Sequence record: OR924452
Length of the DNA: 64,000 bases
DNA from: Escherichia phage 241
Strand: one strand, 5' to 3'
Both the position numbers and the translations under genes were made by a program. The notes below the pieces were generated by a model that saw nothing but the letters and a program-made list of their open reading frames with translations, did not search any database and was not told the DNA's origin. Positions 1 through 64,000 of the stretch are shown in pieces. Position 1 is the first letter of the stretch, and each line of letters begins with the position of its first letter.

Positions 1-74
1 AGTCTATGCTATCCAGAAAGCGTACATTGAAAACATTCTGGTGTTGTTAGAGGCAGCATAATCTCGATTGAATT

Positions 75-100
75 AAGGGGGTGTAACCCCCTTTCAATAA
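75..100. terminator. GC-rich hairpin (AAGGGGG-tgta-CCCCCTT) followed by TTTCAATAAA; terminator-like
   Basis: Perfect 7-bp stem read directly; upstream gene lies outside window so strand is unassigned. Confidence 0.3.
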
Positions 101-145
101 ATCTATGGCAGTATAATTCCAACAAATCATCACAACGGTATTGTT

Positions 146-409
146 ATGAAACTTGTTGACAAACAACCAAGAAAGAATAATGACTCATTACATCTCTTAA
201 CCATTATGCGGGAGTTGGGAGTTTCTGAATTGCAAATGATGAAGTTGATGAATTGTTCTGACGTTGTCTATAATTGGACAAACGGTTATCGTCTTATCCC
301 AAAATCATTCCGTCGTTTTATTTTGGCATTGGTGTTTATTCATCGCCAAGGAAAAACAGAAGAGTTTCAACGTTTCGTTAAATCAGAGGAGAGATCACGT
401 GGTTGGTAA
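146..409 (+). CDS. hypothetical small protein (87 aa)
   Basis: ORF preceding a gp59-like gene; no recognisable motif. Confidence 0.3.
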   Translation: MKLVDKQPRKNNDSLHLLTIMRELGVSELQMMKLMNCSDVVYNWTNGYRLIPKSFRRFILALVFIHRQGKTEEFQRFVKSEERSRGW

Positions 410-563
410 AAATCCGCCGTCATATGTCAAAATCGGGATCGCTTTCCGGAACGCCATGCTTTTCATTAAAGAGAAAGGCTTGATGTCGGAGTTCAATCAG
501 TTCTGTTCTGAACGCCACAGATTACAGAAACAGAAAAGCAGGGAGAAACGCCATGATAACTGA
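399..563 (+). CDS. hypothetical small basic protein, GTG start
   Basis: Strong SD (GAGGAGAG) 6 nt upstream of GTG at 399; overlaps stop of upstream ORF; the longer 264..563 ORF has no SD. Confidence 0.25.
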   Translation: MVGKNPPSYVKIGIAFRNAMLFIKEKGLMSEFNQFCSERHRLQKQKSREKRHDN

Positions 564-573
564 GTGGGAGAAA

Positions 574-1215
574 ATGCAATATGAACGTGCATTTAACGTT
601 TATTGCATATATATGGCGATCAAGTTGCATTTCACCACCAAAGATTTTGATTATGGTCTATATGGGCCGATGAACAATTACAAGTTTGAAACATTCTATT
701 CTAAACAGGGCGTGGCCAAACAATTTGCTAAACTTGCTCGTCGGTTTGAATCTTCCCAGGGTGAAGTGGTGGAAAATTATATCATCGCCAACTTTGTTAA
801 ATCACCAAAAACATGGGTGACAACATTACTCACCCGTCAGGCTCAAGAAAATTATAATGAATATCGCCGCCTGTACGATAACTTTTCATATAATTTTCTT
901 GACCATTTTGAACGTTATATGATTCCGGAAATAAAAGAAAGAGGTGTGAACTTTATCCAGTACATCAAAGGAAATGGGAATGGTCACCCACCGTTGCTGA
1001 CAGACATTATCATCAAACGTTATCCGATTTGGTTTTTGGTTGGATTGAATAAAGTGGTGGGATTTATTCATTTATATGATACAATACTCAAGGAAGATAT
1101 TTATTGGAATTCTGAGTCGTTCTTATTGAAAAAGACTAATTCTGTGGTTCCGGATGAAAATACAGAATACACGAAAGGAAAACTCCGTGAGCTAATCCTT
1201 GCCCACGGAATTTGA
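574..1215 (+). CDS. possible helicase-loader (T4 gp59-like) protein
   Basis: N-terminal region resembles my recollection of T4 gp59; GGGAG SD before ATG at 574; weak call. Confidence 0.3.
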   Translation: MQYERAFNVYCIYMAIKLHFTTKDFDYGLYGPMNNYKFETFYSKQGVAKQFAKLARRFESSQGEVVENYIIANFVKSPKTWVTTLLTRQAQENYNEYRRLYDNFSYNFLDHFERYMIPEIKERGVNFIQYIKGNGNGHPPLLTDIIIKRYPIWFLVGLNKVVGFIHLYDTILKEDIYWNSESFLLKKTNSVVPDENTEYTKGKLRELILAHGI

Positions 1216-3156
1216 TTACCAATCCCAAAGAATACGACCTGCGTCAGTACGGTTGGACGGCTCCAGTTGTGAACTGTTGAAGTTGTTTGTCGTACTGACT
1301 TTCTTCGAGTTATCAACATTTTGTTGTACAGGCATTACCACACTGGCTGGTGGGTTGGCGTAGGAAGATTTAACTTCTTCAATGTTGTTAGCCGCTCTCC
1401 CCTGAACCGGATATGCCCCACCCAGAGTACCTCCCCCGATCCCAGCATATGCATCTTTCAATTGAGAAGTGCGATCTGTTACGTTCACAGCATCCGAAGA
1501 AACCCCAGAAGGCATTGGAGTCAGCGTGCTGATATCTGCATTAGGTTGTGCTGGCGATTGACTGTTCGGTGGTACAGAGGCATTCTCAGGAGCCTTATCG
1601 TCTTGGCTTATCAGCATAGACTGTCTTGCTTCCGCCATCTTATTCCTGGCCGCTTCACCACCCAACGCATCGGGGATAATGCTGACAAACTTATCCACGA
1701 TATCAAACATCGCATTGGTGATAGCATTCAACATGTTGAAGAAAGGTTTCTTCACGTTTTCTGCAAATCCTTTCTTCATGTCTTCAACGACTTTGTTTGC
1801 AGCCGCCATGCCGTCATCTATCAGGCCAGTTATTCCACCCGTTACCCAATCAACCAATTTTATCAATTGGCCTTGCAAGTTATCTGCAAGTTTACCAGGT
1901 ATTTCGGTCAGTGATGTACTCTTCCCAATACCCGCAAACAAATCGTTGGTGACCCAATCAACAATCGAGTTCAACCAACGCACGGGCGCTTCGGTCATTT
2001 TCAGCACTTGTTCACGGAACGCCTTTCCAAACCCAGCATTGTTCCATCCGAATATTTCAGCAACCCAATCAGCGAGATCCCCGAAACTACCGACCAGCTC
2101 TGTTATCCCTGCCTGAACCCGATCAACGATCGATACTTGCGCTTTACCAAGGATTTCTTTAGCATTAAAGAACCCTTTACCGAATTCAAATACAGATGTT
2201 ATTAATGCCAGAGGTCCAACTCGAAGCATCTTGGTTGCTGCTTTCAGGGGCGCAAGCAACCCGCCGATCCCAGCACCAAACCCCATGAATAATTTAATGA
2301 AGCCACCAACAAGTTTTAATGGGGACATCAGGAGTTTTAACGCGCCCAGTCCAAGGAGTGCCCCCAGCGCCGCGCCTAACCCAGAAGATTGACCATCTTG
2401 TTTAGGCTCAGACGGAGGGATAGAACCAGCCTCTGGATTGTTCTTGTTTTCTTTACCTTCTTCACCACGACGGAATTTCTCTTCTTCTCTATATTTTTGA
2501 TCACTTTCATAGATACGTGTCAGAGTATCATTAAGATCTTCGTTCATGTATCCCAATTTGTCATCAATGCTGTCGAGGCGGGTAACAGTTTCGTTACTGG
2601 CATCTTTATTGAAATCCAGCGTGTCCTTATGCGTTTGAAGCATTATGTCAGTCAGGTTTACGATCTCCCCTCCGACCAACGCCAGCTTATCCTTTAATCC
2701 ATCAAGGCGTTCAAGACTATCTTCGTTGGCCGCGCCCAATTGATCTGATATCATGTCAAGATATTCAACTGACATGTCGTCAACCGGACCATTCGCTGCT
2801 TCACCAAATTTTTCGATCTTGGTGGCGATACGCATCAGTTCTTCATTGCCGTCCTTTGTTAGACTGACGGTGTCTTTCATCCAAGTGCTGTAATCCCTTG
2901 TGAAAATGGGACTGACACGGACGAACCCACCAACAATATCATTCACCGATGGGAATTTAATTGGCGGTACTTTCTGCTCCTGATTAGACGCCTGTCGTGT
3001 CTTCAGAGATTGCAGTTGTTTGTTGACATCGGCGAGCTGTTTATTCGTCTCGGATTGGGCGCGCAATTGCTTGCGCTCCATCATTTCTTTTTTGATTTTA
3101 TCCAAAACCTTGACGATGTCTTGCTGCCCTGGTGTCGGTTGATTGTTATCTGCCAT
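1216..3156 (-). CDS. tail tape-measure-like protein (T4 gp29-like), 646 aa
   Basis: N-terminal coiled-coil, central Gly/Ala/Leu-rich hydrophobic segment (GLGAALGALLGLGAL...), typical of tape measure proteins; sits in a baseplate/tail block. Confidence 0.45.
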   Translation of the reverse strand: MADNNQPTPGQQDIVKVLDKIKKEMMERKQLRAQSETNKQLADVNKQLQSLKTRQASNQEQKVPPIKFPSVNDIVGGFVRVSPIFTRDYSTWMKDTVSLTKDGNEELMRIATKIEKFGEAANGPVDDMSVEYLDMISDQLGAANEDSLERLDGLKDKLALVGGEIVNLTDIMLQTHKDTLDFNKDASNETVTRLDSIDDKLGYMNEDLNDTLTRIYESDQKYREEEKFRRGEEGKENKNNPEAGSIPPSEPKQDGQSSGLGAALGALLGLGALKLLMSPLKLVGGFIKLFMGFGAGIGGLLAPLKAATKMLRVGPLALITSVFEFGKGFFNAKEILGKAQVSIVDRVQAGITELVGSFGDLADWVAEIFGWNNAGFGKAFREQVLKMTEAPVRWLNSIVDWVTNDLFAGIGKSTSLTEIPGKLADNLQGQLIKLVDWVTGGITGLIDDGMAAANKVVEDMKKGFAENVKKPFFNMLNAITNAMFDIVDKFVSIIPDALGGEAARNKMAEARQSMLISQDDKAPENASVPPNSQSPAQPNADISTLTPMPSGVSSDAVNVTDRTSQLKDAYAGIGGGTLGGAYPVQGRAANNIEEVKSSYANPPASVVMPVQQNVDNSKKVSTTNNFNSSQLEPSNRTDAGRILWDW

Positions 3157-3166
3157 TTGTCACCTC

Positions 3167-4555
3167 TCAGACCTTCTGGGCTTGTCCTTTCTCTATTGGC
3201 GTCGGGGTTGGTGTAGAAGCCACAGTTTGACCAGTCTGAGGTGGTAAGACCTTCTGGATCATACTATCTTTGGCAATCTCAGCGACGCATTGATAATCAT
3301 TTGTCAGGCGTGAAATCTTGTGGCGTATCTTTGTGACGATATAATGGCCTGTTGATAACTTACTTAACTCGGCAATGTTTTCATTAGATTTCGGGCGGTT
3401 CGACAAATCTTCAATATAATAAACCTGCCCAACATTTAGACGGTTATCCCCCACGACCAGCAAACGCATAACCGTTGATGCGAGGCTGAATTCTATAACG
3501 CGTCGTGCGTAATCTATTTGTTCGGCACCATCCGGTTGCGCTTCAATGTACCTAACGTTCTCGCGGTCGAATTGATCAGAGAACAAAGGGAACGGATCAA
3601 GGTGAGCAGTGCTGTCAAACCATTCTGAATAAATGCGTTGGGTCGCTGTCGTGGATTTTGTACTAAAGTCATACACGCGCTCGTTCACTGCCAAGATATC
3701 CCGATAATTCGCCATGTACTGATCACGCGCCAGTTTCTTTTCAGCCTTGATGATCGTCCGCATAAAACGTTCGGAGTTGAAGTTGTTGTCTTGCATCAAC
3801 GGGGCATCTTGAGGATCACGGAAGAATTTCTTTTCCGCGCTTGCCTCTTGTTTCTCTTCAGCAGTCATGGACTGATTGCCCTGGTTGAACAATGTCGTCA
3901 TGCTCTTGAAGTGATAGCCTGTGAAGTCTTCATAGAAAACAAATGGCATAAACAATTCGTCGTATGCGCGGCTGGCCATATAATCGATGGAACGGAGTAC
4001 AGGCCAAAGAGGAGTTGCGAATCGTTCTTGCACACCATACGACGGATCTATGTCTTCAAATTTGGTTCGAGAATTTAACTGCTCAAAAATCTTGGCCGCC
4101 ATTTCTGAATAAGAACCGCTCAGACCGATAGACTTACGCAGCATGCTGTCACGGTACGCATCTGTTGTCACCAAGTGCAGCCAAAATGCTTTTTTAGATG
4201 ATGAATTGGATTCATCCGCAACTCTGCCCACCCGACTCACGCGCAATGAGAGAGTAGTGTAATCAGAAGCCGCTGGTGATTTGAATGACACCACTACTTC
4301 TTCACCGCCAAGTATCGGCATTGTGTCCAATATATCCCAACCTTCTTTTATCAAGATATTGGCTGTCAGTGAAGGAGAAGCATTACCTTCCAAACCAAGA
4401 TCTTGGTAGACGTTGAATTCTTGAAATAAAGAAGACAGGTCATATGGTCTTGGCGTACCACCTTCTGGAGTATGTGGTAGGATCGCCATATACTTCAAAT
4501 CAAATGTGGTGGACGGTGTTAAAATACCGTCTTGAGATTCTTTATTTTCGATCAT
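3167..4555 (-). CDS. virion structural protein, possible baseplate hub component (462 aa)
   Basis: Operon position between tape-measure-like and tail-tube-like genes; no motif verified. Confidence 0.35.
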   Translation of the reverse strand: MIENKESQDGILTPSTTFDLKYMAILPHTPEGGTPRPYDLSSLFQEFNVYQDLGLEGNASPSLTANILIKEGWDILDTMPILGGEEVVVSFKSPAASDYTTLSLRVSRVGRVADESNSSSKKAFWLHLVTTDAYRDSMLRKSIGLSGSYSEMAAKIFEQLNSRTKFEDIDPSYGVQERFATPLWPVLRSIDYMASRAYDELFMPFVFYEDFTGYHFKSMTTLFNQGNQSMTAEEKQEASAEKKFFRDPQDAPLMQDNNFNSERFMRTIIKAEKKLARDQYMANYRDILAVNERVYDFSTKSTTATQRIYSEWFDSTAHLDPFPLFSDQFDRENVRYIEAQPDGAEQIDYARRVIEFSLASTVMRLLVVGDNRLNVGQVYYIEDLSNRPKSNENIAELSKLSTGHYIVTKIRHKISRLTNDYQCVAEIAKDSMIQKVLPPQTGQTVASTPTPTPIEKGQAQKV

Positions 4556-5109
4556 TTGGTCAGCTCCTGTTCCAGCTGATTAACAAAGGAAGAAACATAA
4601 TCTGGATCGAGCACTTGGATGTTACGTTTGGCTTCGTTTTTGTTTATTGCATCATCGTGATATGTAATGCCAGTCAGCCCGTAATTCGCGATGATTGTCG
4701 CGTCGTCCATAGCGCCAAGGCCATATGCCAAACGGATAGCGCGGGGATCTGTTTCATTCCCAAATTCGTCAACGTAGTATTTTACGTCCCACATCCCATC
4801 GAGACCATAACGAGCAGTTAGCTCTTCAATGATTCTGCGTTCTGGTTTTGGCCAGTCTTCTGTGATATCCATGATACCATTGATAAGACATGGTATCCAG
4901 AACAACTCGAAGGAACCATAGACCCGTTCCGCAAAAGACCTTGGGGTTTCCCCATCGAAAACAGTATAAGGCAGGAGAAGCCCTTCTATGTCCCGAATTT
5001 TCTTAACAACCATAACCCGTCGTGTCAAGTTTTGCAACAGGACTTGGTCATTTTCTTTGACACCAATTAGTTGATGCCATACGAGTGGAAATTTCTCAAA
5101 ATATTTCAT
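4552..5109 (-). CDS. hypothetical structural protein (185 aa)
   Basis: 4-nt overlap with downstream gene indicates same operon. Confidence 0.35.
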   Translation of the reverse strand: MKYFEKFPLVWHQLIGVKENDQVLLQNLTRRVMVVKKIRDIEGLLLPYTVFDGETPRSFAERVYGSFELFWIPCLINGIMDITEDWPKPERRIIEELTARYGLDGMWDVKYYVDEFGNETDPRAIRLAYGLGAMDDATIIANYGLTGITYHDDAINKNEAKRNIQVLDPDYVSSFVNQLEQELTK

Positions 5110-5121
5110 GGCATCTTCCCC

Positions 5122-6090
5122 TTAGAAGCTGTCGCCTTCGGTATCAAAGCGGCCTTTGTGCAACGGTTCCAGTTCAATAAATGTCATGTCAATCTGGGTT
5201 GACACGATGCTATCATCTTTGTGGACAGCATATGAAGAATCCGGCGTCTCGTTGACAAACATGTTTGACAAAACACAAGTCGATATTCGATGTAACCATT
5301 TATTGCGTTCCCCCTGCACCATGAACGTGATGTCAAATGTGGAAGGGTGTAGGTAGAATGCACTGGAATTCTTGTTGTATTTGTATTCGGGGTACATATG
5401 CATCTTGAACAGACGAATGATTTCCCTCACCATTTTCGCCTCTTTTTGAGATCGAGGAGTGAATTTAAAGGTGAATGGAATTTCGCGATTGCGCACCCCT
5501 TGGAATATCATTTCTACATATGGGTTTGTCATTGTGCCCGTGAACAACTCTAATGTATCGTGAGCATTAATTGTTGGTAAGAATGGAATTGCTTCCGAAG
5601 CAGATTGAATCGCCTTTGTGGCAGCAAATCGCCCCATTTCTTTTCCCACGTTTAATGCATCGCCAAGTTTGAATTGGCTCATATCTTGGGCAGCGCGGGA
5701 TAAGAATTGGGCACCCATACCAGCTAATCCTAGCTCAGAGCCGTTCCAACCAACGCCATAGTTGGTTGTAATAGATTCAGGCATGCATAACACTATGGAC
5801 TCGTTAGAGCGGACATGACGCGCCCAAGCATATTTGCTGATAGAACCTGATTTAGAACCATAAACCACAGGAGTTTTTCCCAGTGGGTTTTGAATAGGGT
5901 TCTCAACGGTTTGAGTCGTTGTGTCGCCGTATGACGATCCTGATATGCGGTTAATATTGAATAAAACATAATGACCGAGGGTTTTACCCCCCGTTATATC
6001 CAACGGATAGACCAATTGCTTCTGAGACTTGGCCAAGCCTTTTGTGTTCAGAACTTTGATCTTATCGATGGTCGACTTGAAATTCGCCAT
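5122..6090 (-). CDS. baseplate/tail-tube-associated protein (T4 gp48/gp54-sized), 322 aa
   Basis: First gene of minus-strand structural operon; CTAAATA late-promoter-like motif ~37 nt upstream; divergent from gp4-like gene as in T4. Confidence 0.4.
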   Translation of the reverse strand: MANFKSTIDKIKVLNTKGLAKSQKQLVYPLDITGGKTLGHYVLFNINRISGSSYGDTTTQTVENPIQNPLGKTPVVYGSKSGSISKYAWARHVRSNESIVLCMPESITTNYGVGWNGSELGLAGMGAQFLSRAAQDMSQFKLGDALNVGKEMGRFAATKAIQSASEAIPFLPTINAHDTLELFTGTMTNPYVEMIFQGVRNREIPFTFKFTPRSQKEAKMVREIIRLFKMHMYPEYKYNKNSSAFYLHPSTFDITFMVQGERNKWLHRISTCVLSNMFVNETPDSSYAVHKDDSIVSTQIDMTFIELEPLHKGRFDTEGDSF

Positions 6091-6126
6091 GGTCTGAAGC
6101 CCTTAATTAGAATAGAGTAATGACAC

Positions 6127-6133
6127 TATTTAG
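6127..6133 (-). promoter_or_regulatory. late-promoter-like CTAAATA motif (minus strand)
   Basis: One-mismatch variant of T4 late consensus TATAAATA, positioned upstream of ATG at 6090. Confidence 0.3.
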
Positions 6134-6142
6134 GACTAGAAT

Positions 6143-6763
6143 ATGGCTATGTATTTGCAGGGGAAGTATGTTCCCGTAAATCCCAAGAAATATAAAGGCG
6201 ATGTGAACAAAATAGTTTTTCGTTCATCACTAGAACTTGTCGCCTTCAAATTCTGTGATATGAATCCTGCTATTGTTTATTGGTCATCCGAAGAAACCGT
6301 AATCCCATATATCTCTCCAGTTGATGGTCGCGCCCACCGCTATTTTATGGATTTGAAAGTATGGACTCGTCGACAAGACTCTGAAGAGTTACAGATAACC
6401 CTTATTGAAATAAAACCCAAAGACCAAATTAAAGAACCCCGAAAAACAAAAACAATGAAGGAATCAACGTTCAATAATTCGATGCGTACATGGCTGGTGA
6501 ACCAAGCGAAGTGGACCGCCACCAAAGAGCATTGTGCTAAAGTTGGTTGGAAATTCATTATTTGGACGGAAGAGCATTTGGTACCAGGAGAAGATCCTGA
6601 AGTTAAAAAACAATTTGCGCTACGTTCTAAGAAAAAGCGCGAGGTCGAAATGGAAGATCGACGCCGCGCTCAAAGAATTAATGCGTTGAAAGAGCAGATG
6701 AAAAAGGAAACTTCCAACAAACAAACGACAAACCCTGAAGATGACGGTTTGTTGTTACCCTGA
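6143..6763 (+). CDS. 4: head completion protein (T4 gp4-like)
   Basis: N-terminal ~100 aa align with T4 gp4 pattern (GKYVPxNxxKYxGD...IVYWSSEETVIPY...RYFMD). Confidence 0.6.
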   Translation: MAMYLQGKYVPVNPKKYKGDVNKIVFRSSLELVAFKFCDMNPAIVYWSSEETVIPYISPVDGRAHRYFMDLKVWTRRQDSEELQITLIEIKPKDQIKEPRKTKTMKESTFNNSMRTWLVNQAKWTATKEHCAKVGWKFIIWTEEHLVPGEDPEVKKQFALRSKKKREVEMEDRRRAQRINALKEQMKKETSNKQTTNPEDDGLLLP

Positions 6764-6973
6764 TTTCCTTGGATGTCCAGGGGCAAAACAAGTTTGTTTG
6801 TCCCTGCATATCACCCATCCTTCCGAACGGGCTTGTCTAGCACAATCAGCCCAAGTTTCACCAGCATAAGACTTCATACCGCATCTTGGGTGGTGCTCTT
6901 GCCAAGCCCAATCACAAGATTTGCATTCCACGCATTCACAATACAAATCTAATGTGTATCCTGCGGTAATCAT
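6755..6973 (-). CDS. Cys-rich small protein (72 aa), possible zinc-binding
   Basis: CxCxxCxxC cluster plus additional Cys/His. Confidence 0.35.
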   Translation of the reverse strand: MITAGYTLDLYCECVECKSCDWAWQEHHPRCGMKSYAGETWADCARQARSEGWVICRDKQTCFAPGHPRKSG

Positions 6974-7381
6974 TTAATCCACCAGGCGTTCGTAAATTTT
7001 TTGACGGAACTCATTCCCTTTTGCACAACCTGTGGCCAGCAAACGAGTACCGCCTGTCCCGATGACACTGATCGTTGAAAATCTTAAAATACGGCCTGTG
7101 ATGGACTGATCCACTTTGATGGTCTCAACTTTACCCAGGCGAAGTTCATCAGCATCACGGTGGATAAACCCTCGTTTTACGATAACCCGTTTGTTGGTGA
7201 CTGCGAATTCTGTGGTCATCACATTCAAGATAGTTGGGATCAGGAATAACAAACTGAAACCAAATGTTGGAATAATCGTTAAAGCGACGAGAACATAAAT
7301 CCAGAATCCACTCCACCAAGTCGGACGAGTGAATGCAACCACATATTCATTTTCGCTCAGCATACGGTCGACGTAACGCAT
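6974..7381 (-). CDS. membrane protein with bacterial PH-like domain (135 aa)
   Basis: Two N-terminal hydrophobic helices followed by soluble domain. Confidence 0.4.
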   Translation of the reverse strand: MRYVDRMLSENEYVVAFTRPTWWSGFWIYVLVALTIIPTFGFSLLFLIPTILNVMTTEFAVTNKRVIVKRGFIHRDADELRLGKVETIKVDQSITGRILRFSTISVIGTGGTRLLATGCAKGNEFRQKIYERLVD

Positions 7382-7382
7382 T

Positions 7383-7904
7383 TTAATTCCTTACTTTGTC
7401 AGGATTAGATAAGATTTGTTCGTATCCGACTTCTCCTTGATAGTCGAAAACATGCTGAAGAATCGCCATATCGTCTACCATCCGATAAACTTCAATTCCA
7501 GCGTTCATCAATTTTTTGATTCCATCCATAATACGATATGGCTCACGATAATATACTTTATCGATTTTACCGCTATCTATTATCTTTTGAGTGCAATTAG
7601 GGCAAGGACTATGTGTCACAAACATAACCAACCCTGTGAAATCATCTACATTTTCGGGGATACGCATTAGAGCATTTTCCTCCGCATGAACGACACACGG
7701 GTTTGTAACAATTTGCCCGTGTTGTTCCATCTCACAAACATTCGGCATGCCAGGAGGCGTTCCGTTCCATCCTATAGCCACAGGCTGATCAGTTTCAGGG
7801 TTTACAATAACACAACCGACTTGCAGACGCCGAGCATAACTGGTTACACCATATGCTGCAGCTGATCGCATATGAGCAAACATCATACGTGGTTTGATAG
7901 CCAT
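7383..7904 (-). CDS. cd: dCMP deaminase
   Basis: HAEENAL and PCPNC zinc-ligand motifs of cytidine/dCMP deaminase family. Confidence 0.75.
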   Translation of the reverse strand: MAIKPRMMFAHMRSAAAYGVTSYARRLQVGCVIVNPETDQPVAIGWNGTPPGMPNVCEMEQHGQIVTNPCVVHAEENALMRIPENVDDFTGLVMFVTHSPCPNCTQKIIDSGKIDKVYYREPYRIMDGIKKLMNAGIEVYRMVDDMAILQHVFDYQGEVGYEQILSNPDKVRN

Positions 7905-8308
7905 TATTCACCTCTCAGAAGACGAGCGAAGCGTTCAACAATGCGATTGCGCGGCTTCTCGGGAACGATGTCTTCTACCGTAATGGTCAGTGTGTAGTTT
8001 GTAGAAAAATCGCAATCGGACTTTGTGATGATTTTCCGTTCACCAGGCAGCGGATACATCGTTAAAGCCCTATCGACGGAATCTAGAGAAGAACCGACCA
8101 AGTCCACCACCCTTTGGTGCCCGAACGATAATGGACCCACGACATCCTTTTCAAAAATTTCAATCACGTCGGTGACTAACACACCCAATGCAAGTCTTAG
8201 TCCAAGGTTCTGATTTTTATCCCCTAGTGTGTACACAAACTGCCGACGCCACAACTCTTTCCGGTCTTCAGAACGGACGAGAGAATAATTCAAATGGTAT
8301 TGTTTCAT
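7904..8308 (-). CDS. hypothetical protein (134 aa)
   Basis: ORF in operon; start overlaps upstream stop. Confidence 0.4.
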   Translation of the reverse strand: MKQYHLNYSLVRSEDRKELWRRQFVYTLGDKNQNLGLRLALGVLVTDVIEIFEKDVVGPLSFGHQRVVDLVGSSLDSVDRALTMYPLPGERKIITKSDCDFSTNYTLTITVEDIVPEKPRNRIVERFARLLRGE

Positions 8309-8637
8309 TTCACCAACACCTTTTCCAGGAAGAAGATCATGTCATCCTGGTCGGCACGGCCAAAGATCTGACCGAGGGACACCATGGAATGAACCTCTTT
8401 GACAATCAGGTCTTTGCCTGTTGCACCGCTGTTGTCCAATTCGAGAATTGTAGACATGCGCTCAACCATATGAGGTGGATGATTGATATAACGTTGAAGA
8501 TACTTTTCACGCAACGCAATTTTTTCGATAAGATCTGACATTTCTGCATTCTCTTCTGAATACAGACGTTCTTTAGATTTCAGTTCTTCGAGGCGTTCGT
8601 ACATTTCTTTTAATGAAATCATGTTTGTCTCTCCCAA
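8305..8637 (-). CDS. hypothetical protein (110 aa)
   Basis: ORF in operon. Confidence 0.4.
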   Translation of the reverse strand: MGETNMISLKEMYERLEELKSKERLYSEENAEMSDLIEKIALREKYLQRYINHPPHMVERMSTILELDNSGATGKDLIVKEVHSMVSLGQIFGRADQDDMIFFLEKVLVK

Positions 8638-8639
8638 TA

Positions 8640-8668
8640 AATTAAGGGGAAGTATACCTTCCCCTTCT
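8640..8668 (-). terminator. hairpin AAGGGGAAG-tatac-CTTCCCCTT, terminator-like
   Basis: Perfect 9-bp stem between two minus-strand genes. Confidence 0.35.
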
Positions 8669-8684
8669 TCAATAAAATAAATTA

Positions 8685-9035
8685 TTATTCAGTACAAGCT
8701 CGACCAAGTTCAGTCAGGCGGTAGAATGTTACTTCTGATTTCGGCCAATGCTTATACTCTTCAGAGTCATCATGAACCATAGTGAACGCAGGTTCGATCA
8801 GACCTTTAGATAATAATGATTGCCCTGAACGTGTATCCCACGGATCACCTTTTACAGAACGAAACCCACCAGCAATCGGAGGGGCATGGAATGTCCATAC
8901 TGTCTTGCCCTTTTCATTCGTCCAAGACTTCGGATTGAAATACCAATGACAAAGGCGTCGATCATCATGGGTTTCAAAATTCAGCATTCCCAGAAGGACA
9001 CAGAGTTGATGTCCTGTGATTCTTGGCTTTTTCAT
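8685..9035 (-). CDS. hypothetical protein (116 aa)
   Basis: ORF in operon. Confidence 0.4.
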   Translation of the reverse strand: MKKPRITGHQLCVLLGMLNFETHDDRRLCHWYFNPKSWTNEKGKTVWTFHAPPIAGGFRSVKGDPWDTRSGQSLLSKGLIEPAFTMVHDDSEEYKHWPKSEVTFYRLTELGRACTE

Positions 9036-9364
9036 AAGATCCCCAAGTCAGTAAGGTAACGATAAGACAGGACTACAGATAGAAATCCAATTAACATCCA
9101 AGACGACAGGATAGGCTTGCAATTTAGCGTAGTCTTTCCATTGGGTATGTTGGGACTTCCAGTAATAACAACCGAATCCGTTTTAGCTCTCAACGTCATG
9201 ACAGAACCCATGAGAATGATTGGGCGCACATAATGTCCGTCGCGATTGCGCTTTACAATACATGGTGAAGAAAATCGCAGGAACGGATCACCGCTTTTAT
9301 AACCGAACAACTCGACCTTTTCTATTTCTTCGGGAACCTTTTGTCCAGGAAAGAATATTCTCAT
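9032..9364 (-). CDS. hypothetical protein (110 aa)
   Basis: ORF in operon, overlapping stops/starts. Confidence 0.4.
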
Positions 9365-9921
9365 AATATGATTCCTAAATTTGTGTATAACAATTCAGCT
9401 AGAGTAACAGGTCGTTTGAATTGTTCCCAGCTGCAGTTCAGATATTCACGTTCTTCGCGGATCTTTTCGTGAAGATGTCCATGGATATTATACGCCCAAC
9501 GATCTAATTGATACGGAACGTGTGTAGTCAGAATCCGACCGACAGAAGTATCCCGCTCATACATGGCACCAAAGGATGTAATCCAGCCCTCCAGATACAA
9601 CCGCATTAACATTTTGAAACTGTCGTGGTTGCCCTGTGCCACCCTGATGATAAAGTTCGGACGCCATTCATCGGGAACGGGGCGGCGCTTGAACTCATCA
9701 ATGTTCCGCTTGGCTCCTTCGCGCATCAGGCGTATGAACCCCTCAGCGCCGATAAAGCAGATGTCCCCCGCCAGTTCAAGGACATCCCGAGATTTCAGCC
9801 CTTGGAATATGCTGTCTATAACCGCAGCATCATGGGATTCTTGAGTATCGAATCCACGAGGTTTAAAGACTTTTTTATGCCCGAGGTGAGTGTCACCAAG
9901 GTACTTGACAATTCCTGCCAT
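9361..9921 (-). CDS. calcineurin-like metallophosphoesterase (Ser/Thr phosphatase family)
   Basis: GDTHLGH ... GDI ... GNHD motifs. Confidence 0.6.
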
Positions 9922-10388
9922 CAGATTCTTTCCTTCTCGGAGATACGGTCATGTGCGTTCTTTAACATTGCGTCCGACCAGTTAGACCAATCGAATACAT
10001 TAATAGAACTCACACCGTTATACAAATCCAATATAGTGGGAGAGAGCTGAATATTTAGAGCGCAAGGATCATCACTTTCAACGACCTTCAACCAAAATAA
10101 TTTTTTGTCTAGTAATTCGCGGGAGATACGTCTATACTTGGTAGCAGCTTCTTCACACCACCTTTCTAAGATCATCATCAATTCCCTTTCGATCCCAAAC
10201 CGAAACTCTGGTGTATTGGGTAAGCCGTGATAAGCAGACTTGAATCGATATTCCGTGACTTCATTTAATCGTGATATTAAGGGAACGACGAAACACGTTT
10301 GGAACTCATATTTCCAAGCTCTTTCGAGAACACTAATAATCTCATCACGTTCACATTGACTTAATTTCATTATGGCCTCCTCATCCAT
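9921..10388 (-). CDS. hypothetical protein (155 aa)
   Basis: ORF in operon. Confidence 0.4.
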
Positions 10389-10711
10389 TCTAATATTGGG
10401 ATGCTTACAAACCCTTTATGCCAGCGGTGAGGTTTATGGCCTCTGTTGTGCTCCAACAAACAAGTATCTGGAGGAACACTGAAATGGATACCATCGATAT
10501 CGTAATAATTCCCGTCGATAAGAGTGTACACATGCCCTTCAATCTGGCTGTAATGAATCTCCGCTTGCGGATAAACGTGTTTGAGAACCAGGGCGACTTG
10601 ATAGCACTTCCCGTTCTTTCCCACATACTCAACATCCACCTGTTGTGGGAAAATGTCCTTGATCAGATTTATCAATATGGTGATATCATTCACCACGACA
10701 GATGGTTTCAT
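10370..10711 (-). CDS. hypothetical protein (113 aa)
   Basis: ORF in operon. Confidence 0.4.
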   Translation of the reverse strand: MKPSVVVNDITILINLIKDIFPQQVDVEYVGKNGKCYQVALVLKHVYPQAEIHYSQIEGHVYTLIDGNYYDIDGIHFSVPPDTCLLEHNRGHKPHRWHKGFVSIPILEWMRRP

Positions 10712-10724
10712 CTTCTCATCTCAC

Positions 10725-11387
10725 CTATGATAACTCATAGCGATGGCGGGTACATGCAGGGCAATTACAGTCTTTTCTCAAAATTGGCATTTCACACCAC
10801 GTCATCAAACCATGTATTGGAGACATGTGGTGATAAAACCATGATTTTTTGAGACTAATCAAAGGATATAAAATTTCAATTGGCCTTTCCCCGTCTCTTG
10901 TCATCATATTGTATCCTTCGATGACCTTATTGAAAGCTGGGATCCAGTGGATCGCGTCGTCCCCGTTGACATATGCCAATATGTATGTGGGAGGCAAACT
11001 CCGGCCTTTAAATTGTGTGTTTAATAACCATATCGGGGCTTGTGCTAAACACGCACGAAACCCGCCGTCCGGCACGTGAATGCTACTAATCGGTTCTTGG
11101 TGATGAGTCCAACGATGCATAAGAAGCGGAGCATTCTTGTTGATCCAATTATAAATTTTATTTCGCGCCCAATTCTCACGTTTGGATTTGAAATTATTAT
11201 TTTCAAGATGGCAATACACAGTATGAACCGAATAACCTTTCGATAATAACCAAACCAACATGTATGTGCTATCCACGCCGCCTGACCAAAACAATGTCAC
11301 TTCTTGATTATTTTCCGGCAAAGGTGCATCCCCTTGAAGGACACGGTACACAAATTCACAATCAGATACAGAGACAACGATTTCCAT
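10725..11387 (-). CDS. PP-loop ATP pyrophosphatase, QueC-like (7-cyano-7-deazaguanine synthase family)
   Basis: SGGVDST PP-loop motif and C-terminal Cys cluster (C..CxCxxC..R) as in QueC; 30-aa N-terminal extension. Confidence 0.5.
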   Translation of the reverse strand: MEIVVSVSDCEFVYRVLQGDAPLPENNQEVTLFWSGGVDSTYMLVWLLSKGYSVHTVYCHLENNNFKSKRENWARNKIYNWINKNAPLLMHRWTHHQEPISSIHVPDGGFRACLAQAPIWLLNTQFKGRSLPPTYILAYVNGDDAIHWIPAFNKVIEGYNMMTRDGERPIEILYPLISLKKSWFYHHMSPIHGLMTWCEMPILRKDCNCPACTRHRYELS

Positions 11388-11710
11388 TAAATTATTCCCC
11401 TCAAAGAGTCATTGATTCTACGCAATTCGTTTTCCACCTTTATCTTCATATTTTTGTCGTCGTTCACGAAAATCATTTTATCTAAATCTTCGCCATTAAT
11501 CTTTGTATAAAAATAAATGTCATGCTCAAAGAAAATCGTTTTTCCAACAGAACGCATGGCAAAGAATGTCGCAATAGTTCTCGATAATGGCTTGAACTTA
11601 ATAGCATTAAAACGCAAAGCCTGATATAGGGGTTTTAATGTTCCCAGTCTGATACAGTGCTGAATGATTTCTTGTTCTTTCATCCCATTGTCCGAGTGAC
11701 GGGGTTTCAT
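11387..11710 (-). CDS. hypothetical protein (107 aa)
   Basis: First gene of operon; stop overlaps QueC-like start. Confidence 0.4.
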   Translation of the reverse strand: MKPRHSDNGMKEQEIIQHCIRLGTLKPLYQALRFNAIKFKPLSRTIATFFAMRSVGKTIFFEHDIYFYTKINGEDLDKMIFVNDDKNMKIKVENELRRINDSLRGII

Positions 11711-11760
11711 CGGAAACCCCCTATGTTTGTTGGTTAAACAATGATACTTTAGTCAAGATA

Positions 11761-11784
11761 TAGAAAAGCCCCTTTCGGGGCTTA
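11761..11784 (-). terminator. rho-independent terminator (AGCCCC-gaaa-GGGGCU + U-run on minus strand)
   Basis: Stem-loop plus U-tract immediately after stop of 11782..12072. Confidence 0.45.
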
Positions 11785-12072
11785 TTCTTCATCAGATTTG
11801 AAAAGGTTCCATCGGCCTATTCCATACCATTCTCCAATATTGTTGGAGTAGCGGGTTGTCCTAACTCCACCGATTTCGTACCCCCATTTGAAGAAACTCC
11901 ATCTTTCCTTTAGGGTGGGTGGTTTATTTCCGGTTGCCAAGGAGCAAGCTGTAAGCCAACGTGCGATACTAATGGCTTGAAAAATTGGATGAATAAACGA
12001 ATAATACACAACACTCAGAGTTATAATGACGAAGACGCATGTTGTAATCACCCCGACAATTTCAAAGAACAT
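11782..12072 (-). CDS. small membrane protein (96 aa)
   Basis: N-terminal hydrophobic helix. Confidence 0.4.
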   Translation of the reverse strand: MFFEIVGVITTCVFVIITLSVVYYSFIHPIFQAISIARWLTACSLATGNKPPTLKERWSFFKWGYEIGGVRTTRYSNNIGEWYGIGRWNLFKSDEE

Positions 12073-12146
12073 TTATAACCCCCAATATTGAACACACACT
12101 ATGATGAACGTTGTGATCGTGAATACCCAGGAGAAGATAGAAAGTT

Positions 12147-12779
12147 TCATTCTTCTACCTTTAGCCCCATCAGGTCTTCCATGGTCTTCTGAATACGAAG
12201 CCAATCAAGAGCAGCGTCATAACGAGGATCATGATAGACCATGCCTTCCAGTTCCCAAGCCTTGATACCAGCATAACGATCCTGTTGCCCAACGCCTTTC
12301 AGCCAGCTCACGATGTCGAAGGTGTGATGGTAATCCCAAGGCTCGTTGGAGTCCTGCTTACATGTCACCTCAATGATATGTTGGGCCTTGCGGAGATCAA
12401 ACAAGTTTCGGTCACACCAGTCAACCGAGCGCGGGTCTATCCCAAGACGATGACAACCCTTGCGGATTTCATCGGCCAGCTGGAAGATAGAGGTGTCCTG
12501 ATCGGTCGGGTACAGGCTGACAGCGCGAGCAGCATCACACGGGTTTCGCTTACCCGTACCCAACCACCATTCAACAGTCCCCTGATCCTTGACGCGGCCA
12601 AGTTTAGTCTGCTCTTTGACATCCAACTTTATGAACGTCGTTCGCTCTTCAACGAGTTGCTGAAGAGTGTAGCGTTTGGTCAGGTCGGCGATAGTATGCG
12701 CCCAGGATAACATAATAGCATCGTCCCAGCGCCCCAGAGTCTCGCTATCGGCGACAGCCAAGAAATTAGATTTATACAT
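12147..12779 (-). CDS. dexA: DnaQ-like 3'-5' exonuclease (T4 DexA-like)
   Basis: Exo I motif VADSETLG and Exo III motif YHDPRYDA; size matches DexA. Confidence 0.55.
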   Translation of the reverse strand: MYKSNFLAVADSETLGRWDDAIMLSWAHTIADLTKRYTLQQLVEERTTFIKLDVKEQTKLGRVKDQGTVEWWLGTGKRNPCDAARAVSLYPTDQDTSIFQLADEIRKGCHRLGIDPRSVDWCDRNLFDLRKAQHIIEVTCKQDSNEPWDYHHTFDIVSWLKGVGQQDRYAGIKAWELEGMVYHDPRYDAALDWLRIQKTMEDLMGLKVEE

Positions 12780-13116
12780 CGGTTTCCCCCGCTTTCTCTA
12801 AAAGAAGTTTCAAAGGATATGTCCCACAAGCGGTGGCATATTCAACTCTGAAATATGAATTATCGTTCATGGCGAAATTGCGATGAGGAAAATATTCACC
12901 ATCATCAAAACCACCCATCCCTCCACCGACGCGATATTGTTTCAATTCTACTTCGCCACCGTAACGCAGTTGGGCGTAGAGACCGATAGGAGCGCGAACA
13001 TAATGCTCCAGCCACACCCAATTACCGTCATGTAGACGAGTGGGCAAAAATGCAAACCGTACCTTGGGATGAAGAACGGCTTTAGCCAACATTTCTTCCG
13101 TCACTTCAGATTTCAT
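12772..13116 (-). CDS. hypothetical protein (114 aa)
   Basis: ORF in operon. Confidence 0.4.
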   Translation of the reverse strand: MKSEVTEEMLAKAVLHPKVRFAFLPTRLHDGNWVWLEHYVRAPIGLYAQLRYGGEVELKQYRVGGGMGGFDDGEYFPHRNFAMNDNSYFRVEYATACGTYPLKLLLEKAGETDV

Positions 13117-13718
13117 CCGATGCTTTCCTCTTCGATGACGTCTTCTTCATTAGGAACAACAGAGATCCCAAAGTCGATCATTTGAGAGAGTTCTTGTAAA
13201 TCCTTTTCGAATCCATCCCCTTCCCGAATATAGAATACTGGGACCACGCGGCGGCGAGTATCTTCAAAGATGGTTTCGGCGATTTTGTTAATCTGGCCTA
13301 CCACATGTGTGAGATTCAAGCCACCAATACCACAACCGATGGCGGGCAAACCGACATAGACAGTTTCATCAGCTTTGGCTTCAACGATATCATGAATTTG
13401 TTCAAACATGATCTGGACTGAGCTAATGATAGATGGCATGCGAGCATTGGGACCTGGGTAAAATTGAGTATACAAATTGAATCCCCAGACACCAGTGTCA
13501 TGATCAAACGCATAGGACATGTTCCCCAAGCGCTGTTCCGGACCACGTTCATCTAATTGGTCGGCGCGGTAAATCTCTGGGAAATTCAATCGAACGTGAT
13601 TGGCGATACCCGCGCCCATTACAGACCAACAATTTGCGCCGTGAGCAAAGGCATTGATAAGATTGAAACTCGTGGCGGCTTTTAATAAATCGCCATTTGT
13701 GATAATATAAGTGGTCAT
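13113..13718 (-). CDS. macro-domain protein (ADP-ribose binding/processing)
   Basis: NAFAHGANCWSVMGAGIA and later GLPAIGCGIGG match macro-domain motifs; start set at ATG 13718 with GGAG SD. Confidence 0.5.
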   Translation of the reverse strand: MTTYIITNGDLLKAATSFNLINAFAHGANCWSVMGAGIANHVRLNFPEIYRADQLDERGPEQRLGNMSYAFDHDTGVWGFNLYTQFYPGPNARMPSIISSVQIMFEQIHDIVEAKADETVYVGLPAIGCGIGGLNLTHVVGQINKIAETIFEDTRRRVVPVFYIREGDGFEKDLQELSQMIDFGISVVPNEEDVIEEESIG

Positions 13719-13951
13719 GCGTAACGTCTCCATTGTATAATTTCGTTGTCGACACAACTGACCTGAATGATACACATATTCTGGCGATGGTCGGTGAGTG
13801 TAATAATAAAACTGTCTGGTTGTGACATGACACGATTAACAGATATCCCGCGCGACATCAAACGAAAGCAAATTTCTTGATACAAACGTTGCATATATCC
13901 TGAAACAGAAGCCGATTCATATGCGCGTTCAAATTCGTATAATTCGTTCAT
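13715..13951 (-). CDS. hypothetical protein (78 aa)
   Basis: Stop overlaps macro gene start (ATGA). Confidence 0.35.
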   Translation of the reverse strand: MNELYEFERAYESASVSGYMQRLYQEICFRLMSRGISVNRVMSQPDSFIITLTDHRQNMCIIQVSCVDNEIIQWRRYA

Positions 13952-14172
13952 TTATTCAGACCATTAATAGCATTTTCAGAGATGTATTCGACGAATTGAT
14001 TGTCAGCCGCCATTTTTAAAAGTTCAAACAATTCAGTTCCAACTGTACTCCCAAACATTCCTTCCAATACTCCTTGGACATCTTCATCTATTTCTTCGAT
14101 GATGAGTCCATAAGATTTCAGGCGTCGCGAAATAGCACGGAACTGGGCAATATCTCCAATTTCATTTGCCAT
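13948..14172 (-). CDS. hypothetical protein (74 aa)
   Basis: ORF in operon. Confidence 0.35.
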   Translation of the reverse strand: MANEIGDIAQFRAISRRLKSYGLIIEEIDEDVQGVLEGMFGSTVGTELFELLKMAADNQFVEYISENAINGLNK

Positions 14173-14220
14173 GGTATTATCTCAATATGGGGTTAGGCGG
14201 CAATTATACCGCCATTTTCT

Positions 14221-14634
14221 TCAATAGAGGTCTTCGGAAAAGAGTTCACGGAAAGGAGTGTTCTTCAAACGAACTTGATTGGTTTGTCCAGCTTCACGGG
14301 CTACAATAGCCGCCTCTTCCCTAGACATCCATTGCCCATAGTTATCGATAAACCCTTGTTCACGCGTGCGGGTGTTTTCGATAACACCTGCTTCCTTCAA
14401 TCGTTTCAGTTGCGCATTCATTAATTTGTCGTGGTGACGGGCGCTTACAACGATGACATCACCATATCTGTTGGCAGCGGCCACTACGCGGCGGTCAAAT
14501 TTAGTTGGGTCTGGTATATCCCGAGCATATAGGGCGATATGGGTGTCGTCAACATCCCCTTTGACTTCAGAATATAACTGGCCACCATTAGGAGATCCAG
14601 TGGGTAAAGAACGAAAATAACCGAGTAATTTCAT
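14221..14634 (-). CDS. hypothetical protein (137 aa)
   Basis: ORF, no recognised motif. Confidence 0.4.
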   Translation of the reverse strand: MKLLGYFRSLPTGSPNGGQLYSEVKGDVDDTHIALYARDIPDPTKFDRRVVAAANRYGDVIVVSARHHDKLMNAQLKRLKEAGVIENTRTREQGFIDNYGQWMSREEAAIVAREAGQTNQVRLKNTPFRELFSEDLY

Positions 14635-14689
14635 AATCTAGTCTATCCATATTTCAGGTTCGGGGATATCAACCATCTCCATTGACATA

Positions 14690-15001
14690 TTACGCCTCCA
14701 CTTCTTCATCAGGAAAATAAGGGCGTAAATCCCCAATTAATTTAGGGAAGAGGGCAAACCCGAACAGATTAAAAGAACGCATGGTCCCAACCATACCAAC
14801 ATCATCCAATTCGGTAACGTCAGAAAGGGCACACAACGGTATCCACACGTCTTCTTGTCCTTCGTAATTTACGAAGGCAACTTCCTCTTTGATGAATCGA
14901 GGACAAAGAATATCAAACAGCCAATAGGCGTATGCCAGTAATGAGAGACTGCGGAAATATACAAACATGGTGAACCCCTCACAGGTTTGGAGGGAATTCA
15001 C
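14690..15001 (-). CDS. hypothetical protein (103 aa)
   Basis: ORF downstream of topoisomerase genes. Confidence 0.35.
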   Translation of the reverse strand: MNSLQTCEGFTMFVYFRSLSLLAYAYWLFDILCPRFIKEEVAFVNYEGQEDVWIPLCALSDVTELDDVGMVGTMRSFNLFGFALFPKLIGDLRPYFPDEEVEA

Positions 15002-15010
15002 CCTCCAGAT

Positions 15011-16342
15011 TTATAGGCTTAATGCCTTTTCAAGATCATCTAAATCATCATTGTAGAGATCAATGTCTTGTTTGTTATTTAATTCTTCTCTTTGTTCTTC
15101 CAGATTCTTTATCTGATTCAACAATCGTTCACGTGCGTCTAACGTGATTGATGATAAAGACATCTTGAATAATTCATCAAGATCACCATCAAAATCTGGA
15201 TAATCCGTTTGAAACAACGCTTTCAGTTCTGTAATGCTGCGACGCATATCCGTAACCACGGCCCAACTGATGAATAATGCACGGTTGTTCAGGCGATGAA
15301 TTTTATCAGTCATCTCCTTTAACAGGTATTGACGACGGTCTTCATAACGGATCAAACGATAGTTGAAGAAGGAAAGCAGCATCTCCTTCCACCCAGAATA
15401 ACGTCGGATGACACCATCTTCATCCCATGCCGTCCAGACGGGTTTGTTCGCAGAGTACAGTTTGAACATCTGCTCGATTTGTGCATCATCCAGCTTAGAC
15501 AATTCACCACGTTTGAACACGACAGTAATGTCCCAGCCGTCTTCGGTCGTGTCATTGGCGTATTCAGTGAGCAAACCCGCCTTATACAACGGCAACAGAA
15601 CTTTGGTCTCATACGATTTAGCGAACCAACCAATTGGGACCTCGGTGATGTGAAGGGTTGTAGCATTGATGCGTTTGAAGATGCCGCGACTGTATGCTCT
15701 TCCTTCCTCAGTATAGCCTGTCTCTCCTTTATATCCATTCCAGTACGGTTTTAAGTCCGTAGGGTCTTCGCCACGGAGAAGTGCTCTCAGAGCGCCGAGG
15801 ACTGATTTAACGCAATGGCATGGGGTGTCCGTTGAGTACCCAGATCCGATACCATTAATTCCGTTCACCAAGAACATGGGAATAACAGGCAAAAAGAACT
15901 TTGGTTCCAATTGTTCTTCACCCAAGTAGTTGTAATCCAAAATCCCCTCATCTTCCTTACGGAATATTTTACGGATAACATCGGATACAGAAACAGAGAT
16001 GTAACGAGCAGACGATGCGTCACGTCCCATGATAGAACCAAATTGACCATCACGGTCAAAGTATGGAATATTGTTCGTACCAGGAAACGCCTGAGCCATG
16101 TTCACAATCGTATTGCCCATGTTCTCACCACCGGACTTGTAGTTGGTACGAGCGGCGGCGAACATACCCAGGCGATCAACAATCTCTTCCTTGCCATATT
16201 CCAATGCAGTGAAAAGAATTTTGCGCTGACTTGGTTTCAAACTGTCAATCAACTGAGGTATTTGACGGATGCTGTTGAACACAGAAAATGCCTTGTGATC
16301 ATTATTGACATAATCCGTGACATTGATACTTTGAGCGACCAT
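15011..16342 (-). CDS. 52: DNA topoisomerase II medium subunit (GyrA-like, T4 gp52-like)
   Basis: Follows large subunit; start set at ATG 16342 (MVAQSINV...) with GAGGGAG SD, 1 nt after large-subunit stop. Confidence 0.75.
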   Translation of the reverse strand: MVAQSINVTDYVNNDHKAFSVFNSIRQIPQLIDSLKPSQRKILFTALEYGKEEIVDRLGMFAAARTNYKSGGENMGNTIVNMAQAFPGTNNIPYFDRDGQFGSIMGRDASSARYISVSVSDVIRKIFRKEDEGILDYNYLGEEQLEPKFFLPVIPMFLVNGINGIGSGYSTDTPCHCVKSVLGALRALLRGEDPTDLKPYWNGYKGETGYTEEGRAYSRGIFKRINATTLHITEVPIGWFAKSYETKVLLPLYKAGLLTEYANDTTEDGWDITVVFKRGELSKLDDAQIEQMFKLYSANKPVWTAWDEDGVIRRYSGWKEMLLSFFNYRLIRYEDRRQYLLKEMTDKIHRLNNRALFISWAVVTDMRRSITELKALFQTDYPDFDGDLDELFKMSLSSITLDARERLLNQIKNLEEQREELNNKQDIDLYNDDLDDLEKALSL

Positions 16343-16343
16343 C

Positions 16344-18254
16344 TTATTCTCCCTCTGTTTCAAACAAACAAACATCACTAAACCAGGTTTTGCGGTAATC
16401 GGCGGTCTCATCACCGAAGCCGTTCTTCAGTGATTCTTTGTAGTTGTCATCCAACGTGACCGTCGTAGTATACGCATCCAGATTGTTTAGAATACGTTTG
16501 AAGTCTTCAGTGCTGTTACCACCAAGACCTTTCAGATATTTCTTCTTCGTAATCTTCTTGGCGTCAGGGGTTTTTAAAAATTCTTCATATTCCGTATTGC
16601 TCATAAACTCATACATCGTTTTACCACACCAAATACGCATGTATGGTGTGCGCAGGAGTTTCAGCCTACCCTGACGGACGTACTCCGGCCAATATGTGCA
16701 ATACAGAGTAATCAACAAACCACGGATGTGAATGCCATCATCGTCCGCATCGGTGGCTACAACAGTCTGTGGGTAGCGGGTGATATCAATCGGCTGACCT
16801 GGGACTGCGCCTCCATGAATCGTGCAAAGATTCTTGAACTCCTCATTATTCATTACCTTTGATCGCGGATTGTTTAAACAATTGATGAATTTACCACGCA
16901 AAGGGAATAATCCGATCTTTTTAGTATCACGGGCGTTCAGGATAGGATTGGACGCGCTGTCACCTTCAGTCAATAACAGAGAGCACCCACTGCGATCACC
17001 ACGGGCGGTCGCCGGATAATACTTCTCTATCTCACGATAATCCCGTTTGCTAATATCCTTCTTGGCCTTTTCAAATTCAGCATCATCTTGGTCGTTACGC
17101 AAGGCGGCCAATTCTTTGCTCAGGCCAGCTGTGACAAACTCCAGAGCCTTCCGGATTAGTTTATCGCTGGGCTTATAGGTCGTACCAAACTGGCTAACAG
17201 GAGTCGTCATACGCTCCTTGGTTTGGCTATCAAAACGAGGGTTGTTGATATCAGCCGAGATGAAAAGCATCATATGGTTTTTAATCATAGAAGGCTTCAG
17301 ATCAGTCTTAAACTTTTTCACCAATTGTGGGCGAATCGCATTCACGATCTGGTCAGCAACGTAATCCACATGAGGACCACCGATATGGGTGGCAATGCTG
17401 TTCACATATGATGCATGAATAAACGTCCCTTGTGAAGGAGCAACAGCAACAGACCACTCCTCTGTTTCATCAACAGAAGAACCTTGGCAAAAGTAATCCA
17501 CAAAATGGCCAAATCGGTCGATACGGATTTGTTTCCCGTTCAGAATGACTTTCAGGCGCGGGTTACAAGCAGCCACTTCAAATGCTCGGCGATAGATCAT
17601 CAACAAGTTATTTTGATCAAGACCTTTGACACCCAGACGCGCATAATCAGGTATCCATGCGATAGACGTCCCAGGGGCATTCAAATTACTGATCACCGGA
17701 TTAGAACGTTTGCTCAAATTGTCTTCAAATGTTTGAGTGTAAGACTTCTTCCCGTCATTTGTCGTGACACGGAACCATTTTGAAAATACGTTGACCAGTG
17801 AAGCCCCTTCACCGTTCTGCCCACCTGATTTTTTGTTATTGTATTCTTCATCGTCGTCGTTGAAGTTGCTACCCGCATAGAGGGAGCCAAATAACATCTC
17901 AGGGAGCCATTCCTTTGTCTCCCCGTGTTTAACAACCGGAATACCCCCATTGTCAGCCACGATGATCTGACCATTCATAGGAGAAACGGTAATGGTGATT
18001 TCTGTGAGGCTTTTACCTTCTGGCGTTTTGCTATGATCTACAGAGTTGGTGATAATTTCATCAAACTGTTTAATCAATGCAGGAGAATATTCAAAATTAT
18101 CCTTGAATATAACTTGATCTTTTATTGGATCATATATCCAAGTCGTTCCAACGGCTGAACGGATACTGCCCAGATGACGCTCTGGGCGAAGAAGGATATG
18201 CTCTATGTGAGTGAGCTTTTTGTATTTTCGTTCAATATCAATCATATTAGACAT
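16344..18254 (-). CDS. 39: DNA topoisomerase II large subunit (GyrB-like ATPase; fused gp39+gp60-type), 636 aa
   Basis: GHKL ATPase and Toprim-type motifs; 636-aa length matches fused gp39/gp60 forms. Confidence 0.8.
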   Translation of the reverse strand: MSNMIDIERKYKKLTHIEHILLRPERHLGSIRSAVGTTWIYDPIKDQVIFKDNFEYSPALIKQFDEIITNSVDHSKTPEGKSLTEITITVSPMNGQIIVADNGGIPVVKHGETKEWLPEMLFGSLYAGSNFNDDDEEYNNKKSGGQNGEGASLVNVFSKWFRVTTNDGKKSYTQTFEDNLSKRSNPVISNLNAPGTSIAWIPDYARLGVKGLDQNNLLMIYRRAFEVAACNPRLKVILNGKQIRIDRFGHFVDYFCQGSSVDETEEWSVAVAPSQGTFIHASYVNSIATHIGGPHVDYVADQIVNAIRPQLVKKFKTDLKPSMIKNHMMLFISADINNPRFDSQTKERMTTPVSQFGTTYKPSDKLIRKALEFVTAGLSKELAALRNDQDDAEFEKAKKDISKRDYREIEKYYPATARGDRSGCSLLLTEGDSASNPILNARDTKKIGLFPLRGKFINCLNNPRSKVMNNEEFKNLCTIHGGAVPGQPIDITRYPQTVVATDADDDGIHIRGLLITLYCTYWPEYVRQGRLKLLRTPYMRIWCGKTMYEFMSNTEYEEFLKTPDAKKITKKKYLKGLGGNSTEDFKRILNNLDAYTTTVTLDDNYKESLKNGFGDETADYRKTWFSDVCLFETEGE

Positions 18255-18301
18255 CGGCCTATCCCGTCAATGGTAAACACAAGATTATGTATGGGGTCGG
18301 C

Positions 18302-18880
18302 TTATAGACCAAATTTACCGCGCCATTTCTGTACTTTGTGTTCAATGGCATGCTCAACTTTGACTATGGTGCTTTTTAGGTTATGGTTGTGATCACAAGC
18401 CAGTTTGGCAGTGTGTCGGATGACACCATTTACCAAATCGGCCAGATTATCATCTGTTCTTTGTGGTTGGTTGAGTAATCTGGTAATGCGACCTTTGTAG
18501 TGGTTGATCATCGCTAGTTGCTCGTCCAAACTATCAACCCCACCACAGAACCAATAATCTTCTAATGTGTGTTGTGTGAGGTCACTTGTACCGTTGGCCC
18601 GAGACAGAGAGAACACGATCGAATCAAATATCTCGTCTTTGTTCATAGAGCCATATTGTTGAATATGCTGATATTCACAAACATACAACAAGTCCAGTGC
18701 TGAAATAATAACGTCTGCCACTTCACCATTCAGAGGTTCTGAAGCAGAAATTTCATATAACACGTCAGACAATTCGCAAGTTTCTTCAACAAGTTTACAG
18801 AACACAAATACAGATGGGCGATTCGGTTCTTTCTGGCTGAGTTCATAAGATGTTTCTAAGATGCGACGAATAAATTTCAT
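18302..18880 (-). CDS. possible all-alpha NTP pyrophosphohydrolase (MazG/dUTPase-like)
   Basis: Acidic EExxEL...E..D helix pattern; weak. Confidence 0.3.
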   Translation of the reverse strand: MKFIRRILETSYELSQKEPNRPSVFVFCKLVEETCELSDVLYEISASEPLNGEVADVIISALDLLYVCEYQHIQQYGSMNKDEIFDSIVFSLSRANGTSDLTQHTLEDYWFCGGVDSLDEQLAMINHYKGRITRLLNQPQRTDDNLADLVNGVIRHTAKLACDHNHNLKSTIVKVEHAIEHKVQKWRGKFGL

Positions 18881-19377
18881 TTCAAATATCCTTCTAAGCG
18901 AAAGCGGTTGATATGTTGTATGATAAAGTCCATAGAGTTTTGAAAACTATATTTCCCCTGATGCTCATATGCATGAATAAGGGGAAGTCGGCTGTGAGCC
19001 AATTGGAATCGCAGTCTTGGTGGCATAGACAACAACTTGGCTGATGTCGCCGCGATAATACGAGAACGCAATATGGGGGAATCTGAATCAACGAGAGGGA
19101 TTTGCGTTTTACCCAAATCCAATCCATACATCTTGGCTTCATAACCACTCAGATGCCGAAGAGCATCATCGCGATATTTTATCCAGTACCAATAACCCTC
19201 GATAGAATCGAAGTGTCCGTCCAGGGTTTCAATCGGATGATGGGTAAAATGCGATAGGAATTTTCCCAGATCAGTCCGGCTTTGGCTGTATATGTTATAA
19301 TGATTGACACCCTCAGTTATAGGCGTCATCGCTTTCTTTGAAACATTCAGTAATATAAGCATGATATAGAGTCTCAA
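18877..19377 (-). CDS. hypothetical protein (166 aa; true start may be internal)
   Basis: ORF. Confidence 0.35.
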   Translation of the reverse strand: MRLYIMLILLNVSKKAMTPITEGVNHYNIYSQSRTDLGKFLSHFTHHPIETLDGHFDSIEGYWYWIKYRDDALRHLSGYEAKMYGLDLGKTQIPLVDSDSPILRSRIIAATSAKLLSMPPRLRFQLAHSRLPLIHAYEHQGKYSFQNSMDFIIQHINRFRLEGYLK

Positions 19378-19402
19378 ATCAAAATTGCTGTGTGTAATCA
19401 GG

Positions 19403-19594
19403 TCAAATCTTTTTATATGCTTTCAGGGTACAGATAATAGAGACGCCGCCAAATAGAACGAGCAATATGAATCGTTCCATCCTAAAATCAGGAAGGGAAA
19501 GCAGTCCCACAAGGCTGTCTAAAGCAATCATGAACGTTACTCCAGTCAGCATGCCCAACTTAAAGGAGTTGGAACCTCTTTTGCAACGTAGCAT
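19403..19594 (-). CDS. small membrane protein (63 aa)
   Basis: Two hydrophobic helices. Confidence 0.3.
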   Translation of the reverse strand: MLRCKRGSNSFKLGMLTGVTFMIALDSLVGLLSLPDFRMERFILLVLFGGVSIICTLKAYKKI

Positions 19595-19641
19595 AAATCA
19601 CCTCCGATTCAAATGGGGAGTTTCCTCCCCATACAAATTAT

Positions 19642-20145
19642 CTAGCCCAGAAACACTACTAAAGTCAAATTTGTAAAGCAGCTGCGATTATCTTTTAACA
19701 TTTGATGGGCAGCGGAAAGGCGCTTAGCATCATGCAGAGTATCTGAAAACACGATGATATTGGCCTTGTCGATTTTGGTTCCCATAAAATTGGCCATGGT
19801 CGACGTTTTCTCTTTTCGATCAAATTTTTCATACTGCTCCCCTGTGGTTACATTTTTCGATTGAGTGAAAAACGTATCACGTTCACGAGCAGTGTGAAAT
19901 ACACCGAATACGTCGATTTCATTTTCAATTTGGAATTTTTCAGAAAGGAGTTTCTTTAACGCCGCAGTGTGACCAGTCTGGCGAAGCATTCGATAGTAGA
20001 GCATGCTCCCACTGTCTGCGGGATCAAGGTCGTGACGAATCCGGCGATCTTTTTGAATTTCATACGCATCTAGAACCAATTGTTGGATCATTTCAATATG
20101 CGCATTAAGAGATACTTCTACTTTTCGTTTAACTAGAGATTTCAT
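19642..20145 (-). CDS. hypothetical protein (167 aa)
   Basis: ORF. Confidence 0.4.
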   Translation of the reverse strand: MKSLVKRKVEVSLNAHIEMIQQLVLDAYEIQKDRRIRHDLDPADSGSMLYYRMLRQTGHTAALKKLLSEKFQIENEIDVFGVFHTARERDTFFTQSKNVTTGEQYEKFDRKEKTSTMANFMGTKIDKANIIVFSDTLHDAKRLSAAHQMLKDNRSCFTNLTLVVFLG

Positions 20146-20210
20146 TGTTGGAGCCTCGAATTTACGTTCCGCTCATGGGGAACATAAAAATTATACCCTT
20201 AGACACAACA

Positions 20211-20234
20211 ATGAAAAAGAGGCCGAAGCCTCTT
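20211..20234 (-). terminator. rho-independent terminator (AGAGGC-uucg-GCCUCU + UUUUU on minus strand)
   Basis: Stem-loop with U-run directly after stop of 20234..20455. Confidence 0.45.
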
Positions 20235-20455
20235 TAATCGTCATATTTGCCTGTCCTGAAATTCCATTTCCTGGCCTTGGATAGGTCAAGATCTTTGAAT
20301 ATATTACCGAAGATCTTTTTAAACCCTGACTCTTCTTCAAGATCTTTCGGTCTCTTGACAGGTTCTTGAACCATACCGCCTTCGGGTTTCCCCACATCAG
20401 CGGTAGTGGTGGCCGGAGCCGAAGAGTCTTCTAGGTAATCCTGGAAGCTCTTCAT
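20234..20455 (-). CDS. hypothetical protein (73 aa)
   Basis: ORF. Confidence 0.35.
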   Translation of the reverse strand: MKSFQDYLEDSSAPATTTADVGKPEGGMVQEPVKRPKDLEEESGFKKIFGNIFKDLDLSKARKWNFRTGKYDD

Positions 20456-20458
20456 AGA

Positions 20459-21268
20459 TTACACCACAGCCAGTTCACAACGGGCGGAAGTTACAGAATG
20501 GCCGTCCGCGTCTTCTACAACACACCAGTACTCACCCTCAGAAGCAGCGGTGACAGCGTGGTTGACCAGAGACGCAGTCGCTGCTGTTGGGTTAACACCA
20601 GCATCAATCACCACACCTTCGCCGCCAGGGGTGTCAGAGTAATACCACACATAAGAGTACGGCGCGGTGCCGCCAGCAGCAACGATAGTGAATGTCGCAT
20701 CAGCGCCGTCGGCCACGTCCTGAGAAGCAGCCAGATCGGTTGTCAACGACAACAACCCTGCGACGGTAATGACGGTGGAATCGGTGTGATTTCCTTCTAC
20801 AGTAACACCATAAACTGTAACAGAACCAGACTGAAGCAGTTTGAATTTACCACCGCCGATATGAATCGCCTTCGTCAGGTCGCCAGAATACCAGTTAACC
20901 CCTTGATATGTTGCGTTCGCAGGGGCAACAGTGGCCAGCAATTCAACGATTTGGCCTATTTCCCCGCTGGCAGTAGCCGGAGTAATGGCCAGACCCGTGG
21001 TCAGAACAGCAGTCGGATCATGGATTTCATAAGAAACCTGGAAACCTACTGGCTTGGTCGGATCAACTTTGGTGACACCGTCCGCTTGCAGATTGCTTTT
21101 GGTCAGCAATGCATCAAGACCTTTACATTCGGTCAAGATTTCATCAGGATCTTGATTTAGGCTGGTTTTTTGCCAACCCTTTGCAACACCCGTCACGACA
21201 TGATTGCGTTCGGTTTCCGGTTTGTTGCGGACAACTTCCGGCGCGACTAATACTGTGATTGTTGGCAT
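20459..21268 (-). CDS. Ig-like (Big_2-type) domain protein, possible capsid decoration/Hoc-like
   Basis: Thr/Ala/Val-rich beta-strand repeats typical of Ig-like domains; start set at ATG 21268 with GGAGG SD. Confidence 0.5.
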   Translation of the reverse strand: MPTITVLVAPEVVRNKPETERNHVVTGVAKGWQKTSLNQDPDEILTECKGLDALLTKSNLQADGVTKVDPTKPVGFQVSYEIHDPTAVLTTGLAITPATASGEIGQIVELLATVAPANATYQGVNWYSGDLTKAIHIGGGKFKLLQSGSVTVYGVTVEGNHTDSTVITVAGLLSLTTDLAASQDVADGADATFTIVAAGGTAPYSYVWYYSDTPGGEGVVIDAGVNPTAATASLVNHAVTAASEGEYWCVVEDADGHSVTSARCELAVV

Positions 21269-21639
21269 GGTTTCCTCCACTCATCCAAATCGTTGTTCAG
21301 AGCCATCATCAGCTCGTTATCTGGTTCGTATGAACCGGAACATAAATCATCTCTCCAAACTCCTAACGTCAACAGCGCTGCCTTTAGACGAGGATGTTGG
21401 TTCTTATCCGTTTTCAACACCAGCATTCGACACACAGCTTCAGTTTCGAAAGTATTGAAAAGAATAATCAATTGATTGATAAGCACACGAGGACTTTTCC
21501 CTGGCACAAATCTCTTCAATGATTGATTAATTAGCGAAATTCGCTGAATGTCTACCATCAAATCATCCCGTGAGACACCAGCAGTGATATAGTGTCTCAG
21601 GGCATATTCCATCAAATTGCTTTCGTCAACGATAGCCAT
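21247..21639 (-). CDS. hypothetical protein (130 aa)
   Basis: ORF. Confidence 0.4.
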   Translation of the reverse strand: MAIVDESNLMEYALRHYITAGVSRDDLMVDIQRISLINQSLKRFVPGKSPRVLINQLIILFNTFETEAVCRMLVLKTDKNQHPRLKAALLTLGVWRDDLCSGSYEPDNELMMALNNDLDEWRKPCQQSQY

Positions 21640-21671
21640 ATTGAATTATAATCAGCAGTTATACACTGGGA

Positions 21672-22082
21672 TTATTTAATCTGGAGTTTTTCAGTCAATT
21701 GAGCAATAATTTCATTCCGGTCGGTAGAAACAATTCCCAAAGGTTCGGCCAATGTTTTAAGATCATTGATGTCAAGCAAGAGAAGGACTTCAACCGTAAT
21801 ATCGGTGGATACCACAGTGCCTGGTTTCATAGGCTTACCGAACTTGTCTAGCCCATATCGACGTAAAGTACCCGCCAGCCCCGTAAGTTCCGCGAGAAGC
21901 TCCTTCGTGCCGTCTTTGTATTCACAGACCCAACCGTAGTCACCAGCATAAACGACGCCACCGTCGCCCCCCTGAGGGATGTTATCCACCACACGCTGGA
22001 GATAACTTGGGAGTTTGTTTTCTTCCTGGGCGGTGATTTCCTGGGAAGTTTGGGTATTTTCAATTTTCTTTGGTGTCTTCGC
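21672..22082 (-). CDS. hypothetical protein (136 aa)
   Basis: Start set at ATG 22082 (MAKTPKK) with AGGAGAA SD. Confidence 0.4.
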   Translation of the reverse strand, partial: AKTPKKIENTQTSQEITAQEENKLPSYLQRVVDNIPQGGDGGVVYAGDYGWVCEYKDGTKELLAELTGLAGTLRRYGLDKFGKPMKPGTVVSTDITVEVLLLLDINDLKTLAEPLGIVSTDRNEIIAQLTEKLQIK

Positions 22083-22359
22083 CATGATCAGTTCTCCTAT
22101 AGACTGTAATGTATTTACCACAGCAATTGCAGCAATAAACGTGCATGGAATATCCGTCGTCATTGAAATCACACCCACCACAACGACAGAACAATTTCAC
22201 AAACTGGTCACCACTGACTTCTCTTGGAGGAAAATTCTTAAACGAGTATTCTCTGAGTTCACCCTCAAATTGGAATGAATCAACAAGGAACTTTGTTTTT
22301 CGGCGCAGTGATCCAAATGCCTGTTGCTCATACACGAAGTAAACATCTCTGGTTTCCAT
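22060..22359 (-). CDS. Cys-rich small protein (99 aa), possible zinc ribbon
   Basis: CRCGGC and CCNCCGK clusters. Confidence 0.35.
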   Translation of the reverse strand: METRDVYFVYEQQAFGSLRRKTKFLVDSFQFEGELREYSFKNFPPREVSGDQFVKLFCRCGGCDFNDDGYSMHVYCCNCCGKYITVYRRTDHGEDTKEN

Positions 22360-22374
22360 ATCAACCTCAAAGAA

Positions 22375-22400
22375 AAGGAGGCCGAAGCCCCCTCTTTTAT
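22375..22400 (-). terminator. terminator-like GC hairpin with U-run after rIIB-like gene
   Basis: GGAGGCCGAAGCCCCCCTC followed by T-tract. Confidence 0.35.
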
Positions 22401-22412
22401 GTCAGTTCGCGG

Positions 22413-23996
22413 TTACTTGTACAGACCGTCAACGTCAATAGATTTATGTTGGCGGTTGTATTCCGTGGTGTAGTCATCCAACACGAGGTATTCACAGCAG
22501 CGGATTTTACTAGAACCGTAATCATCAGTGATAGACACGATGTCTTTCGGGTTCAGCTTACAACGCACAACCCGCTGGCCCAGGCTACCGAAACATTGTT
22601 TCAGATACGCCAGAGAACAAACGTGAAGACCATAGGAGCACAGGTCTTTGTTGTTATCGTTCACGAATGAGCGAGCCATCCGGACGATAGTGCCAGGTGC
22701 GTTGCTGACTTTACCTGTGCGCTTATCCATATAATTTCCGCGAACGGATTTGTATAGAATAATGTCGCCGTCTTCATGAATCTCAATGTCTGAGTATGCC
22801 ATGAATTCATAGATCCGACCAGACTGAACCAGCGCGGCGCTCGGGTTTTGGAACATCTTGTCAAGGAAACGGCCCAAGCGTTCCAAGTTCGGATAATCGC
22901 CTTTTAATGCCAAAGCCAAAATGCGTTTGGCAACGGAAGTTCCGGTGATATCATAGCCACCCCAGCGAACACGGTTGTCTGAAAGATCAACCATGCCTGT
23001 AGTGAATTGTTTGATGGCTTCACGCGGTTTCATCAGAGTGTAAGCTGTTTTGACGTCACGATTTTTAATCGCTTCAACAATACGGTCATACGCCTGGTGG
23101 CTCGTTGTGATCGTTTCCGGTTTACCATCGACCACAATCACGATACTTTCCGGCAAAATCATGATCTGGTGTTCGTTCAGGAACACAGACAGTTCTTTTT
23201 CATTAAATGAATTCTGAGTTTGCTTGTCGCCTGTTTCTTCAACAACTGCAACCGTCTTGACCACGAATAATACGGATGACAATGCCAGACGAAGTGTACG
23301 GCCTAAAATTGCATCAAAGTAACCCACGCGCCGACGGGCATCAAGGGAACCGCGCATCGGATATGTTTCACCGTCATGCTGTACGCTGATTTTCACACCA
23401 TCATTGACTTTAACCACGCCATCAACCAATGCAGTAGCCAGTTCTGCTAACGGCGAAATATTTTCTTCATTGAAGCGGCTTGACCGAGTTTCTAACGGTT
23501 TCAGTTCTTCGCTTCTGAAAAGTTTGGCCTGAATAGCAGCAGAGCTATCATAACGCATACAGATAAACACTGTTTGGTTTTCCAGGAAACGGCCAACATA
23601 CCATTCTTCGCCTTCAGAATCGACAGACACCGAACCTTCCAGAACTTCATAGGTGTCGGGGATTTTGCCTTCTTCAGTCAATTCTTTAATTGGCGAAATC
23701 ACGACCACGTTATTAGATTCTTTGATGATACGAACCATCAGGGCGCGGGCAATTGTTTTGGCACTGACACCATAAACTGATGCCAGAGAAGAATTGCTTT
23801 CACCTTTGCTGCTCTTGGTTTGTATTTCTTGAATCTGTTCGGTGGTCAGAGACTTAATCGAAGCCGGATCCACTCCCAGTTCTTTATCCGACACGCGTTG
23901 TATCATTGAGCGCGGTACGCCCAATTCACTGGCTATTGAACTTTGACTTCTGTTCTCATTCAACAGCTTGAGAATACGTTTTTCTATAGCATTCAT
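22413..23996 (-). CDS. rIIB: rIIB-like protein (527 aa)
   Basis: Immediately downstream of rIIA-like gene as in T4; N-terminal HTH-like segment; assignment by synteny. Confidence 0.4.
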   Translation of the reverse strand: MNAIEKRILKLLNENRSQSSIASELGVPRSMIQRVSDKELGVDPASIKSLTTEQIQEIQTKSSKGESNSSLASVYGVSAKTIARALMVRIIKESNNVVVISPIKELTEEGKIPDTYEVLEGSVSVDSEGEEWYVGRFLENQTVFICMRYDSSAAIQAKLFRSEELKPLETRSSRFNEENISPLAELATALVDGVVKVNDGVKISVQHDGETYPMRGSLDARRRVGYFDAILGRTLRLALSSVLFVVKTVAVVEETGDKQTQNSFNEKELSVFLNEHQIMILPESIVIVVDGKPETITTSHQAYDRIVEAIKNRDVKTAYTLMKPREAIKQFTTGMVDLSDNRVRWGGYDITGTSVAKRILALALKGDYPNLERLGRFLDKMFQNPSAALVQSGRIYEFMAYSDIEIHEDGDIILYKSVRGNYMDKRTGKVSNAPGTIVRMARSFVNDNNKDLCSYGLHVCSLAYLKQCFGSLGQRVVRCKLNPKDIVSITDDYGSSKIRCCEYLVLDDYTTEYNRQHKSIDVDGLYK

Positions 23997-24028
23997 CTTG
24001 TAGTTCTCACTGTGGGGTAATGGGGCTA

Positions 24029-26770
24029 TTATGCCCCGAGAATACGTTTTGAAATAGCCTTCACAAATCTAGTGGCATCTTCAATCGCATTATGCGCCGT
24101 TGGCTGATATTTTGACATCATGAATTTCACCAAACGATGACATTCAACTCGGTATCGGTTTTTGGCCTTTTGCTTTTGAGATATAGTGCTAGTGACCTTT
24201 ATCTCATCAAATCCTTCAGCAGTTAATTTTTCATTCAATAAATCAACAACTTGAGTTAACTGGTTACAGGCGCGGAAAAATCTCGTAGTTGAGAAAGGCA
24301 TTTCTATACGATAATGTAATTCCTCAACAGCCTTGCGGAAATAACCATACCCCGATCCAGACGGGTTTCGTTTGGCCAGCATACGAACAACCTTCCATTC
24401 TTCTTCAGTGATTTGTTGTTTCGCATAACCGATGATTGCTTTTGCCCTGTGTTGATGATGAGCATAGCCATCCGTAACTTCTCCATGGGAATCAATCAAC
24501 AGCTTGGCACCATAATCAATGCGATGAGACATGATGTTTATGCCCTTGCGAAGTTTCAGGAGTTTCTTAGATTCAAGCGCCTGAAATTCATCTTTATAAT
24601 GCTCAAGCAACATATCAAACACTGCGTCAATGGGGATGAATACTTCTGGGAATTTCTTCATCATCGGAACAGATTTACGACGCGCAAGAACGATTGTTGG
24701 ATGCGCTCCCAGCAAATCAAACATGTTTTCGTTTCCATTCTCGCCGAACTTCGTTCTTTCCATCGCTTCACGCAAATGTCCAGCCGTGGATTGTCGTAAG
24801 GTATTACCATGAATTTTATGGATACCTTCTCGGCCAGATACTTCGATATATACGATCTTTTTGCCTGAATCAATAATATCTGAAACGGTTTTTCCATCTA
24901 ATTCATAAACGCTGTCGAAGTTAAATGAATTGTAATAGAAACTAAACATCCCAGGATCTTTTTCAACGGTCGGACGAACATATTCCATTTCGTGCATGAA
25001 ATAGACTTCATCCGGATTGAATAAATCGCCAAAAACCTCGATCAGTTTATCGGCAAAGACCAGGTAGTCCGGCGTTGTTTCTTGTACACCGATCCATGAT
25101 TCAAAATAAGACTTCAATTCCTCATGGTTGGTAAATGATTCTTTATGTGCCGCCAGCTGATTCCGATTACTGAAATAATTTTCATTTGGTTTGACGACGA
25201 TAACGACATTGAAGTTATTGCGTGCTGTTTGTATCTTCAGGTTTCGAGCACGATTCGAGTTATCAATAATAACAGCAATTTTTGATTTAGATTTCAACCA
25301 ATTTCCGACAGAGTTCACATAAATGCTGTCGTGTACTACACCGTCGTCGTGTACTTCAATTTCGTAAGGACTACCAATAGACCGGAAAGGTGCATCCACA
25401 GAGTAATCGCGCACGACGTCCGGCGCTCCGATATAACGGAACGTGCCTTTGTAGAAACGGTTATCTGCAGGAAATTCTCGCTCCACTAATTTACGGAAAC
25501 CACTACCGAACATATCGGTCAATTGAGCCTTCTTCATATAAAGCATAAGAGGACCCATAGATTCGGCCTGGCGAAGTTCATACATCTTCGCCTGCATAAT
25601 ATTGTCAGCCACATATTTGAACACTCGGTTCAGGCTTTCACGGGTGAACTCGTCATATGACAAGTCTTCACGCGATGGAGGAACATTCAATTCTCCAAGT
25701 TCAAAGAATGTATAAGAACTCGGGAATTTCTCCAGCACCGAACGTATTTCAGAATCCAATTGCTCAAGATCTATCGGATAAGAAACCCCGCCCATAACAG
25801 CATAGTGGGTATTATCAGAATCAGACTTCGGCTGAATATACGTGTTGCCCACACGGTTTTCAAAATTGATGTCCTGCCAGCGGAAAGAATAACTGGCATT
25901 TTCAACCTTCGGGCGCATTGATGGGCGCATAACTCGACCCAGACGGACCAGTTCTTGTTCAAATGCGGTAAATCGCTGATTCTTTACAGGCACTTTAACA
26001 GTCAGACCATTGAACTCATCAGTGTCTTCTGGTTTCGGATCACGGGTATCCAAATCCTTGGTGATCAGGTCCACAGTAGGAATCCTGTCCGCATTCAGAT
26101 ACATAAGAAAGCGATACAGTTTACCTTCATAACGACTTTCTACAGTAAATGAGTCCGACACTGCAAACGGGGATTTGGAACCCAGACCAAACGCGCCGAT
26201 CTGTCCGTCGTCGTCCTCTTTGGTGCTATGGAAGAGTGTGGTGTACAAACCAGGTCCACGGATGATCTCGCCATCCTCAGCGCGGAATACCAACACCCCA
26301 TTGTAATAACCAGGCGTCCCAATAACAGCAGTGCTGTCAGGGATTTCATCTTCCTTCACAACAATGTTGCCTTCGACAAGCACTTCATCTTCCCGCGCTG
26401 CGATAGGTTCCCCGATAATCATTTCTAACGGAAGGCCAATCCCATAATCCTTGATTTCCAACCATGGTTCCATAACATCAGGTAAATGGACCACAACGGG
26501 CGTCCCTTTGGGAGCAAGATGCTTGCTGTATCTTTGGGGCATAGGGGTAAGAGGGGCATAATGGGACGGCAACCAACGCTGTTGGCGATCACGCATATTA
26601 TGCGAGTCTATACCGTTACATAACGTCTCACGCAAAGATGCGGCCTCTTTATATTTGTAGAGACTTGAGAACAATGTTTCAAATAATTTATCCGTCATCT
26701 TGACATTAAATGTCTGTCCGACGATAGTGGAAGAAGAGCGCACGAAATGCTCGGACTTGCGCATTTTCAT
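24029..26770 (-). CDS. rIIA: rIIA-like protein with GHKL-type ATPase domain (913 aa)
   Basis: N-terminal GHKL motifs (DYGIGLP ... GAFGLGSKSPF); size and position next to topoisomerase genes. Confidence 0.55.
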   Translation of the reverse strand: MKMRKSEHFVRSSSTIVGQTFNVKMTDKLFETLFSSLYKYKEAASLRETLCNGIDSHNMRDRQQRWLPSHYAPLTPMPQRYSKHLAPKGTPVVVHLPDVMEPWLEIKDYGIGLPLEMIIGEPIAAREDEVLVEGNIVVKEDEIPDSTAVIGTPGYYNGVLVFRAEDGEIIRGPGLYTTLFHSTKEDDDGQIGAFGLGSKSPFAVSDSFTVESRYEGKLYRFLMYLNADRIPTVDLITKDLDTRDPKPEDTDEFNGLTVKVPVKNQRFTAFEQELVRLGRVMRPSMRPKVENASYSFRWQDINFENRVGNTYIQPKSDSDNTHYAVMGGVSYPIDLEQLDSEIRSVLEKFPSSYTFFELGELNVPPSREDLSYDEFTRESLNRVFKYVADNIMQAKMYELRQAESMGPLMLYMKKAQLTDMFGSGFRKLVEREFPADNRFYKGTFRYIGAPDVVRDYSVDAPFRSIGSPYEIEVHDDGVVHDSIYVNSVGNWLKSKSKIAVIIDNSNRARNLKIQTARNNFNVVIVVKPNENYFSNRNQLAAHKESFTNHEELKSYFESWIGVQETTPDYLVFADKLIEVFGDLFNPDEVYFMHEMEYVRPTVEKDPGMFSFYYNSFNFDSVYELDGKTVSDIIDSGKKIVYIEVSGREGIHKIHGNTLRQSTAGHLREAMERTKFGENGNENMFDLLGAHPTIVLARRKSVPMMKKFPEVFIPIDAVFDMLLEHYKDEFQALESKKLLKLRKGINIMSHRIDYGAKLLIDSHGEVTDGYAHHQHRAKAIIGYAKQQITEEEWKVVRMLAKRNPSGSGYGYFRKAVEELHYRIEMPFSTTRFFRACNQLTQVVDLLNEKLTAEGFDEIKVTSTISQKQKAKNRYRVECHRLVKFMMSKYQPTAHNAIEDATRFVKAISKRILGA

Positions 26771-26844
26771 AGTATAGAATTCCTATTCAGTTTCAAAGGG
26801 AAACACATTATTGGGTAATGGGTATGATACTGGTGGGAGACTCA

Positions 26845-26870
26845 ATAGAAAAAGCCTCCAAAAGGAGGCT
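26845..26870 (-). terminator. rho-independent terminator (AGCCUCC-uuuu-GGAGGCU + U-run)
   Basis: Perfect 7-bp stem after stop of 26881..27234. Confidence 0.45.
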
Positions 26871-26880
26871 TTAATCAGGT

Positions 26881-27234
26881 TTAATTCTGGATGACATTTA
26901 CAACAGCGGCGTTAAAGTTGAATATCGGATGTGTAGCGCCTGGTTCTAACGTTTCTTCCAGATAACCCGCGATATTCCGCACCACAGTTTTAGGCTCAGA
27001 ACGTGAAGGCTTCGTTGCGCCAAGTTCAATGATACTGGAAGTAACCTGTTCGACTTGGGTGTGAGTCACAACAAAATGGTAACGGCTACCAAATGCCGCA
27101 ACTTCAACTTCTGTAATTTCCAAATCACTCAATTCAGAGCTGTTCAACTGCTTCACATTCAATTGTGAACGAAGGTGTTCCACAATGTTGCTATAAACAT
27201 ATTGTGGTGTGATCAGCTGTTCAATAGAACTCAT
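26881..27234 (-). CDS. hypothetical protein (117 aa)
   Basis: ORF. Confidence 0.4.
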   Translation of the reverse strand: MSSIEQLITPQYVYSNIVEHLRSQLNVKQLNSSELSDLEITEVEVAAFGSRYHFVVTHTQVEQVTSSIIELGATKPSRSEPKTVVRNIAGYLEETLEPGATHPIFNFNAAVVNVIQN

Positions 27235-27521
27235 GACATATCCTCATTTCTTTGGGGGTTATTGTTACTTAACCGGACGACCTCTGCTCGAAGGAAAATG
27301 ATTTCATCGGCCATTATCTTTCCCTCTTCAAACATCACATGGCAACGTGATAATCTGGGTTCGCCTTCAGATAATGCGTGAAGACGATATTCAGGGATGA
27401 CATCATTTACGGCGTTTCTTTTTGTTCTTTCCATGCGTCTTGGCCTTTTTAGGACGGCTAACGGAAGGACGGGCATGCCCAGGCTCCCCAGGGGTACAAC
27501 CTTGGGCGTAACGTTGGTCAT
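27231..27521 (-). CDS. hypothetical protein (96 aa)
   Basis: ATGA overlap with downstream gene. Confidence 0.3.
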   Translation of the reverse strand: MTNVTPKVVPLGSLGMPVLPLAVLKRPRRMERTKRNAVNDVIPEYRLHALSEGEPRLSRCHVMFEEGKIMADEIIFLRAEVVRLSNNNPQRNEDMS

Positions 27522-27601
27522 CCCAGAGGCGTCCTTTGTGAGACATATCTTCAGCCATCGCGGACAAGGCGAGGGTTGCTACAGCTGCAGCAGATAATGG
27601 T

Positions 27602-28048
27602 TTAGACATCTGTTTCTCCTTTTGCTGCATATGCCAGTGCTTTTACGATCATCACGGCCAGTCCGATTGGATCGTACATGTTATCGAATTCTTGTTCTAC
27701 AATCTGACGTATTTCATCAGAAGATTGTACTTCGGAGCAGTTCTTGCTCTGTCTACGTTGTTCTTGCTCAACGAGGTCTTTGAACAGAAGGTCTTTGAAA
27801 GAATACTCATCGAAGTTTTCCAGATACTGCTGGATACTTGGTTGTTTCGCATCCATCGTTCTACGCAGATTGCTGATAGTTGAACTCGCCTGTTCGCGGT
27901 GTTTGTTCATAACGGAAAAGTTCACGGGTTGTCCCCAAGCGTTCGTCACTGTGTTGGAACACACTTGTCCGAAGAGATCTTGGAAGGCGTCATCCAGATG
28001 AATCAGCGCGGCGGCCAGTTCATCATAAGTTGGTTTTTGAGCAGTCAT
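27602..28048 (-). CDS. hypothetical protein (148 aa)
   Basis: ORF. Confidence 0.4.
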   Translation of the reverse strand: MTAQKPTYDELAAALIHLDDAFQDLFGQVCSNTVTNAWGQPVNFSVMNKHREQASSTISNLRRTMDAKQPSIQQYLENFDEYSFKDLLFKDLVEQEQRRQSKNCSEVQSSDEIRQIVEQEFDNMYDPIGLAVMIVKALAYAAKGETDV

Positions 28049-28428
28049 TTTCGTTTATTCCTATTTTTAGATTTCTTGGCTTGACGTTTATGCTGGGCGG
28101 CTCCATACAAGCGCGGAGGCTTTTGATAACGCTGTGAGGCAATTATATCCCTGTAGTCGGCTTCGGCTTCACAGCAAGAAACATCCGTTCTTCGTAATTG
28201 TGCGACCGCTTGTGACACCAGCATTTTACGTTCGCTTTCTACCAGGTCATCACAAATTATCATGCGCTCGCCTGGTTCACAACGACGTTTGGGAATGTCG
28301 TCAACACTGATGCATTCCACCTCAACGCCTTTCAATTTTTCTTGAAGGATGATGGCCATAGTACGAGCGCCCACCCCTCCTCCAATAATTGCAATCTTTC
28401 TTGGCTTGTCAGACATAATACATTCCAT
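28045..28428 (-). CDS. hypothetical protein (127 aa) with IAIIGGGVGA glycine-rich motif and Lys/Arg-rich tail
   Basis: ORF; motif read from translation. Confidence 0.4.
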   Translation of the reverse strand: MECIMSDKPRKIAIIGGGVGARTMAIILQEKLKGVEVECISVDDIPKRRCEPGERMIICDDLVESERKMLVSQAVAQLRRTDVSCCEAEADYRDIIASQRYQKPPRLYGAAQHKRQAKKSKNRNKRK

Positions 28429-28430
28429 AA

Positions 28431-28476
28431 AAAAGAGGATAGAGCAATAATACCCTATCCCCCTTTATTGAAGAAC
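28431..28476 (-). terminator. rho-independent terminator preceded by conserved CGTTCTTCAATAAAGGGG motif
   Basis: Hairpin GGATAG...CTATCC then UCUUUUUU on minus strand, directly after stop at 28479. Confidence 0.45.
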
Positions 28477-28478
28477 GA

Positions 28479-28904
28479 TTAGTCTTTGGATTCTACTTTA
28501 TCACCGCGCAGATCCTGGACGGGTTTGCCATCCGGCGACATGATGTATATGGTGTTAATTGTCTCAAACCAAGACAATTCATCAACTCCTTCAGTGTATG
28601 GAGTTACCGGAACTGAAGTTTTGATATGATCACCATCGTTATTTGGGGCACCATCAGACTTCAGCACTGGCTCCAGGAAGGCGAAACGGCCATTTGGATA
28701 AATCACCCCGCCTTTGAACATGCGAATCTTCTTACGAGGATTATTCGCCTCGCCAAGGCACACCACCAGATGATGGATCATCTCAGGACGGGTAAGCAAC
28801 GTGTCGTCACGGATGATCCCCTGTTTGATAGCAGAGATCACCACTTCATCCAACAAAGCCTGTTGCTGTTCCAGAGTCAAAGATTCAGTAAGTTTCACGC
28901 TCAT
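28479..28904 (-). CDS. hypothetical protein (141 aa)
   Basis: ORF. Confidence 0.4.
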   Translation of the reverse strand: MSVKLTESLTLEQQQALLDEVVISAIKQGIIRDDTLLTRPEMIHHLVVCLGEANNPRKKIRMFKGGVIYPNGRFAFLEPVLKSDGAPNNDGDHIKTSVPVTPYTEGVDELSWFETINTIYIMSPDGKPVQDLRGDKVESKD

Positions 28905-28907
28905 GGT

Positions 28908-29477
28908 CTAACCTTTGAAATTAATTGGGTTCTGAACCCCAGAGTCAAACGCGGCCTGGGTACGGGTATCGCTCACCACCTGACAGGTCTTGTCAAGATC
29001 GATGCGAGGGTATCCAAAGATGCCAGCAATGACAGATCCAGGGAACTGGCCGAGTTTGGTTTCATAGATAGCACACGCGTCCAATTTCTTTGTCTGGCTG
29101 ATACGGAATTCATCACGTCCTGAACTGATGACCACCTGAATTTCTTTGTACAGGCTTGAATCAAACTGGATGTTCTGTTCCTGGATCCATTGCATAACCG
29201 CCTTTGAACCATCAGCACCATAACGACCCTGGAAAGTATCTTTGATCACTTCTTTCAGACCGTCTTTGTACAGGCCAGGTATCTGAGCCGTCTCTTGTAC
29301 TTTGTTTGTATAGTTGCTCAGATGGTTTTCAGAATCTTTATTGAACTTTTTGACTTGCTGTTCAATACGATTGAAATCATTGAAATAACTGACGAAACTA
29401 CCAACACCGATTACAACAAAAGCCAGAATCGCCAAACCGATGATCCAACCAATTGAAATACCTTTACGCTGCGACAT
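28908..29477 (-). CDS. membrane-anchored protein (189 aa)
   Basis: N-terminal transmembrane helix. Confidence 0.4.
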   Translation of the reverse strand: MSQRKGISIGWIIGLAILAFVVIGVGSFVSYFNDFNRIEQQVKKFNKDSENHLSNYTNKVQETAQIPGLYKDGLKEVIKDTFQGRYGADGSKAVMQWIQEQNIQFDSSLYKEIQVVISSGRDEFRISQTKKLDACAIYETKLGQFPGSVIAGIFGYPRIDLDKTCQVVSDTRTQAAFDSGVQNPINFKG

Positions 29478-29492
29478 CTTTACTTCCTCTTG

Positions 29493-30602
29493 TTAAAACA
29501 AACGTTTGTAAGTGCGACCATTGTACTGCATATGGCCTAATATGAAAATTGCGGTAAACGGAACACAACCTAATAAAACGACGATAATCACTTCCCATGT
29601 CTTGAGGTCACGCCATTTCAGATACTCCATTTCCTTCATTTCAACGCGGTTATATCCTTTGCTGATATTGACTGCAACTTCTTGGAATACTGATATCCCC
29701 ATGGGTTTGCCAGTCAATGAAAGACCGTTTCGGGAATGAAGTTCCATGTTATTCATCCCATCAGCAAATGACGTGGATTTACCCCAATTGATTTTCATAT
29801 CCTTCGATATGTCAGTAACCACAATGACATCGTTCTTTTTACCACCAGACCATGCATATAGCAGCCCCTGAAAATATTCCACAGGCTGGCCAGAAGTCAC
29901 TACCCACACGATATTGACCTGACGTGATGCCCCCAATGTTTTCAAAGTGTTGTTCAGATAATCATTCCAATAATCAACGGGAATATCCATCCCTGACATA
30001 TTCAGAACACGAGTCACCCGATAATAATCATACACCCTTGGATATGACGGGATATGGTCTTTGAACTTCTCAGCGAATTGTTGGTCAGATTTGGAGAATA
30101 ATGAATCTCTGTTCCCTAGCACATAGTTCATATATGCATGTTCGCGCGCTGCAGGTTCTCCGATTTTAACTTGTGTCCAACGTGGAGGCTCTGCAGTACC
30201 CTGGCGATTAATACGGTCAATGCTCAGATCACCGACGGTTGTTAATACGTCCCAATCAACGTCATAAGAGTGCTCATAGCACGTGCTGCAATGACGCGTT
30301 TGTGTACAAGATCGGTTATTTCCTGAACCAGAGCAAGAAGTTGTGTAATAGCACATACATTCATAAGAATGACTACAGCTTACCTTGTTTCGTTGCTTGT
30401 CAGTAACGTATCCATTCAAAATTTCAACATCTCCCGAACTACCCAGGGAAAATGCAGCGTATGCTCCCGCCTGGATAAGACAGGATAATACAACCACTAT
30501 CGCAGTAGCAATTAGCGTTTCTTTTGGTTCATGGGTTTTGCGATGGTAAACCACGAACAATATGGCTAAAATAATAGGGACCACAAACAGAAGGTAAATC
30601 AT
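29493..30602 (-). CDS. membrane protein with Cys-rich ectodomain (369 aa)
   Basis: N- and C-terminal hydrophobic helices; Cys-rich segment CSHSYECMCYY...CSTCYEH. Confidence 0.4.
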   Translation of the reverse strand: MIYLLFVVPIILAILFVVYHRKTHEPKETLIATAIVVVLSCLIQAGAYAAFSLGSSGDVEILNGYVTDKQRNKVSCSHSYECMCYYTTSCSGSGNNRSCTQTRHCSTCYEHSYDVDWDVLTTVGDLSIDRINRQGTAEPPRWTQVKIGEPAAREHAYMNYVLGNRDSLFSKSDQQFAEKFKDHIPSYPRVYDYYRVTRVLNMSGMDIPVDYWNDYLNNTLKTLGASRQVNIVWVVTSGQPVEYFQGLLYAWSGGKKNDVIVVTDISKDMKINWGKSTSFADGMNNMELHSRNGLSLTGKPMGISVFQEVAVNISKGYNRVEMKEMEYLKWRDLKTWEVIIVVLLGCVPFTAIFILGHMQYNGRTYKRLF

Positions 30603-30985
30603 AACACACCATCCACGAGTTGTTCCTTCGTCATACCAAGAAGTTGATTTTTATGACCTGATTCAGCTCCATTTTTCAACAACAGATCCCAACGTTCTTC
30701 ATGATACCGTGGAGTCATTGCATCGTCAAAAGAAACATGGTGGCGATGCATAATTGTTGCAACGGTATGAAGAACGATTGCTGTCGCTCTTTTTAAAGCA
30801 CGTGTATCAGTGATATGGTCTTCATATTCGATACCCATCAAATCGAGTTCTTTCCGAATATATGCAATAGACAAATCACCTTCAGAATGCAATTTAACAA
30901 TAGTCGCTTTCTTAGGATGTAACACGCCGTCTGTTTCTTTCATGAACAGATCGTACAAATATTGTTTGTATTCGGGGCGCATCAT
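30599..30985 (-). CDS. hypothetical protein (128 aa)
   Basis: ORF. Confidence 0.4.
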   Translation of the reverse strand: MMRPEYKQYLYDLFMKETDGVLHPKKATIVKLHSEGDLSIAYIRKELDLMGIEYEDHITDTRALKRATAIVLHTVATIMHRHHVSFDDAMTPRYHEERWDLLLKNGAESGHKNQLLGMTKEQLVDGVL

Positions 30986-31221
30986 CTCGTAATCCCTCCG
31001 GCACAGATAATATTCAGTTCACCGCGACGGAAACCGCCTTGCCCATCGTCCAACTTAGTCAGAAGTGTATGTGCATCTCGAACTTTCTGAGCGAACTCTT
31101 CCGACACCACCAGATGACCCATCAGAGGAGTCTTTTCTTGTTTTGGGGTGGATTCAAAATAGTCACCAAACGTCGCTTCCATATCCAGCACAGACATATC
31201 TTCAATTCGTTGCATTGCCAT
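30982..31221 (-). CDS. hypothetical protein (79 aa)
   Basis: ORF. Confidence 0.35.
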   Translation of the reverse strand: MAMQRIEDMSVLDMEATFGDYFESTPKQEKTPLMGHLVVSEEFAQKVRDAHTLLTKLDDGQGGFRRGELNIICAGGITR

Positions 31222-31240
31222 GATGTATTTCCTTGTAAAA

Positions 31241-31290
31241 GAAAGGGGAACGGGCTAATAATAACCCATTCCCCTTTATTGAAGAACGCA
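31241..31290 (-). terminator. rho-independent terminator preceded by conserved CGTTCTTCAATAAAGGGG motif
   Basis: Hairpin AAAGGGGAA...TTCCCCTTT then CUUUU; second copy of the 28431 element. Confidence 0.4.
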
Positions 31291-31302
31291 ATCGCAGTCA
31301 GA

Positions 31303-31470
31303 TTACTTTTTCTTCAGCTCTTCCAGCTTGGCTTCAATTTGGTCCAGGATTTCTTTACCTTTCTGGACGATGGCTTCACCGTCTTGCGCGTGTTTACGAA
31401 AAACCAGAGCGCCAGCAATGAAACCAACAACCACGCCTGGGAGCGCATACACCAACAGATCTTGTAACAT
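31303..31470 (-). CDS. small membrane protein (55 aa), absent from supplied ORF track
   Basis: Translated by hand: MLQDLLVYALPGVVVGFIAGALVFRKHAQDGEAIVQKGKEILDQIEAKLEELKKK; GAGGA SD 9 nt upstream. Confidence 0.35.
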   Translation of the reverse strand: MLQDLLVYALPGVVVGFIAGALVFRKHAQDGEAIVQKGKEILDQIEAKLEELKKK

Positions 31471-31508
31471 GATTTATATCCTCACTTTTATAAGCAAGGA
31501 TATTTATA

Positions 31509-32744
31509 TCATCGTTTCAACAAAGACATGAGGTTTACACTGGTCGACTTCGGATTGTCCTCTATCTTCCGGACGGGCATTTTCAGATTAGTGTAAACCT
31601 CAGATGGTTCCCAACGCGTACCCTGCTGCAGGTGCCATATATGTAGAGGAACACCCGTCTCAAAGAACACAGGCATCTTCCACTTCTGGACGCCAGGAAC
31701 GTGCCCTGCAGGAGCTTTTTCGCATAACAGGGTATCTGGTAGCCAGAGGGAACGGGCTTCCCATAATGCCTTACAGGAGTACTCAGGCCAGATGCGTTCC
31801 ATGTAGTCGATCTCATCCCAAGTACGCTCGGCATCCCACCCGATGTAACGAGTGTTTTTCAGACGGAAGAATTTCTTAAGCCAACAAGCGCCGGAAGTCT
31901 CAAAGTTCAAACGATTGATGAACGTGATGTGACCAAACTCGGCGACACAATCTTTGAATGCCTGTTCAAGATCAGCCTCAAGGATGTCGCATTCTTCATC
32001 GGTGATAGGACAGCCGTTGATCTTTTTCTTTCCGTGCTTGGTCACCCAGTCGTCACGGTTTGACAAGAATGCCGCGCCGTTGCGGTTGGACTCACTACCA
32101 TCACGGTCACGCAACATGAACCCAGGGACGTCGATCTGATACATGTTGCCGAATACCATGTTCAGGGCTTCCAGGAAGTTCCAGGCGCTCAGGCGACCGA
32201 AGTATTTCCACCCCATAGCCGTGTCCCATAGCTTAACGAATTGATCACTTTGCAGTTTAGTCTCCAACAACGGACGGAAAGCATCCATCTGAGTACGACC
32301 AGCCAGCCAATCAATGTAGGACTGAACACACGGGATCATCTTCGATTTGCGATAGCGGCAATCTGTATCGAATCGCATACGATCGAAGTTCAGGTTATAC
32401 CAATCACAGAATCGCTTGAACTCTTGTGGTGACTGAGGCGGTACAGGAAACTCACTATAAATCGTCCATGGGCCAATCCCATTATAACAACAGCCCCAAA
32501 GGAACGCCATCCAGATCTTGCGCTCGATCTTCTCAAGCTGCGTAATGCCTTCAGTGACTTCAATCGCATAATCCATCAGACGAACTTGTTGGTTGTGTTC
32601 TTCCGTATACGACAGCGCCTCCACCCATGCTTTGAGCAGATACATCCGATTCTCTGGCTTACGATAATCGATTGACAAATCAATTGGGTACTTCCATTCA
32701 GCCGGAGGCGTATAACCTGTCGGCATTTTAGATAGATGCGTCAT
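31509..32744 (-). CDS. hypothetical protein (411 aa); candidate DNA-base-modification enzyme
   Basis: Large Trp/Cys-rich ORF adjacent to P-loop kinase; no motif I can verify. Confidence 0.45.
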   Translation of the reverse strand: MTHLSKMPTGYTPPAEWKYPIDLSIDYRKPENRMYLLKAWVEALSYTEEHNQQVRLMDYAIEVTEGITQLEKIERKIWMAFLWGCCYNGIGPWTIYSEFPVPPQSPQEFKRFCDWYNLNFDRMRFDTDCRYRKSKMIPCVQSYIDWLAGRTQMDAFRPLLETKLQSDQFVKLWDTAMGWKYFGRLSAWNFLEALNMVFGNMYQIDVPGFMLRDRDGSESNRNGAAFLSNRDDWVTKHGKKKINGCPITDEECDILEADLEQAFKDCVAEFGHITFINRLNFETSGACWLKKFFRLKNTRYIGWDAERTWDEIDYMERIWPEYSCKALWEARSLWLPDTLLCEKAPAGHVPGVQKWKMPVFFETGVPLHIWHLQQGTRWEPSEVYTNLKMPVRKIEDNPKSTSVNLMSLLKR

Positions 32745-33102
32745 CCTTCACCTCGGCTTCGAGTTGGATATCTTCAGGGTTTAAAACGGGCTGGCCCAAA
32801 GACCAAATTGGAAGGAACCGACGGTCATTGGATACTACCCAGATTTGCTTGGCGGTTTTCGTTTTTTCAGAAATATAATGCTGGGCATTAACCTGAGTCC
32901 GTGCCAGCCCAATTTGCCGCCATGCACCGAAATCTTTAGAAGATGGATTGGTGTTCAGCTGGAATTGGGGAATGATTTTATTCTGTTCCGGATAATATCG
33001 GACAGCGTTAATCATATTGGCATCGCCACGATAGTCAACAGCAATAGCAATGGCATTGCGTGGAATAAGAATTTTCATTTTAATTCCTTTTGAAACTTTC
33101 AA
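32728..33102 (-). CDS. hypothetical protein (124 aa)
   Basis: ORF. Confidence 0.35.
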   Translation of the reverse strand: MKVSKGIKMKILIPRNAIAIAVDYRGDANMINAVRYYPEQNKIIPQFQLNTNPSSKDFGAWRQIGLARTQVNAQHYISEKTKTAKQIWVVSNDRRFLPIWSLGQPVLNPEDIQLEAEVKDDASI

Positions 33103-33283
33103 TTATGTTGTAAACGAACGGCGTTAATAAAGCAACACCGCCCGAATAATATAACGCGTAAACATTCAATATTTCGGTTGAGTCTAATTCAACGATGCCC
33201 AAATATTTCATAACACCGACAAGCATAGCTGAAAAGCACATCACCAGACCGACGAACACAAAATATTTAGACATCTTTTTCAT
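33080..33283 (-). CDS. small membrane protein (67 aa)
   Basis: Two hydrophobic helices. Confidence 0.35.
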   Translation of the reverse strand: MKKMSKYFVFVGLVMCFSAMLVGVMKYLGIVELDSTEILNVYALYYSGGVALLTPFVYNIIESFKRN

Positions 33284-33286
33284 TAT

Positions 33287-34201
33287 CTACACCTTACGCA
33301 TTAGCCCCAGAAGGGACACGGATGAGGTCTTTGGTTCTTCCTTGGCGACGGCCTTGTTTTTAGTTTTGGATGCCTTCTGCGGCTTCTCAGGCACTCTGTG
33401 AGCCAAAGGATCCTGACCGCCGACTTCACGCGTCATCGGATTGGTTTCGCAATAGCCGTAGAAATCTTTCGACATCAGATTGTTAGCGCGGCAAACTGTG
33501 CCAAGCTGATGATAGATAGCATTACCCACCACCCACAACGGGGCGTCGAACGGCAACATAGCCAATTCGCTATCATTCCCAGTCTTGAATTCTTGGGTGT
33601 TCGTAACCGTTTGGTGGTACAAAACGTCTTGCCCACTGTAATCATCCACGGCAACATTCCAGCCCAGCGCCAGCATTTCAGATTTCGACTTCTCGAACTC
33701 CTTGGAGTAAGATTCGTTGCGTGACCAGCCGGAATCCCCCGCTTCTTTACCAGAGCGTCCACGGATGCGGGCATCGTACTGATAGCGATCAGGATATGCA
33801 AAGTACAGCAGCGCCAAAGAATCAATCGGATAGTTCTTGAACATCCATTCAGGACGCCACTTGTCCGACAGCATCAGGGGTTCGCCCTCACACACCAGGG
33901 TATATCCCTGAGCCAGCCAACCCTTGACGAGGTCGCGAGCAATATCCCCAGAGCCTGTGGCAGCATGAATGGCGTCCATAGAGGTCCAAGACGCCAGGCC
34001 GGATTTATTGGACACTGTGTATTGGCCGACGAAGATTAACTTCAGCTCTTCAAATTTCAGGCCGAAGGGGCGCGTCTTATCCCCAACAGTGTACGACAAT
34101 TCAGTCGGCTTCAGCTTAGTGCGGAGCCACTCGATGAACTGTACGACACGAGTGCCTTTACCCGTGCCGCTGGTTCCTTTGATTACAATGATCTTTGCCA
34201 T
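33287..34201 (-). CDS. P-loop kinase (candidate 5-hydroxymethyl-dU DNA kinase)
   Basis: Walker A motif GTSGTGKGT at N-terminus; specific substrate is inference. Confidence 0.5.
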   Translation of the reverse strand: MAKIIVIKGTSGTGKGTRVVQFIEWLRTKLKPTELSYTVGDKTRPFGLKFEELKLIFVGQYTVSNKSGLASWTSMDAIHAATGSGDIARDLVKGWLAQGYTLVCEGEPLMLSDKWRPEWMFKNYPIDSLALLYFAYPDRYQYDARIRGRSGKEAGDSGWSRNESYSKEFEKSKSEMLALGWNVAVDDYSGQDVLYHQTVTNTQEFKTGNDSELAMLPFDAPLWVVGNAIYHQLGTVCRANNLMSKDFYGYCETNPMTREVGGQDPLAHRVPEKPQKASKTKNKAVAKEEPKTSSVSLLGLMRKV

Positions 34202-34506
34202 TATGCAGCATCCTCAATGCGCCAACTCACTCCACCCAACCAAGGTGCCCAAAACACGGCAACTTGCGGATGACCATTCTCAACAAACTTCACTTTATAC
34301 TGGTCATCAAAGTTATAGAAAATTTCGTCGTCATCAGGTGCCATACCGTTTTCGATCAGAACTCGTTTTAATTCCAACGCTGCGCCAACGGAAGTTGGTG
34401 GATTCTGATTACGGATGAAGTTGTTTACATGGATAATGATACCATCCATATCACTGTCACCGGAACGCTTGTCAGGGCTTTCTACAACTTTATTTTGTTC
34501 TTGCAC
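34201..34506 (-). CDS. hypothetical protein (101 aa)
   Basis: ORF. Confidence 0.35.
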   Translation of the reverse strand: MQEQNKVVESPDKRSGDSDMDGIIIHVNNFIRNQNPPTSVGAALELKRVLIENGMAPDDDEIFYNFDDQYKVKFVENGHPQVAVFWAPWLGGVSWRIEDAA

Positions 34507-34515
34507 GATGTGCTC

Positions 34516-35358
34516 CTATCGGACATATTGATAATGAGAAACCAGGCGATTCACCACTTCATCGAGGTTACGATTCAAGAAGTCAAAGTGGTTTTGGCCT
34601 TCTACATGCTTAATATAAAGCATATCCTCGCAATTCGAAAGATCCAGTTTTTCATAATTGCCCTGAGGGACGAAGATGACGAAGATGTTATTCAGGGCAC
34701 ACGGCTCAACATACTTCGGATTGTCGTCGATCAGGACATCGCCAGCAAGCAGATGCTTTTCATCCGTGCTCACGAACCCATTAATCAACGATTCAAAGTG
34801 ATGGTATATGAACTGACGCTTGCTGCGTTCGTGTTCCGGTTCGCATTTTGTAACTGCCACCATTTCCACTTGCTCAAACTTCTGAAGGAGAGCGGCCTTT
34901 AAATTCGTAAGGAATTCAACAGCCCCTGGCAGTGGTGACATTCTGGAATACAGATCAGGCATACGCCACCAATCCATCGGATCACGTCCTGTTGGCGAAT
35001 CCATCCACTGACCAGCAACGAATACACGGCGCGTTAACCAGGCCGGATGCGCGCGTTCACGCATGAGGATCGCCAGATCACCAGCGTGTGACATATAACA
35101 CTCTTTGGTGATTGGTTGAAATTCAGATGGGTAGTCGTGACATCCCATATTTTCCGCAGCGGCTTTAGAATTAGAAATATTGAACCATTCAACCCACGGC
35201 GATAGGGAATCAACCAGAGTCAAATCCACATCCACCAGAACGCGATATAACCCGCCAATTTTAGAACATGCGTCATACACACCAACGTGATTATTCATCA
35301 GATTTCTCCACATTGTCATAACCCGTTGCGGTGCATTGTTCTTCGGTGCAATCGGCAT
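34516..35358 (-). CDS. HAD-superfamily phosphatase, possible 5'(3')-deoxyribonucleotidase
   Basis: HAD motif I VDVDLT and motif IV GDVLIDD. Confidence 0.45.
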   Translation of the reverse strand: MPIAPKNNAPQRVMTMWRNLMNNHVGVYDACSKIGGLYRVLVDVDLTLVDSLSPWVEWFNISNSKAAAENMGCHDYPSEFQPITKECYMSHAGDLAILMRERAHPAWLTRRVFVAGQWMDSPTGRDPMDWWRMPDLYSRMSPLPGAVEFLTNLKAALLQKFEQVEMVAVTKCEPEHERSKRQFIYHHFESLINGFVSTDEKHLLAGDVLIDDNPKYVEPCALNNIFVIFVPQGNYEKLDLSNCEDMLYIKHVEGQNHFDFLNRNLDEVVNRLVSHYQYVR

Positions 35359-35635
35359 ACAGAACCACAGAAGATTCCTTCACGTAAGTGGTGCAGTGAT
35401 AGGTTTCATCTTCCTGGATGGAATCATCATAATTGCAAACAGTTTGCAACGGACCAGGAGTCGTGTTGTCCAAAGCTGCATGTGCCTTGATGGTGTCTTC
35501 CATCTTATTCACCGCTTGCTGATTGGTGAACGTCGGCGCATCGAGGTCAACAGTAGACGCAACGTCCAGAAGGGTAGAGCATGCAGTGGTAGAGAAAGCC
35601 AGAGCACACACCAGAAGAATCTTATTGAGTTTCAT
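35291..35635 (-). CDS. putative lipoprotein (signal peptide with lipobox-like Cys)
   Basis: MKLNKILLVCALAFSTTAC N-terminus; start set at ATG 35635. Confidence 0.35.
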   Translation of the reverse strand: MKLNKILLVCALAFSTTACSTLLDVASTVDLDAPTFTNQQAVNKMEDTIKAHAALDNTTPGPLQTVCNYDDSIQEDETYHCTTYVKESSVVLYADCTEEQCTATGYDNVEKSDE

Positions 35636-35695
35636 AACAATACCTGTTGTCAAAGGGATAACAGGGGGAATTATATCCCCCTTTGTTTTATTGAA

Positions 35696-38692
35696 TCAAC
35701 CTTTCTTGCCCATCATGGACAACAGATTAACTCGACGTTTGTGAGACCAACCAACCACGTCTAGAATAGACTGAATCGGCTCTATGAAGGTCTTTTCAAA
35801 CGTGGTGTGGTAATCTACCCACTTATCCAGCCCCAACTCCGGAGGGAGGAAGTCAGGGAAGGCTATGCGGTCGTTCCCCACAGGGTTCCCAGGTTTCAGG
35901 TTAATGATTTTAACCTTATCGCCAGATTCTATCGGCGGGAGACCGAGGTCTTCATGCTTGTCTATCAGCTTGTTGTACATAATACAAGCCTTGGCAGCAA
36001 AGTGTGTGCCACTGATATAATTTCCGTTGCCGTCTAACCACTTCTCAATATCACTAACGCCAGAGGCTTGAGCAATATCATCCACGGTTAATTCCATATA
36101 TTCCTTCTTATAACCCGCGATCAATTCCTGAACTTCAGCCTCCGTCCCCAGAAGAACTTTCTCATAGCATTTAACCAGACGCTCACGACACCATTCCGGC
36201 GTTGTAGATTTACGCGCTTCCAGACCTTTGAATTTTATCTTTGGCTTCTCATACTTGATGCCTTCGCTATCGTATACCGCCATGCAATACATCTTCTTGG
36301 CTCGCCATACAGCAGACGATGCGATGACCTCACGTTCCCAGACCATGCGCTGCTCAAACCCGTTCATGGTATTACATAACAACTGCGCCCATTCGCTGGT
36401 TTTTGGCTGGTAATTCTCTTTGATCCATTGGTCAATGTTATCAACGAGTTTGTGATGGTCCTTTTCTTCAGGCCACAATTGCTTGACCAGGCGTTCAATG
36501 CAAATGTAGTTGGAGTCAGTATCACCCGCGATAACAAAATCCTGACCAGTAGTGCCGCAAAGTTTGTTCAGATAATCATCGGTGTGGCGTTTGTTCCATT
36601 TGTTGATCAGCTGGCCGGAAGTGGTGATTGCTTCAGCGATGTTGATGTTGAAGTATTCTTTAAACCAGACGTTGGAGATTGCGCCATAACCTGCGTTCAT
36701 CAAGATCTTCAGACCTTGTTGTAACGTGTCTTGAGCAACCCCCAGATCTTCCCACTTGTGCATGACTTCAGTCAGGTGATCAAGATCGATGTGCTTGTGT
36801 TCTTCATACCATTCAGGATCGTAGAAACGAGACTTCATGGCGGACTCAAGGTGGAAATCACCTTTAGACATTTCCTTACACCAACCAGCCCATTGCTCAT
36901 ACTTCAGGCCAGTTGCTTTCTCTCCTTTACGGTCAGCGTATATGCCTCGCATAATTTCGGAAAGGAAGGACATCTTCTCATTACTGAAGAACTGAACGTT
37001 CGGGGTAAACGAAACGTTATATCGGCGTAGTGTTTCAAAATGGAATTCGCCCAGCGCGACCAATTCATCAACAACTTGTATGCGTTCATCAATAGCACGC
37101 TGCAACTTGTCGTGAAGATTTTTGAGATGACGACGTTTATTCATCGGCGTTGTCATATCATTCATCGCTTTGGTCAATTCCTCACACATAGCCTCAATAA
37201 TATCACGGCGTGTGTGCTTATCAGAAACGATAGTCTCTGGACCAAGGTTGTATTGCTGTATGATGTGGGGATACAGGGAGTTTAAGTCCTCAGAGAAGAC
37301 CCAGAAATATATCCCTGGTGCAACCTCCATGACATATGCGCCTTCAAAATCTGTTGGTCCATCATAGACGCGCTGGATTTTCGGGACAATCCCCTTCTCA
37401 TAAAGACGATAATAGCACATCGCCAGCCACGGTGCTACAGTGCCGAGACCGTCTTCATAGTTGGATTTAGTGCGATAAGCCAATACAAACATCAGCTGTA
37501 TCAAACGCAGTTTTTGTTCTAAGCGCCACACCAGCTTGACGTCTTTGATACCATATCGCGTATGCTTGCAATAATCATTGAAATAAAGGTCATACAATGA
37601 TTTGCTTTCACTATAATCCAACTTCTTCTCACCGAGTTCACAATAAGCGATCCAGTCCAGTGAGTATTTTTCGCGGGTGGTGTAAGTGTGTTTCTTGTAC
37701 ACTTGCATGTAGTCCATCATTGGACAACCCACAAACTGATAAGACGTGACGTCGCCTTTACGGTCTTTGATGAAACGTTTCTTCAGTTTACCCCAAGGAC
37801 TGAGACGCTGGGCTTCGGATTCACCAAGAACCTGCGTAATTCGTTCAACCAAATAGGGACTATCGAACGTTTCAATGTTCCACCCCGTCCAACCGTCAAA
37901 TTGACGCTGCGACCAGTAGTTAAGGAATGAACGCAACAGATCCTGCTCGGTGACGAACTCCATATACTCAACCTGAAGCCCACCGATTTCAGGATCGTTC
38001 TCATCATACCTGAACTTCGCGCGATCCTTGGAACACGGCATGCCCCAGACATAGAATTTATTGGTATTCATATCTTGGAGCTGTATCAGCGTAATAGGGA
38101 ACGCCGCATTCATGTTCTGTGTGATTTTACCGTTACTGTCAATTATAGGGAATTGGTCAGTCACGTTGTTGGAAATAAAGGAACCAGGGAAATGCTCCCG
38201 AACGAAATCATGGTTGGCCAGTACTTGCTTATGGAAACGACGAACCCGCGCCTCGCTGCCTTTAAACGTGTGAGATTCAATCGTTGCGTGCGGGAATGGA
38301 CCTTTAGTCATTTCTCCGTCACGCCAACCAGCCGAGAACACTTCGATATCCACGTTGGCGATGTGGATATTTGAATAATCAGGTGTGATCATCCCAGGAA
38401 AACTATGGGCGATGAATTGATATGCATAATCCGTTTGTCCATACACCGCAGCCCCTTCGACCTCCTTGTACTCCTCAAGATAGTTGTCAGCGTCGCGCAT
38501 TGATGCAAACTTTTTAGACACCAACGGTTCGTTGAGGAGGCCAATCTTTTCAACTTTGGAATAATCAGCTGTGGGTAAATACAAGGTGGGTTCGAATTTC
38601 TTACGCAACATGCGGCGATTGCCGTTGTCGTCTGCGATACGAATCAGAAGGTCGTTACCCTGTCGGGCAACGTTCGTATAGAAAACAGTCAT
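35696..38692 (-). CDS. 43: DNA polymerase, family B (T4 gp43-like)
   Basis: N-terminus MTVFYTNVARQG parallels T4 gp43; B-family pol and exonuclease motifs (e.g. YGDTDS); start set at ATG 38692 with GGAG SD. Confidence 0.85.
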   Translation of the reverse strand: MTVFYTNVARQGNDLLIRIADDNGNRRMLRKKFEPTLYLPTADYSKVEKIGLLNEPLVSKKFASMRDADNYLEEYKEVEGAAVYGQTDYAYQFIAHSFPGMITPDYSNIHIANVDIEVFSAGWRDGEMTKGPFPHATIESHTFKGSEARVRRFHKQVLANHDFVREHFPGSFISNNVTDQFPIIDSNGKITQNMNAAFPITLIQLQDMNTNKFYVWGMPCSKDRAKFRYDENDPEIGGLQVEYMEFVTEQDLLRSFLNYWSQRQFDGWTGWNIETFDSPYLVERITQVLGESEAQRLSPWGKLKKRFIKDRKGDVTSYQFVGCPMMDYMQVYKKHTYTTREKYSLDWIAYCELGEKKLDYSESKSLYDLYFNDYCKHTRYGIKDVKLVWRLEQKLRLIQLMFVLAYRTKSNYEDGLGTVAPWLAMCYYRLYEKGIVPKIQRVYDGPTDFEGAYVMEVAPGIYFWVFSEDLNSLYPHIIQQYNLGPETIVSDKHTRRDIIEAMCEELTKAMNDMTTPMNKRRHLKNLHDKLQRAIDERIQVVDELVALGEFHFETLRRYNVSFTPNVQFFSNEKMSFLSEIMRGIYADRKGEKATGLKYEQWAGWCKEMSKGDFHLESAMKSRFYDPEWYEEHKHIDLDHLTEVMHKWEDLGVAQDTLQQGLKILMNAGYGAISNVWFKEYFNINIAEAITTSGQLINKWNKRHTDDYLNKLCGTTGQDFVIAGDTDSNYICIERLVKQLWPEEKDHHKLVDNIDQWIKENYQPKTSEWAQLLCNTMNGFEQRMVWEREVIASSAVWRAKKMYCMAVYDSEGIKYEKPKIKFKGLEARKSTTPEWCRERLVKCYEKVLLGTEAEVQELIAGYKKEYMELTVDDIAQASGVSDIEKWLDGNGNYISGTHFAAKACIMYNKLIDKHEDLGLPPIESGDKVKIINLKPGNPVGNDRIAFPDFLPPELGLDKWVDYHTTFEKTFIEPIQSILDVVGWSHKRRVNLLSMMGKKG

Positions 38693-38699
38693 TGTTTGT

Positions 38700-38740
38700 C
38701 TCCGGTTAACCGTGCCGTCAGCACGTCCCCGTAATTTAAC
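38700..38740 (-). promoter_or_regulatory. 5' leader hairpins (CGUGC-ugacg-GCACG and palindrome CGGUUAACCG) next to polymerase SD; candidate translational operator
   Basis: Hairpin lies just 5' of SD in polymerase leader, analogous to the T4 gene 43 autoregulatory operator. Confidence 0.3.
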
Positions 38741-38771
38741 CGAGGAACGTTCAATGACCAAGGAGTTTAAA

Positions 38772-39344
38772 ATGGCAATCCCCTTTGTGAGCATGATTCC
38801 AGGGGCGCTAAAGCAACTCTGGAATCTTGGGACTGATTTGGTGCAATATAAGCGGGAAATTGTTCAGGCTAAACACGATGTTAAACTGGAGGCAATAAAG
38901 TCTTCTTCAGAATGGGAACTTTCTAAGATTACCGAAGTCGGCGGATCTTGGAAAGATGAATTCTGGACAATCGTTTTGGCTGTTCCCGCTATCCTTGTTA
39001 TGATCGCTCCGGTTGTGGAACTTCTAATGTTCCCCACCGAGTATCATAAAGGGGATTTCATCAAAGCAGTAATTGATGGTATGCAAGCCCTTGAAACAGC
39101 GCCTGATTGGTATACTGCTTCGCTATTGACAGCAATTAGTGCATCATTCGGTATCAAGGGGTACAACCATTACAAAAGCAATAGCCGGAAGGCGCAAGCT
39201 GTGGATGCTCTCAAACAGTTTGGGGTCAAAGTGGTTAACAAAGATCCCACTGTTGTTACTCAGTCGGGTTCTCCCGATCTTGAGTCTGCTCCCCCAGCTG
39301 GGTCTACTGCGACCTCTGGTGCGTGGCCTGATCTGAAGAAATAA
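38772..39344 (+). CDS. membrane protein (190 aa)
   Basis: AAGGAG SD 7 nt before ATG 38772; central transmembrane helix. Confidence 0.4.
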   Translation: MAIPFVSMIPGALKQLWNLGTDLVQYKREIVQAKHDVKLEAIKSSSEWELSKITEVGGSWKDEFWTIVLAVPAILVMIAPVVELLMFPTEYHKGDFIKAVIDGMQALETAPDWYTASLLTAISASFGIKGYNHYKSNSRKAQAVDALKQFGVKVVNKDPTVVTQSGSPDLESAPPAGSTATSGAWPDLKK

Positions 39345-39348
39345 GTTC

Positions 39349-39376
39349 AAGGGGAGGAAACTCCCCTTTCTTTTGG
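39349..39376 (+). terminator. rho-independent terminator (GGGGAG-gaaa-CTCCCC + TTTCTTTT)
   Basis: Hairpin and T-run directly after stop at 39344. Confidence 0.45.
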
Positions 39377-39385
39377 TGTTAGGGA

Positions 39386-39598
39386 ATGAAAGTGGTAAAC
39401 AAGAGATTGCTCGTCACCCAAGGCGGGGCGACGATAGTACGTGGACGGATATATGAACAAACCAAGCTGGGTGATCATAAGACTCGTCTGACGGTTAAAG
39501 CACCCGACGGTGGTTGGCCAACAAAGGTGATTGTCCCAGACGGCCTCATAGAACGAGGGACGGCGACGTATAAGGGTGCAGAGTTCAAAATTTATTAA
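39386..39598 (+). CDS. hypothetical protein (70 aa)
   Basis: ORF; start uncertain. Confidence 0.3.
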   Translation: MKVVNKRLLVTQGGATIVRGRIYEQTKLGDHKTRLTVKAPDGGWPTKVIVPDGLIERGTATYKGAEFKIY

Positions 39599-39693
39599 AA
39601 TATTTATTGAATAAAGTTTACTTCTTCAATAACTGGCGTATACTTCTAATTGTAGTACGAACAAACAACAATCTGAAGAGAAGGAAATACATC

Positions 39694-40251
39694 ATGGCAA
39701 TCGAAATTATCGCTCAATCAAAATCAGGCAAGACTGTAATGTACGGCACTGAAGAAGGCCGCTGCATCATCAACTACGGCACTATCACTGGCGAGTCTCC
39801 AGAGAAAGGTGGTCGCTATCTGGTTGAGTACGGTTCACGCCTCCTGATGGTAAGCAAAGTCGATGGTCGTGAAATCATGATTCCTCGTAAAGAATACTTT
39901 GACTCACGCTCTGCCGCGATGACTTTCTTCCTCTTCCAGAAACGCCACGAACTCTTCGTTGAAGCGAAAGACGCAGGTCTGGACGACGCGACGGCTGAGC
40001 TGATTGCCGAAGGTAAAATGACTCTCGAAGCTGCTCTGGGAGACATGGATTGCGAAGCCGAAGCACATTATATTGAATATTCCGCATATCAGAACGAATG
40101 TGAAGATGATCCGGAAGACGACGGATTCGACCCTGACCTCCACGGCGGCGAAGACGATAACACCCCTTCCTTAGAAGTTCTGATGGCTGGCGGCCAGGCC
40201 GCTTGGGAATGGCAGAACGAGAAGAACGCCTGGCTGGATTCCCGTATCTAA
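39694..40251 (+). CDS. hypothetical protein with highly acidic C-terminus (185 aa)
   Basis: Start set at ATG 39694 (MAIEIIAQSK) with GAAGAGAAGGA SD. Confidence 0.4.
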   Translation: MAIEIIAQSKSGKTVMYGTEEGRCIINYGTITGESPEKGGRYLVEYGSRLLMVSKVDGREIMIPRKEYFDSRSAAMTFFLFQKRHELFVEAKDAGLDDATAELIAEGKMTLEAALGDMDCEAEAHYIEYSAYQNECEDDPEDDGFDPDLHGGEDDNTPSLEVLMAGGQAAWEWQNEKNAWLDSRI

Positions 40252-40256
40252 TTGAC

Positions 40257-40285
40257 TGAAGCCCCTTCGGGGGCTTACTTTGAAC
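40257..40285 (+). terminator. terminator-like hairpin AGCCCC-ttcg-GGGGCT
   Basis: Stem-loop after stop at 40251. Confidence 0.4.
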
Positions 40286-40299
40286 TGAAGGACTATATC

Positions 40300-40452
40300 A
40301 TGATTTTAATCTTATGGTTTGTATTCACATTTCTGGCCATGGCCGACATCGGCAAATATCACGTTCTCCCAAGCGACCTGACCGTCCTACTATACGGCAT
40401 AGTTTCGTTTGTGCTGGGTTCCTTGCGCGCCCATATGAGGACTATATCATGA
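40300..40452 (+). CDS. small membrane protein (50 aa)
   Basis: Start at ATG 40300; hydrophobic helix ILILWFVFTFLAMA; initiation region AGGACTATATCATG duplicated at 40435. Confidence 0.3.
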   Translation: MILILWFVFTFLAMADIGKYHVLPSDLTVLLYGIVSFVLGSLRAHMRTIS

Positions 40453-40994
40453 GCAACCCAAAAACTCCTGTCCGTATCGCTGTTGAGCCTCTGCTGGTTG
40501 ATGCTGAGAATGCTGCTGAGCAGTACGCGAACAAAGTCATCAAGAACATAATGGACGATCTGGCCTCCAACGGCTGGGACGTCGAGAAGTGCGCTCCGTG
40601 GCCGTCTTCGGTTGGCGTCAAGTTTGGTGATCCAGATTACCAACGAATGAAATCAAAACACGCGCTCTACCGTTCTTTAACCCAGGCAGTGAATCCTTCT
40701 TACACACCTGGGAAGCCGGATATTGTCAAAGCTGATCCTGAGCGCCATGCTCTGTTTGTCAAGGAAGCACGTCGAAACGCCGCGATGCAGTATGAGTCTT
40801 TCATTTGTAAACTGGAAAACAAAATTGGTGGTCACAGCGCGGCTGTACTGAATGGTTCCCATGTATGGGGTTATTCAATCCTGACCGTGACTACACCAGA
40901 GGGTATCGAGCGCTGGAAGACTCAGACGATCATCAATGTGTCCAAGCTGGGCAAACTCTTTAACCAATATCCAACGAGGAAGGTGAAGGAGTAA
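40449..40994 (+). CDS. hypothetical protein (181 aa)
   Basis: Start at ATG 40449 overlapping upstream stop (ATGA). Confidence 0.4.
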   Translation: MSNPKTPVRIAVEPLLVDAENAAEQYANKVIKNIMDDLASNGWDVEKCAPWPSSVGVKFGDPDYQRMKSKHALYRSLTQAVNPSYTPGKPDIVKADPERHALFVKEARRNAAMQYESFICKLENKIGGHSAAVLNGSHVWGYSILTVTTPEGIERWKTQTIINVSKLGKLFNQYPTRKVKE

Positions 40995-41029
40995 AATTAG
41001 AACAACAAAGGGGCTTAATGCCCCTTTGT

Positions 41030-41488
41030 TTATTTCCCATCCCAAAAGTCGTCTTCATCGTCTACTTCATCAAACGCAGAATCCAATTCTGCGTCAGAGT
41101 ACTCTGGTAGACGACCATTCTGTTTCAGATATTCAATCTCGTCATCTTCCAATTGAAGATCCGTTGCTATAAACAGTGCTCCGGTCTCTTCATCATGTTC
41201 AATGCTATAAGACGTATATTCAGAACCTTGAACTGTAATGATGATAGATGTTGGATCTTCTGGATCCACGTGAGCTTCAAACGGGATACCGTCAATTGGG
41301 GCGTCTTCTAAGAATGTTGCAAGGGCTACGGCAGCGCGGACAACATCCGTGCCCTGTACCGATGCATAAATTTCTTCTGCACCCGTTTCCCCGCGCTCAA
41401 AGAATTCAATCGTAGTTCCGTCTTGAACCCCAGTCCAGATAGGCATATCTGCTGGTGTATCGGCTTCAAATAATTTTGAAATTGGCAT
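41030..41488 (-). CDS. hypothetical acidic protein (152 aa)
   Basis: ORF, Asp/Glu-rich. Confidence 0.4.
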   Translation of the reverse strand: MPISKLFEADTPADMPIWTGVQDGTTIEFFERGETGAEEIYASVQGTDVVRAAVALATFLEDAPIDGIPFEAHVDPEDPTSIIITVQGSEYTSYSIEHDEETGALFIATDLQLEDDEIEYLKQNGRLPEYSDAELDSAFDEVDDEDDFWDGK

Positions 41489-41523
41489 GTTCGTTTCCTC
41501 TATGGATAAACCTTATGGGATAT

Positions 41524-41973
41524 TTAGGCTTCTCTCTTCGCCAGCCCTGGTTTGAATACCACCATTTCTTCTACGTTATTGGCACTCATAGAGGCTATAG
41601 AATCGAACCCTTTGTTGACAAGTTCTTTCACATTATCATGTATCTTACCAGGCTTTATCCCCAACTCTCGCATTTTATTTTCCCACACCGAAACGTTATT
41701 AGAATCTATCACCAGAGTCTTCTTGGCCTTAACACGAAATGCCATGACAACAGGTTCACCAGATTGACGATAGCGAACGGCGTTTTCCGCGTAGATCTGC
41801 GCTTTTTCTGGATCCCCTGTCAGGTAAAATCCAGCACCCATCGTACCAGAGTCAGTCTGGCCAAATTTTTCAAAATCAAAGACGTCGAATTCAACATTCG
41901 ACCCATGATATAAAACAATATCCGTAAAATCGGGCAATGTTGATTCACGATAGAATTCTAGGAAGGTTTTCAT
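41524..41973 (-). CDS. hypothetical protein (149 aa); possible H-Y-E class ADP-ribosyltransferase-like fold
   Basis: YHGS ... GAGFY ... EEMVVF pattern resembles PARP/Tpt1/DarT-type motifs; preceded by the conserved late leader element. Confidence 0.4.
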   Translation of the reverse strand: MKTFLEFYRESTLPDFTDIVLYHGSNVEFDVFDFEKFGQTDSGTMGAGFYLTGDPEKAQIYAENAVRYRQSGEPVVMAFRVKAKKTLVIDSNNVSVWENKMRELGIKPGKIHDNVKELVNKGFDSIASMSANNVEEMVVFKPGLAKREA

Positions 41974-42007
41974 AGATACCCCACACTTGCTGTATGGGGT
42001 ATTTAGG
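41974..42007 (-). promoter_or_regulatory. conserved late leader element: CTAAATA + hairpin ATACCCCA...TGGGGTAT, then ATG
   Basis: Fourth copy (minus strand) of the element found upstream of three tail spike genes. Confidence 0.45.
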
Positions 42008-42012
42008 AGGGA

Positions 42013-43206
42013 TCAATCAGGGGTAAACTCGTTCACAGGAACTTGTTCCGGCATAGACAATTCGGGGCATGCTGCCTTCATTGGCTCAATATACGGCTTG
42101 CTACCAACAATCCAGAACAGAGCGTTTTCGTTGAGCAGTTCTGGCTTATGCTGTTGGATCCAGGTCATGACCTTGCCTTCATAGCGAGGATGCAACTCAA
42201 TATCGCCCCACTGGTAATCCATCAGGTCATTATAGCGAACCCAATTCGTTGTATGCAAATCCCAATGGTGTACTGCAAAGCGTGGGAGCGTTATCTCCGG
42301 CTCTCCCTTCTCGCGGATACCCATCAGGAGGCCAGCCAGCGAAACGCTCTTAGAGGCATGCTGAAGATCCTTCTTGCCGTACACATAATCTGGGTTGTCA
42401 TGATAGCAACGAGTAAAATCCGTTATGTGTGGAAGATTAGCTTGTTTTCCAATAATACGCAAACGGCTTTCAATAAAGTCCAGACGGTTGGGACCAATCC
42501 CGATCAGATATACATTTTTCAGATTCGGTTTCGGGTGCATAGCCAGCCCTGTCAAAATGCTGGTACAAGAATTACATGAACCAGCAGGAATGATCAGATC
42601 TGTGATATGGTCCGGAATGTTAGCAACCTGCTCGCCGCCCAGCATATGAAATCCTGCAATCCTCTCCGGAGAATGCAACGTATGATCCAGAGTGATCCCA
42701 TACTCTAGATAATATGCTTTTGGATTCTGCTGCTCAATCAATTTCTTGCAGCGCGGCTGGATAGTGCTGTTGTAACCCGAACCGACAAAGTTGAATTCGC
42801 TGCCGAACCATGCACTCATCTTAACCATATCGTGGTTCATACAGGTGGTTGGTTTGGTCGCGCCCAGGACTGTAGTTGTCTTGCCGCCGAAATGCCGTGA
42901 GACTGCTGTCGCCATAGGGGACTGCGGACTACCAACGACAGTACCATGGATAAGGTCTGGGGAGCCTCCGGCCTTGAGATGCTCAACCATGAGCCAGATG
43001 GCCTGACGAAGTTTACTGCCGTTGATGCCCTGCTTGCCATCTGTATAGTTGGACAGCGGCGCGAAGTAATCTTCACGCTTGAACCAGACCTGTTGATTGG
43101 TTTCAGGGTTGGCAACGAGTTCGCACGGGGTGTGCTTGTAGAGGTAGTCTTCCCAGTGGACCAGGTTGCGGTCGAGGGAAAGTGTATCGAAGATGGACTT
43201 GTTCAT
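42013..43206 (-). CDS. PLP-dependent enzyme, fold type II (Trp synthase beta / ACC deaminase-like)
   Basis: FKREDY...GSKLRQ (PLP-lysine region) and GTVVGSPQSP...TAVSRHFGG glycine loop match ACC deaminase/D-Cys desulfhydrase family. Confidence 0.55.
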   Translation of the reverse strand: MNKSIFDTLSLDRNLVHWEDYLYKHTPCELVANPETNQQVWFKREDYFAPLSNYTDGKQGINGSKLRQAIWLMVEHLKAGGSPDLIHGTVVGSPQSPMATAVSRHFGGKTTTVLGATKPTTCMNHDMVKMSAWFGSEFNFVGSGYNSTIQPRCKKLIEQQNPKAYYLEYGITLDHTLHSPERIAGFHMLGGEQVANIPDHITDLIIPAGSCNSCTSILTGLAMHPKPNLKNVYLIGIGPNRLDFIESRLRIIGKQANLPHITDFTRCYHDNPDYVYGKKDLQHASKSVSLAGLLMGIREKGEPEITLPRFAVHHWDLHTTNWVRYNDLMDYQWGDIELHPRYEGKVMTWIQQHKPELLNENALFWIVGSKPYIEPMKAACPELSMPEQVPVNEFTPD

Positions 43207-43275
43207 TCTATTTCTCCTGTAGACATTGGCTTATCATAGCGTATCTACAGGAGTATAGAAAAGGAGAATCTCGGG

Positions 43276-43944
43276 TTACTTGGTCAGAAAATCCATCAGG
43301 CGGCGGAAAAACGATTTGCGTTCTACTGGTTTCTTAGATTCAGGGACCGGAATAGAACTATCATATTTAACAACCGGAGCACCCTGATCGTTCAGAACAC
43401 GACTGGCTGGTGGAGTCGGCTTCAAAGATTTGATCGCCTGATTCAGATCGGAATTGTCCACAACACTCGCTTCTTCAGCCACAGAAACACACGGCTTGAT
43501 TAAAACAGATTTCTTAGACTGCTCATACTGATGAGCGATATCTAGATATTTCTTGCGCTCAGCGTAGAAATCGACGTTCTTAACTTTACGGCGGCGAGCA
43601 GTAGAACTCTCTTCACCATAAAAGTCATATCCATTTTTGAACATCCAATTCACTGCTTGCTCAAATGAATTGAATACCATATACAGGCCGCGCCGCCCGT
43701 TGACCATATCGTCTTCGCTGGAATAACCGATGAACACCGCTTGGCCTTTCTTGTTCAGATCAAATGGGGTGCAGACGCCCGTATCATCTAGGGAACGCGG
43801 TGCGAGGTGCCCGTCTCTGTAAATGTAAGCCGGATACAAGAACTCATTCAGAGTGCGCTTGTTGCCTTTATATGTGTACAGACGAGCAAATGGAGGCAGA
43901 TCACAAACAACATCATTGTAATCCCAGATTGTTACATTGCGCAT
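43276..43944 (-). CDS. hypothetical protein (222 aa)
   Basis: ORF. Confidence 0.4.
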   Translation of the reverse strand: MRNVTIWDYNDVVCDLPPFARLYTYKGNKRTLNEFLYPAYIYRDGHLAPRSLDDTGVCTPFDLNKKGQAVFIGYSSEDDMVNGRRGLYMVFNSFEQAVNWMFKNGYDFYGEESSTARRRKVKNVDFYAERKKYLDIAHQYEQSKKSVLIKPCVSVAEEASVVDNSDLNQAIKSLKPTPPASRVLNDQGAPVVKYDSSIPVPESKKPVERKSFFRRLMDFLTK

Positions 43945-44015
43945 GGTGTTTCCTCAAATCAATGAAGGGGTTTATAAACGGTTAAATTTTAAACCCCTTA
44001 TTGTCATTGAACAAA

Positions 44016-44534
44016 TCAAATACTGGTCATATAGAGTGGGACAACCTGCTCGGCAATCAACACGACCTCAGTAATAGTGAAGTCACCGCCATAAGAGTAC
44101 AGTTTGATTTGCGCCCCGTTTGTCGCCAGATTCCCATCCTTGTCAACACTGAAGAACGTAATGAAAGACAGGGTGTCCGGCGGCGGCACGCTAGCATCAC
44201 GACTTCTTGATAACTGGTTCCCAACAGAGCCAACAAAGTCAACAATCATGGTTCTGTTTGAAGTGGATCCAGACCATGAACCGACGATATTGACCTTCAC
44301 CGGAAGAATAGAATCATAAGGAAACGCGTGAAATTTGTGATCTGATAATTTAAAGAACGGAGCCAAACCAGTAGGAGAAGAAGGGTTCGGAGTCTTCCCA
44401 TCCAACACAGTTAACAAATCTATTCCAGTTGCCCCAGAAGTTAGAAGTTGTGACAAACCGGAAAATCTGACTTCTGTTTTGATGCGATGGGTCTGAAGCA
44501 TATTCCCCAAATAGGGAGATGTCAAAATGGCCAT
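44016..44534 (-). CDS. hypothetical protein (172 aa)
   Basis: ORF. Confidence 0.4.
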   Translation of the reverse strand: MAILTSPYLGNMLQTHRIKTEVRFSGLSQLLTSGATGIDLLTVLDGKTPNPSSPTGLAPFFKLSDHKFHAFPYDSILPVKVNIVGSWSGSTSNRTMIVDFVGSVGNQLSRSRDASVPPPDTLSFITFFSVDKDGNLATNGAQIKLYSYGGDFTITEVVLIAEQVVPLYMTSI

Positions 44535-44543
44535 ACTCCCTCC

Positions 44544-44777
44544 TTAAGAAACGATAACCGTCGCATCAGAATTAATTGCCTTAACCCATCCCACCGTCGG
44601 CGGGGTTAAAACGACCATATTTCCTTGATATATGATATGCGCGTTGTTACCCGTTGGAGTGCTGGGGCTATCACACAGATACACAGAACCGTGAGTCACT
44701 TGAAGAGTTTTCAAAGATGTGCCGTCTGAGACTTGCGTCCATGTACTTGCGTTTGGTGTGATCTTAGCAGTTGCCAT
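44544..44777 (-). CDS. hypothetical protein (77 aa)
   Basis: AAGGAGG SD; AATAAATA late-promoter-like motif ~26 nt upstream. Confidence 0.4.
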   Translation of the reverse strand: MATAKITPNASTWTQVSDGTSLKTLQVTHGSVYLCDSPSTPTGNNAHIIYQGNMVVLTPPTVGWVKAINSDATVIVS

Positions 44778-44814
44778 AATAGACCTCCTTTACAAGTCAG
44801 ATCTATTTATTACA

Positions 44815-44846
44815 GACAAAAAGAAACCCGATCATCCTGATCGGGC
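44815..44846 (-). terminator. rho-independent terminator (CCCGAUCA-gga-UGAUCGGG + UUUCUUUUU)
   Basis: 8-bp stem and U-run on minus strand between tRNA island and downstream operon. Confidence 0.45.
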
Positions 44847-44895
44847 TATGTTAAACCATCGTGGGGATGGAAAGACTACTCACAGCAATTTCTGA

Positions 44896-44990
44896 TAATG
44901 GGCGTTGGGAGAGTGCGTCGGGAATCGAACCCGAAACCGTCAGGACAATGAAAAGCTATTGCATTTCACCTTGCATATCCTCCGGCTTTC
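44896..44990 (-). ncRNA. tRNA-like element (T-arm UCGGG-UUCGAUU-CCCGA); no cloverleaf resolved
   Basis: Canonical T-arm on minus strand but no complementary 5' acceptor or 7-nt anticodon loop found by hand. Confidence 0.2.
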
Positions 44991-45071
44991 TTAACTTCCT
45001 TAACCCCAGATTGTTATGAAGTCGGCATGCACACCTTCTTCATCTTCAGGAAGTCACACTCATTGTTCTGG

Positions 45072-45144
45072 TTGCTTCAACTGGATTCGAACCAGTGACC
45101 TCTCCCTTATCAGGGGAACGCTCTACCTACTGAGCTATGAAGCA
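45072..45144 (-). tRNA. tRNA-Ile (anticodon GAU)
   Basis: Hand-folded cloverleaf: 7-bp acceptor, D-arm GCUC/GAGC, anticodon loop CUGAUAA, T-arm ACUGG-UUCGAAU-CCAGU; 73 nt. Confidence 0.7.
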
Positions 45145-45210
45145 ATTTGGTGCCCGTTAGAGGAGTTGAACCTCAGCACTCTGGTGATCAACCCAGAGAG
45201 TCGCGCCTCA
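45145..45210 (-). ncRNA. tRNA-like 3' module (T-arm-like + acceptor-like + CCA) abutting tRNA-Ile
   Basis: Sequence ...GAGGUUCAACUCCUCUAACGGGCACCA ends 3 nt before tRNA-Ile 5' end; only distant 5' partner (GCCCGUC, ~145 nt upstream). Confidence 0.2.
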
Positions 45211-45498
45211 TCTATTTGATGGTCAATTTGGGTCTTGCAAAACCTTTACTGACCGTCTACAAACAGACTGCTTGACCGAGCGTAATTTGGACGGGCTTCA
45301 CACCCGATTGTGCATTTGATCTGCCGTAGCCCAACTCCCCGCGCCGAAGCGCCGATTGGTTAACTGGCACCAGTGCCTTCTGGTTCGATCTCCTGTAACT
45401 TTACAGGCTTTGCGCCCGACCATTTCTGGAAGTTGAGGCATCGTTTCCGATGTGGAGTCCCCTCATTTTACACAGCTGGCTGCAACGCTTACCGTGTT

Positions 45499-45582
45499 TG
45501 GTGTGAGTGGATGGATTCGAACCACCGCGCTGTTACGGGGAGATTTACAGTCTCCTGCATTCGACCGCTCTGCCACACTCAC
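45499..45582 (-). tRNA. tRNA-Tyr (anticodon GUA), type II with long variable arm, encoded CCA
   Basis: Hand-folded: acceptor GUGAGUG/CACUCAC, 3-bp D-stem, anticodon loop CUGUAAA, 12-nt variable region, T-arm GGUGG-UUCGAAU-CCAUC. Confidence 0.65.
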
Positions 45583-45589
45583 ATTTAGT

Positions 45590-45659
45590 CTACCGCCGCG
45601 TGCTGGGCCACGCTCGAGGACATCGGCCATCCTTCCTCAGCTAATCCACGCGGCGGTAG
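45590..45659. repeat. 13-bp perfect inverted repeat (CTACCGCCGCGTG / CACGCGGCGGTAG), 44-nt spacer
   Basis: Read directly; lies immediately 5' of tRNA-Tyr on the transcribed strand. Confidence 0.5.
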
Positions 45660-45826
45660 ATTTGGATCAGAGTGTACGGTGTAGCATTCCGCAGGGGTGC
45701 ACCTACTGTAGCCCTTCCACTCTGAAATTGGTGGGTGTTACTTCCGTCGGGTTCAGATTCCGTTCGGCTATTGGACTTCGCTTCAAGAGCTTGTCGTTCG
45801 CGTACTTCGTGCTTACTTGCTTTCGT

Positions 45827-46261
45827 TCACACCCATTGTCTGGTACGTATTTCTTGAATAACTTCGTCAAACAAGAAATCCTTTAACCATTTTACTCCCA
45901 CCACCTGATTATTCTTAGGCGGCGTTACCCTCAATCTAACATTCTTTGGATATTGTTTAGGATCCACCAAGACTTCTGTGCAAGTCTCAGGATGATAGCC
46001 ATAATACAAGTCAACAACATCCGAATGGTAAACCGATTTACATTTACCATTGTAATAATTCGTGGAACTGGCATCAAGAATAAAGGATGCCTTATCTTGT
46101 AAAAGGGTTTTGCATTGTACTTTGTACAAGCGCCCTTCTATATCCAAAACAAAATCATACGGCGCATTATCACCGAAAGGTTGAGAAACTGTTAGCCCCT
46201 GCTCAGTGCATTTGAACAAGAACCTAGTCTCACCTATCATACCCCGTTGTTTCGAATTCAA
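45827..46261 (-). CDS. hypothetical protein (144 aa) within tRNA island; possible nuclease-like
   Basis: ORF between tRNA-Tyr and tRNA-Met; PYDFVLD...E.RLYKVQCK loosely resembles a PD-(D/E)xK motif. Confidence 0.35.
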   Translation of the reverse strand: MNSKQRGMIGETRFLFKCTEQGLTVSQPFGDNAPYDFVLDIEGRLYKVQCKTLLQDKASFILDASSTNYYNGKCKSVYHSDVVDLYYGYHPETCTEVLVDPKQYPKNVRLRVTPPKNNQVVGVKWLKDFLFDEVIQEIRTRQWV

Positions 46262-46273
46262 ATTATTCCGCCT

Positions 46274-46498
46274 TTATCCGTGCTTGTTCGCTTCAATTGC
46301 CCTTAATTGAGCATCAGCGTCAGCTTTGGTGTCATGTGTCCCAAGAACCTTCGTCTTGGTGTGGTCAAGGACAACCCACTTGTCGCCTCGCTTTTCAACA
46401 AACTCAACAATCTCTTTGTTGTCAGTAGCGAGGCCATCCCACTCAGCAAGAAACTCACCGAACGTTTTCATCATACTCACCAATCGTTTATTGAACAA
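46274..46498 (-). CDS. hypothetical protein (74 aa)
   Basis: ORF within tRNA island. Confidence 0.35.
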   Translation of the reverse strand: MFNKRLVSMMKTFGEFLAEWDGLATDNKEIVEFVEKRGDKWVVLDHTKTKVLGTHDTKADADAQLRAIEANKHG

Positions 46499-46591
46499 CT
46501 GGTTTATTTAGGTGCTCCCGAGGCGGTATTTTAATCCCGCGATCCCATCTCGCCTGTCGTAGACCGGAGCATGCTGACAGTCCAACATATT

Positions 46592-46667
46592 TGGTGACCC
46601 TGGCTGGACTTGAACCAGCGACCAATCGATTATGAGTCGACTGCTCTAACCACTGAGCTACGGGGCC
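46592..46667 (-). tRNA. tRNA-Met (anticodon CAU), encoded CCA
   Basis: Hand-folded: acceptor GGCCCCG (one C-A mismatch), D-arm GCUC-AGUGGUUA-GAGC, anticodon loop CUCAUAA, T-arm GCUGG-UUCAAGU-CCAGC. Confidence 0.7.
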
Positions 46668-46781
46668 AAAATTGGCGGGGTCTGAGGCTTTTCACCTCAC
46701 CTGCTGGATTGGCCTCCAGCTGTTTGTTCTCTCTGGGGACTCGCTGTCCGGACAGCTGTCCCTTAAACTATCGCCCCTTAA

Positions 46782-46892
46782 TTCATATTGCTGTGGGTAG
46801 TACCAAAGCGGAGATTTGGAATCTCTCACCCTATAGCGACCTTTAAACCGTTTGATCAGTCCGATCCAAAGGACTACCCACAGCAATATGAA
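46782..46892. repeat. 20-bp inverted repeat (TTCATATTGCTGTGGGTAGT / ACTACCCACAGCAATATGAA), 71-nt spacer
   Basis: Read directly from sequence. Confidence 0.55.
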
Positions 46893-47091
46893 TTTGTTGT
46901 GTCCAATCAAGGACTGTCAACCTTTTATCCCGTTTGTGCATGATCAGTTCATGCAGGCCTCTTTGTGCGCCTCACAGCAACGCGCTTCTGTAGGTCATTG
47001 ACTTGCACCGTAGTCTCACCACAGGCGTTTATTTTTCCAGGGCTTTCCACTTACAAGTCTTAACCAGATCGGGATACGGGCTTGTAAGATC

Positions 47092-47169
47092 GGATTGGAC
47101 ACAACTTTGATGGCTCTAGGACTAAAGATCCCGCGTCACCCATAGACTTGGTTTATAAAATCTAGAGCC
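47092..47169. repeat. 18-bp perfect inverted repeat (CAACTTTGATGGCTCTAG / CTAGAGCCATCAAAGTTG), 42-nt spacer
   Basis: Read directly from sequence. Confidence 0.55.
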
Positions 47170-47560
47170 ATCAAAGTTGCAACCAATGTCGCAACTCGCA
47201 CTTCAGCGTCTTCGTCTCGCTTCAGCACTTGTCCTCTACGTTCGGACCAAACGAGGCTGGCCGACAGAAACATAACACCACTCATCACTAGAGCGAGGAT
47301 GTGGTTGATAGCCACGATGTTACGTCTCTGTCGTAGAGTGATCACACTTGTCAGGATGATCACTGTTTTGCGAACTTGAAAATACTGCGCCTGTCTCGGG
47401 TTTCCCCTTAGTTCGGCCTCTCATTGTTCGTCTGGTCAGGGAGCTACCCTTGATGACCAGCTTATTTTGAGATCTTCGCCAGCACCCACTAGTGTCTAGA
47501 ATATGTAGGTGTCGAGGTCTGCAAGGCATTGCCCTATTTCATACAACGCTCTCTCAAGTG

Positions 47561-47694
47561 CGCAAATCGAAGTTCTCTGGGCTTAACAGGTTCGACCCAA
47601 CATGTTGTATATCGCCTAACTTGCTCATGGGACGGACACATCTGTGTACAGACCTTGAGGGTTAAAAGATATACCCAGAGAACTTCGATTTGCG
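47561..47694. repeat. 21-bp perfect inverted repeat (CGCAAATCGAAGTTCTCTGGG / CCCAGAGAACTTCGATTTGCG), 92-nt spacer
   Basis: Read directly from sequence. Confidence 0.55.
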
Positions 47695-47840
47695 TTGTGG
47701 GGGCAAACCCCCACACGGCCACTTCTTTGACAGGGATTGCCAGCCCTGGGGATTCCACTGTTTAAGGCTTTATCCCATAACGCCTGAGGCGCGTTTTAAC
47801 TTATTGAGCTTGCATAACTGCAAACTGATGCGCTGTGAGA

Positions 47841-47973
47841 CACATCTTTGAGGGCACTCAGTGTACAACAGGCTCCGATATTTCATAGGGCATTACTGCC
47901 TCGGATTTAAGTTGCCTTTCTCCTGAAACTCCATGCAGTCTCGCGTCTGACGCGGAATGCCCTCAAAGATGTG
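47841..47973. repeat. 16-bp perfect inverted repeat (CACATCTTTGAGGGCA / TGCCCTCAAAGATGTG), 101-nt spacer
   Basis: Read directly from sequence. Confidence 0.55.
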
Positions 47974-47975
47974 GA

Positions 47976-48096
47976 GCCGTTTTAGGGAGTCGAACCCAAA
48001 TGCTTGGCCAGCGCTGACCTTACATCCCATCTGACTTAGGCAACCCACCTCTGCTACTCAGGAGCTTATCCCCTTTGGACAGTCAGATATAACGGC
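47976..48096 (-). ncRNA. tRNA-like module: T-arm-like (GGG-UUCGACU-CCC) + acceptor-like pairing GCCGUU/AACGGC enclosing ~120 nt, CCA-like 3' end
   Basis: T-loop and 3' ...AAACGGCUCCA read directly; 5' partner GCCGUUA found 127 nt upstream; no anticodon arm. Confidence 0.2.
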
Positions 48097-48100
48097 TTTG

Positions 48101-48190
48101 GGATTGGAGGAAGGACTCGAACCTTCTCATGTACGCTCCTGATTTCTCAGAAGTAGCCTGCTCCCATCGACCTATTAAGTACACGCTCCG
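48101..48190 (-). ncRNA. tRNA-like module with perfect T-arm (GAAGG-UUCGAGU-CCUUC), acceptor 3' strand and CCA; no cloverleaf
   Basis: 3' end ...CCUUC-CUCCAAU-C-CCA is tRNA-like; only a 1-mismatch 5' partner too close for a full tRNA. Confidence 0.25.
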
Positions 48191-48395
48191 CTCATTGTTC
48201 GGCGGGAGCTTATTAATCACACCCTCCCACCTATTGTTAGTGCGCCGAATTTTGTTATGAGGAATCGGAAGACCTCACTGACTTATAGGCTATTACGCCG
48301 CCATCAGAACTTCGGAATCATTAGCAGTTATTTGCTTGGTCAGTTTCTAAAAACCCGCAAAGTCACGCACAACGAAAACGAAAACCTGTTTGAGT

Positions 48396-48451
48396 CCTAA
48401 ACCTACCTGTCTTGGTCTCACATCGATATGAGTGGCCAGGACTCAAACAGC
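48396..48451. repeat. 12-bp perfect inverted repeat (CTGTTTGAGTCC / GGACTCAAACAG), 32-nt spacer
   Basis: Read directly from sequence. Confidence 0.45.
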
Positions 48452-48513
48452 TTGCCGTTCAGTGAGTTAACTATACTTTGTAACCCGTTATTGATAAAAC
48501 CTTTTATTTTGTT

Positions 48514-48607
48514 GGCGAGGGTGTGGAATCGAACCACACTTCTGAGCGCTACCCCGTGTCACCACCTCACCATCGATTTGCCGGAACTTACGCATCCGGC
48601 CTCGCCT
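48514..48607 (-). ncRNA. tRNA-like module: acceptor GGCGAGG/CCUCGCC + T-arm GUGUGG-UUCGAUU-CCACAC, CCGG-hairpin in place of D-arm, no anticodon arm
   Basis: All 5-bp/7-nt-loop combinations in the central 42 nt tested by hand; none pair. Confidence 0.25.
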
Positions 48608-49215
48608 GTTGGCGCTCCTAAAATCCGGGAAGACAGTAGGAACAATTATGTTACCAACAGGAACCTTGTTGCCCTTTGACGCAACATTATGAACCCTCTG
48701 TGGAAGACTCATAATGTTGTCGGCGTAATGGAGATTAGCGCCCCCGACCTCCCCTTATATGTTGGTGTCGACTTGCCAACAGGGTGCTCTCTGATTCTGA
48801 GCTAATCACGCTACAACAGGGAGTTTCGTTCTCCGACGGTCAAGTGCGTCCACTGACACCAGCGAGGTGGATATTGACTTATGGAGCCGGAGTCCTCGTC
48901 CTAGGACTGTGCTTGGCCTCAGCCTTTACACCGCTGGTCGCCCGACTCTTTACACCATAAAATTTACTATACTACAGCCCAGCTAATTTGAAAAGTCCTC
49001 TCCCCTTTGAGCTACACTGCCCACAGCAGTGCGGACGAACCTTCACTCAAAACCGGATGCGCCGAAGTGGGCAACTGTTTACCGGACTGATCGGGTAGAC
49101 CCAGGAGAGAGCAGGTAATCCCGATCAGGAGGATGAGGAGTAACATCATGTAAAACATAGTGTTCCCTCCCTTCCATGCAACTAACTTTACTGCATTTAT
49201 TTATTGAATAAAGCG

Positions 49216-49785
49216 TTATTTTATCAATTCTAACTTCACAACGCGGCGCAGAAGATAAACATATTCATTAGATGCTTCATGCGACATATAATGCGTAGAA
49301 GGGGTGGAATGGTTGTTCTGGGTTTCTTTTAACCCAACGCGTTCAGCCCAACCATTAATGGAGTTCCCATAAAACCCGATAATCGCGCCGAAATAAATGC
49401 GCTGGCTCTCTGGTTCTAAAATATAGTTGACAGTGAAACAGATGTCAGAACGAATAGATTCTAATTTTATACCGACCCGACCTTCAGAGAATTCGTTGCG
49501 AACATACAAATGACGAAAACGATCGCGTCGCGCTTGTGATGACTCTTCCAATTCTTGGCGAAGTGAGGATGTTGCATCGATATTAAATGAAAATGTCGGG
49601 TTTTGCAAATCGGTACGGGCTAACTCTAATGCTGATTCAACAACACGGCGGAAATTAATATTTTTGCCAGTCAGACGTTTCACTTCTTCTGTAATTGTTC
49701 CGAAAGGGATTTTTACAACACGTTCCCCTTCGTATTTTGCTAACAAAGGGATGATGTGTTTCATTATTGCTGTATTAATGTGCAT
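49216..49785 (-). CDS. hypothetical protein (189 aa), first gene of the minus-strand block
   Basis: ORF. Confidence 0.4.
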   Translation of the reverse strand: MHINTAIMKHIIPLLAKYEGERVVKIPFGTITEEVKRLTGKNINFRRVVESALELARTDLQNPTFSFNIDATSSLRQELEESSQARRDRFRHLYVRNEFSEGRVGIKLESIRSDICFTVNYILEPESQRIYFGAIIGFYGNSINGWAERVGLKETQNNHSTPSTHYMSHEASNEYVYLLRRVVKLELIK

Positions 49786-50101
49786 TTCCTGAGCCTCGTC
49801 AAATTAATTAAATGTCCCCACTATTATATTGGGAATATGTTTATTGAATATAACTCCAAGAAAGGCCAATAAAATAATGACAGCGATTATTAATAGGTAA
49901 AAACTACTTTTCTACAACATCAAGAAACTGTATCTTAACGCGGTGCCCTTCGAGTTGTGAGTGTTAACGAACAACGAGAAGCAGCCTCCATGGCTGCGGA
50001 ATGGGACTGCCTGTCAAGGCGGTGTTACGAGCGAGGGCGTCAGCCCCCTCGCGAGTATATTCGAATAAATTAACGCGCGAGAGCGTTTTGATTCCCTTTG
50101 G

Positions 50102-50108
50102 CTAAATA
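50102..50108 (+). promoter_or_regulatory. late-promoter-like CTAAATA motif ~40 nt upstream of gp6-like gene
   Basis: Same heptamer as in the tail spike leaders. Confidence 0.3.
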
Positions 50109-50148
50109 TCTTCAACACCATATTCAAACTCAGGTGATGGAGATTATC

Positions 50149-51930
50149 ATGGCCACGCAAACAGTTCCTTCACTCGACGTCAGAGCCTTTGAGTACATTA
50201 TCAAACAGCGAATGAAAGCTGATCCCACCTTTAAAGATTATGACTTTGAAGGTTCCGGTCTTAGTGCTATTATTCGTTTGTTGGCATCTGATGCGAACGC
50301 CATAGCCTTTATGCAGAACATGCTTAATGGTGAAGGCCATTTAAAAACAGCAAATCAACGTTCTAATGTTGGTTTGTCTGCTGCTTTTCTTTCTTATACC
50401 CCCGACAACTATCGGGCGGCATACATGTATGCCAACATCAAAGTAACGCCGTATGACGCCAGTACAGCTCCTAATGAGATCATTATGGACCGCCGTGTGA
50501 TGTTCGTTGGGGCGAAGGATGGGAGTTCCTACAACTTTACTGTTGAAAAACCCGTGTCTGCCACGTTGACAACAGACGGTTATTACATGTTCAACAACGT
50601 GAAACTGATTCAGGGTAACTGGTTGTACAAGACATATGATGTTGAAGGAAGCGCGATTTCGACTTATACGATACCTTCGGAAAATGTTGATATCAATCAT
50701 CTGGTCGTACAGGTACAGGAATCAGAGTCCTCTGATGTTTCAACGACATACCAGAGATACAACAGTCCGTTCGACCTGAATCAATATGCATATCTCTATT
50801 TTGTGGAATTAGGGATAGATGGCCTGTATGTGTTTGAGTTCGGAGATGGTTATCTGTCTCGCCGAGTAGAAGATGGCAACGTTATTTTCCTCCAGTATTT
50901 AGAAACTTCTGGTGCTGAAGGTAATGACATCACTAGTTTATCTTCCGCATCTTCGATAGGCGGGTTTAACCAGGTTGATATAGAATTGGTTTCCGAACGC
51001 AGTGCGGGTGGGGGAGATCCGGAATCTATTGAAGATACGAAGCGTCTGGCACCTTTGGCTTATCAGGCTGATGGCGCTGCCGTTACGGAAACCGATTACG
51101 GTGTTTTAACTGAACGCTTGTTTTCTAACGTCGCCCGTGCTAAATCATATGGCGGCGATACGCTTTCCCCTCCGGATTCTGGTTACGTTTATATCGCTGT
51201 GATACCATCTGTTGGAGAGACTCTTTCAGACGCAGAGAAGGCTGATATCGTTGCCGCGTTGGACAAATACAACGTTGGGTCCATCACCCCCAAAGTGGTA
51301 GATTCTGAGATCACATATATCCAAGTCGCCACGACTATATTTTGGGATCCGACTTCAACGGTTTATGTTGAAGAACAAATGAAAGTGGTGGTGGGCAATA
51401 GTATCACCAAATGGGGTGAAAACAATCTCGGTGGTTTTGATCAGTTATTCGACAAAGAGATATTGCAGGAAGCAATTACGAAAATGGAACGTTCCATTAA
51501 CTCAAATATCACGTCTGTCGGTTATAAACGTCATTTCAAACCTGATTATGGTGTGTTGGATAGCTTTACTTTCAGTTATGGGAGAAGCATTAAACCTGGT
51601 TCTGTGAAAATAACAGGGTTTAAACCGCTTCCGGCCGAAGTTGATTTCACTTATTATATGCGCGATGACAATGGCGATTTGAACATGTATAAAGTGAACA
51701 ACAACGACACCACTAAAGAATTTTTGGTTCAAAAGACTGGTGTTGTGGATTACGCCAACGGCGTCGTAGATCTTCAGCAGATTACGGTTTCAAACTATAA
51801 TACTGAAGGAGTAACGATCGTTGTGCTACCAGATGGCCTGAATCAGAATATACAGGCTTCACAAAACCAGGTATTCAAAATCGGTGATGTGGTTGTTACG
51901 CCAGAGGTGCGCTATGTCCAAAGATCTTAA
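50149..51930 (+). CDS. 6: baseplate wedge protein (T4 gp6-like)
   Basis: DYDFEGS and GGGDPE motifs conserved with T4 gp6; start at ATG 50149 with GGAG SD (track start 50098 is TTG). Confidence 0.7.
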   Translation: MATQTVPSLDVRAFEYIIKQRMKADPTFKDYDFEGSGLSAIIRLLASDANAIAFMQNMLNGEGHLKTANQRSNVGLSAAFLSYTPDNYRAAYMYANIKVTPYDASTAPNEIIMDRRVMFVGAKDGSSYNFTVEKPVSATLTTDGYYMFNNVKLIQGNWLYKTYDVEGSAISTYTIPSENVDINHLVVQVQESESSDVSTTYQRYNSPFDLNQYAYLYFVELGIDGLYVFEFGDGYLSRRVEDGNVIFLQYLETSGAEGNDITSLSSASSIGGFNQVDIELVSERSAGGGDPESIEDTKRLAPLAYQADGAAVTETDYGVLTERLFSNVARAKSYGGDTLSPPDSGYVYIAVIPSVGETLSDAEKADIVAALDKYNVGSITPKVVDSEITYIQVATTIFWDPTSTVYVEEQMKVVVGNSITKWGENNLGGFDQLFDKEILQEAITKMERSINSNITSVGYKRHFKPDYGVLDSFTFSYGRSIKPGSVKITGFKPLPAEVDFTYYMRDDNGDLNMYKVNNNDTTKEFLVQKTGVVDYANGVVDLQQITVSNYNTEGVTIVVLPDGLNQNIQASQNQVFKIGDVVVTPEVRYVQRS

Positions 51931-52768
51931 TAATGGTCACAATGGGGTTAAGTATGAAACCCCGTTGTTTTACCAAAACGATTTTCCTCTGTTCATCGAG
52001 TTCATGGACACGTTCTTTAATTGGCTGTATCGGCAGCAGGGCTTCACTCAAGAAGAAATTTTGGCATATCTGGCAGACACTTCGAGTTGGATGAATCCTG
52101 AGAGTGAAGATTCTCCTGTTAAACAACTCATAGATTTAAAGGCCGACAAAACGCCAGGCTCTGAAGCCAAAGATTATTTGTCAGATAAATTTTTGGTCAG
52201 AACATTTGAGAACATGATGGCTCTTGATGCCGAGACGCTGCTAGACGCTGATGGAAGGCCGTTGCTTTCTATTGAAGACAAGAACAAGCAGATAGACGAC
52301 TGGTATAATGATTTTGGGTTTCAACGAACTGTCGATAAATCATTTCAAGAATTTGGACATTTTATCCCAGTCGGTTCGGATTCTTTATTGACGGCCACGG
52401 GCGATACGTTCTCTGTTTATATTGAAGGAACTAAACGAAGAACTCTGGATCATCCGCGTTGGCTGAAATTGTTGAAACACATCTATAAAATACGTGGAAC
52501 AAAGAAAGCGATTGAATTGTTCTTTTGGATATATTTCGGTTGTCCAGTCAGCGTCTATTTTACGAAAGAAGACATAGGCGGTCTGGACGGAAATTTTGAA
52601 TGTGACGGCACGACAGGGATGCGTGATGATTACTATTATGATGAATACACTTATGTTATAGGAGTCCCAGGCGACGTATCTGATTTTGAAGGTGTGTTTG
52701 AGCGCGTCTTCCGTCAGCATTTCCATCCTGCTGGATTTACTGTATTCCTAGAAAGCACAAGGAGCTAA
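51914..52768 (+). CDS. virion structural protein, baseplate-associated (284 aa)
   Basis: Start at ATG 51914 (MSKDLNNG) with GAGGTG SD, overlapping gp6 stop. Confidence 0.4.
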   Translation: MSKDLNNGHNGVKYETPLFYQNDFPLFIEFMDTFFNWLYRQQGFTQEEILAYLADTSSWMNPESEDSPVKQLIDLKADKTPGSEAKDYLSDKFLVRTFENMMALDAETLLDADGRPLLSIEDKNKQIDDWYNDFGFQRTVDKSFQEFGHFIPVGSDSLLTATGDTFSVYIEGTKRRTLDHPRWLKLLKHIYKIRGTKKAIELFFWIYFGCPVSVYFTKEDIGGLDGNFECDGTTGMRDDYYYDEYTYVIGVPGDVSDFEGVFERVFRQHFHPAGFTVFLESTRS

Positions 52769-52770
52769 AA

Positions 52771-53961
52771 ATGGCCGATTTCCTGAGTCAATATACAGGT
52801 CAGCAGATAGATCAGATATTGGGTTCTGTTGACGACAAAGTAAGTAAAAACGACGTCATTGATGATTTTGAAGTCAGTGACCCATTGTTTCCGCCTTCTG
52901 CTCGCCTGACTTATGAGTTGAAAAGGTCTGTGGATACGATTAATGACACTCTGACCAACAAAGTTATAAGAACGGATAGTGGTGAACAGACAATCAACGG
53001 TAAGAAGACATTTAATGCGCTGTTGGTTACTAACGGGGGAATCCAAGTCCCCACTGGGAAATCTGTTTCAATCGCGGACGAACCAACCAACTCAACAGAC
53101 GGTGTCAACCTGAGTATGTTGAGGAAACATGGTGTCAGTGAAGACACCGCGCCAGATGGGTCTGGTTTGGCTGGGGAATTATTGACTTCCGGATATTACA
53201 AATTCAAACTGGATTTTAACAGATTGGCTGCGTATACGGAATTAACTCTCCCAACATCAGTTCCCGTGCAAACAGATTCTGGAGTTCGCACATGGTCAAT
53301 GACTGCATTTTTTAATGCGTTATTTGCCGACAACCGTTTTAACGGTTATGTAACGACGACCACGTATGATGCCGACATGTTGAGTCTGGAGTCTCAGCTT
53401 AACAATATCAACACGACGTTGAACGGAAAAGTCAACACGTCAACTTACAACACAAAAATGGCTTCGTTGGATTTGAGTATATCCAACATTAACACATCTT
53501 TGAGCAACAAGGTTGAGGTCAGCACATATAATACGAAGATGACTTCCTTGGACGGCAGTATCAGTTCTCTCACGACTGGTAAGGTCGATGTATCAACGTA
53601 TAATGCCAAAATGACCACAATTGATAACAGTTTGGGGAACGCTGTTTATCGCACCAAAACAAACTTGTCATCACTGACGGTATCGGCTTCTGGAACAACA
53701 GCTCTGCCAGACTTTGATTTGGTGAAACTTTGCCAGATATTGGTAACAGCACAATGGGGTACAGGAGATGTCGTAGACACATATCGAGTCACCATAACTC
53801 GAGATGGGACGATTAAGTCTGAGCTGCTGATCCAGAAAAGTACGAGCGGAACTGTGACGTTTACGGGTTCTGTAGTTGGTGGGAAACTGAGGATTTCTGT
53901 TGTCAATGCCAATACGACAACACCTTGCTCAGTCGATTATTCTATTACAGCATCTTTCTAA
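52771..53961 (+). CDS. tail fiber-like protein with internal tandem peptide repeats
   Basis: Three to four ~24-aa repeats (V.[TV]STYN.KM.S.D.S.S...) in central region; operon position between baseplate and tail spikes. Confidence 0.5.
   Translation: MADFLSQYTGQQIDQILGSVDDKVSKNDVIDDFEVSDPLFPPSARLTYELKRSVDTINDTLTNKVIRTDSGEQTINGKKTFNALLVTNGGIQVPTGKSVSIADEPTNSTDGVNLSMLRKHGVSEDTAPDGSGLAGELLTSGYYKFKLDFNRLAAYTELTLPTSVPVQTDSGVRTWSMTAFFNALFADNRFNGYVTTTTYDADMLSLESQLNNINTTLNGKVNTSTYNTKMASLDLSISNINTSLSNKVEVSTYNTKMTSLDGSISSLTTGKVDVSTYNAKMTTIDNSLGNAVYRTKTNLSSLTVSASGTTALPDFDLVKLCQILVTAQWGTGDVVDTYRVTITRDGTIKSELLIQKSTSGTVTFTGSVVGGKLRISVVNANTTTPCSVDYSITASF
53380..53650 (+). repeat. in-frame tandem repeats (~70-80 nt units) within fiber gene
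   Basis: Protein-level repeats read from the translation. Confidence 0.4.
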
Positions 53962-53963
53962 AA

Positions 53964-54007
53964 CTAAATACCCCTAGATGACATGAATACATTTAGGGGT
54001 ATTACAA
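53964..54007 (+). promoter_or_regulatory. conserved late leader element: CTAAATA + hairpin AATACCCCTA...TAGGGGTATT, then ATG
   Basis: One of four copies; 10-bp stem; ATG 4 nt after hairpin. Confidence 0.5.
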
Positions 54008-57000
54008 ATGGCCAACAAACCAACACAGCCTCTTTTCCCTTTGGGTTTAGAAACTTCGGAGTCTTCTAACATAAAAGGCTTCAACAACTCCGGCACCATA
54101 GAGCATTCCCCTGGTGCAATATTGACGTTCCCTGAAGATACTGATGTTGCGGGTCTTCCATCTTCTGTGCGTTACAATCCTGTTAGTGATGAATTCGAAG
54201 GTTATTACGAAAATGGCGGGTGGCTGTCTTTGGGCGGCGGTGGAATACGCTGGGAAACGCTCCCATACGCTCCCTCTAGCAATTTGTTAGAAGGGCGCGG
54301 CTATCTCATTAATAACTCCACTGGGACTTCTACGGTGGTTCTTCCTTCCCCTACGCGCGTTGGTGACTCGGTTACAATTTGTGATGCCTATGGTAAATTC
54401 GCGACGTACCCATTGACTGTATCTCCAGCGGGAAATAACCTGTACGGCTCCACCGAAGATATGACGATATCCACCGATAACGTGTCGGCGACTTTCACTT
54501 GGTCTGGTGCTGAGCAGGGTTGGGTTGTTACATCTGGTGTTGGCCTAGGTCAAGGTCGTGTGTACAGTCGAGAGATTTTCACTCAAATTTTAGCATCTGA
54601 TACAAATGAAGTGACTCTCAACATCCCTCCGACAATTGTGGACGTGTACACTGATGGGAAACGCCTTACAGAATCCAAATATTCTTTAAATGGAAACGTA
54701 ATCACTTTCGACCCTTCTTTACCTGCTGGCACTGAATTGCAGGTAATAGAATATACTCCGATTCAGTTAGGTACTGGCGGCGGGGGTTCGGGCGCTTCTG
54801 CAATCACCTGGATTTACAATGGCGGATCCGCTATCGGCGGCGAAACCGAAATAACGCTAGACATCGTTGTAGATGATGTTCCGGCTATTGATATAAACGG
54901 GTCTCGTCAGTACAAAAATCTTGGATTCACGTTCGACCCATTGACGAGTAAAATCACTCTGACGCAAGAACTGGAACCAGAAGATGAAGTTGTTGTGGTT
55001 ATAAATGGGACACCAAACATTTATAACCAGATCGATCGTTCTTTACAGGAAGTTGCTCGCGCCTACAATTTTACAAATGCTCAAGTTATTTTGAGCAACG
55101 ATTATACTTCTGCGCTGGATAATAAAGTCGTTATTTATGATACAACATCCCAACGTTCTTGGGGGATTCCATCTGGAATTCCAGCAGGTTCTACAGTGGT
55201 TTCCGTCAATGGGGATCAACTGAAATACAAAAATGGATCAACTGAAACCACTGTTACATTGGTGAGTGTACCAGGTAGTGCAGAGAAGTTGAAGAACGAT
55301 CTGGCGTCGAACTCTGGCGCGGGCATGTTGAAAACTTCTAGAGGTGATACCGTAGAAGAAGAATTGACTTTTATTAATCAGAATATGGTCGTTCAAATTT
55401 CAGATTTCGCGAGCCTTAGAACTTTAGTGCCAGCCACAGCGGGCATCCGAGTCAAATTGAAAGGTTATTATTCTGGTTCTGAAATTGGTGGCGGAGAATT
55501 CATTTCCGTCGCTGGTGATGCTGTTGATGATGCTGGGATGATTGCTCGAGTGTCAAGCAGCTTCTATTGGAAGAGAATTATCGACAAACATATTACTCCT
55601 GGTATGTATGGCATCAAAGGGAATCTTCCAGAAGATCCGGCAGTGAAACTGAACGCTATGTTTACGGCTGCGGCTGCGGCTAACGCTTATGTCTTACTGA
55701 ACGATGTCGATACTCTGGTCTGTAAAAGCCCTGTCGTGATCCCAGCACATTCATTAGTGTACGGCAACAAGCGGACCATATTGAAACGTGATGCATCGTT
55801 GTCATATGCTAATGATTTCTTGACAATTATGAATGATTCATATGTCAAGGGGATCTATGTTGATGGTAGCCGTTTAGATTCTCAGACTCCGCTAGAAGCA
55901 GTTTTGGTGCGCATCGCTGGGAATGTGACTATCCATAAGAGCGAGATCCGAAACAATGCTGGCTATGGCGTTGTTGGTAACGCAGTCCCTGGCATTCGTA
56001 TCACCAAGAACATTTTTTCCAACTTCGCCAAAGGTTGTGTGGCTATGTTTGGCGACGGAACGGCGACGAGTGATGATCTGCAAATTAATGATAACAGATT
56101 CTTTAACCTGGGCGCGGGAACCATTTATGTTGGCGGTTACTCAAACTTCCTTGTCGACAAAAACGTCGGAAGAGGCACTTACGTGGGTTCTCCAGGAAAC
56201 CGTCTGTATGTTGTGACCAATACCAACGGGACTATCACCCAAAGCGCTGGGCCAGATTTTGGGGCGCTGAAAACGGGTATGTTCTTTGTATTGCCTGGTG
56301 GTTCTGAACATATGATAACGGCAGTCAACAGCCTTACAAGTGTGACAGTAACCCCAGCGCCTCCGTCGAATGCAACGGTTCGTGCAATTGCTGGGACAGG
56401 GGATCTTCTGGGCATCCAATCATGCTCCTACGGCACCATCAGCCGTAACAACCTGACCGATTGTGTGACTTACGGAACTGGTGGAGGCACGATGGAGGGG
56501 AGCACTCTGGGGTGCAATTATGTCACTTGGGAAGACAACTTCATCCGCAACACAGGTAAGAACGGAATCAACGTCGGGCAATCAGGCGCTGGGGTCGCCA
56601 CGTGTTCAATCCTGAGGAACACTCTGATACAGGTTGGTAACGGCGGTCAGGGCGTCGGCCCAGCGTATCTTCTGCCTTGGTTCGATACGGTAGGTATTGC
56701 TCTGTATCAGGGAAATCCAGGTTATATGGCGAATATGGACGTCAGTGATAACAACGTCTCTACATGGTCTGGCGATCTGAATGACGGCGCTGCTTGGTTT
56801 GGTATGAGCGGTTGTACGGAAGCCACTGTGACTTGTACAGGCAACAAATCTTCTGGTTATTCCGACGGCTATGTTCGTGGAGATATATTAGAAGTCACGT
56901 TGACAGGTTATGGTACAGGGGCGGCTGCGACTTCATTCGTTAGTGATGGTGAGTCTATACAGATAACCGTTCAAACAGGTACTTCACCAACAGCTTCTCC

Positions 57001-57181
57001 TTATTTTTCAGTGCGGAAGGCGATCCGCACCCGCCATCAACCGATGATAACGGCGCAGATCGTCACCACAACTGGGAACATGTCTCATTGTTGGGGCATG
57101 CAATCTAGTACAGCAGGAAACTGGATGGTGGGACAGAATACAACTCCTTCAGGGGTCACGACGTATTACGCAAAAGGGTAA
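54008..57181 (+). CDS. tail spike protein with gp10-like N-terminal anchor domains and beta-helix domain (1057 aa)
   Basis: Beta-helix repeat signatures (NNAGYGVVGN..., IRNT...); N-terminal region shared with the 59448 gene. Confidence 0.6.
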   Translation: MANKPTQPLFPLGLETSESSNIKGFNNSGTIEHSPGAILTFPEDTDVAGLPSSVRYNPVSDEFEGYYENGGWLSLGGGGIRWETLPYAPSSNLLEGRGYLINNSTGTSTVVLPSPTRVGDSVTICDAYGKFATYPLTVSPAGNNLYGSTEDMTISTDNVSATFTWSGAEQGWVVTSGVGLGQGRVYSREIFTQILASDTNEVTLNIPPTIVDVYTDGKRLTESKYSLNGNVITFDPSLPAGTELQVIEYTPIQLGTGGGGSGASAITWIYNGGSAIGGETEITLDIVVDDVPAIDINGSRQYKNLGFTFDPLTSKITLTQELEPEDEVVVVINGTPNIYNQIDRSLQEVARAYNFTNAQVILSNDYTSALDNKVVIYDTTSQRSWGIPSGIPAGSTVVSVNGDQLKYKNGSTETTVTLVSVPGSAEKLKNDLASNSGAGMLKTSRGDTVEEELTFINQNMVVQISDFASLRTLVPATAGIRVKLKGYYSGSEIGGGEFISVAGDAVDDAGMIARVSSSFYWKRIIDKHITPGMYGIKGNLPEDPAVKLNAMFTAAAAANAYVLLNDVDTLVCKSPVVIPAHSLVYGNKRTILKRDASLSYANDFLTIMNDSYVKGIYVDGSRLDSQTPLEAVLVRIAGNVTIHKSEIRNNAGYGVVGNAVPGIRITKNIFSNFAKGCVAMFGDGTATSDDLQINDNRFFNLGAGTIYVGGYSNFLVDKNVGRGTYVGSPGNRLYVVTNTNGTITQSAGPDFGALKTGMFFVLPGGSEHMITAVNSLTSVTVTPAPPSNATVRAIAGTGDLLGIQSCSYGTISRNNLTDCVTYGTGGGTMEGSTLGCNYVTWEDNFIRNTGKNGINVGQSGAGVATCSILRNTLIQVGNGGQGVGPAYLLPWFDTVGIALYQGNPGYMANMDVSDNNVSTWSGDLNDGAAWFGMSGCTEATVTCTGNKSSGYSDGYVRGDILEVTLTGYGTGAAATSFVSDGESIQITVQTGTSPTASPYFSVRKAIRTRHQPMITAQIVTTTGNMSHCWGMQSSTAGNWMVGQNTTPSGVTTYYAKG

Positions 57182-57191
57182 TATTGAATGC

Positions 57192-57231
57192 CTAAATACC
57201 CCATATTGGACATCCTTTATGGGGTATTATC
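57192..57231 (+). promoter_or_regulatory. conserved late leader element: CTAAATA + hairpin ATACCCCATA...TATGGGGTAT, then ATG
   Basis: Near-identical to the 59405 copy. Confidence 0.5.
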
Positions 57232-59235
57232 ATGATTTCTCAATTCAATCAGCCACACGGCTCCACTTCAATATTTGTTAACAAACAATCTATCGCTCTG
57301 AATTTCGGTGTCACCAAAGACGAAGTTGTTTATTTCGCTGCTGGCATTGACCTTAGCGGATACAAAGTAATCTATGATGAATCGACTCAACGGGCTTATT
57401 CTCTTCCAGCTGGGATTGTTTCAGGAACTACTGCCATCAGTCTGGACGAAAAAGCCATTTTGACCCATTCGGCTGGCTCTGTTGATCTTGGAGAACTGGC
57501 TGTGCAACGCGGAGAGTTTGTTACTGTACCTGGTTCTTTTAATTTCGGCCATACCATTAATGTGAAAAATGAACTTCTTGTTCACGATGATGAAAAATAT
57601 CGATGGGATGGTTCTTTGCCAAAGGTAGTTGCCGCTGGTTCTACACCCGATAACTCAGGCGGTGTTGGCACAGGCGCGTGGGTTAGCGTTGGGGATGCGT
57701 CATTAAGGAATGAGTTAGCAAGTCCTTCAGGATCATCACTTTCAGGTCATTCAAATGGCCTTTCGGTAGCTGAAAACCTGAATAACCTCTTAGCAAAAGC
57801 ACAATTCATCACACCAGAGCAATTTTACAGCAATCATCCTGGTGAAACTGACTGGGCTGTGATGATTAACGAGGCATATTCCTATGCTCGCGATCATAAT
57901 AGTTCTGTGTTGCTTGCTAATGACTACCACACTGCGTCAACAATTGTTCACTTAGACGGTGTTACTGTTATTTGTACCGGGCGTATTATTGCATCGCCAA
58001 CAGGAACATATTCATACACCACCGCATTAGGTAATGAAGAGGAGGCTGCTTATGTAATTACTACTGAAAATGGTGTGTTTAACAATGCAAAATCTTCATC
58101 TCTTTACGGTCTAACATTGACATATACAGACAATAGAGAACCATCAGGATATACCGACCCTCACATACTAGCTAAAGGCGTTGTCATTACTGATACGGCT
58201 AATGTTTACATAAACAACCTGCAAACATTTGGGTTCTTAAATGGCGGTGTCGATGTTGGTGGAATTTCTGGTAATGGGTTTGAGATTGTAATAAATAAAT
58301 GTTTAGCCTGGATTTACGCATGGACGGATTCGGAGAAGATAGGATTCCGATGCAACGTTACAGACTCTACATTCTATGATGTCGTAACTGTAGCATATGG
58401 AATTGGAATTCATAATGTTAAAGGTGGTGGAAACGTCTATTTTAACGCGCACCCATGGGGGTATCCTTTAACCGCCGCTAATCTATACCCAAACAGACAG
58501 TGTAAAATTCAATTTCTGTTAACAGGGGGTGGCACAACTTTCTTCAGGCCGTATGCCGATACAATCACAAAATTAGACAGCAGTCAAAACGCTAGTCGGG
58601 CCAATGGTGGTGTTGGGTTTTACATCGACAACTGGAGAAATAAAATTATCGCAGCAGAGGTGGCGATACATAATGATGAGATTAGCACTGGAATGTCATT
58701 AGCTTACCTGGTAGGCGATGCCTCGCGTAATGAAATTGAATTCACAAACATAAACAACACATCGAAACTTGGGAATGAAAGAGTTTCATATGATTCAGGA
58801 TATCAAACCGCTTTATTTACAAACATTGTCAGAATTCCTGAGTATAACGCAGGTAATTTAAGCAACCTTACAGGAAGCATATCATTCAATGGTACAGGAG
58901 TTACTTCTTCTGGCACGTACAGTTTACGCAGAAGTGGTGAGTATATAGACATTCTTTTAACTATAGGAGTGACTTCAATATCAAGCCCATCCGGACCATT
59001 ATCAATCACGCTACCACGTGGTCTTGTGTGTAGATTTGGGCCATCAGCAGAGCCTGAGCAGACTTCGTGCTTTGGTAACATCAGTTCAATCAATATAGGT
59101 GTAATTGCAGTTCTAAACGGAAGCTCTATAGAGTTCTATTACAAGACAGCAAATGGGGCAAGGGTCCTTATTAATGCAGCTGGAGTATCAGTCGGGACTC
59201 TTGAGTTATTTTTAAGAGGTAAAATTTCGAATTAA
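57232..59235 (+). CDS. tail spike protein (667 aa) with conserved N-terminal head-binding module
   Basis: N-terminal ~170 aa parallel the 61724 gene (GSTS...SGYKVIYD...RAY[SA]LP...GAW[VI]S[VA]G.ASLRN.LA). Confidence 0.6.
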   Translation: MISQFNQPHGSTSIFVNKQSIALNFGVTKDEVVYFAAGIDLSGYKVIYDESTQRAYSLPAGIVSGTTAISLDEKAILTHSAGSVDLGELAVQRGEFVTVPGSFNFGHTINVKNELLVHDDEKYRWDGSLPKVVAAGSTPDNSGGVGTGAWVSVGDASLRNELASPSGSSLSGHSNGLSVAENLNNLLAKAQFITPEQFYSNHPGETDWAVMINEAYSYARDHNSSVLLANDYHTASTIVHLDGVTVICTGRIIASPTGTYSYTTALGNEEEAAYVITTENGVFNNAKSSSLYGLTLTYTDNREPSGYTDPHILAKGVVITDTANVYINNLQTFGFLNGGVDVGGISGNGFEIVINKCLAWIYAWTDSEKIGFRCNVTDSTFYDVVTVAYGIGIHNVKGGGNVYFNAHPWGYPLTAANLYPNRQCKIQFLLTGGGTTFFRPYADTITKLDSSQNASRANGGVGFYIDNWRNKIIAAEVAIHNDEISTGMSLAYLVGDASRNEIEFTNINNTSKLGNERVSYDSGYQTALFTNIVRIPEYNAGNLSNLTGSISFNGTGVTSSGTYSLRRSGEYIDILLTIGVTSISSPSGPLSITLPRGLVCRFGPSAEPEQTSCFGNISSINIGVIAVLNGSSIEFYYKTANGARVLINAAGVSVGTLELFLRGKISN

Positions 59236-59238
59236 AAT

Positions 59239-59268
59239 AACCCCGCTTCGGCGGGGTTTTGTTATTTT
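59239..59268 (+). terminator. rho-independent terminator (AACCCCGC-ttcg-GCGGGGTT + TTGTTATTTT)
   Basis: Hairpin and T-run 4 nt after stop. Confidence 0.5.
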
Positions 59269-59404
59269 CTCTTATCGTGGCATATAATTTGTTTATTCAA
59301 AGATTCTTCTAATTCAGGATGAAACCCATTTCATAAATTTTGTTGTGTAGACTATGTTAAGAGGAAGAGTATAAACATAGATAAACTCAACATATTGATA
59401 CTCA

Positions 59405-59447
59405 CTAAATACCCCATATTGGCAAATCCTTTATGGGGTATTTTCAA
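59405..59447 (+). promoter_or_regulatory. conserved late leader element: CTAAATA + hairpin ATACCCCATA...TATGGGGTAT, then ATG
   Basis: Near-identical to the 57192 copy. Confidence 0.5.
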
Positions 59448-61676
59448 ATGACCAGAAATGTAGAAGAATTATTCGGCGGCGTAGTCACAGCTCCCCACCA
59501 GATTCCTTTCACTTATAAATCAAGTGTCGGTGGAGAAACTTTCATTTCTCTACCTTTCTATCCTGTCACTGGTGTTGTCACAATTAACGGCGGCATGCAA
59601 GTTCCGTTAGACAACTTCGAGATAGACGGGAATACGTTAAACCTCGGGCGCGCATTGTCTAAAGATGACGTGGTTTATTGCCTGTTCGACAAAATCCTTT
59701 CACCAGAAGATACTTCTAAAGGCATTCGAATATACAAATTTCAAGCCGTGGGTGGGGAAACTGAATTCACGCCTGACTTTACTTCTTATGGTGTACAGTC
59801 TCTTTATATCGGTGGCGAGTACAAAACCCCAGATATAGAATATTCATACAACAGTACGACTGGGAAAGTTTCCCTACAAACTGCTCTGACTGCAGGGGTG
59901 TGGGTTGTTGCGGAGATGTCTGTTAAACAACCGAATATCAGTCCGGCGTTCGATCGCAGTATCCAAGAAATTGCCCGTTCGGCTAACGTAAAAGACTCTG
60001 AAGTCATTGTCAGCACTGATACCATATCTTTACTCGACGACAAGAAAGTTGTTTATGATTCAGCAGCGCAGGTTATTTATGGTTTACCAACTATTCCTGA
60101 TGGTTCAGTGATTTCTTCTGTATCTGATGGAAAATTGACTTATAATCCAGGTGATGTGCAGGTTGATCTGTTACCATTACCAGATTCTGCCCAGGCAGTT
60201 AAATTATTCTATTTGCAACCAAGTGGCGCAGAAAATATTAAAGTTTCCAGTGGCGACACAGTACAAGATATTCTGAATAATATCAATAAACACCGTGTTG
60301 TAAGCAGCATTTCAGAACTTTTGAATATATCTCCAACAGAAACGTCAGTTGTATTCGTGGCATCTTTCCATCCATCAACCAATTACGGGGGTGGATTCTT
60401 CCGTTGGGATCCGTCTGGAAACAAGGCAACCCACAATGGTGGTACGATTATTGATCCTGATAAAACGTTTCCGACTTGGGACAGCGCAGGTAAAACTTCT
60501 TGGTTTACCGCAAGCGGGACGGGTACTGGTGTTTGGCGTCGGCAAGACGTGATGGGTCATTACCGTGCTGAAGATTTCGGTGCACTCCCTTGGAACGTCG
60601 GGGACGCGCATGACAGTACCAAAGAATTCCAACAAGTGGCTAATGTGGCTTATCGGGGCGGTTGCTGGAGATGGACAGGTCGCCATCGCATTACGAGTTA
60701 TATCGATATCCCCAATAAACAGACTTTTGGTTCATACGCCCAAATGACTTCTGTTTATTCTGAATTATTCCAGCCTAGCAATTTCCAGGGGGTGCACGTT
60801 ATTTCTGATCCTTCTTTAGCGCGTTCTGTGCAAAATGCAGTCTTCTTTGATGCTGCGACCGGAGAAGCATTCCGTTGTGGGGAAGGTGCATCCCCGACCG
60901 ATTTTTTGGTGTACGGAAGAGGGTTTACAACTACTGGGATGGATTTGGCAACATCATTACCTTCGGCGGCGTCGTATTGTGACACCCAAGCATTCCGTCA
61001 TGGGAAGGCTATTAACGTGCGAAATGTTACTGTTGCGCTTATGAAGTACGCATTGGATTCTAATCCATGGGATGCCAGCAAAGGTGATTATTATTCCACA
61101 ACGGATCATATGACGATTTTGTATTGTTATTGCATTAGTCGTGTACCAACTGGCCAGGATATAACATTTAACACCAAGCATATCAATATGCGTGCATATG
61201 TAAACCAGATTGGCGATTATGGATTGGCAGTCCGAAATGTGGTGTTTATCGGTGGATCCATAGAAGGATATAACACTTCAACATTCTTACGATCCAGTAC
61301 TCAACTTTCTTTCAAAGGCACATATTTTGAAACGGGTGACACGTCATTCAATGGTACAGTATTCAGCCTTGTTGGTTGGTGTACTCTTAACTTTGAAGAA
61401 TGTCTTGTTTATTTGAACAACACCACAAACTTCGTGTCTTCTGGTGGTTCTGGGCAATCTGCTGGCGTCTTGGGTCTAACGATTAAATCTCAAGGTAACG
61501 TGTGGCGTAAAACTGACGCGGGGACAACCACAGTGTTTGCAGTTGACCCAGTCACTAATAAACAAGCCTTAGTTGGATCCGAAATATTGAATGCTGCGAG
61601 TGGGGCAACTATCGCATATTGGGCTGGTGCCGTCCCACCTGGCACATACACGGCTCCAATCAGTGTTGCATTTTAA
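59448..61676 (+). CDS. tail spike protein with gp10-like N-terminal anchor domains (742 aa)
   Basis: Start moved to ATG 59448 (after the leader hairpin, by analogy with 57232); N-terminal region parallels the 54008 gene. Confidence 0.6.
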   Translation: MTRNVEELFGGVVTAPHQIPFTYKSSVGGETFISLPFYPVTGVVTINGGMQVPLDNFEIDGNTLNLGRALSKDDVVYCLFDKILSPEDTSKGIRIYKFQAVGGETEFTPDFTSYGVQSLYIGGEYKTPDIEYSYNSTTGKVSLQTALTAGVWVVAEMSVKQPNISPAFDRSIQEIARSANVKDSEVIVSTDTISLLDDKKVVYDSAAQVIYGLPTIPDGSVISSVSDGKLTYNPGDVQVDLLPLPDSAQAVKLFYLQPSGAENIKVSSGDTVQDILNNINKHRVVSSISELLNISPTETSVVFVASFHPSTNYGGGFFRWDPSGNKATHNGGTIIDPDKTFPTWDSAGKTSWFTASGTGTGVWRRQDVMGHYRAEDFGALPWNVGDAHDSTKEFQQVANVAYRGGCWRWTGRHRITSYIDIPNKQTFGSYAQMTSVYSELFQPSNFQGVHVISDPSLARSVQNAVFFDAATGEAFRCGEGASPTDFLVYGRGFTTTGMDLATSLPSAASYCDTQAFRHGKAINVRNVTVALMKYALDSNPWDASKGDYYSTTDHMTILYCYCISRVPTGQDITFNTKHINMRAYVNQIGDYGLAVRNVVFIGGSIEGYNTSTFLRSSTQLSFKGTYFETGDTSFNGTVFSLVGWCTLNFEECLVYLNNTTNFVSSGGSGQSAGVLGLTIKSQGNVWRKTDAGTTTVFAVDPVTNKQALVGSEILNAASGATIAYWAGAVPPGTYTAPISVAF

Positions 61677-61679
61677 TTT

Positions 61680-61703
61680 CCCCCTCCTTCGGGAGGGTTT
61701 ATT
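61680..61703 (+). terminator. rho-independent terminator (CCCTCC-ttcg-GGAGGG + TTTATT)
   Basis: Hairpin and T-run after stop at 61676. Confidence 0.5.
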
Positions 61704-61723
61704 AGAAAAACAGGAGATTCATC

Positions 61724-64000
61724 ATGAATCCGCAATTTGCTCAACCGAAAGGTTCTACTTCAAAAGAAACGAACAAAGATAGCATCGCCCGTAAATTTGG
61801 GTGCAAAAAGTCGGAAGTCGTTTATGCCAAAGCGGGACAGTCTTTGTCTGGTTATAAAGTGATCTACGATAAGGTGTCTCAACGTGCCTACGCTCTCCCT
61901 TCTAACATTGGTGCTGTAACGGTCACCAGTTTAGTTGACGGCATCCTCACGCACTCTGGAGGCACTGTAGATTTGGGTGCGCTGGCGGTGTTGCGTGAGG
62001 AATACGTCATTCTGATAGAAAATTTCACTTCCGGATTTACGATTCGTGTCAAGAACGAAGTCGTGAGCGATGGAGTGAATTTATACCGCTGGGGTGGTGG
62101 TTTACCAAAGACTGTCAATGCTGGTGAAGATCTAGACTCCACTGGAGGGATTAGCGTGGGGGCGTGGATTAGCGCGGGCGTTGCTTCATTGAGGAACGAT
62201 CTTGCTGCTAATGATGGGTTTAAATTTATTGGGCAATGTCCAGATATAGCAACATTAAGGACAATTGAACCTGGCGTCAATGGTCAAAGAATTATATTAC
62301 GGCAACATACGGCTGGAACTGGTCTTGGCGGCGGTTCATTTAGGGCTGTAGTTGATGGCACCGGATATGAAGACGATAACGGAGTGGTTATTAAAACAAC
62401 TGGCGGTGCCGCCTGGCTACGCCTCAACGCAGATAGAGTTAATCCGTTTATGTTTGGGGCAACAGGTGGTGTGGACGACACTGTGGCTGTTCAGGCCAGC
62501 GTAGATAGTGGTCGAGCCACCGAACTAACTGCGCCATTCAACGTCACTTCCATTAAGCTGAAGAAAAAATCTGCAAGTATCTACGGGTCAGGTATGCACA
62601 TCTCAAGGCTAGTGCAAAAACCAGGGGTGGCTGGTGACTGTGTGGTTATTGAAGATACCTGCTCGCTTATTAAATTGGATAATTTCGGTATTTACGGAAC
62701 TGGTGCACAGCAAGATACTGCATTCACTGCGGGAACGCGTGGATTAGTTGTTCCAACCCCCACCGGACTTTCTACAAACTACCCATTTAACACATCAGCA
62801 GACCCACGAAGGGATTTGTGTATCAACAACGTGCATATTGCTGGGTTTGATGAGTATGGACTTAAAATCGAAAATGGAAACTTTTCAGTATCAACGACAA
62901 ACCTTCTTATTAACCACATTAATCAAGTTGGTGCGTATTGCGCAACAACAGACTGGACTTGGACAAATATCCAGATAAATACCTGTGGTAAGGAGTGTCT
63001 TGTCTTAGATGGCGCTGGCAACGCCCGTATTATTGGTGCTAAACTTATTTGGGCTAACTGGCAACCATATGCTGCTTCAGGTAGTTACCCTGGATTGAAG
63101 ATAAACAATTGTCAAAACATTACTATGAGTGCTACAGAGGTTCAGGACTGCGGTTCTGATGGCATAATCTTTAAAGACAGTTATTCTATTTCAATTTCAG
63201 GACTAAACACGAACAGAAACAGCATAAACAGCAACTACTCATATAACAACTGCGTATTTGATAGTTGCGACGTTACAATTGATGGGTTCGTTGGTCTTAA
63301 CTATTCTTCAAACTCAGGTTCGGGGATACCTTCCAGTGCCGCTAATTTTAGATTCCTGTCTTCAGATTGTACCGTAGTCGTAAACGGAAATGTAGAGTCA
63401 GAGTATCTCGGTATCTTGTTCCGTGGTGATAACAATATTATTCAGCCAACGAATTCAGACCTTAAAATAAATGGATTGATTAATTACGATAAAACAAGCA
63501 TTACATTTCAAAATGTAATGCCTTCATTCGATGGTGTTAGTACCACTCCTGTATTCGTTCCCGCCCCATCAATTATAGGCCAGGCAAACGGACTTCGTTT
63601 GTCACAAGGAAATAAAGACAAAATCAGGTATACAACATCCAGAGTTCCAGCTGGTGGCGTGTCACTATCTGCAATTCTAATACCAACAATAACTGGCGCT
63701 GAAACGTTTAATATTATTGTTCTGGGTACTGGATTTGGCTCTACCAACAATAGCCTCTACTTTCAGTTAAATGTCGACTCATCAGGAAATCAAAGCGTTG
63801 CATTACTTATCAGTGGCGATGGTCAAACACAAGTTCTTTCTGGGGTGATTCCGGATGAATTTAAGATACAAAGTGGAGTTCCGTACCATTTTGCATTGGG
63901 TGCTGCTCCTGGGAGATTCTGGTGGAGTATATTAAATATTCAAACAGGTTCACGTATAAGAAGGGCATTTAGACGTGATTACTTAAGCGCTCCATTTAAC
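61724..64000 (+). CDS. tail spike protein, 5' partial (runs off window end), beta-helix domain
   Basis: Frame open from ATG 61724 to window end; GGAG SD; N-terminus parallels the 57232 gene; absent from ORF track because no stop in window. Confidence 0.55.
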   Translation, partial: MNPQFAQPKGSTSKETNKDSIARKFGCKKSEVVYAKAGQSLSGYKVIYDKVSQRAYALPSNIGAVTVTSLVDGILTHSGGTVDLGALAVLREEYVILIENFTSGFTIRVKNEVVSDGVNLYRWGGGLPKTVNAGEDLDSTGGISVGAWISAGVASLRNDLAANDGFKFIGQCPDIATLRTIEPGVNGQRIILRQHTAGTGLGGGSFRAVVDGTGYEDDNGVVIKTTGGAAWLRLNADRVNPFMFGATGGVDDTVAVQASVDSGRATELTAPFNVTSIKLKKKSASIYGSGMHISRLVQKPGVAGDCVVIEDTCSLIKLDNFGIYGTGAQQDTAFTAGTRGLVVPTPTGLSTNYPFNTSADPRRDLCINNVHIAGFDEYGLKIENGNFSVSTTNLLINHINQVGAYCATTDWTWTNIQINTCGKECLVLDGAGNARIIGAKLIWANWQPYAASGSYPGLKINNCQNITMSATEVQDCGSDGIIFKDSYSISISGLNTNRNSINSNYSYNNCVFDSCDVTIDGFVGLNYSSNSGSGIPSSAANFRFLSSDCTVVVNGNVESEYLGILFRGDNNIIQPTNSDLKINGLINYDKTSITFQNVMPSFDGVSTTPVFVPAPSIIGQANGLRLSQGNKDKIRYTTSRVPAGGVSLSAILIPTITGAETFNIIVLGTGFGSTNNSLYFQLNVDSSGNQSVALLISGDGQTQVLSGVIPDEFKIQSGVPYHFALGAAPGRFWWSILNIQTGSRIRRAFRRDYLSAPFN

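What the first reader, a model, noticed from the sequence alone, without database searches (positions are those of the whole stretch)
54008..64000. Four consecutive tail spike genes built from two alternating N-terminal anchor types
The 54008 and 59448 proteins share a gp10-like N-terminal region; the 57232 and 61724 proteins share a different ~170-aa N-terminus. All carry beta-helix-like C-terminal domains that differ from each other. This matches the branched tail-spike complex of ViI/CBA120-type phages, in which each spike targets a different surface polysaccharide, and implies a broad or multi-serotype host range.
Basis: partly seen in the sequence, partly recalled or inferred. Interest (0 to 1): 0.5.

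Follow-up and report, generated by a model that had tools for sequence, protein, structure and literature searches.

The report
Four-spike host-recognition cluster of phage Φ241
These are the four tail spike genes of a known type of large E. coli/Salmonella phage (it matches the published phage Φ241), so the architecture is ordinary, although two of the four spikes carry sugar-cutting heads that sit at a different position in related phages.

Summary
Window 54008-64000 has four co-directional genes: tsp4 (54008-57181), tsp3 (57232-59235), tsp2 (59448-61676; longest ORF from 59433) and tsp1 (61724 onward, cut by the window end with about 67 codons missing). Order and N-termini match the CBA120 tail spike cluster of Kuttervirus phages. 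The window matches the published E. coli O157:H7 phage Φ241.

The two anchor types are real but nested. All four proteins share the D1 head domain. TSP4 and TSP2 add XD domains in front of it, and TSP3 and TSP1 add D2 behind it. All four C-termini have right-handed beta-helix support and no detectable similarity to one another in the beta-helix cores.

- TSP1's receptor-binding domain is 65% identical to the O157-specific CBA120 TSP2 domain, with all five active-site residues kept. It is the likely O157 determinant of Φ241.
- The TSP3 receptor-binding domain is a 1.7-kb low-GC replacement. Its closest relative is a siphovirus-like tailspike (89% aa), and it is about 70% identical to the O82-specific AV101 TSP2.
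- A multi-receptor host range is inferred, not shown. Only O157 dependence has been published.

This is a new member of a well-known kind, of low to moderate interest.

The parts
53964..54007 (+). CTAAATACCCC motif plus inverted repeat directly 5' of the tsp4 start codon
   Evidence: Exact motif hit; 4 copies in the window against 0.03 expected. Predicted hairpin of -19.1 kcal/mol, z -6.7. The motif is listed as a Viunalikevirus regulatory motif in PMC7283392.
54008..55021 (+). tsp4, residues 1-338: baseplate anchor domain, XD1, XD2 and XD3 (the branching platform)
   Evidence: PDB 7REJ/7RFO (CBA120 TSP4-N) matches residues 1-339 at E 2e-204. Domain limits are taken from PMC8825819. XD3 has net charge -9 and pI 4.05.
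55022..55327 (+). tsp4, residues 339-440: D1 head domain and neck; no D2 domain
   Evidence: D1 is similar to the D1 of TSP2, TSP3 and TSP1 (z 27, 11.6 and 9.6). There is no Pfam Tail_spike_N hit.
55328..57181 (+). tsp4, residues 441-1057: receptor-binding domain of the Vi01 TSP4 type; receptor unknown
   Evidence: 99.2-99.8% identical in 21 records, including Vi01, PS5, Marshall and ECML-4. Pfam Beta_helix at residues 631-719. Residues 461-540 resemble the pre-helix domain of Depo32/DpK2 and WceF.
57192..57231 (+). CTAAATACCCC motif plus inverted repeat 5' of tsp3
   Evidence: -19.5 kcal/mol, z -4.6.
57232..57711 (+). tsp3, residues 1-160: D1 and D2 head (adaptor that docks on TSP2)
   Evidence: 88% identical to CBA120 TSP3 residues 1-162. 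Matches PDB 6NW9 residues 1-164. Pfam Tail_spike_N at residues 91-155, E 1e-28. D1 is acidic, pI 4.9.
57708..59403 (+). Segment replaced relative to PS5, Marshall and Matapan: the tsp3 receptor-binding domain (residues ~160-667, stop at 59235) plus 168 nt of intergenic DNA
   Evidence: Homology to PS5 ends at 57707 and resumes at 59404. GC is 0.397 against 0.447 for the window. Window 57586-59234 is 84.3% identical in DNA to a siphovirus-like tailspike gene (L005), which gives a crossover zone of 57586-57707 inside D2. The AlphaFold2 model has pLDDT 88 and tailspike beta-helix matches.
59239..59258 (+). Intrinsic-terminator-like hairpin after tsp3, inside the replaced segment
   Evidence: 8-bp stem, 6 GC pairs, T-rich tail; -15.6 kcal/mol.
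59405..59447 (+). CTAAATACCCC motif plus inverted repeat 5' of tsp2; the ATG at 59433 lies in its 3' arm
   Evidence: -18.8 kcal/mol, z -6.0.
59448..60452 (+). tsp2 conserved N-terminal part: XD2, XD3, D1 head, neck and the start of the next domain (residues 6-340 of the ORF counted from 59433)
   Evidence: 75% identical to CBA120 TSP2 residues 1-318. XD3 is similar to TSP4 XD3 (z 10.6) and XD2 to TSP4 XD3 (z 4.7). The start at 59448 is supported by the CBA120 TSP2 start (MTRNVEE) and by phrog_24271, which matches residues 1-742 of its 742-position profile.
60453..61676 (+). tsp2 receptor-binding domain; receptor unknown
   Evidence: All 32 matching records, all Salmonella phages, are at least 90% identical; the 25 listed are 97.6-99.5%. 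Relatives at 50-72% sit on other adaptors and in Citrobacter genomes. The AlphaFold2 model has pLDDT 85 and its best fold match is the CBA120 TSP2 beta-helix.
61682..61697 (+). Terminator-like hairpin between tsp2 and tsp1; tsp1 has no CTAAATACCCC motif but has an AGGAG ribosome-binding site
   Evidence: The fold is weak (z -1.7).
61724..62194 (+). tsp1, residues 1-157: D1 and D2 head (adaptor that docks on TSP4 XD3)
   Evidence: 53% identical to the window's TSP3 N-terminus. Pfam Tail_spike_N at residues 90-152. D1 is basic, net +4 and pI 9.3, like CBA120 TSP1.
62195..64000 (+). tsp1 receptor-binding domain, residues 158-759, cut by the window end: an O157-type glycosidase module
   Evidence: Matches PDB 5W6P/6W4Q (CBA120 TSP2) at E 1e-270. 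65% identity over 603 aligned positions. D410, E472, D475, R498 and Y527 correspond to the CBA120 TSP2 residues D506, E568, D571, R594 and Y623. 100% identical in Marshall and Mooltan, 99.8% in PS5 and Matapan.

Best explanation
[quoted passage not shown] The sequence matches E. coli O157:H7 phage Φ241.

Assembly, by homology to the CBA120 model: TSP4 trimers anchor to the baseplate through their N-terminal anchor domain. TSP4 XD2 binds XD2 of TSP2. The acidic XD3 of TSP4 docks the basic D1 head of TSP1. XD3 of TSP2 docks TSP3.

Each protein ends in a different trimeric right-handed beta-helix that binds, and probably cleaves, a different surface polysaccharide.

In this phage the O157 O-antigen, the receptor shown by experiment, is most likely recognised by TSP1. 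Its receptor-binding domain belongs to the same glycosidase family as the O157-specific CBA120 TSP2. TSP3 carries a receptor-binding domain captured by recombination inside the shared D2/neck region from a tailspike lineage found in siphovirus-like and prophage contexts. That domain is related to the O82-specific AV101 TSP2. The receptors of TSP4 and TSP2 are unknown.

Shown here: gene order, module homologies, fold support, conserved catalytic residues, recombination breakpoints. Inferred: physical assembly, enzymatic activity and all receptor assignments.
For: Identity of the phage:
- TSP3 is 100% identical to 'tail protein [Escherichia phage 241]', on a 157,291-nt contig. That is the genome length given in the Φ241 announcement.
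- The same three tRNAs (Ile, Tyr, Met) are present.

Architecture:
- Gene order matches CBA120 orf213 to orf210.
- N-terminal modules match their CBA120 counterparts.
- Pfam Tail_spike_N occurs only in TSP3 and TSP1, and D1 is shared by all four.
- Charge complementarity fits the docking model (model in PMC8825819 and PMC11721090).
- All four C-termini have beta-helix support.

O157 assignment to TSP1:
- Φ241 lyses O157 strains, not O-antigen-negative per mutants, and lyses the complemented strain (PMC4330901).
- The phage has no CBA120-type TSP2. The only O157-type module is in TSP1: 65% identical, with all five active-site residues conserved.
- Relatives at 50-80% identity sit in an E. coli P22-like prophage tailspike, in proteins named for E. 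coli O157, S. Matopeni and Citrobacter sedlakii, and in two E. coli O157:H7 genomes. The active-site residues are kept across that family with two exceptions, an E-to-D and a Y-to-P change in one sequence each.
- Salmonella group N shares the O157 epitope (PMC5628784).

TSP3 domain capture:
- Breakpoints, low GC and a terminator carried within the replaced segment.
- 89% aa and 84% nt identity to a tailspike next to tape-measure and GpJ-like genes and an acyltransferase gene.
- About 70% identity to AV101 TSP2, which recognises E. coli O82.
Against: - No experiment links any single spike of this phage to a receptor.
- At 65% (TSP1) and about 70% (TSP3) identity, specificity may differ from the characterised relatives. 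Both values lie below the 75% subtype cut-off of Sørensen et al. 2021.
- Φ241 was published as O157-specific, so the other three spikes have no demonstrated host.
- In phage SPTD1, TSP1 and TSP4 were not needed for any known host (PMC9965104).
- A 2025 paper attributes O157 binding in another Kuttervirus to a P22-like TSP3-type protein (PMC12724128), so the O157 determinant is not always of the CBA120 TSP2 type.
- tsp1 is incomplete in the window.
Confidence: 0.88

Rival explanations
1. The cluster has the branched architecture, but the phage is in practice monovalent. Only the O157-recognising spike is used. The other receptor-binding domains are kept mainly because TSP4 and TSP2 are needed as scaffolds, or they target hosts the phage cannot otherwise replicate in.
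For: Φ241 lysed all O157:H7 strains and none of 18 non-O157 E. coli. In SPTD1, TSP1 and TSP4 contributed to no known host. The specificity of EP75 TSP4 also remained elusive.
Against: All four ORFs are intact (the tsp1 ORF is open as far as the window runs). The receptor-binding domains of TSP4 and TSP2 are conserved at 97-99.8% in the listed phages, which suggests selection. The Φ241 panel held no Salmonella, Citrobacter or O82 strain. PS5, which shares three of the four spikes, is cited as a polyvalent phage controlling both Salmonella and O157:H7 (title of reference 60 in PMC8432352).
Confidence: 0.25
2. O157 recognition in this phage is carried by a spike other than TSP1, for example TSP3 or TSP4. 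The TSP1 domain, at only 65% identity to CBA120 TSP2, would target a related but different antigen such as Salmonella O30 variants or Citrobacter.
For: 65% identity is below the 75% subtype rule. Relatives of the module occur in Salmonella and Citrobacter. One report assigns O157 binding to a TSP3-type protein in phage GSP004.
Against: All five active-site residues are conserved. The TSP3 domain here is not P22-like, unlike GSP004 ORF208. Phages that share TSP1 with this window include PS5, which is cited as active against O157:H7 and is not listed among the TSP2-1 phages. Salmonella group N shares the O157 epitope, and a cited title calls the O157 antigen identical to Salmonella O30-1.
Confidence: 0.1
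3. The shared N-terminal regions are chance or low-complexity similarity, and the genes are unrelated tail fibres rather than a spike complex.
For: None found. NCBIfam gave no hits for any of the four proteins.
Against: E-values of 1e-30 to 1e-204 to each other and to solved CBA120 chains. Shuffle z-scores reach 41. Fold predictions give beta-helices.
Confidence: 0.01

Closest known systems
Escherichia phage CBA120 TSP1-4 (orf210-213), the structural paradigm of the Kuttervirus branched tail spike complex
   Same: Same gene order and same N-terminal assembly modules: TSP4-N at E 2e-204, TSP3 N-terminus 88%, TSP2 N-terminus 75%, TSP1 N-terminus 53%. Same charge pattern and a beta-helix receptor-binding domain on each protein.
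   Different: None of the four receptor-binding domains sits at the same position. The O157-type module is on TSP1 here and on TSP2 in CBA120, at 65% identity. TSP4 here lacks the D2 head domain that CBA120 TSP4 has.
Salmonella phages PS5, Marshall, Mooltan and Matapan (Kuttervirus)
   Same: 96.8-97.3% DNA identity over 82-83% of the region. The receptor-binding domains of TSP4, TSP2 and TSP1 are 99-100% identical.
   Different: Their TSP3 is the TSP3-1 subtype (Salmonella O:4/O:9; 698 aa in PS5). Here residues ~160-667 and the downstream intergenic DNA are replaced by a different module.
Agtrevirus AV101 TSP2 (WJJ54143.1), which recognises E. coli O82; also Salmonella phage vB_SenAc-pSC20 and Escherichia phage A221
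   Same: Their receptor-binding domain is homologous to the window's TSP3 domain over its full length, at 70-76% identity.
   Different: In those phages the module rides on a TSP2 scaffold (XD2-XD3-D1), whereas here it rides on a TSP3 scaffold (D1-D2). The identity is at or below the 75% subtype cut-off. The closest relative (89%) is in a siphovirus-like contig, not in an Ackermannviridae phage.
Salmonella phage Vi01 (ViI) TSP4 ('probable tail fibre, hemolysin-type calcium-binding protein')
   Same: The TSP4 receptor-binding domain is 99.7% identical.
   Different: Vi01 aligns with only 47% of the region. One of its other spikes is annotated 'Vi maturation-adhesion tail spike'.
T4 gp10, and the gp63.1/gp66 pair of phage G7C (branching adaptor proteins)
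   Same: The XD1-XD3 folds and the principle that XD2 and XD3 trimers dock other trimeric fibres, according to the CBA120 TSP4-N structure (PMC8825819). The G7C gp66 N-terminal domain is the Pfam Tail_spike_N family found in TSP3 and TSP1.
   Different: No sequence-level match to T4 gp10 was obtained here. T4 gp10 binds gp11 and gp12, not enzymatic spikes.

Membership tests
Kuttervirus/Ackermannviridae branched TSP1-4 cluster (CBA120 paradigm) | Tandem tsp genes directly downstream of baseplate wedge genes | tested here: met
   ORFs 50098-51930 (gp6-like domains) and 51884-52768 (Pfam Baseplate_wedge, E 6e-154) precede the cluster. The layout is the same in PS5.
Kuttervirus/Ackermannviridae branched TSP1-4 cluster (CBA120 paradigm) | vriC gene immediately after tsp1 | tested here: inconclusive
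   The window ends inside tsp1. In PS5 and CBA120 the VrlC/orf209 gene follows.
Kuttervirus/Ackermannviridae branched TSP1-4 cluster (CBA120 paradigm) | TSP4 with an N-terminal anchor domain plus XD1, XD2 and XD3 | tested here: met
   Residues 1-339 match PDB 7REJ at E 2.4e-204. The linker sequences GLGQGRVYSR and TPIQLG... are present.
Kuttervirus/Ackermannviridae branched TSP1-4 cluster (CBA120 paradigm) | TSP2 with N-terminal XD2 and XD3 followed by a D1-only head | tested here: met
   Residues 6-340 match 6W4Q residues 1-318 at E 1.7e-149 and 75% identity. No Tail_spike_N (D2) hit.
Kuttervirus/Ackermannviridae branched TSP1-4 cluster (CBA120 paradigm) | TSP1 and TSP3 with a short D1-D2 head and no XD domains | tested here: met
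   Pfam Tail_spike_N in both. Both match PDB 6NW9 and 4OJ5 N-termini. They are 53% identical to each other.
Kuttervirus/Ackermannviridae branched TSP1-4 cluster (CBA120 paradigm) | Electrostatic complementarity between the TSP1 head (basic) and TSP4 XD3 (acidic) | tested here: met
   TSP1 D1 has net charge +4 and pI 9.3. TSP3 D1 has net -4 and pI 4.9. TSP4 XD3 has net -9 and pI 4.05. The signs match those in CBA120.
Kuttervirus/Ackermannviridae branched TSP1-4 cluster (CBA120 paradigm) | Each TSP ends in a trimeric right-handed beta-helix receptor-binding domain | tested here: met
   Pfam Beta_helix in TSP4. AlphaFold2 plus Foldseek for TSP3 and TSP2. 65% identity to the solved 5W6P for TSP1. 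Monomer models only, so trimer formation was not tested.
Kuttervirus/Ackermannviridae branched TSP1-4 cluster (CBA120 paradigm) | Physical assembly of the four proteins into one baseplate-attached complex | not testable with these tools
   Requires ultracentrifugation, pull-down or electron microscopy. Known only for CBA120.
T4 gp10-like XD domains | Structural similarity of XD1-XD3 to T4 gp10 (or gp9) | tested here: inconclusive
TSP2-1 subtype (O157-specific receptor-binding domain, Sørensen et al. 2021) | At least 75% identity to CBA120 TSP2, on a TSP2 scaffold | tested here: not met
   65% identity over 603 aligned positions, and the module sits on a TSP1 scaffold. It is therefore not a member of that subtype, although it belongs to the same enzyme family.
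CBA120 TSP2-type O157 glycosidase module | Catalytic Asp506 and Asp571, the alternative pair Glu568/Tyr623, and Arg594 | tested here: met
   D410, D475, E472, Y527 and R498 align to them in identical local motifs (ATTDWTW, EVQDCG, NTNRN, GLNY). They are conserved in 17 of 19 relatives; one has E-to-D and one has Y-to-P.
AV101 TSP2-type (E. coli O82) receptor-binding domain | At least 75% identity to the characterised O82-specific protein | tested here: not met
   70-71% identity over 97-100% of the domain. O82 specificity is a lead, not an assignment.

The most novel reading that the evidence does not exclude
Both head-only spikes of Φ241 (TSP1 and TSP3) carry receptor-binding domains that sit on the TSP2 scaffold in every other Ackermannviridae relative found. 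Their nearest relatives outside near-identical phages are a P22-like E. coli prophage tailspike (80%) and a siphovirus-like tailspike (89%). This would mean three things. Receptor-binding domains move among all four positions, including TSP2, which the 2021 subtype survey did not list. They are captured directly from temperate phages at the D2/neck junction. And the phage published as O157-specific uses TSP1 for O157 and has at least one further host type of the O82 kind still to be found.
Probability: 0.5. Interest if true: 0.35.

Novelty: new member of a known kind. Interest (0 to 1): 0.25.

Why it matters
The architecture is textbook for Kuttervirus phages, so the finding mainly confirms a correct reading of raw sequence.

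The practical value is specific. Φ241 is proposed as a food-safety biocontrol agent on the grounds that it is O157-specific. Its genome nevertheless encodes three more intact spikes, so its true host range and off-target activity should be tested.

The cluster also gives a natural example of the module-swap junctions (D2/neck) that engineers now use to retarget these phages. It extends the recorded cases of a receptor-binding domain shared between spike positions to the TSP2 position.

Tried and rejected
- Looking up the contig that encodes the Φ241 TSP3 protein (P0001) found nothing on record. The end of tsp1 and the vriC gene could therefore not be read from the same genome, and PS5 and Marshall were used as proxies.
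- The supplement of the TSP subtype paper held no phage table, so subtype numbers for the Marshall-type TSP1, TSP2 and TSP4 could not be obtained.
- NCBIfam gave no hits for any of the four proteins.
- The 168-nt intergenic stretch 59236-59403 matched nothing in the phage collection apart from its terminator hairpin, and nothing in the siphovirus-like locus. Its origin is unexplained.
- I asked whether the TSP2 domain equals the Citrobacter sedlakii-specific SPTD1 TSP2. It does not: that subtype occurs in a different set of phages (Chennai, Sh19, SE14, PM10).
- I asked whether the ORF start at 59433 is real. It is probably not, because that ATG lies inside the conserved hairpin arm, and CBA120 and the PHROG family start at the equivalent of 59448.
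- Searching complete E. coli genomes with tsp1 DNA gave only two partial hits, both in O157:H7 strains. This is too little to name a donor.
- Sigma-70 promoter-like sites are no more frequent than in shuffled sequence (20 found, 22.3 expected), so nothing was built on them.

Full report
**What is there.** Between 54008 and the end of the window lie four co-directional ORFs:
- A: 54008-57181, 1057 aa.
- B: 57232-59235, 667 aa.
- C: 59433-61676, 747 aa.
- D: 61724 to 64000, 759 aa read with no stop.

Over the 82-83% of the region that aligns, it is 96.8-97.3% identical to the Kuttervirus phages PS5, Matapan, Mooltan and Marshall. In PS5 the fourth gene is 826 aa and is followed by the VrlC gene. 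About 67 codons of D therefore lie beyond the window. Upstream are gp6-like and baseplate-wedge genes.

**Which phage.** B is 100% identical to 'tail protein [Escherichia phage 241]', found on a 157,291-nt contig. That is exactly the genome length published for E. coli O157:H7 phage Φ241 (OR924452). The announcement also lists the three tRNAs seen in the window at 45069-46667: Ile, Tyr and Met. The window therefore matches Φ241, a Kuttervirus whose announcement contains no tail spike analysis.

**The observation.** B and D share 53% identity over residues 1-173 (E 6e-47). A and C share 35% identity over A275-498 / C105-323 (E 8e-31). Both similarities are far beyond chance.

The picture needs one refinement, from segment-wise alignment with shuffling controls:
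- The D1 head domain is shared by all four proteins (z 8.8 to 41.7).
- XD3 is shared by A and C (z 10.6).
- XD2 of C resembles XD3 of A (z 4.7).
- The anchor domain, XD1 and XD2 of A have no detectable counterpart in C.
- The D2 domain (Pfam Tail_spike_N) occurs only in B and D.

The two anchor types are therefore nested:
- TSP4 (A): AD-XD1-XD2-XD3-D1.
- TSP2 (C): XD2-XD3-D1.
- TSP3 (B) and TSP1 (D): D1-D2.

**Match to the CBA120 complex.** Each N-terminus matches its CBA120 counterpart:
- A residues 1-339 match the TSP4-N crystal chain 7REJ (E 2e-204).
- B residues 1-162 are 88% identical to TSP3.
- C residues 6-340 are 75% identical to TSP2.
- D residues 1-182 are 53% identical to TSP1.

The gene order is that of CBA120: orf213, 212, 211, 210. 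Published work on CBA120 shows that TSP4 anchors to the baseplate and binds TSP2 through XD2. The acidic XD3 of TSP4 docks the basic head of TSP1. [quoted passage not shown]

The same charge pattern is present here. D1 of D has pI 9.3, D1 of B has pI 4.9, and XD3 of A has pI 4.05. The fold similarity of the XD domains to T4 gp10 is taken from that crystal structure. It was not reproduced here by sequence.

**C-terminal domains.**
- A has a Pfam Beta_helix hit above the curated threshold. It also has a pre-helix domain like those of Depo32 and WceF.
- B and C had no PDB or Pfam sequence match, so both were modelled with alignments of homologues.
- The B model (pLDDT 88.3) is closest to the Det7 gp208, AS12, Sf6, HK620 and P22 tailspikes.
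- The C model (pLDDT 85.2) is closest to CBA120 TSP2 and other beta-helix depolymerases.
- D is 65% identical over 603 aligned positions to the solved CBA120 TSP2 body.

No significant similarity links the four beta-helices to one another.

**TSP1 carries an O157-type module.** In CBA120 the O157-specific enzyme is TSP2. Here its homologue sits behind a TSP1 head, joined at the neck (D residue 158 corresponds to CBA120 TSP2 residue 253). Catalytic Asp506 and Asp571, the alternative pair Glu568/Tyr623, and Arg594 (PMC7506556) all align with identical residues in identical local motifs: D410, D475, E472, Y527 and R498.

This TSP1 is 99.8-100% identical in Marshall, Mooltan, PS5 and Matapan. More distant relatives are:
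- an E. coli P22-type prophage tailspike, 80%;
- Kuttervirus TSP2-1, 65%;
- a protein named for E. coli O157, 55%;
- a tailspike from Salmonella serovar Matopeni, 51%;
- a protein from Citrobacter sedlakii, 50%.

The active-site residues are kept in 17 of those 19 relatives; one sequence has E-to-D and another Y-to-P. A DNA search of complete E. coli genomes hit only two O157:H7 strains.

E. coli O157 shares its O epitope with Salmonella group N (PMC5628784). That S. Matopeni belongs to O:30, and that C. sedlakii cross-reacts with O157, comes from my own knowledge.

Φ241 needs the O157 antigen. Mutants in per are resistant and the complemented strain is sensitive (PMC4330901). Since the phage has no CBA120-type TSP2, TSP1 is the most likely O157 determinant. 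This is an inference, and I put it at about 0.8.

**TSP3 carries a replaced module.** Homology to PS5 stops at 57707 (residue ~159, at the end of D2 and start of the neck) and resumes at 59404. The 1.7-kb segment between has GC 0.397 against 0.447 for the window and holds a terminator of its own.

In the phage collection its best matches are 76% (pSC20) and 71% (AV101 TSP2). AV101 TSP2 was shown to recognise E. coli O82 (PMC10791037).

In the large protein collection the closest relative is 89% identical. It lies next to tape-measure, DUF1833 and GpJ-like genes and an acyltransferase gene, which is a siphovirus-like and possibly temperate context. At the DNA level that gene is 84% identical over window 57586-59234. 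This overlaps the end of the PS5 homology, so the crossover lies within 57586-57707 in D2.

In the Ackermannviridae relatives (pSC20, A221, AV101 and two metagenomic proteins) this module is on a TSP2 scaffold. One metagenomic protein has it on a D1-D2 scaffold.

**TSP4 and TSP2 modules.** The TSP4 receptor-binding domain is the Vi01 type, 99.2-99.8% identical in 21 records. The TSP2 domain occurs in 32 Salmonella phage records, all at least 90% identical and 97.6-99.5% in those listed, with 50-72% relatives on P22-type, T7-type and Tail_spike_N adaptors and in Citrobacter. I found no receptor assignment for either.

**Comparison with what is known.** The branched complex, the modular exchange of receptor-binding domains and the use of subtypes to predict hosts are all established (PMC8432352; PMC9965104). 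That survey listed domain sharing only between TSP1/TSP3 and TSP4. It also found the TSP2 head dissimilar to the heads of the other spikes. Here two modules that sit on TSP2 elsewhere are on TSP1 and TSP3, joined at the D2/neck region. I found no paper describing this for the Marshall/PS5/Φ241 group, but the literature access is incomplete. It is an incremental extension, not a new kind of system.

**Host range.** The inference of several receptors is reasonable. All ORFs are intact (tsp1 as far as the window runs), the modules are strongly conserved, and PS5 is cited as polyvalent. It remains untested for Φ241, whose published panel held only E. coli of 11 named non-O157 O-groups plus five non-O157 strains that were not fully serotyped, with no Salmonella and no O82.

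**Regulatory context.** The motif CTAAATACCCC is listed in the literature as a Viunalikevirus motif. It occurs four times in the window against 0.03 expected. Three copies lie directly before tsp4, tsp3 and tsp2. Each is the 5' arm of a strong inverted repeat whose 3' arm, GGGGTAT, ends 3-7 nt before the start codon (-19 kcal/mol). tsp1 lacks the motif and follows a terminator-like hairpin.

**Verdict.** The region is a new member of a well-known kind, with two modest additions: an O157-type module on TSP1 and a captured module on TSP3. Interest is low to moderate.

Noticed in passing
window 53964-54007, 57192-57231, 59405-59447 (+) and 42006-41970 (-): All four exact copies of the motif CTAAATACCCC are the 5' arm of a strong inverted repeat (about -19 kcal/mol for the three that were folded). 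The 3' arm, GGGGTAT, ends 3-7 nt before an ATG, so the only G-rich candidate ribosome-binding site lies inside the stem. The stems differ between copies but stay paired. It is not settled whether this is a late promoter, a protein-binding palindrome or a translational switch.
   Followed up: partly
window 59433 versus 59448: The longest ORF for tsp2 starts at 59433, and PS5 is annotated that way. That ATG lies inside the hairpin arm (ATGGGGTATT). CBA120 TSP2 and phrog_24271 (742 positions) both start at the equivalent of 59448, so the public annotation of this gene in several phages is probably five codons too long.
   Followed up: yes
window 45731-46273; ORF 45827-46261 (-): In the tRNA cluster, 543 nt replace the 185 nt that hold tRNA-Asn in PS5. 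The new DNA encodes a 144-aa PD-(D/E)XK endonuclease (Pfam PF11645, E 1.6e-25). This looks like a mobile endonuclease gene that displaced a tRNA, and it explains why this phage has three tRNAs where PS5 has four.
   Followed up: partly
window 7909-8306; ORF 7904-8308 (-): A 398-nt insertion relative to PS5, next to the dCMP deaminase gene. It encodes a 134-aa protein of unknown function (phrog_13393; no Pfam hit).
   Followed up: partly
window 59236-59403: The intergenic DNA that came with the replaced tsp3 module matches nothing in the phage collection beyond its terminator hairpin, and nothing in the siphovirus-like relative. It makes the tsp3-tsp2 gap 197 nt, against 100 nt in PS5. A sigma-70-like site (TTGTTA, 18-nt spacer, TATAAT) lies at 59259-59288.
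   Followed up: partly
window 31230-32732: A patch only 83% identical to PS5, inside a region that is otherwise 92-99.6% identical. It is flanked by small indels and is probably another recombination mosaic.
   Followed up: no
locus L005 6001-9046: The closest relative of the tsp3 module is a 639-aa tailspike at the end of a siphovirus-like tail gene row. An Acyl_transf_3 gene follows it on the opposite strand. This arrangement is typical of temperate phages that modify the O-antigen they recognise.
   Followed up: no
window 52771-53961 (+): The 396-aa gene directly upstream of tsp4 is annotated 'putative tail fiber protein' in PS5. It has only a PHROG of unknown function and a sub-threshold BppL_N hit. 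It may be the baseplate partner of the TSP4 anchor domain.
   Followed up: no
proteins P0039-P0111: The precomputed Pfam family PF27114 marks the receptor-binding domains of both the tsp2-type and the tsp1-type modules. It is absent from the local Pfam copy, which gave no hit for TSP2. The two modules may share a domain that the searches here could not name.
   Followed up: no
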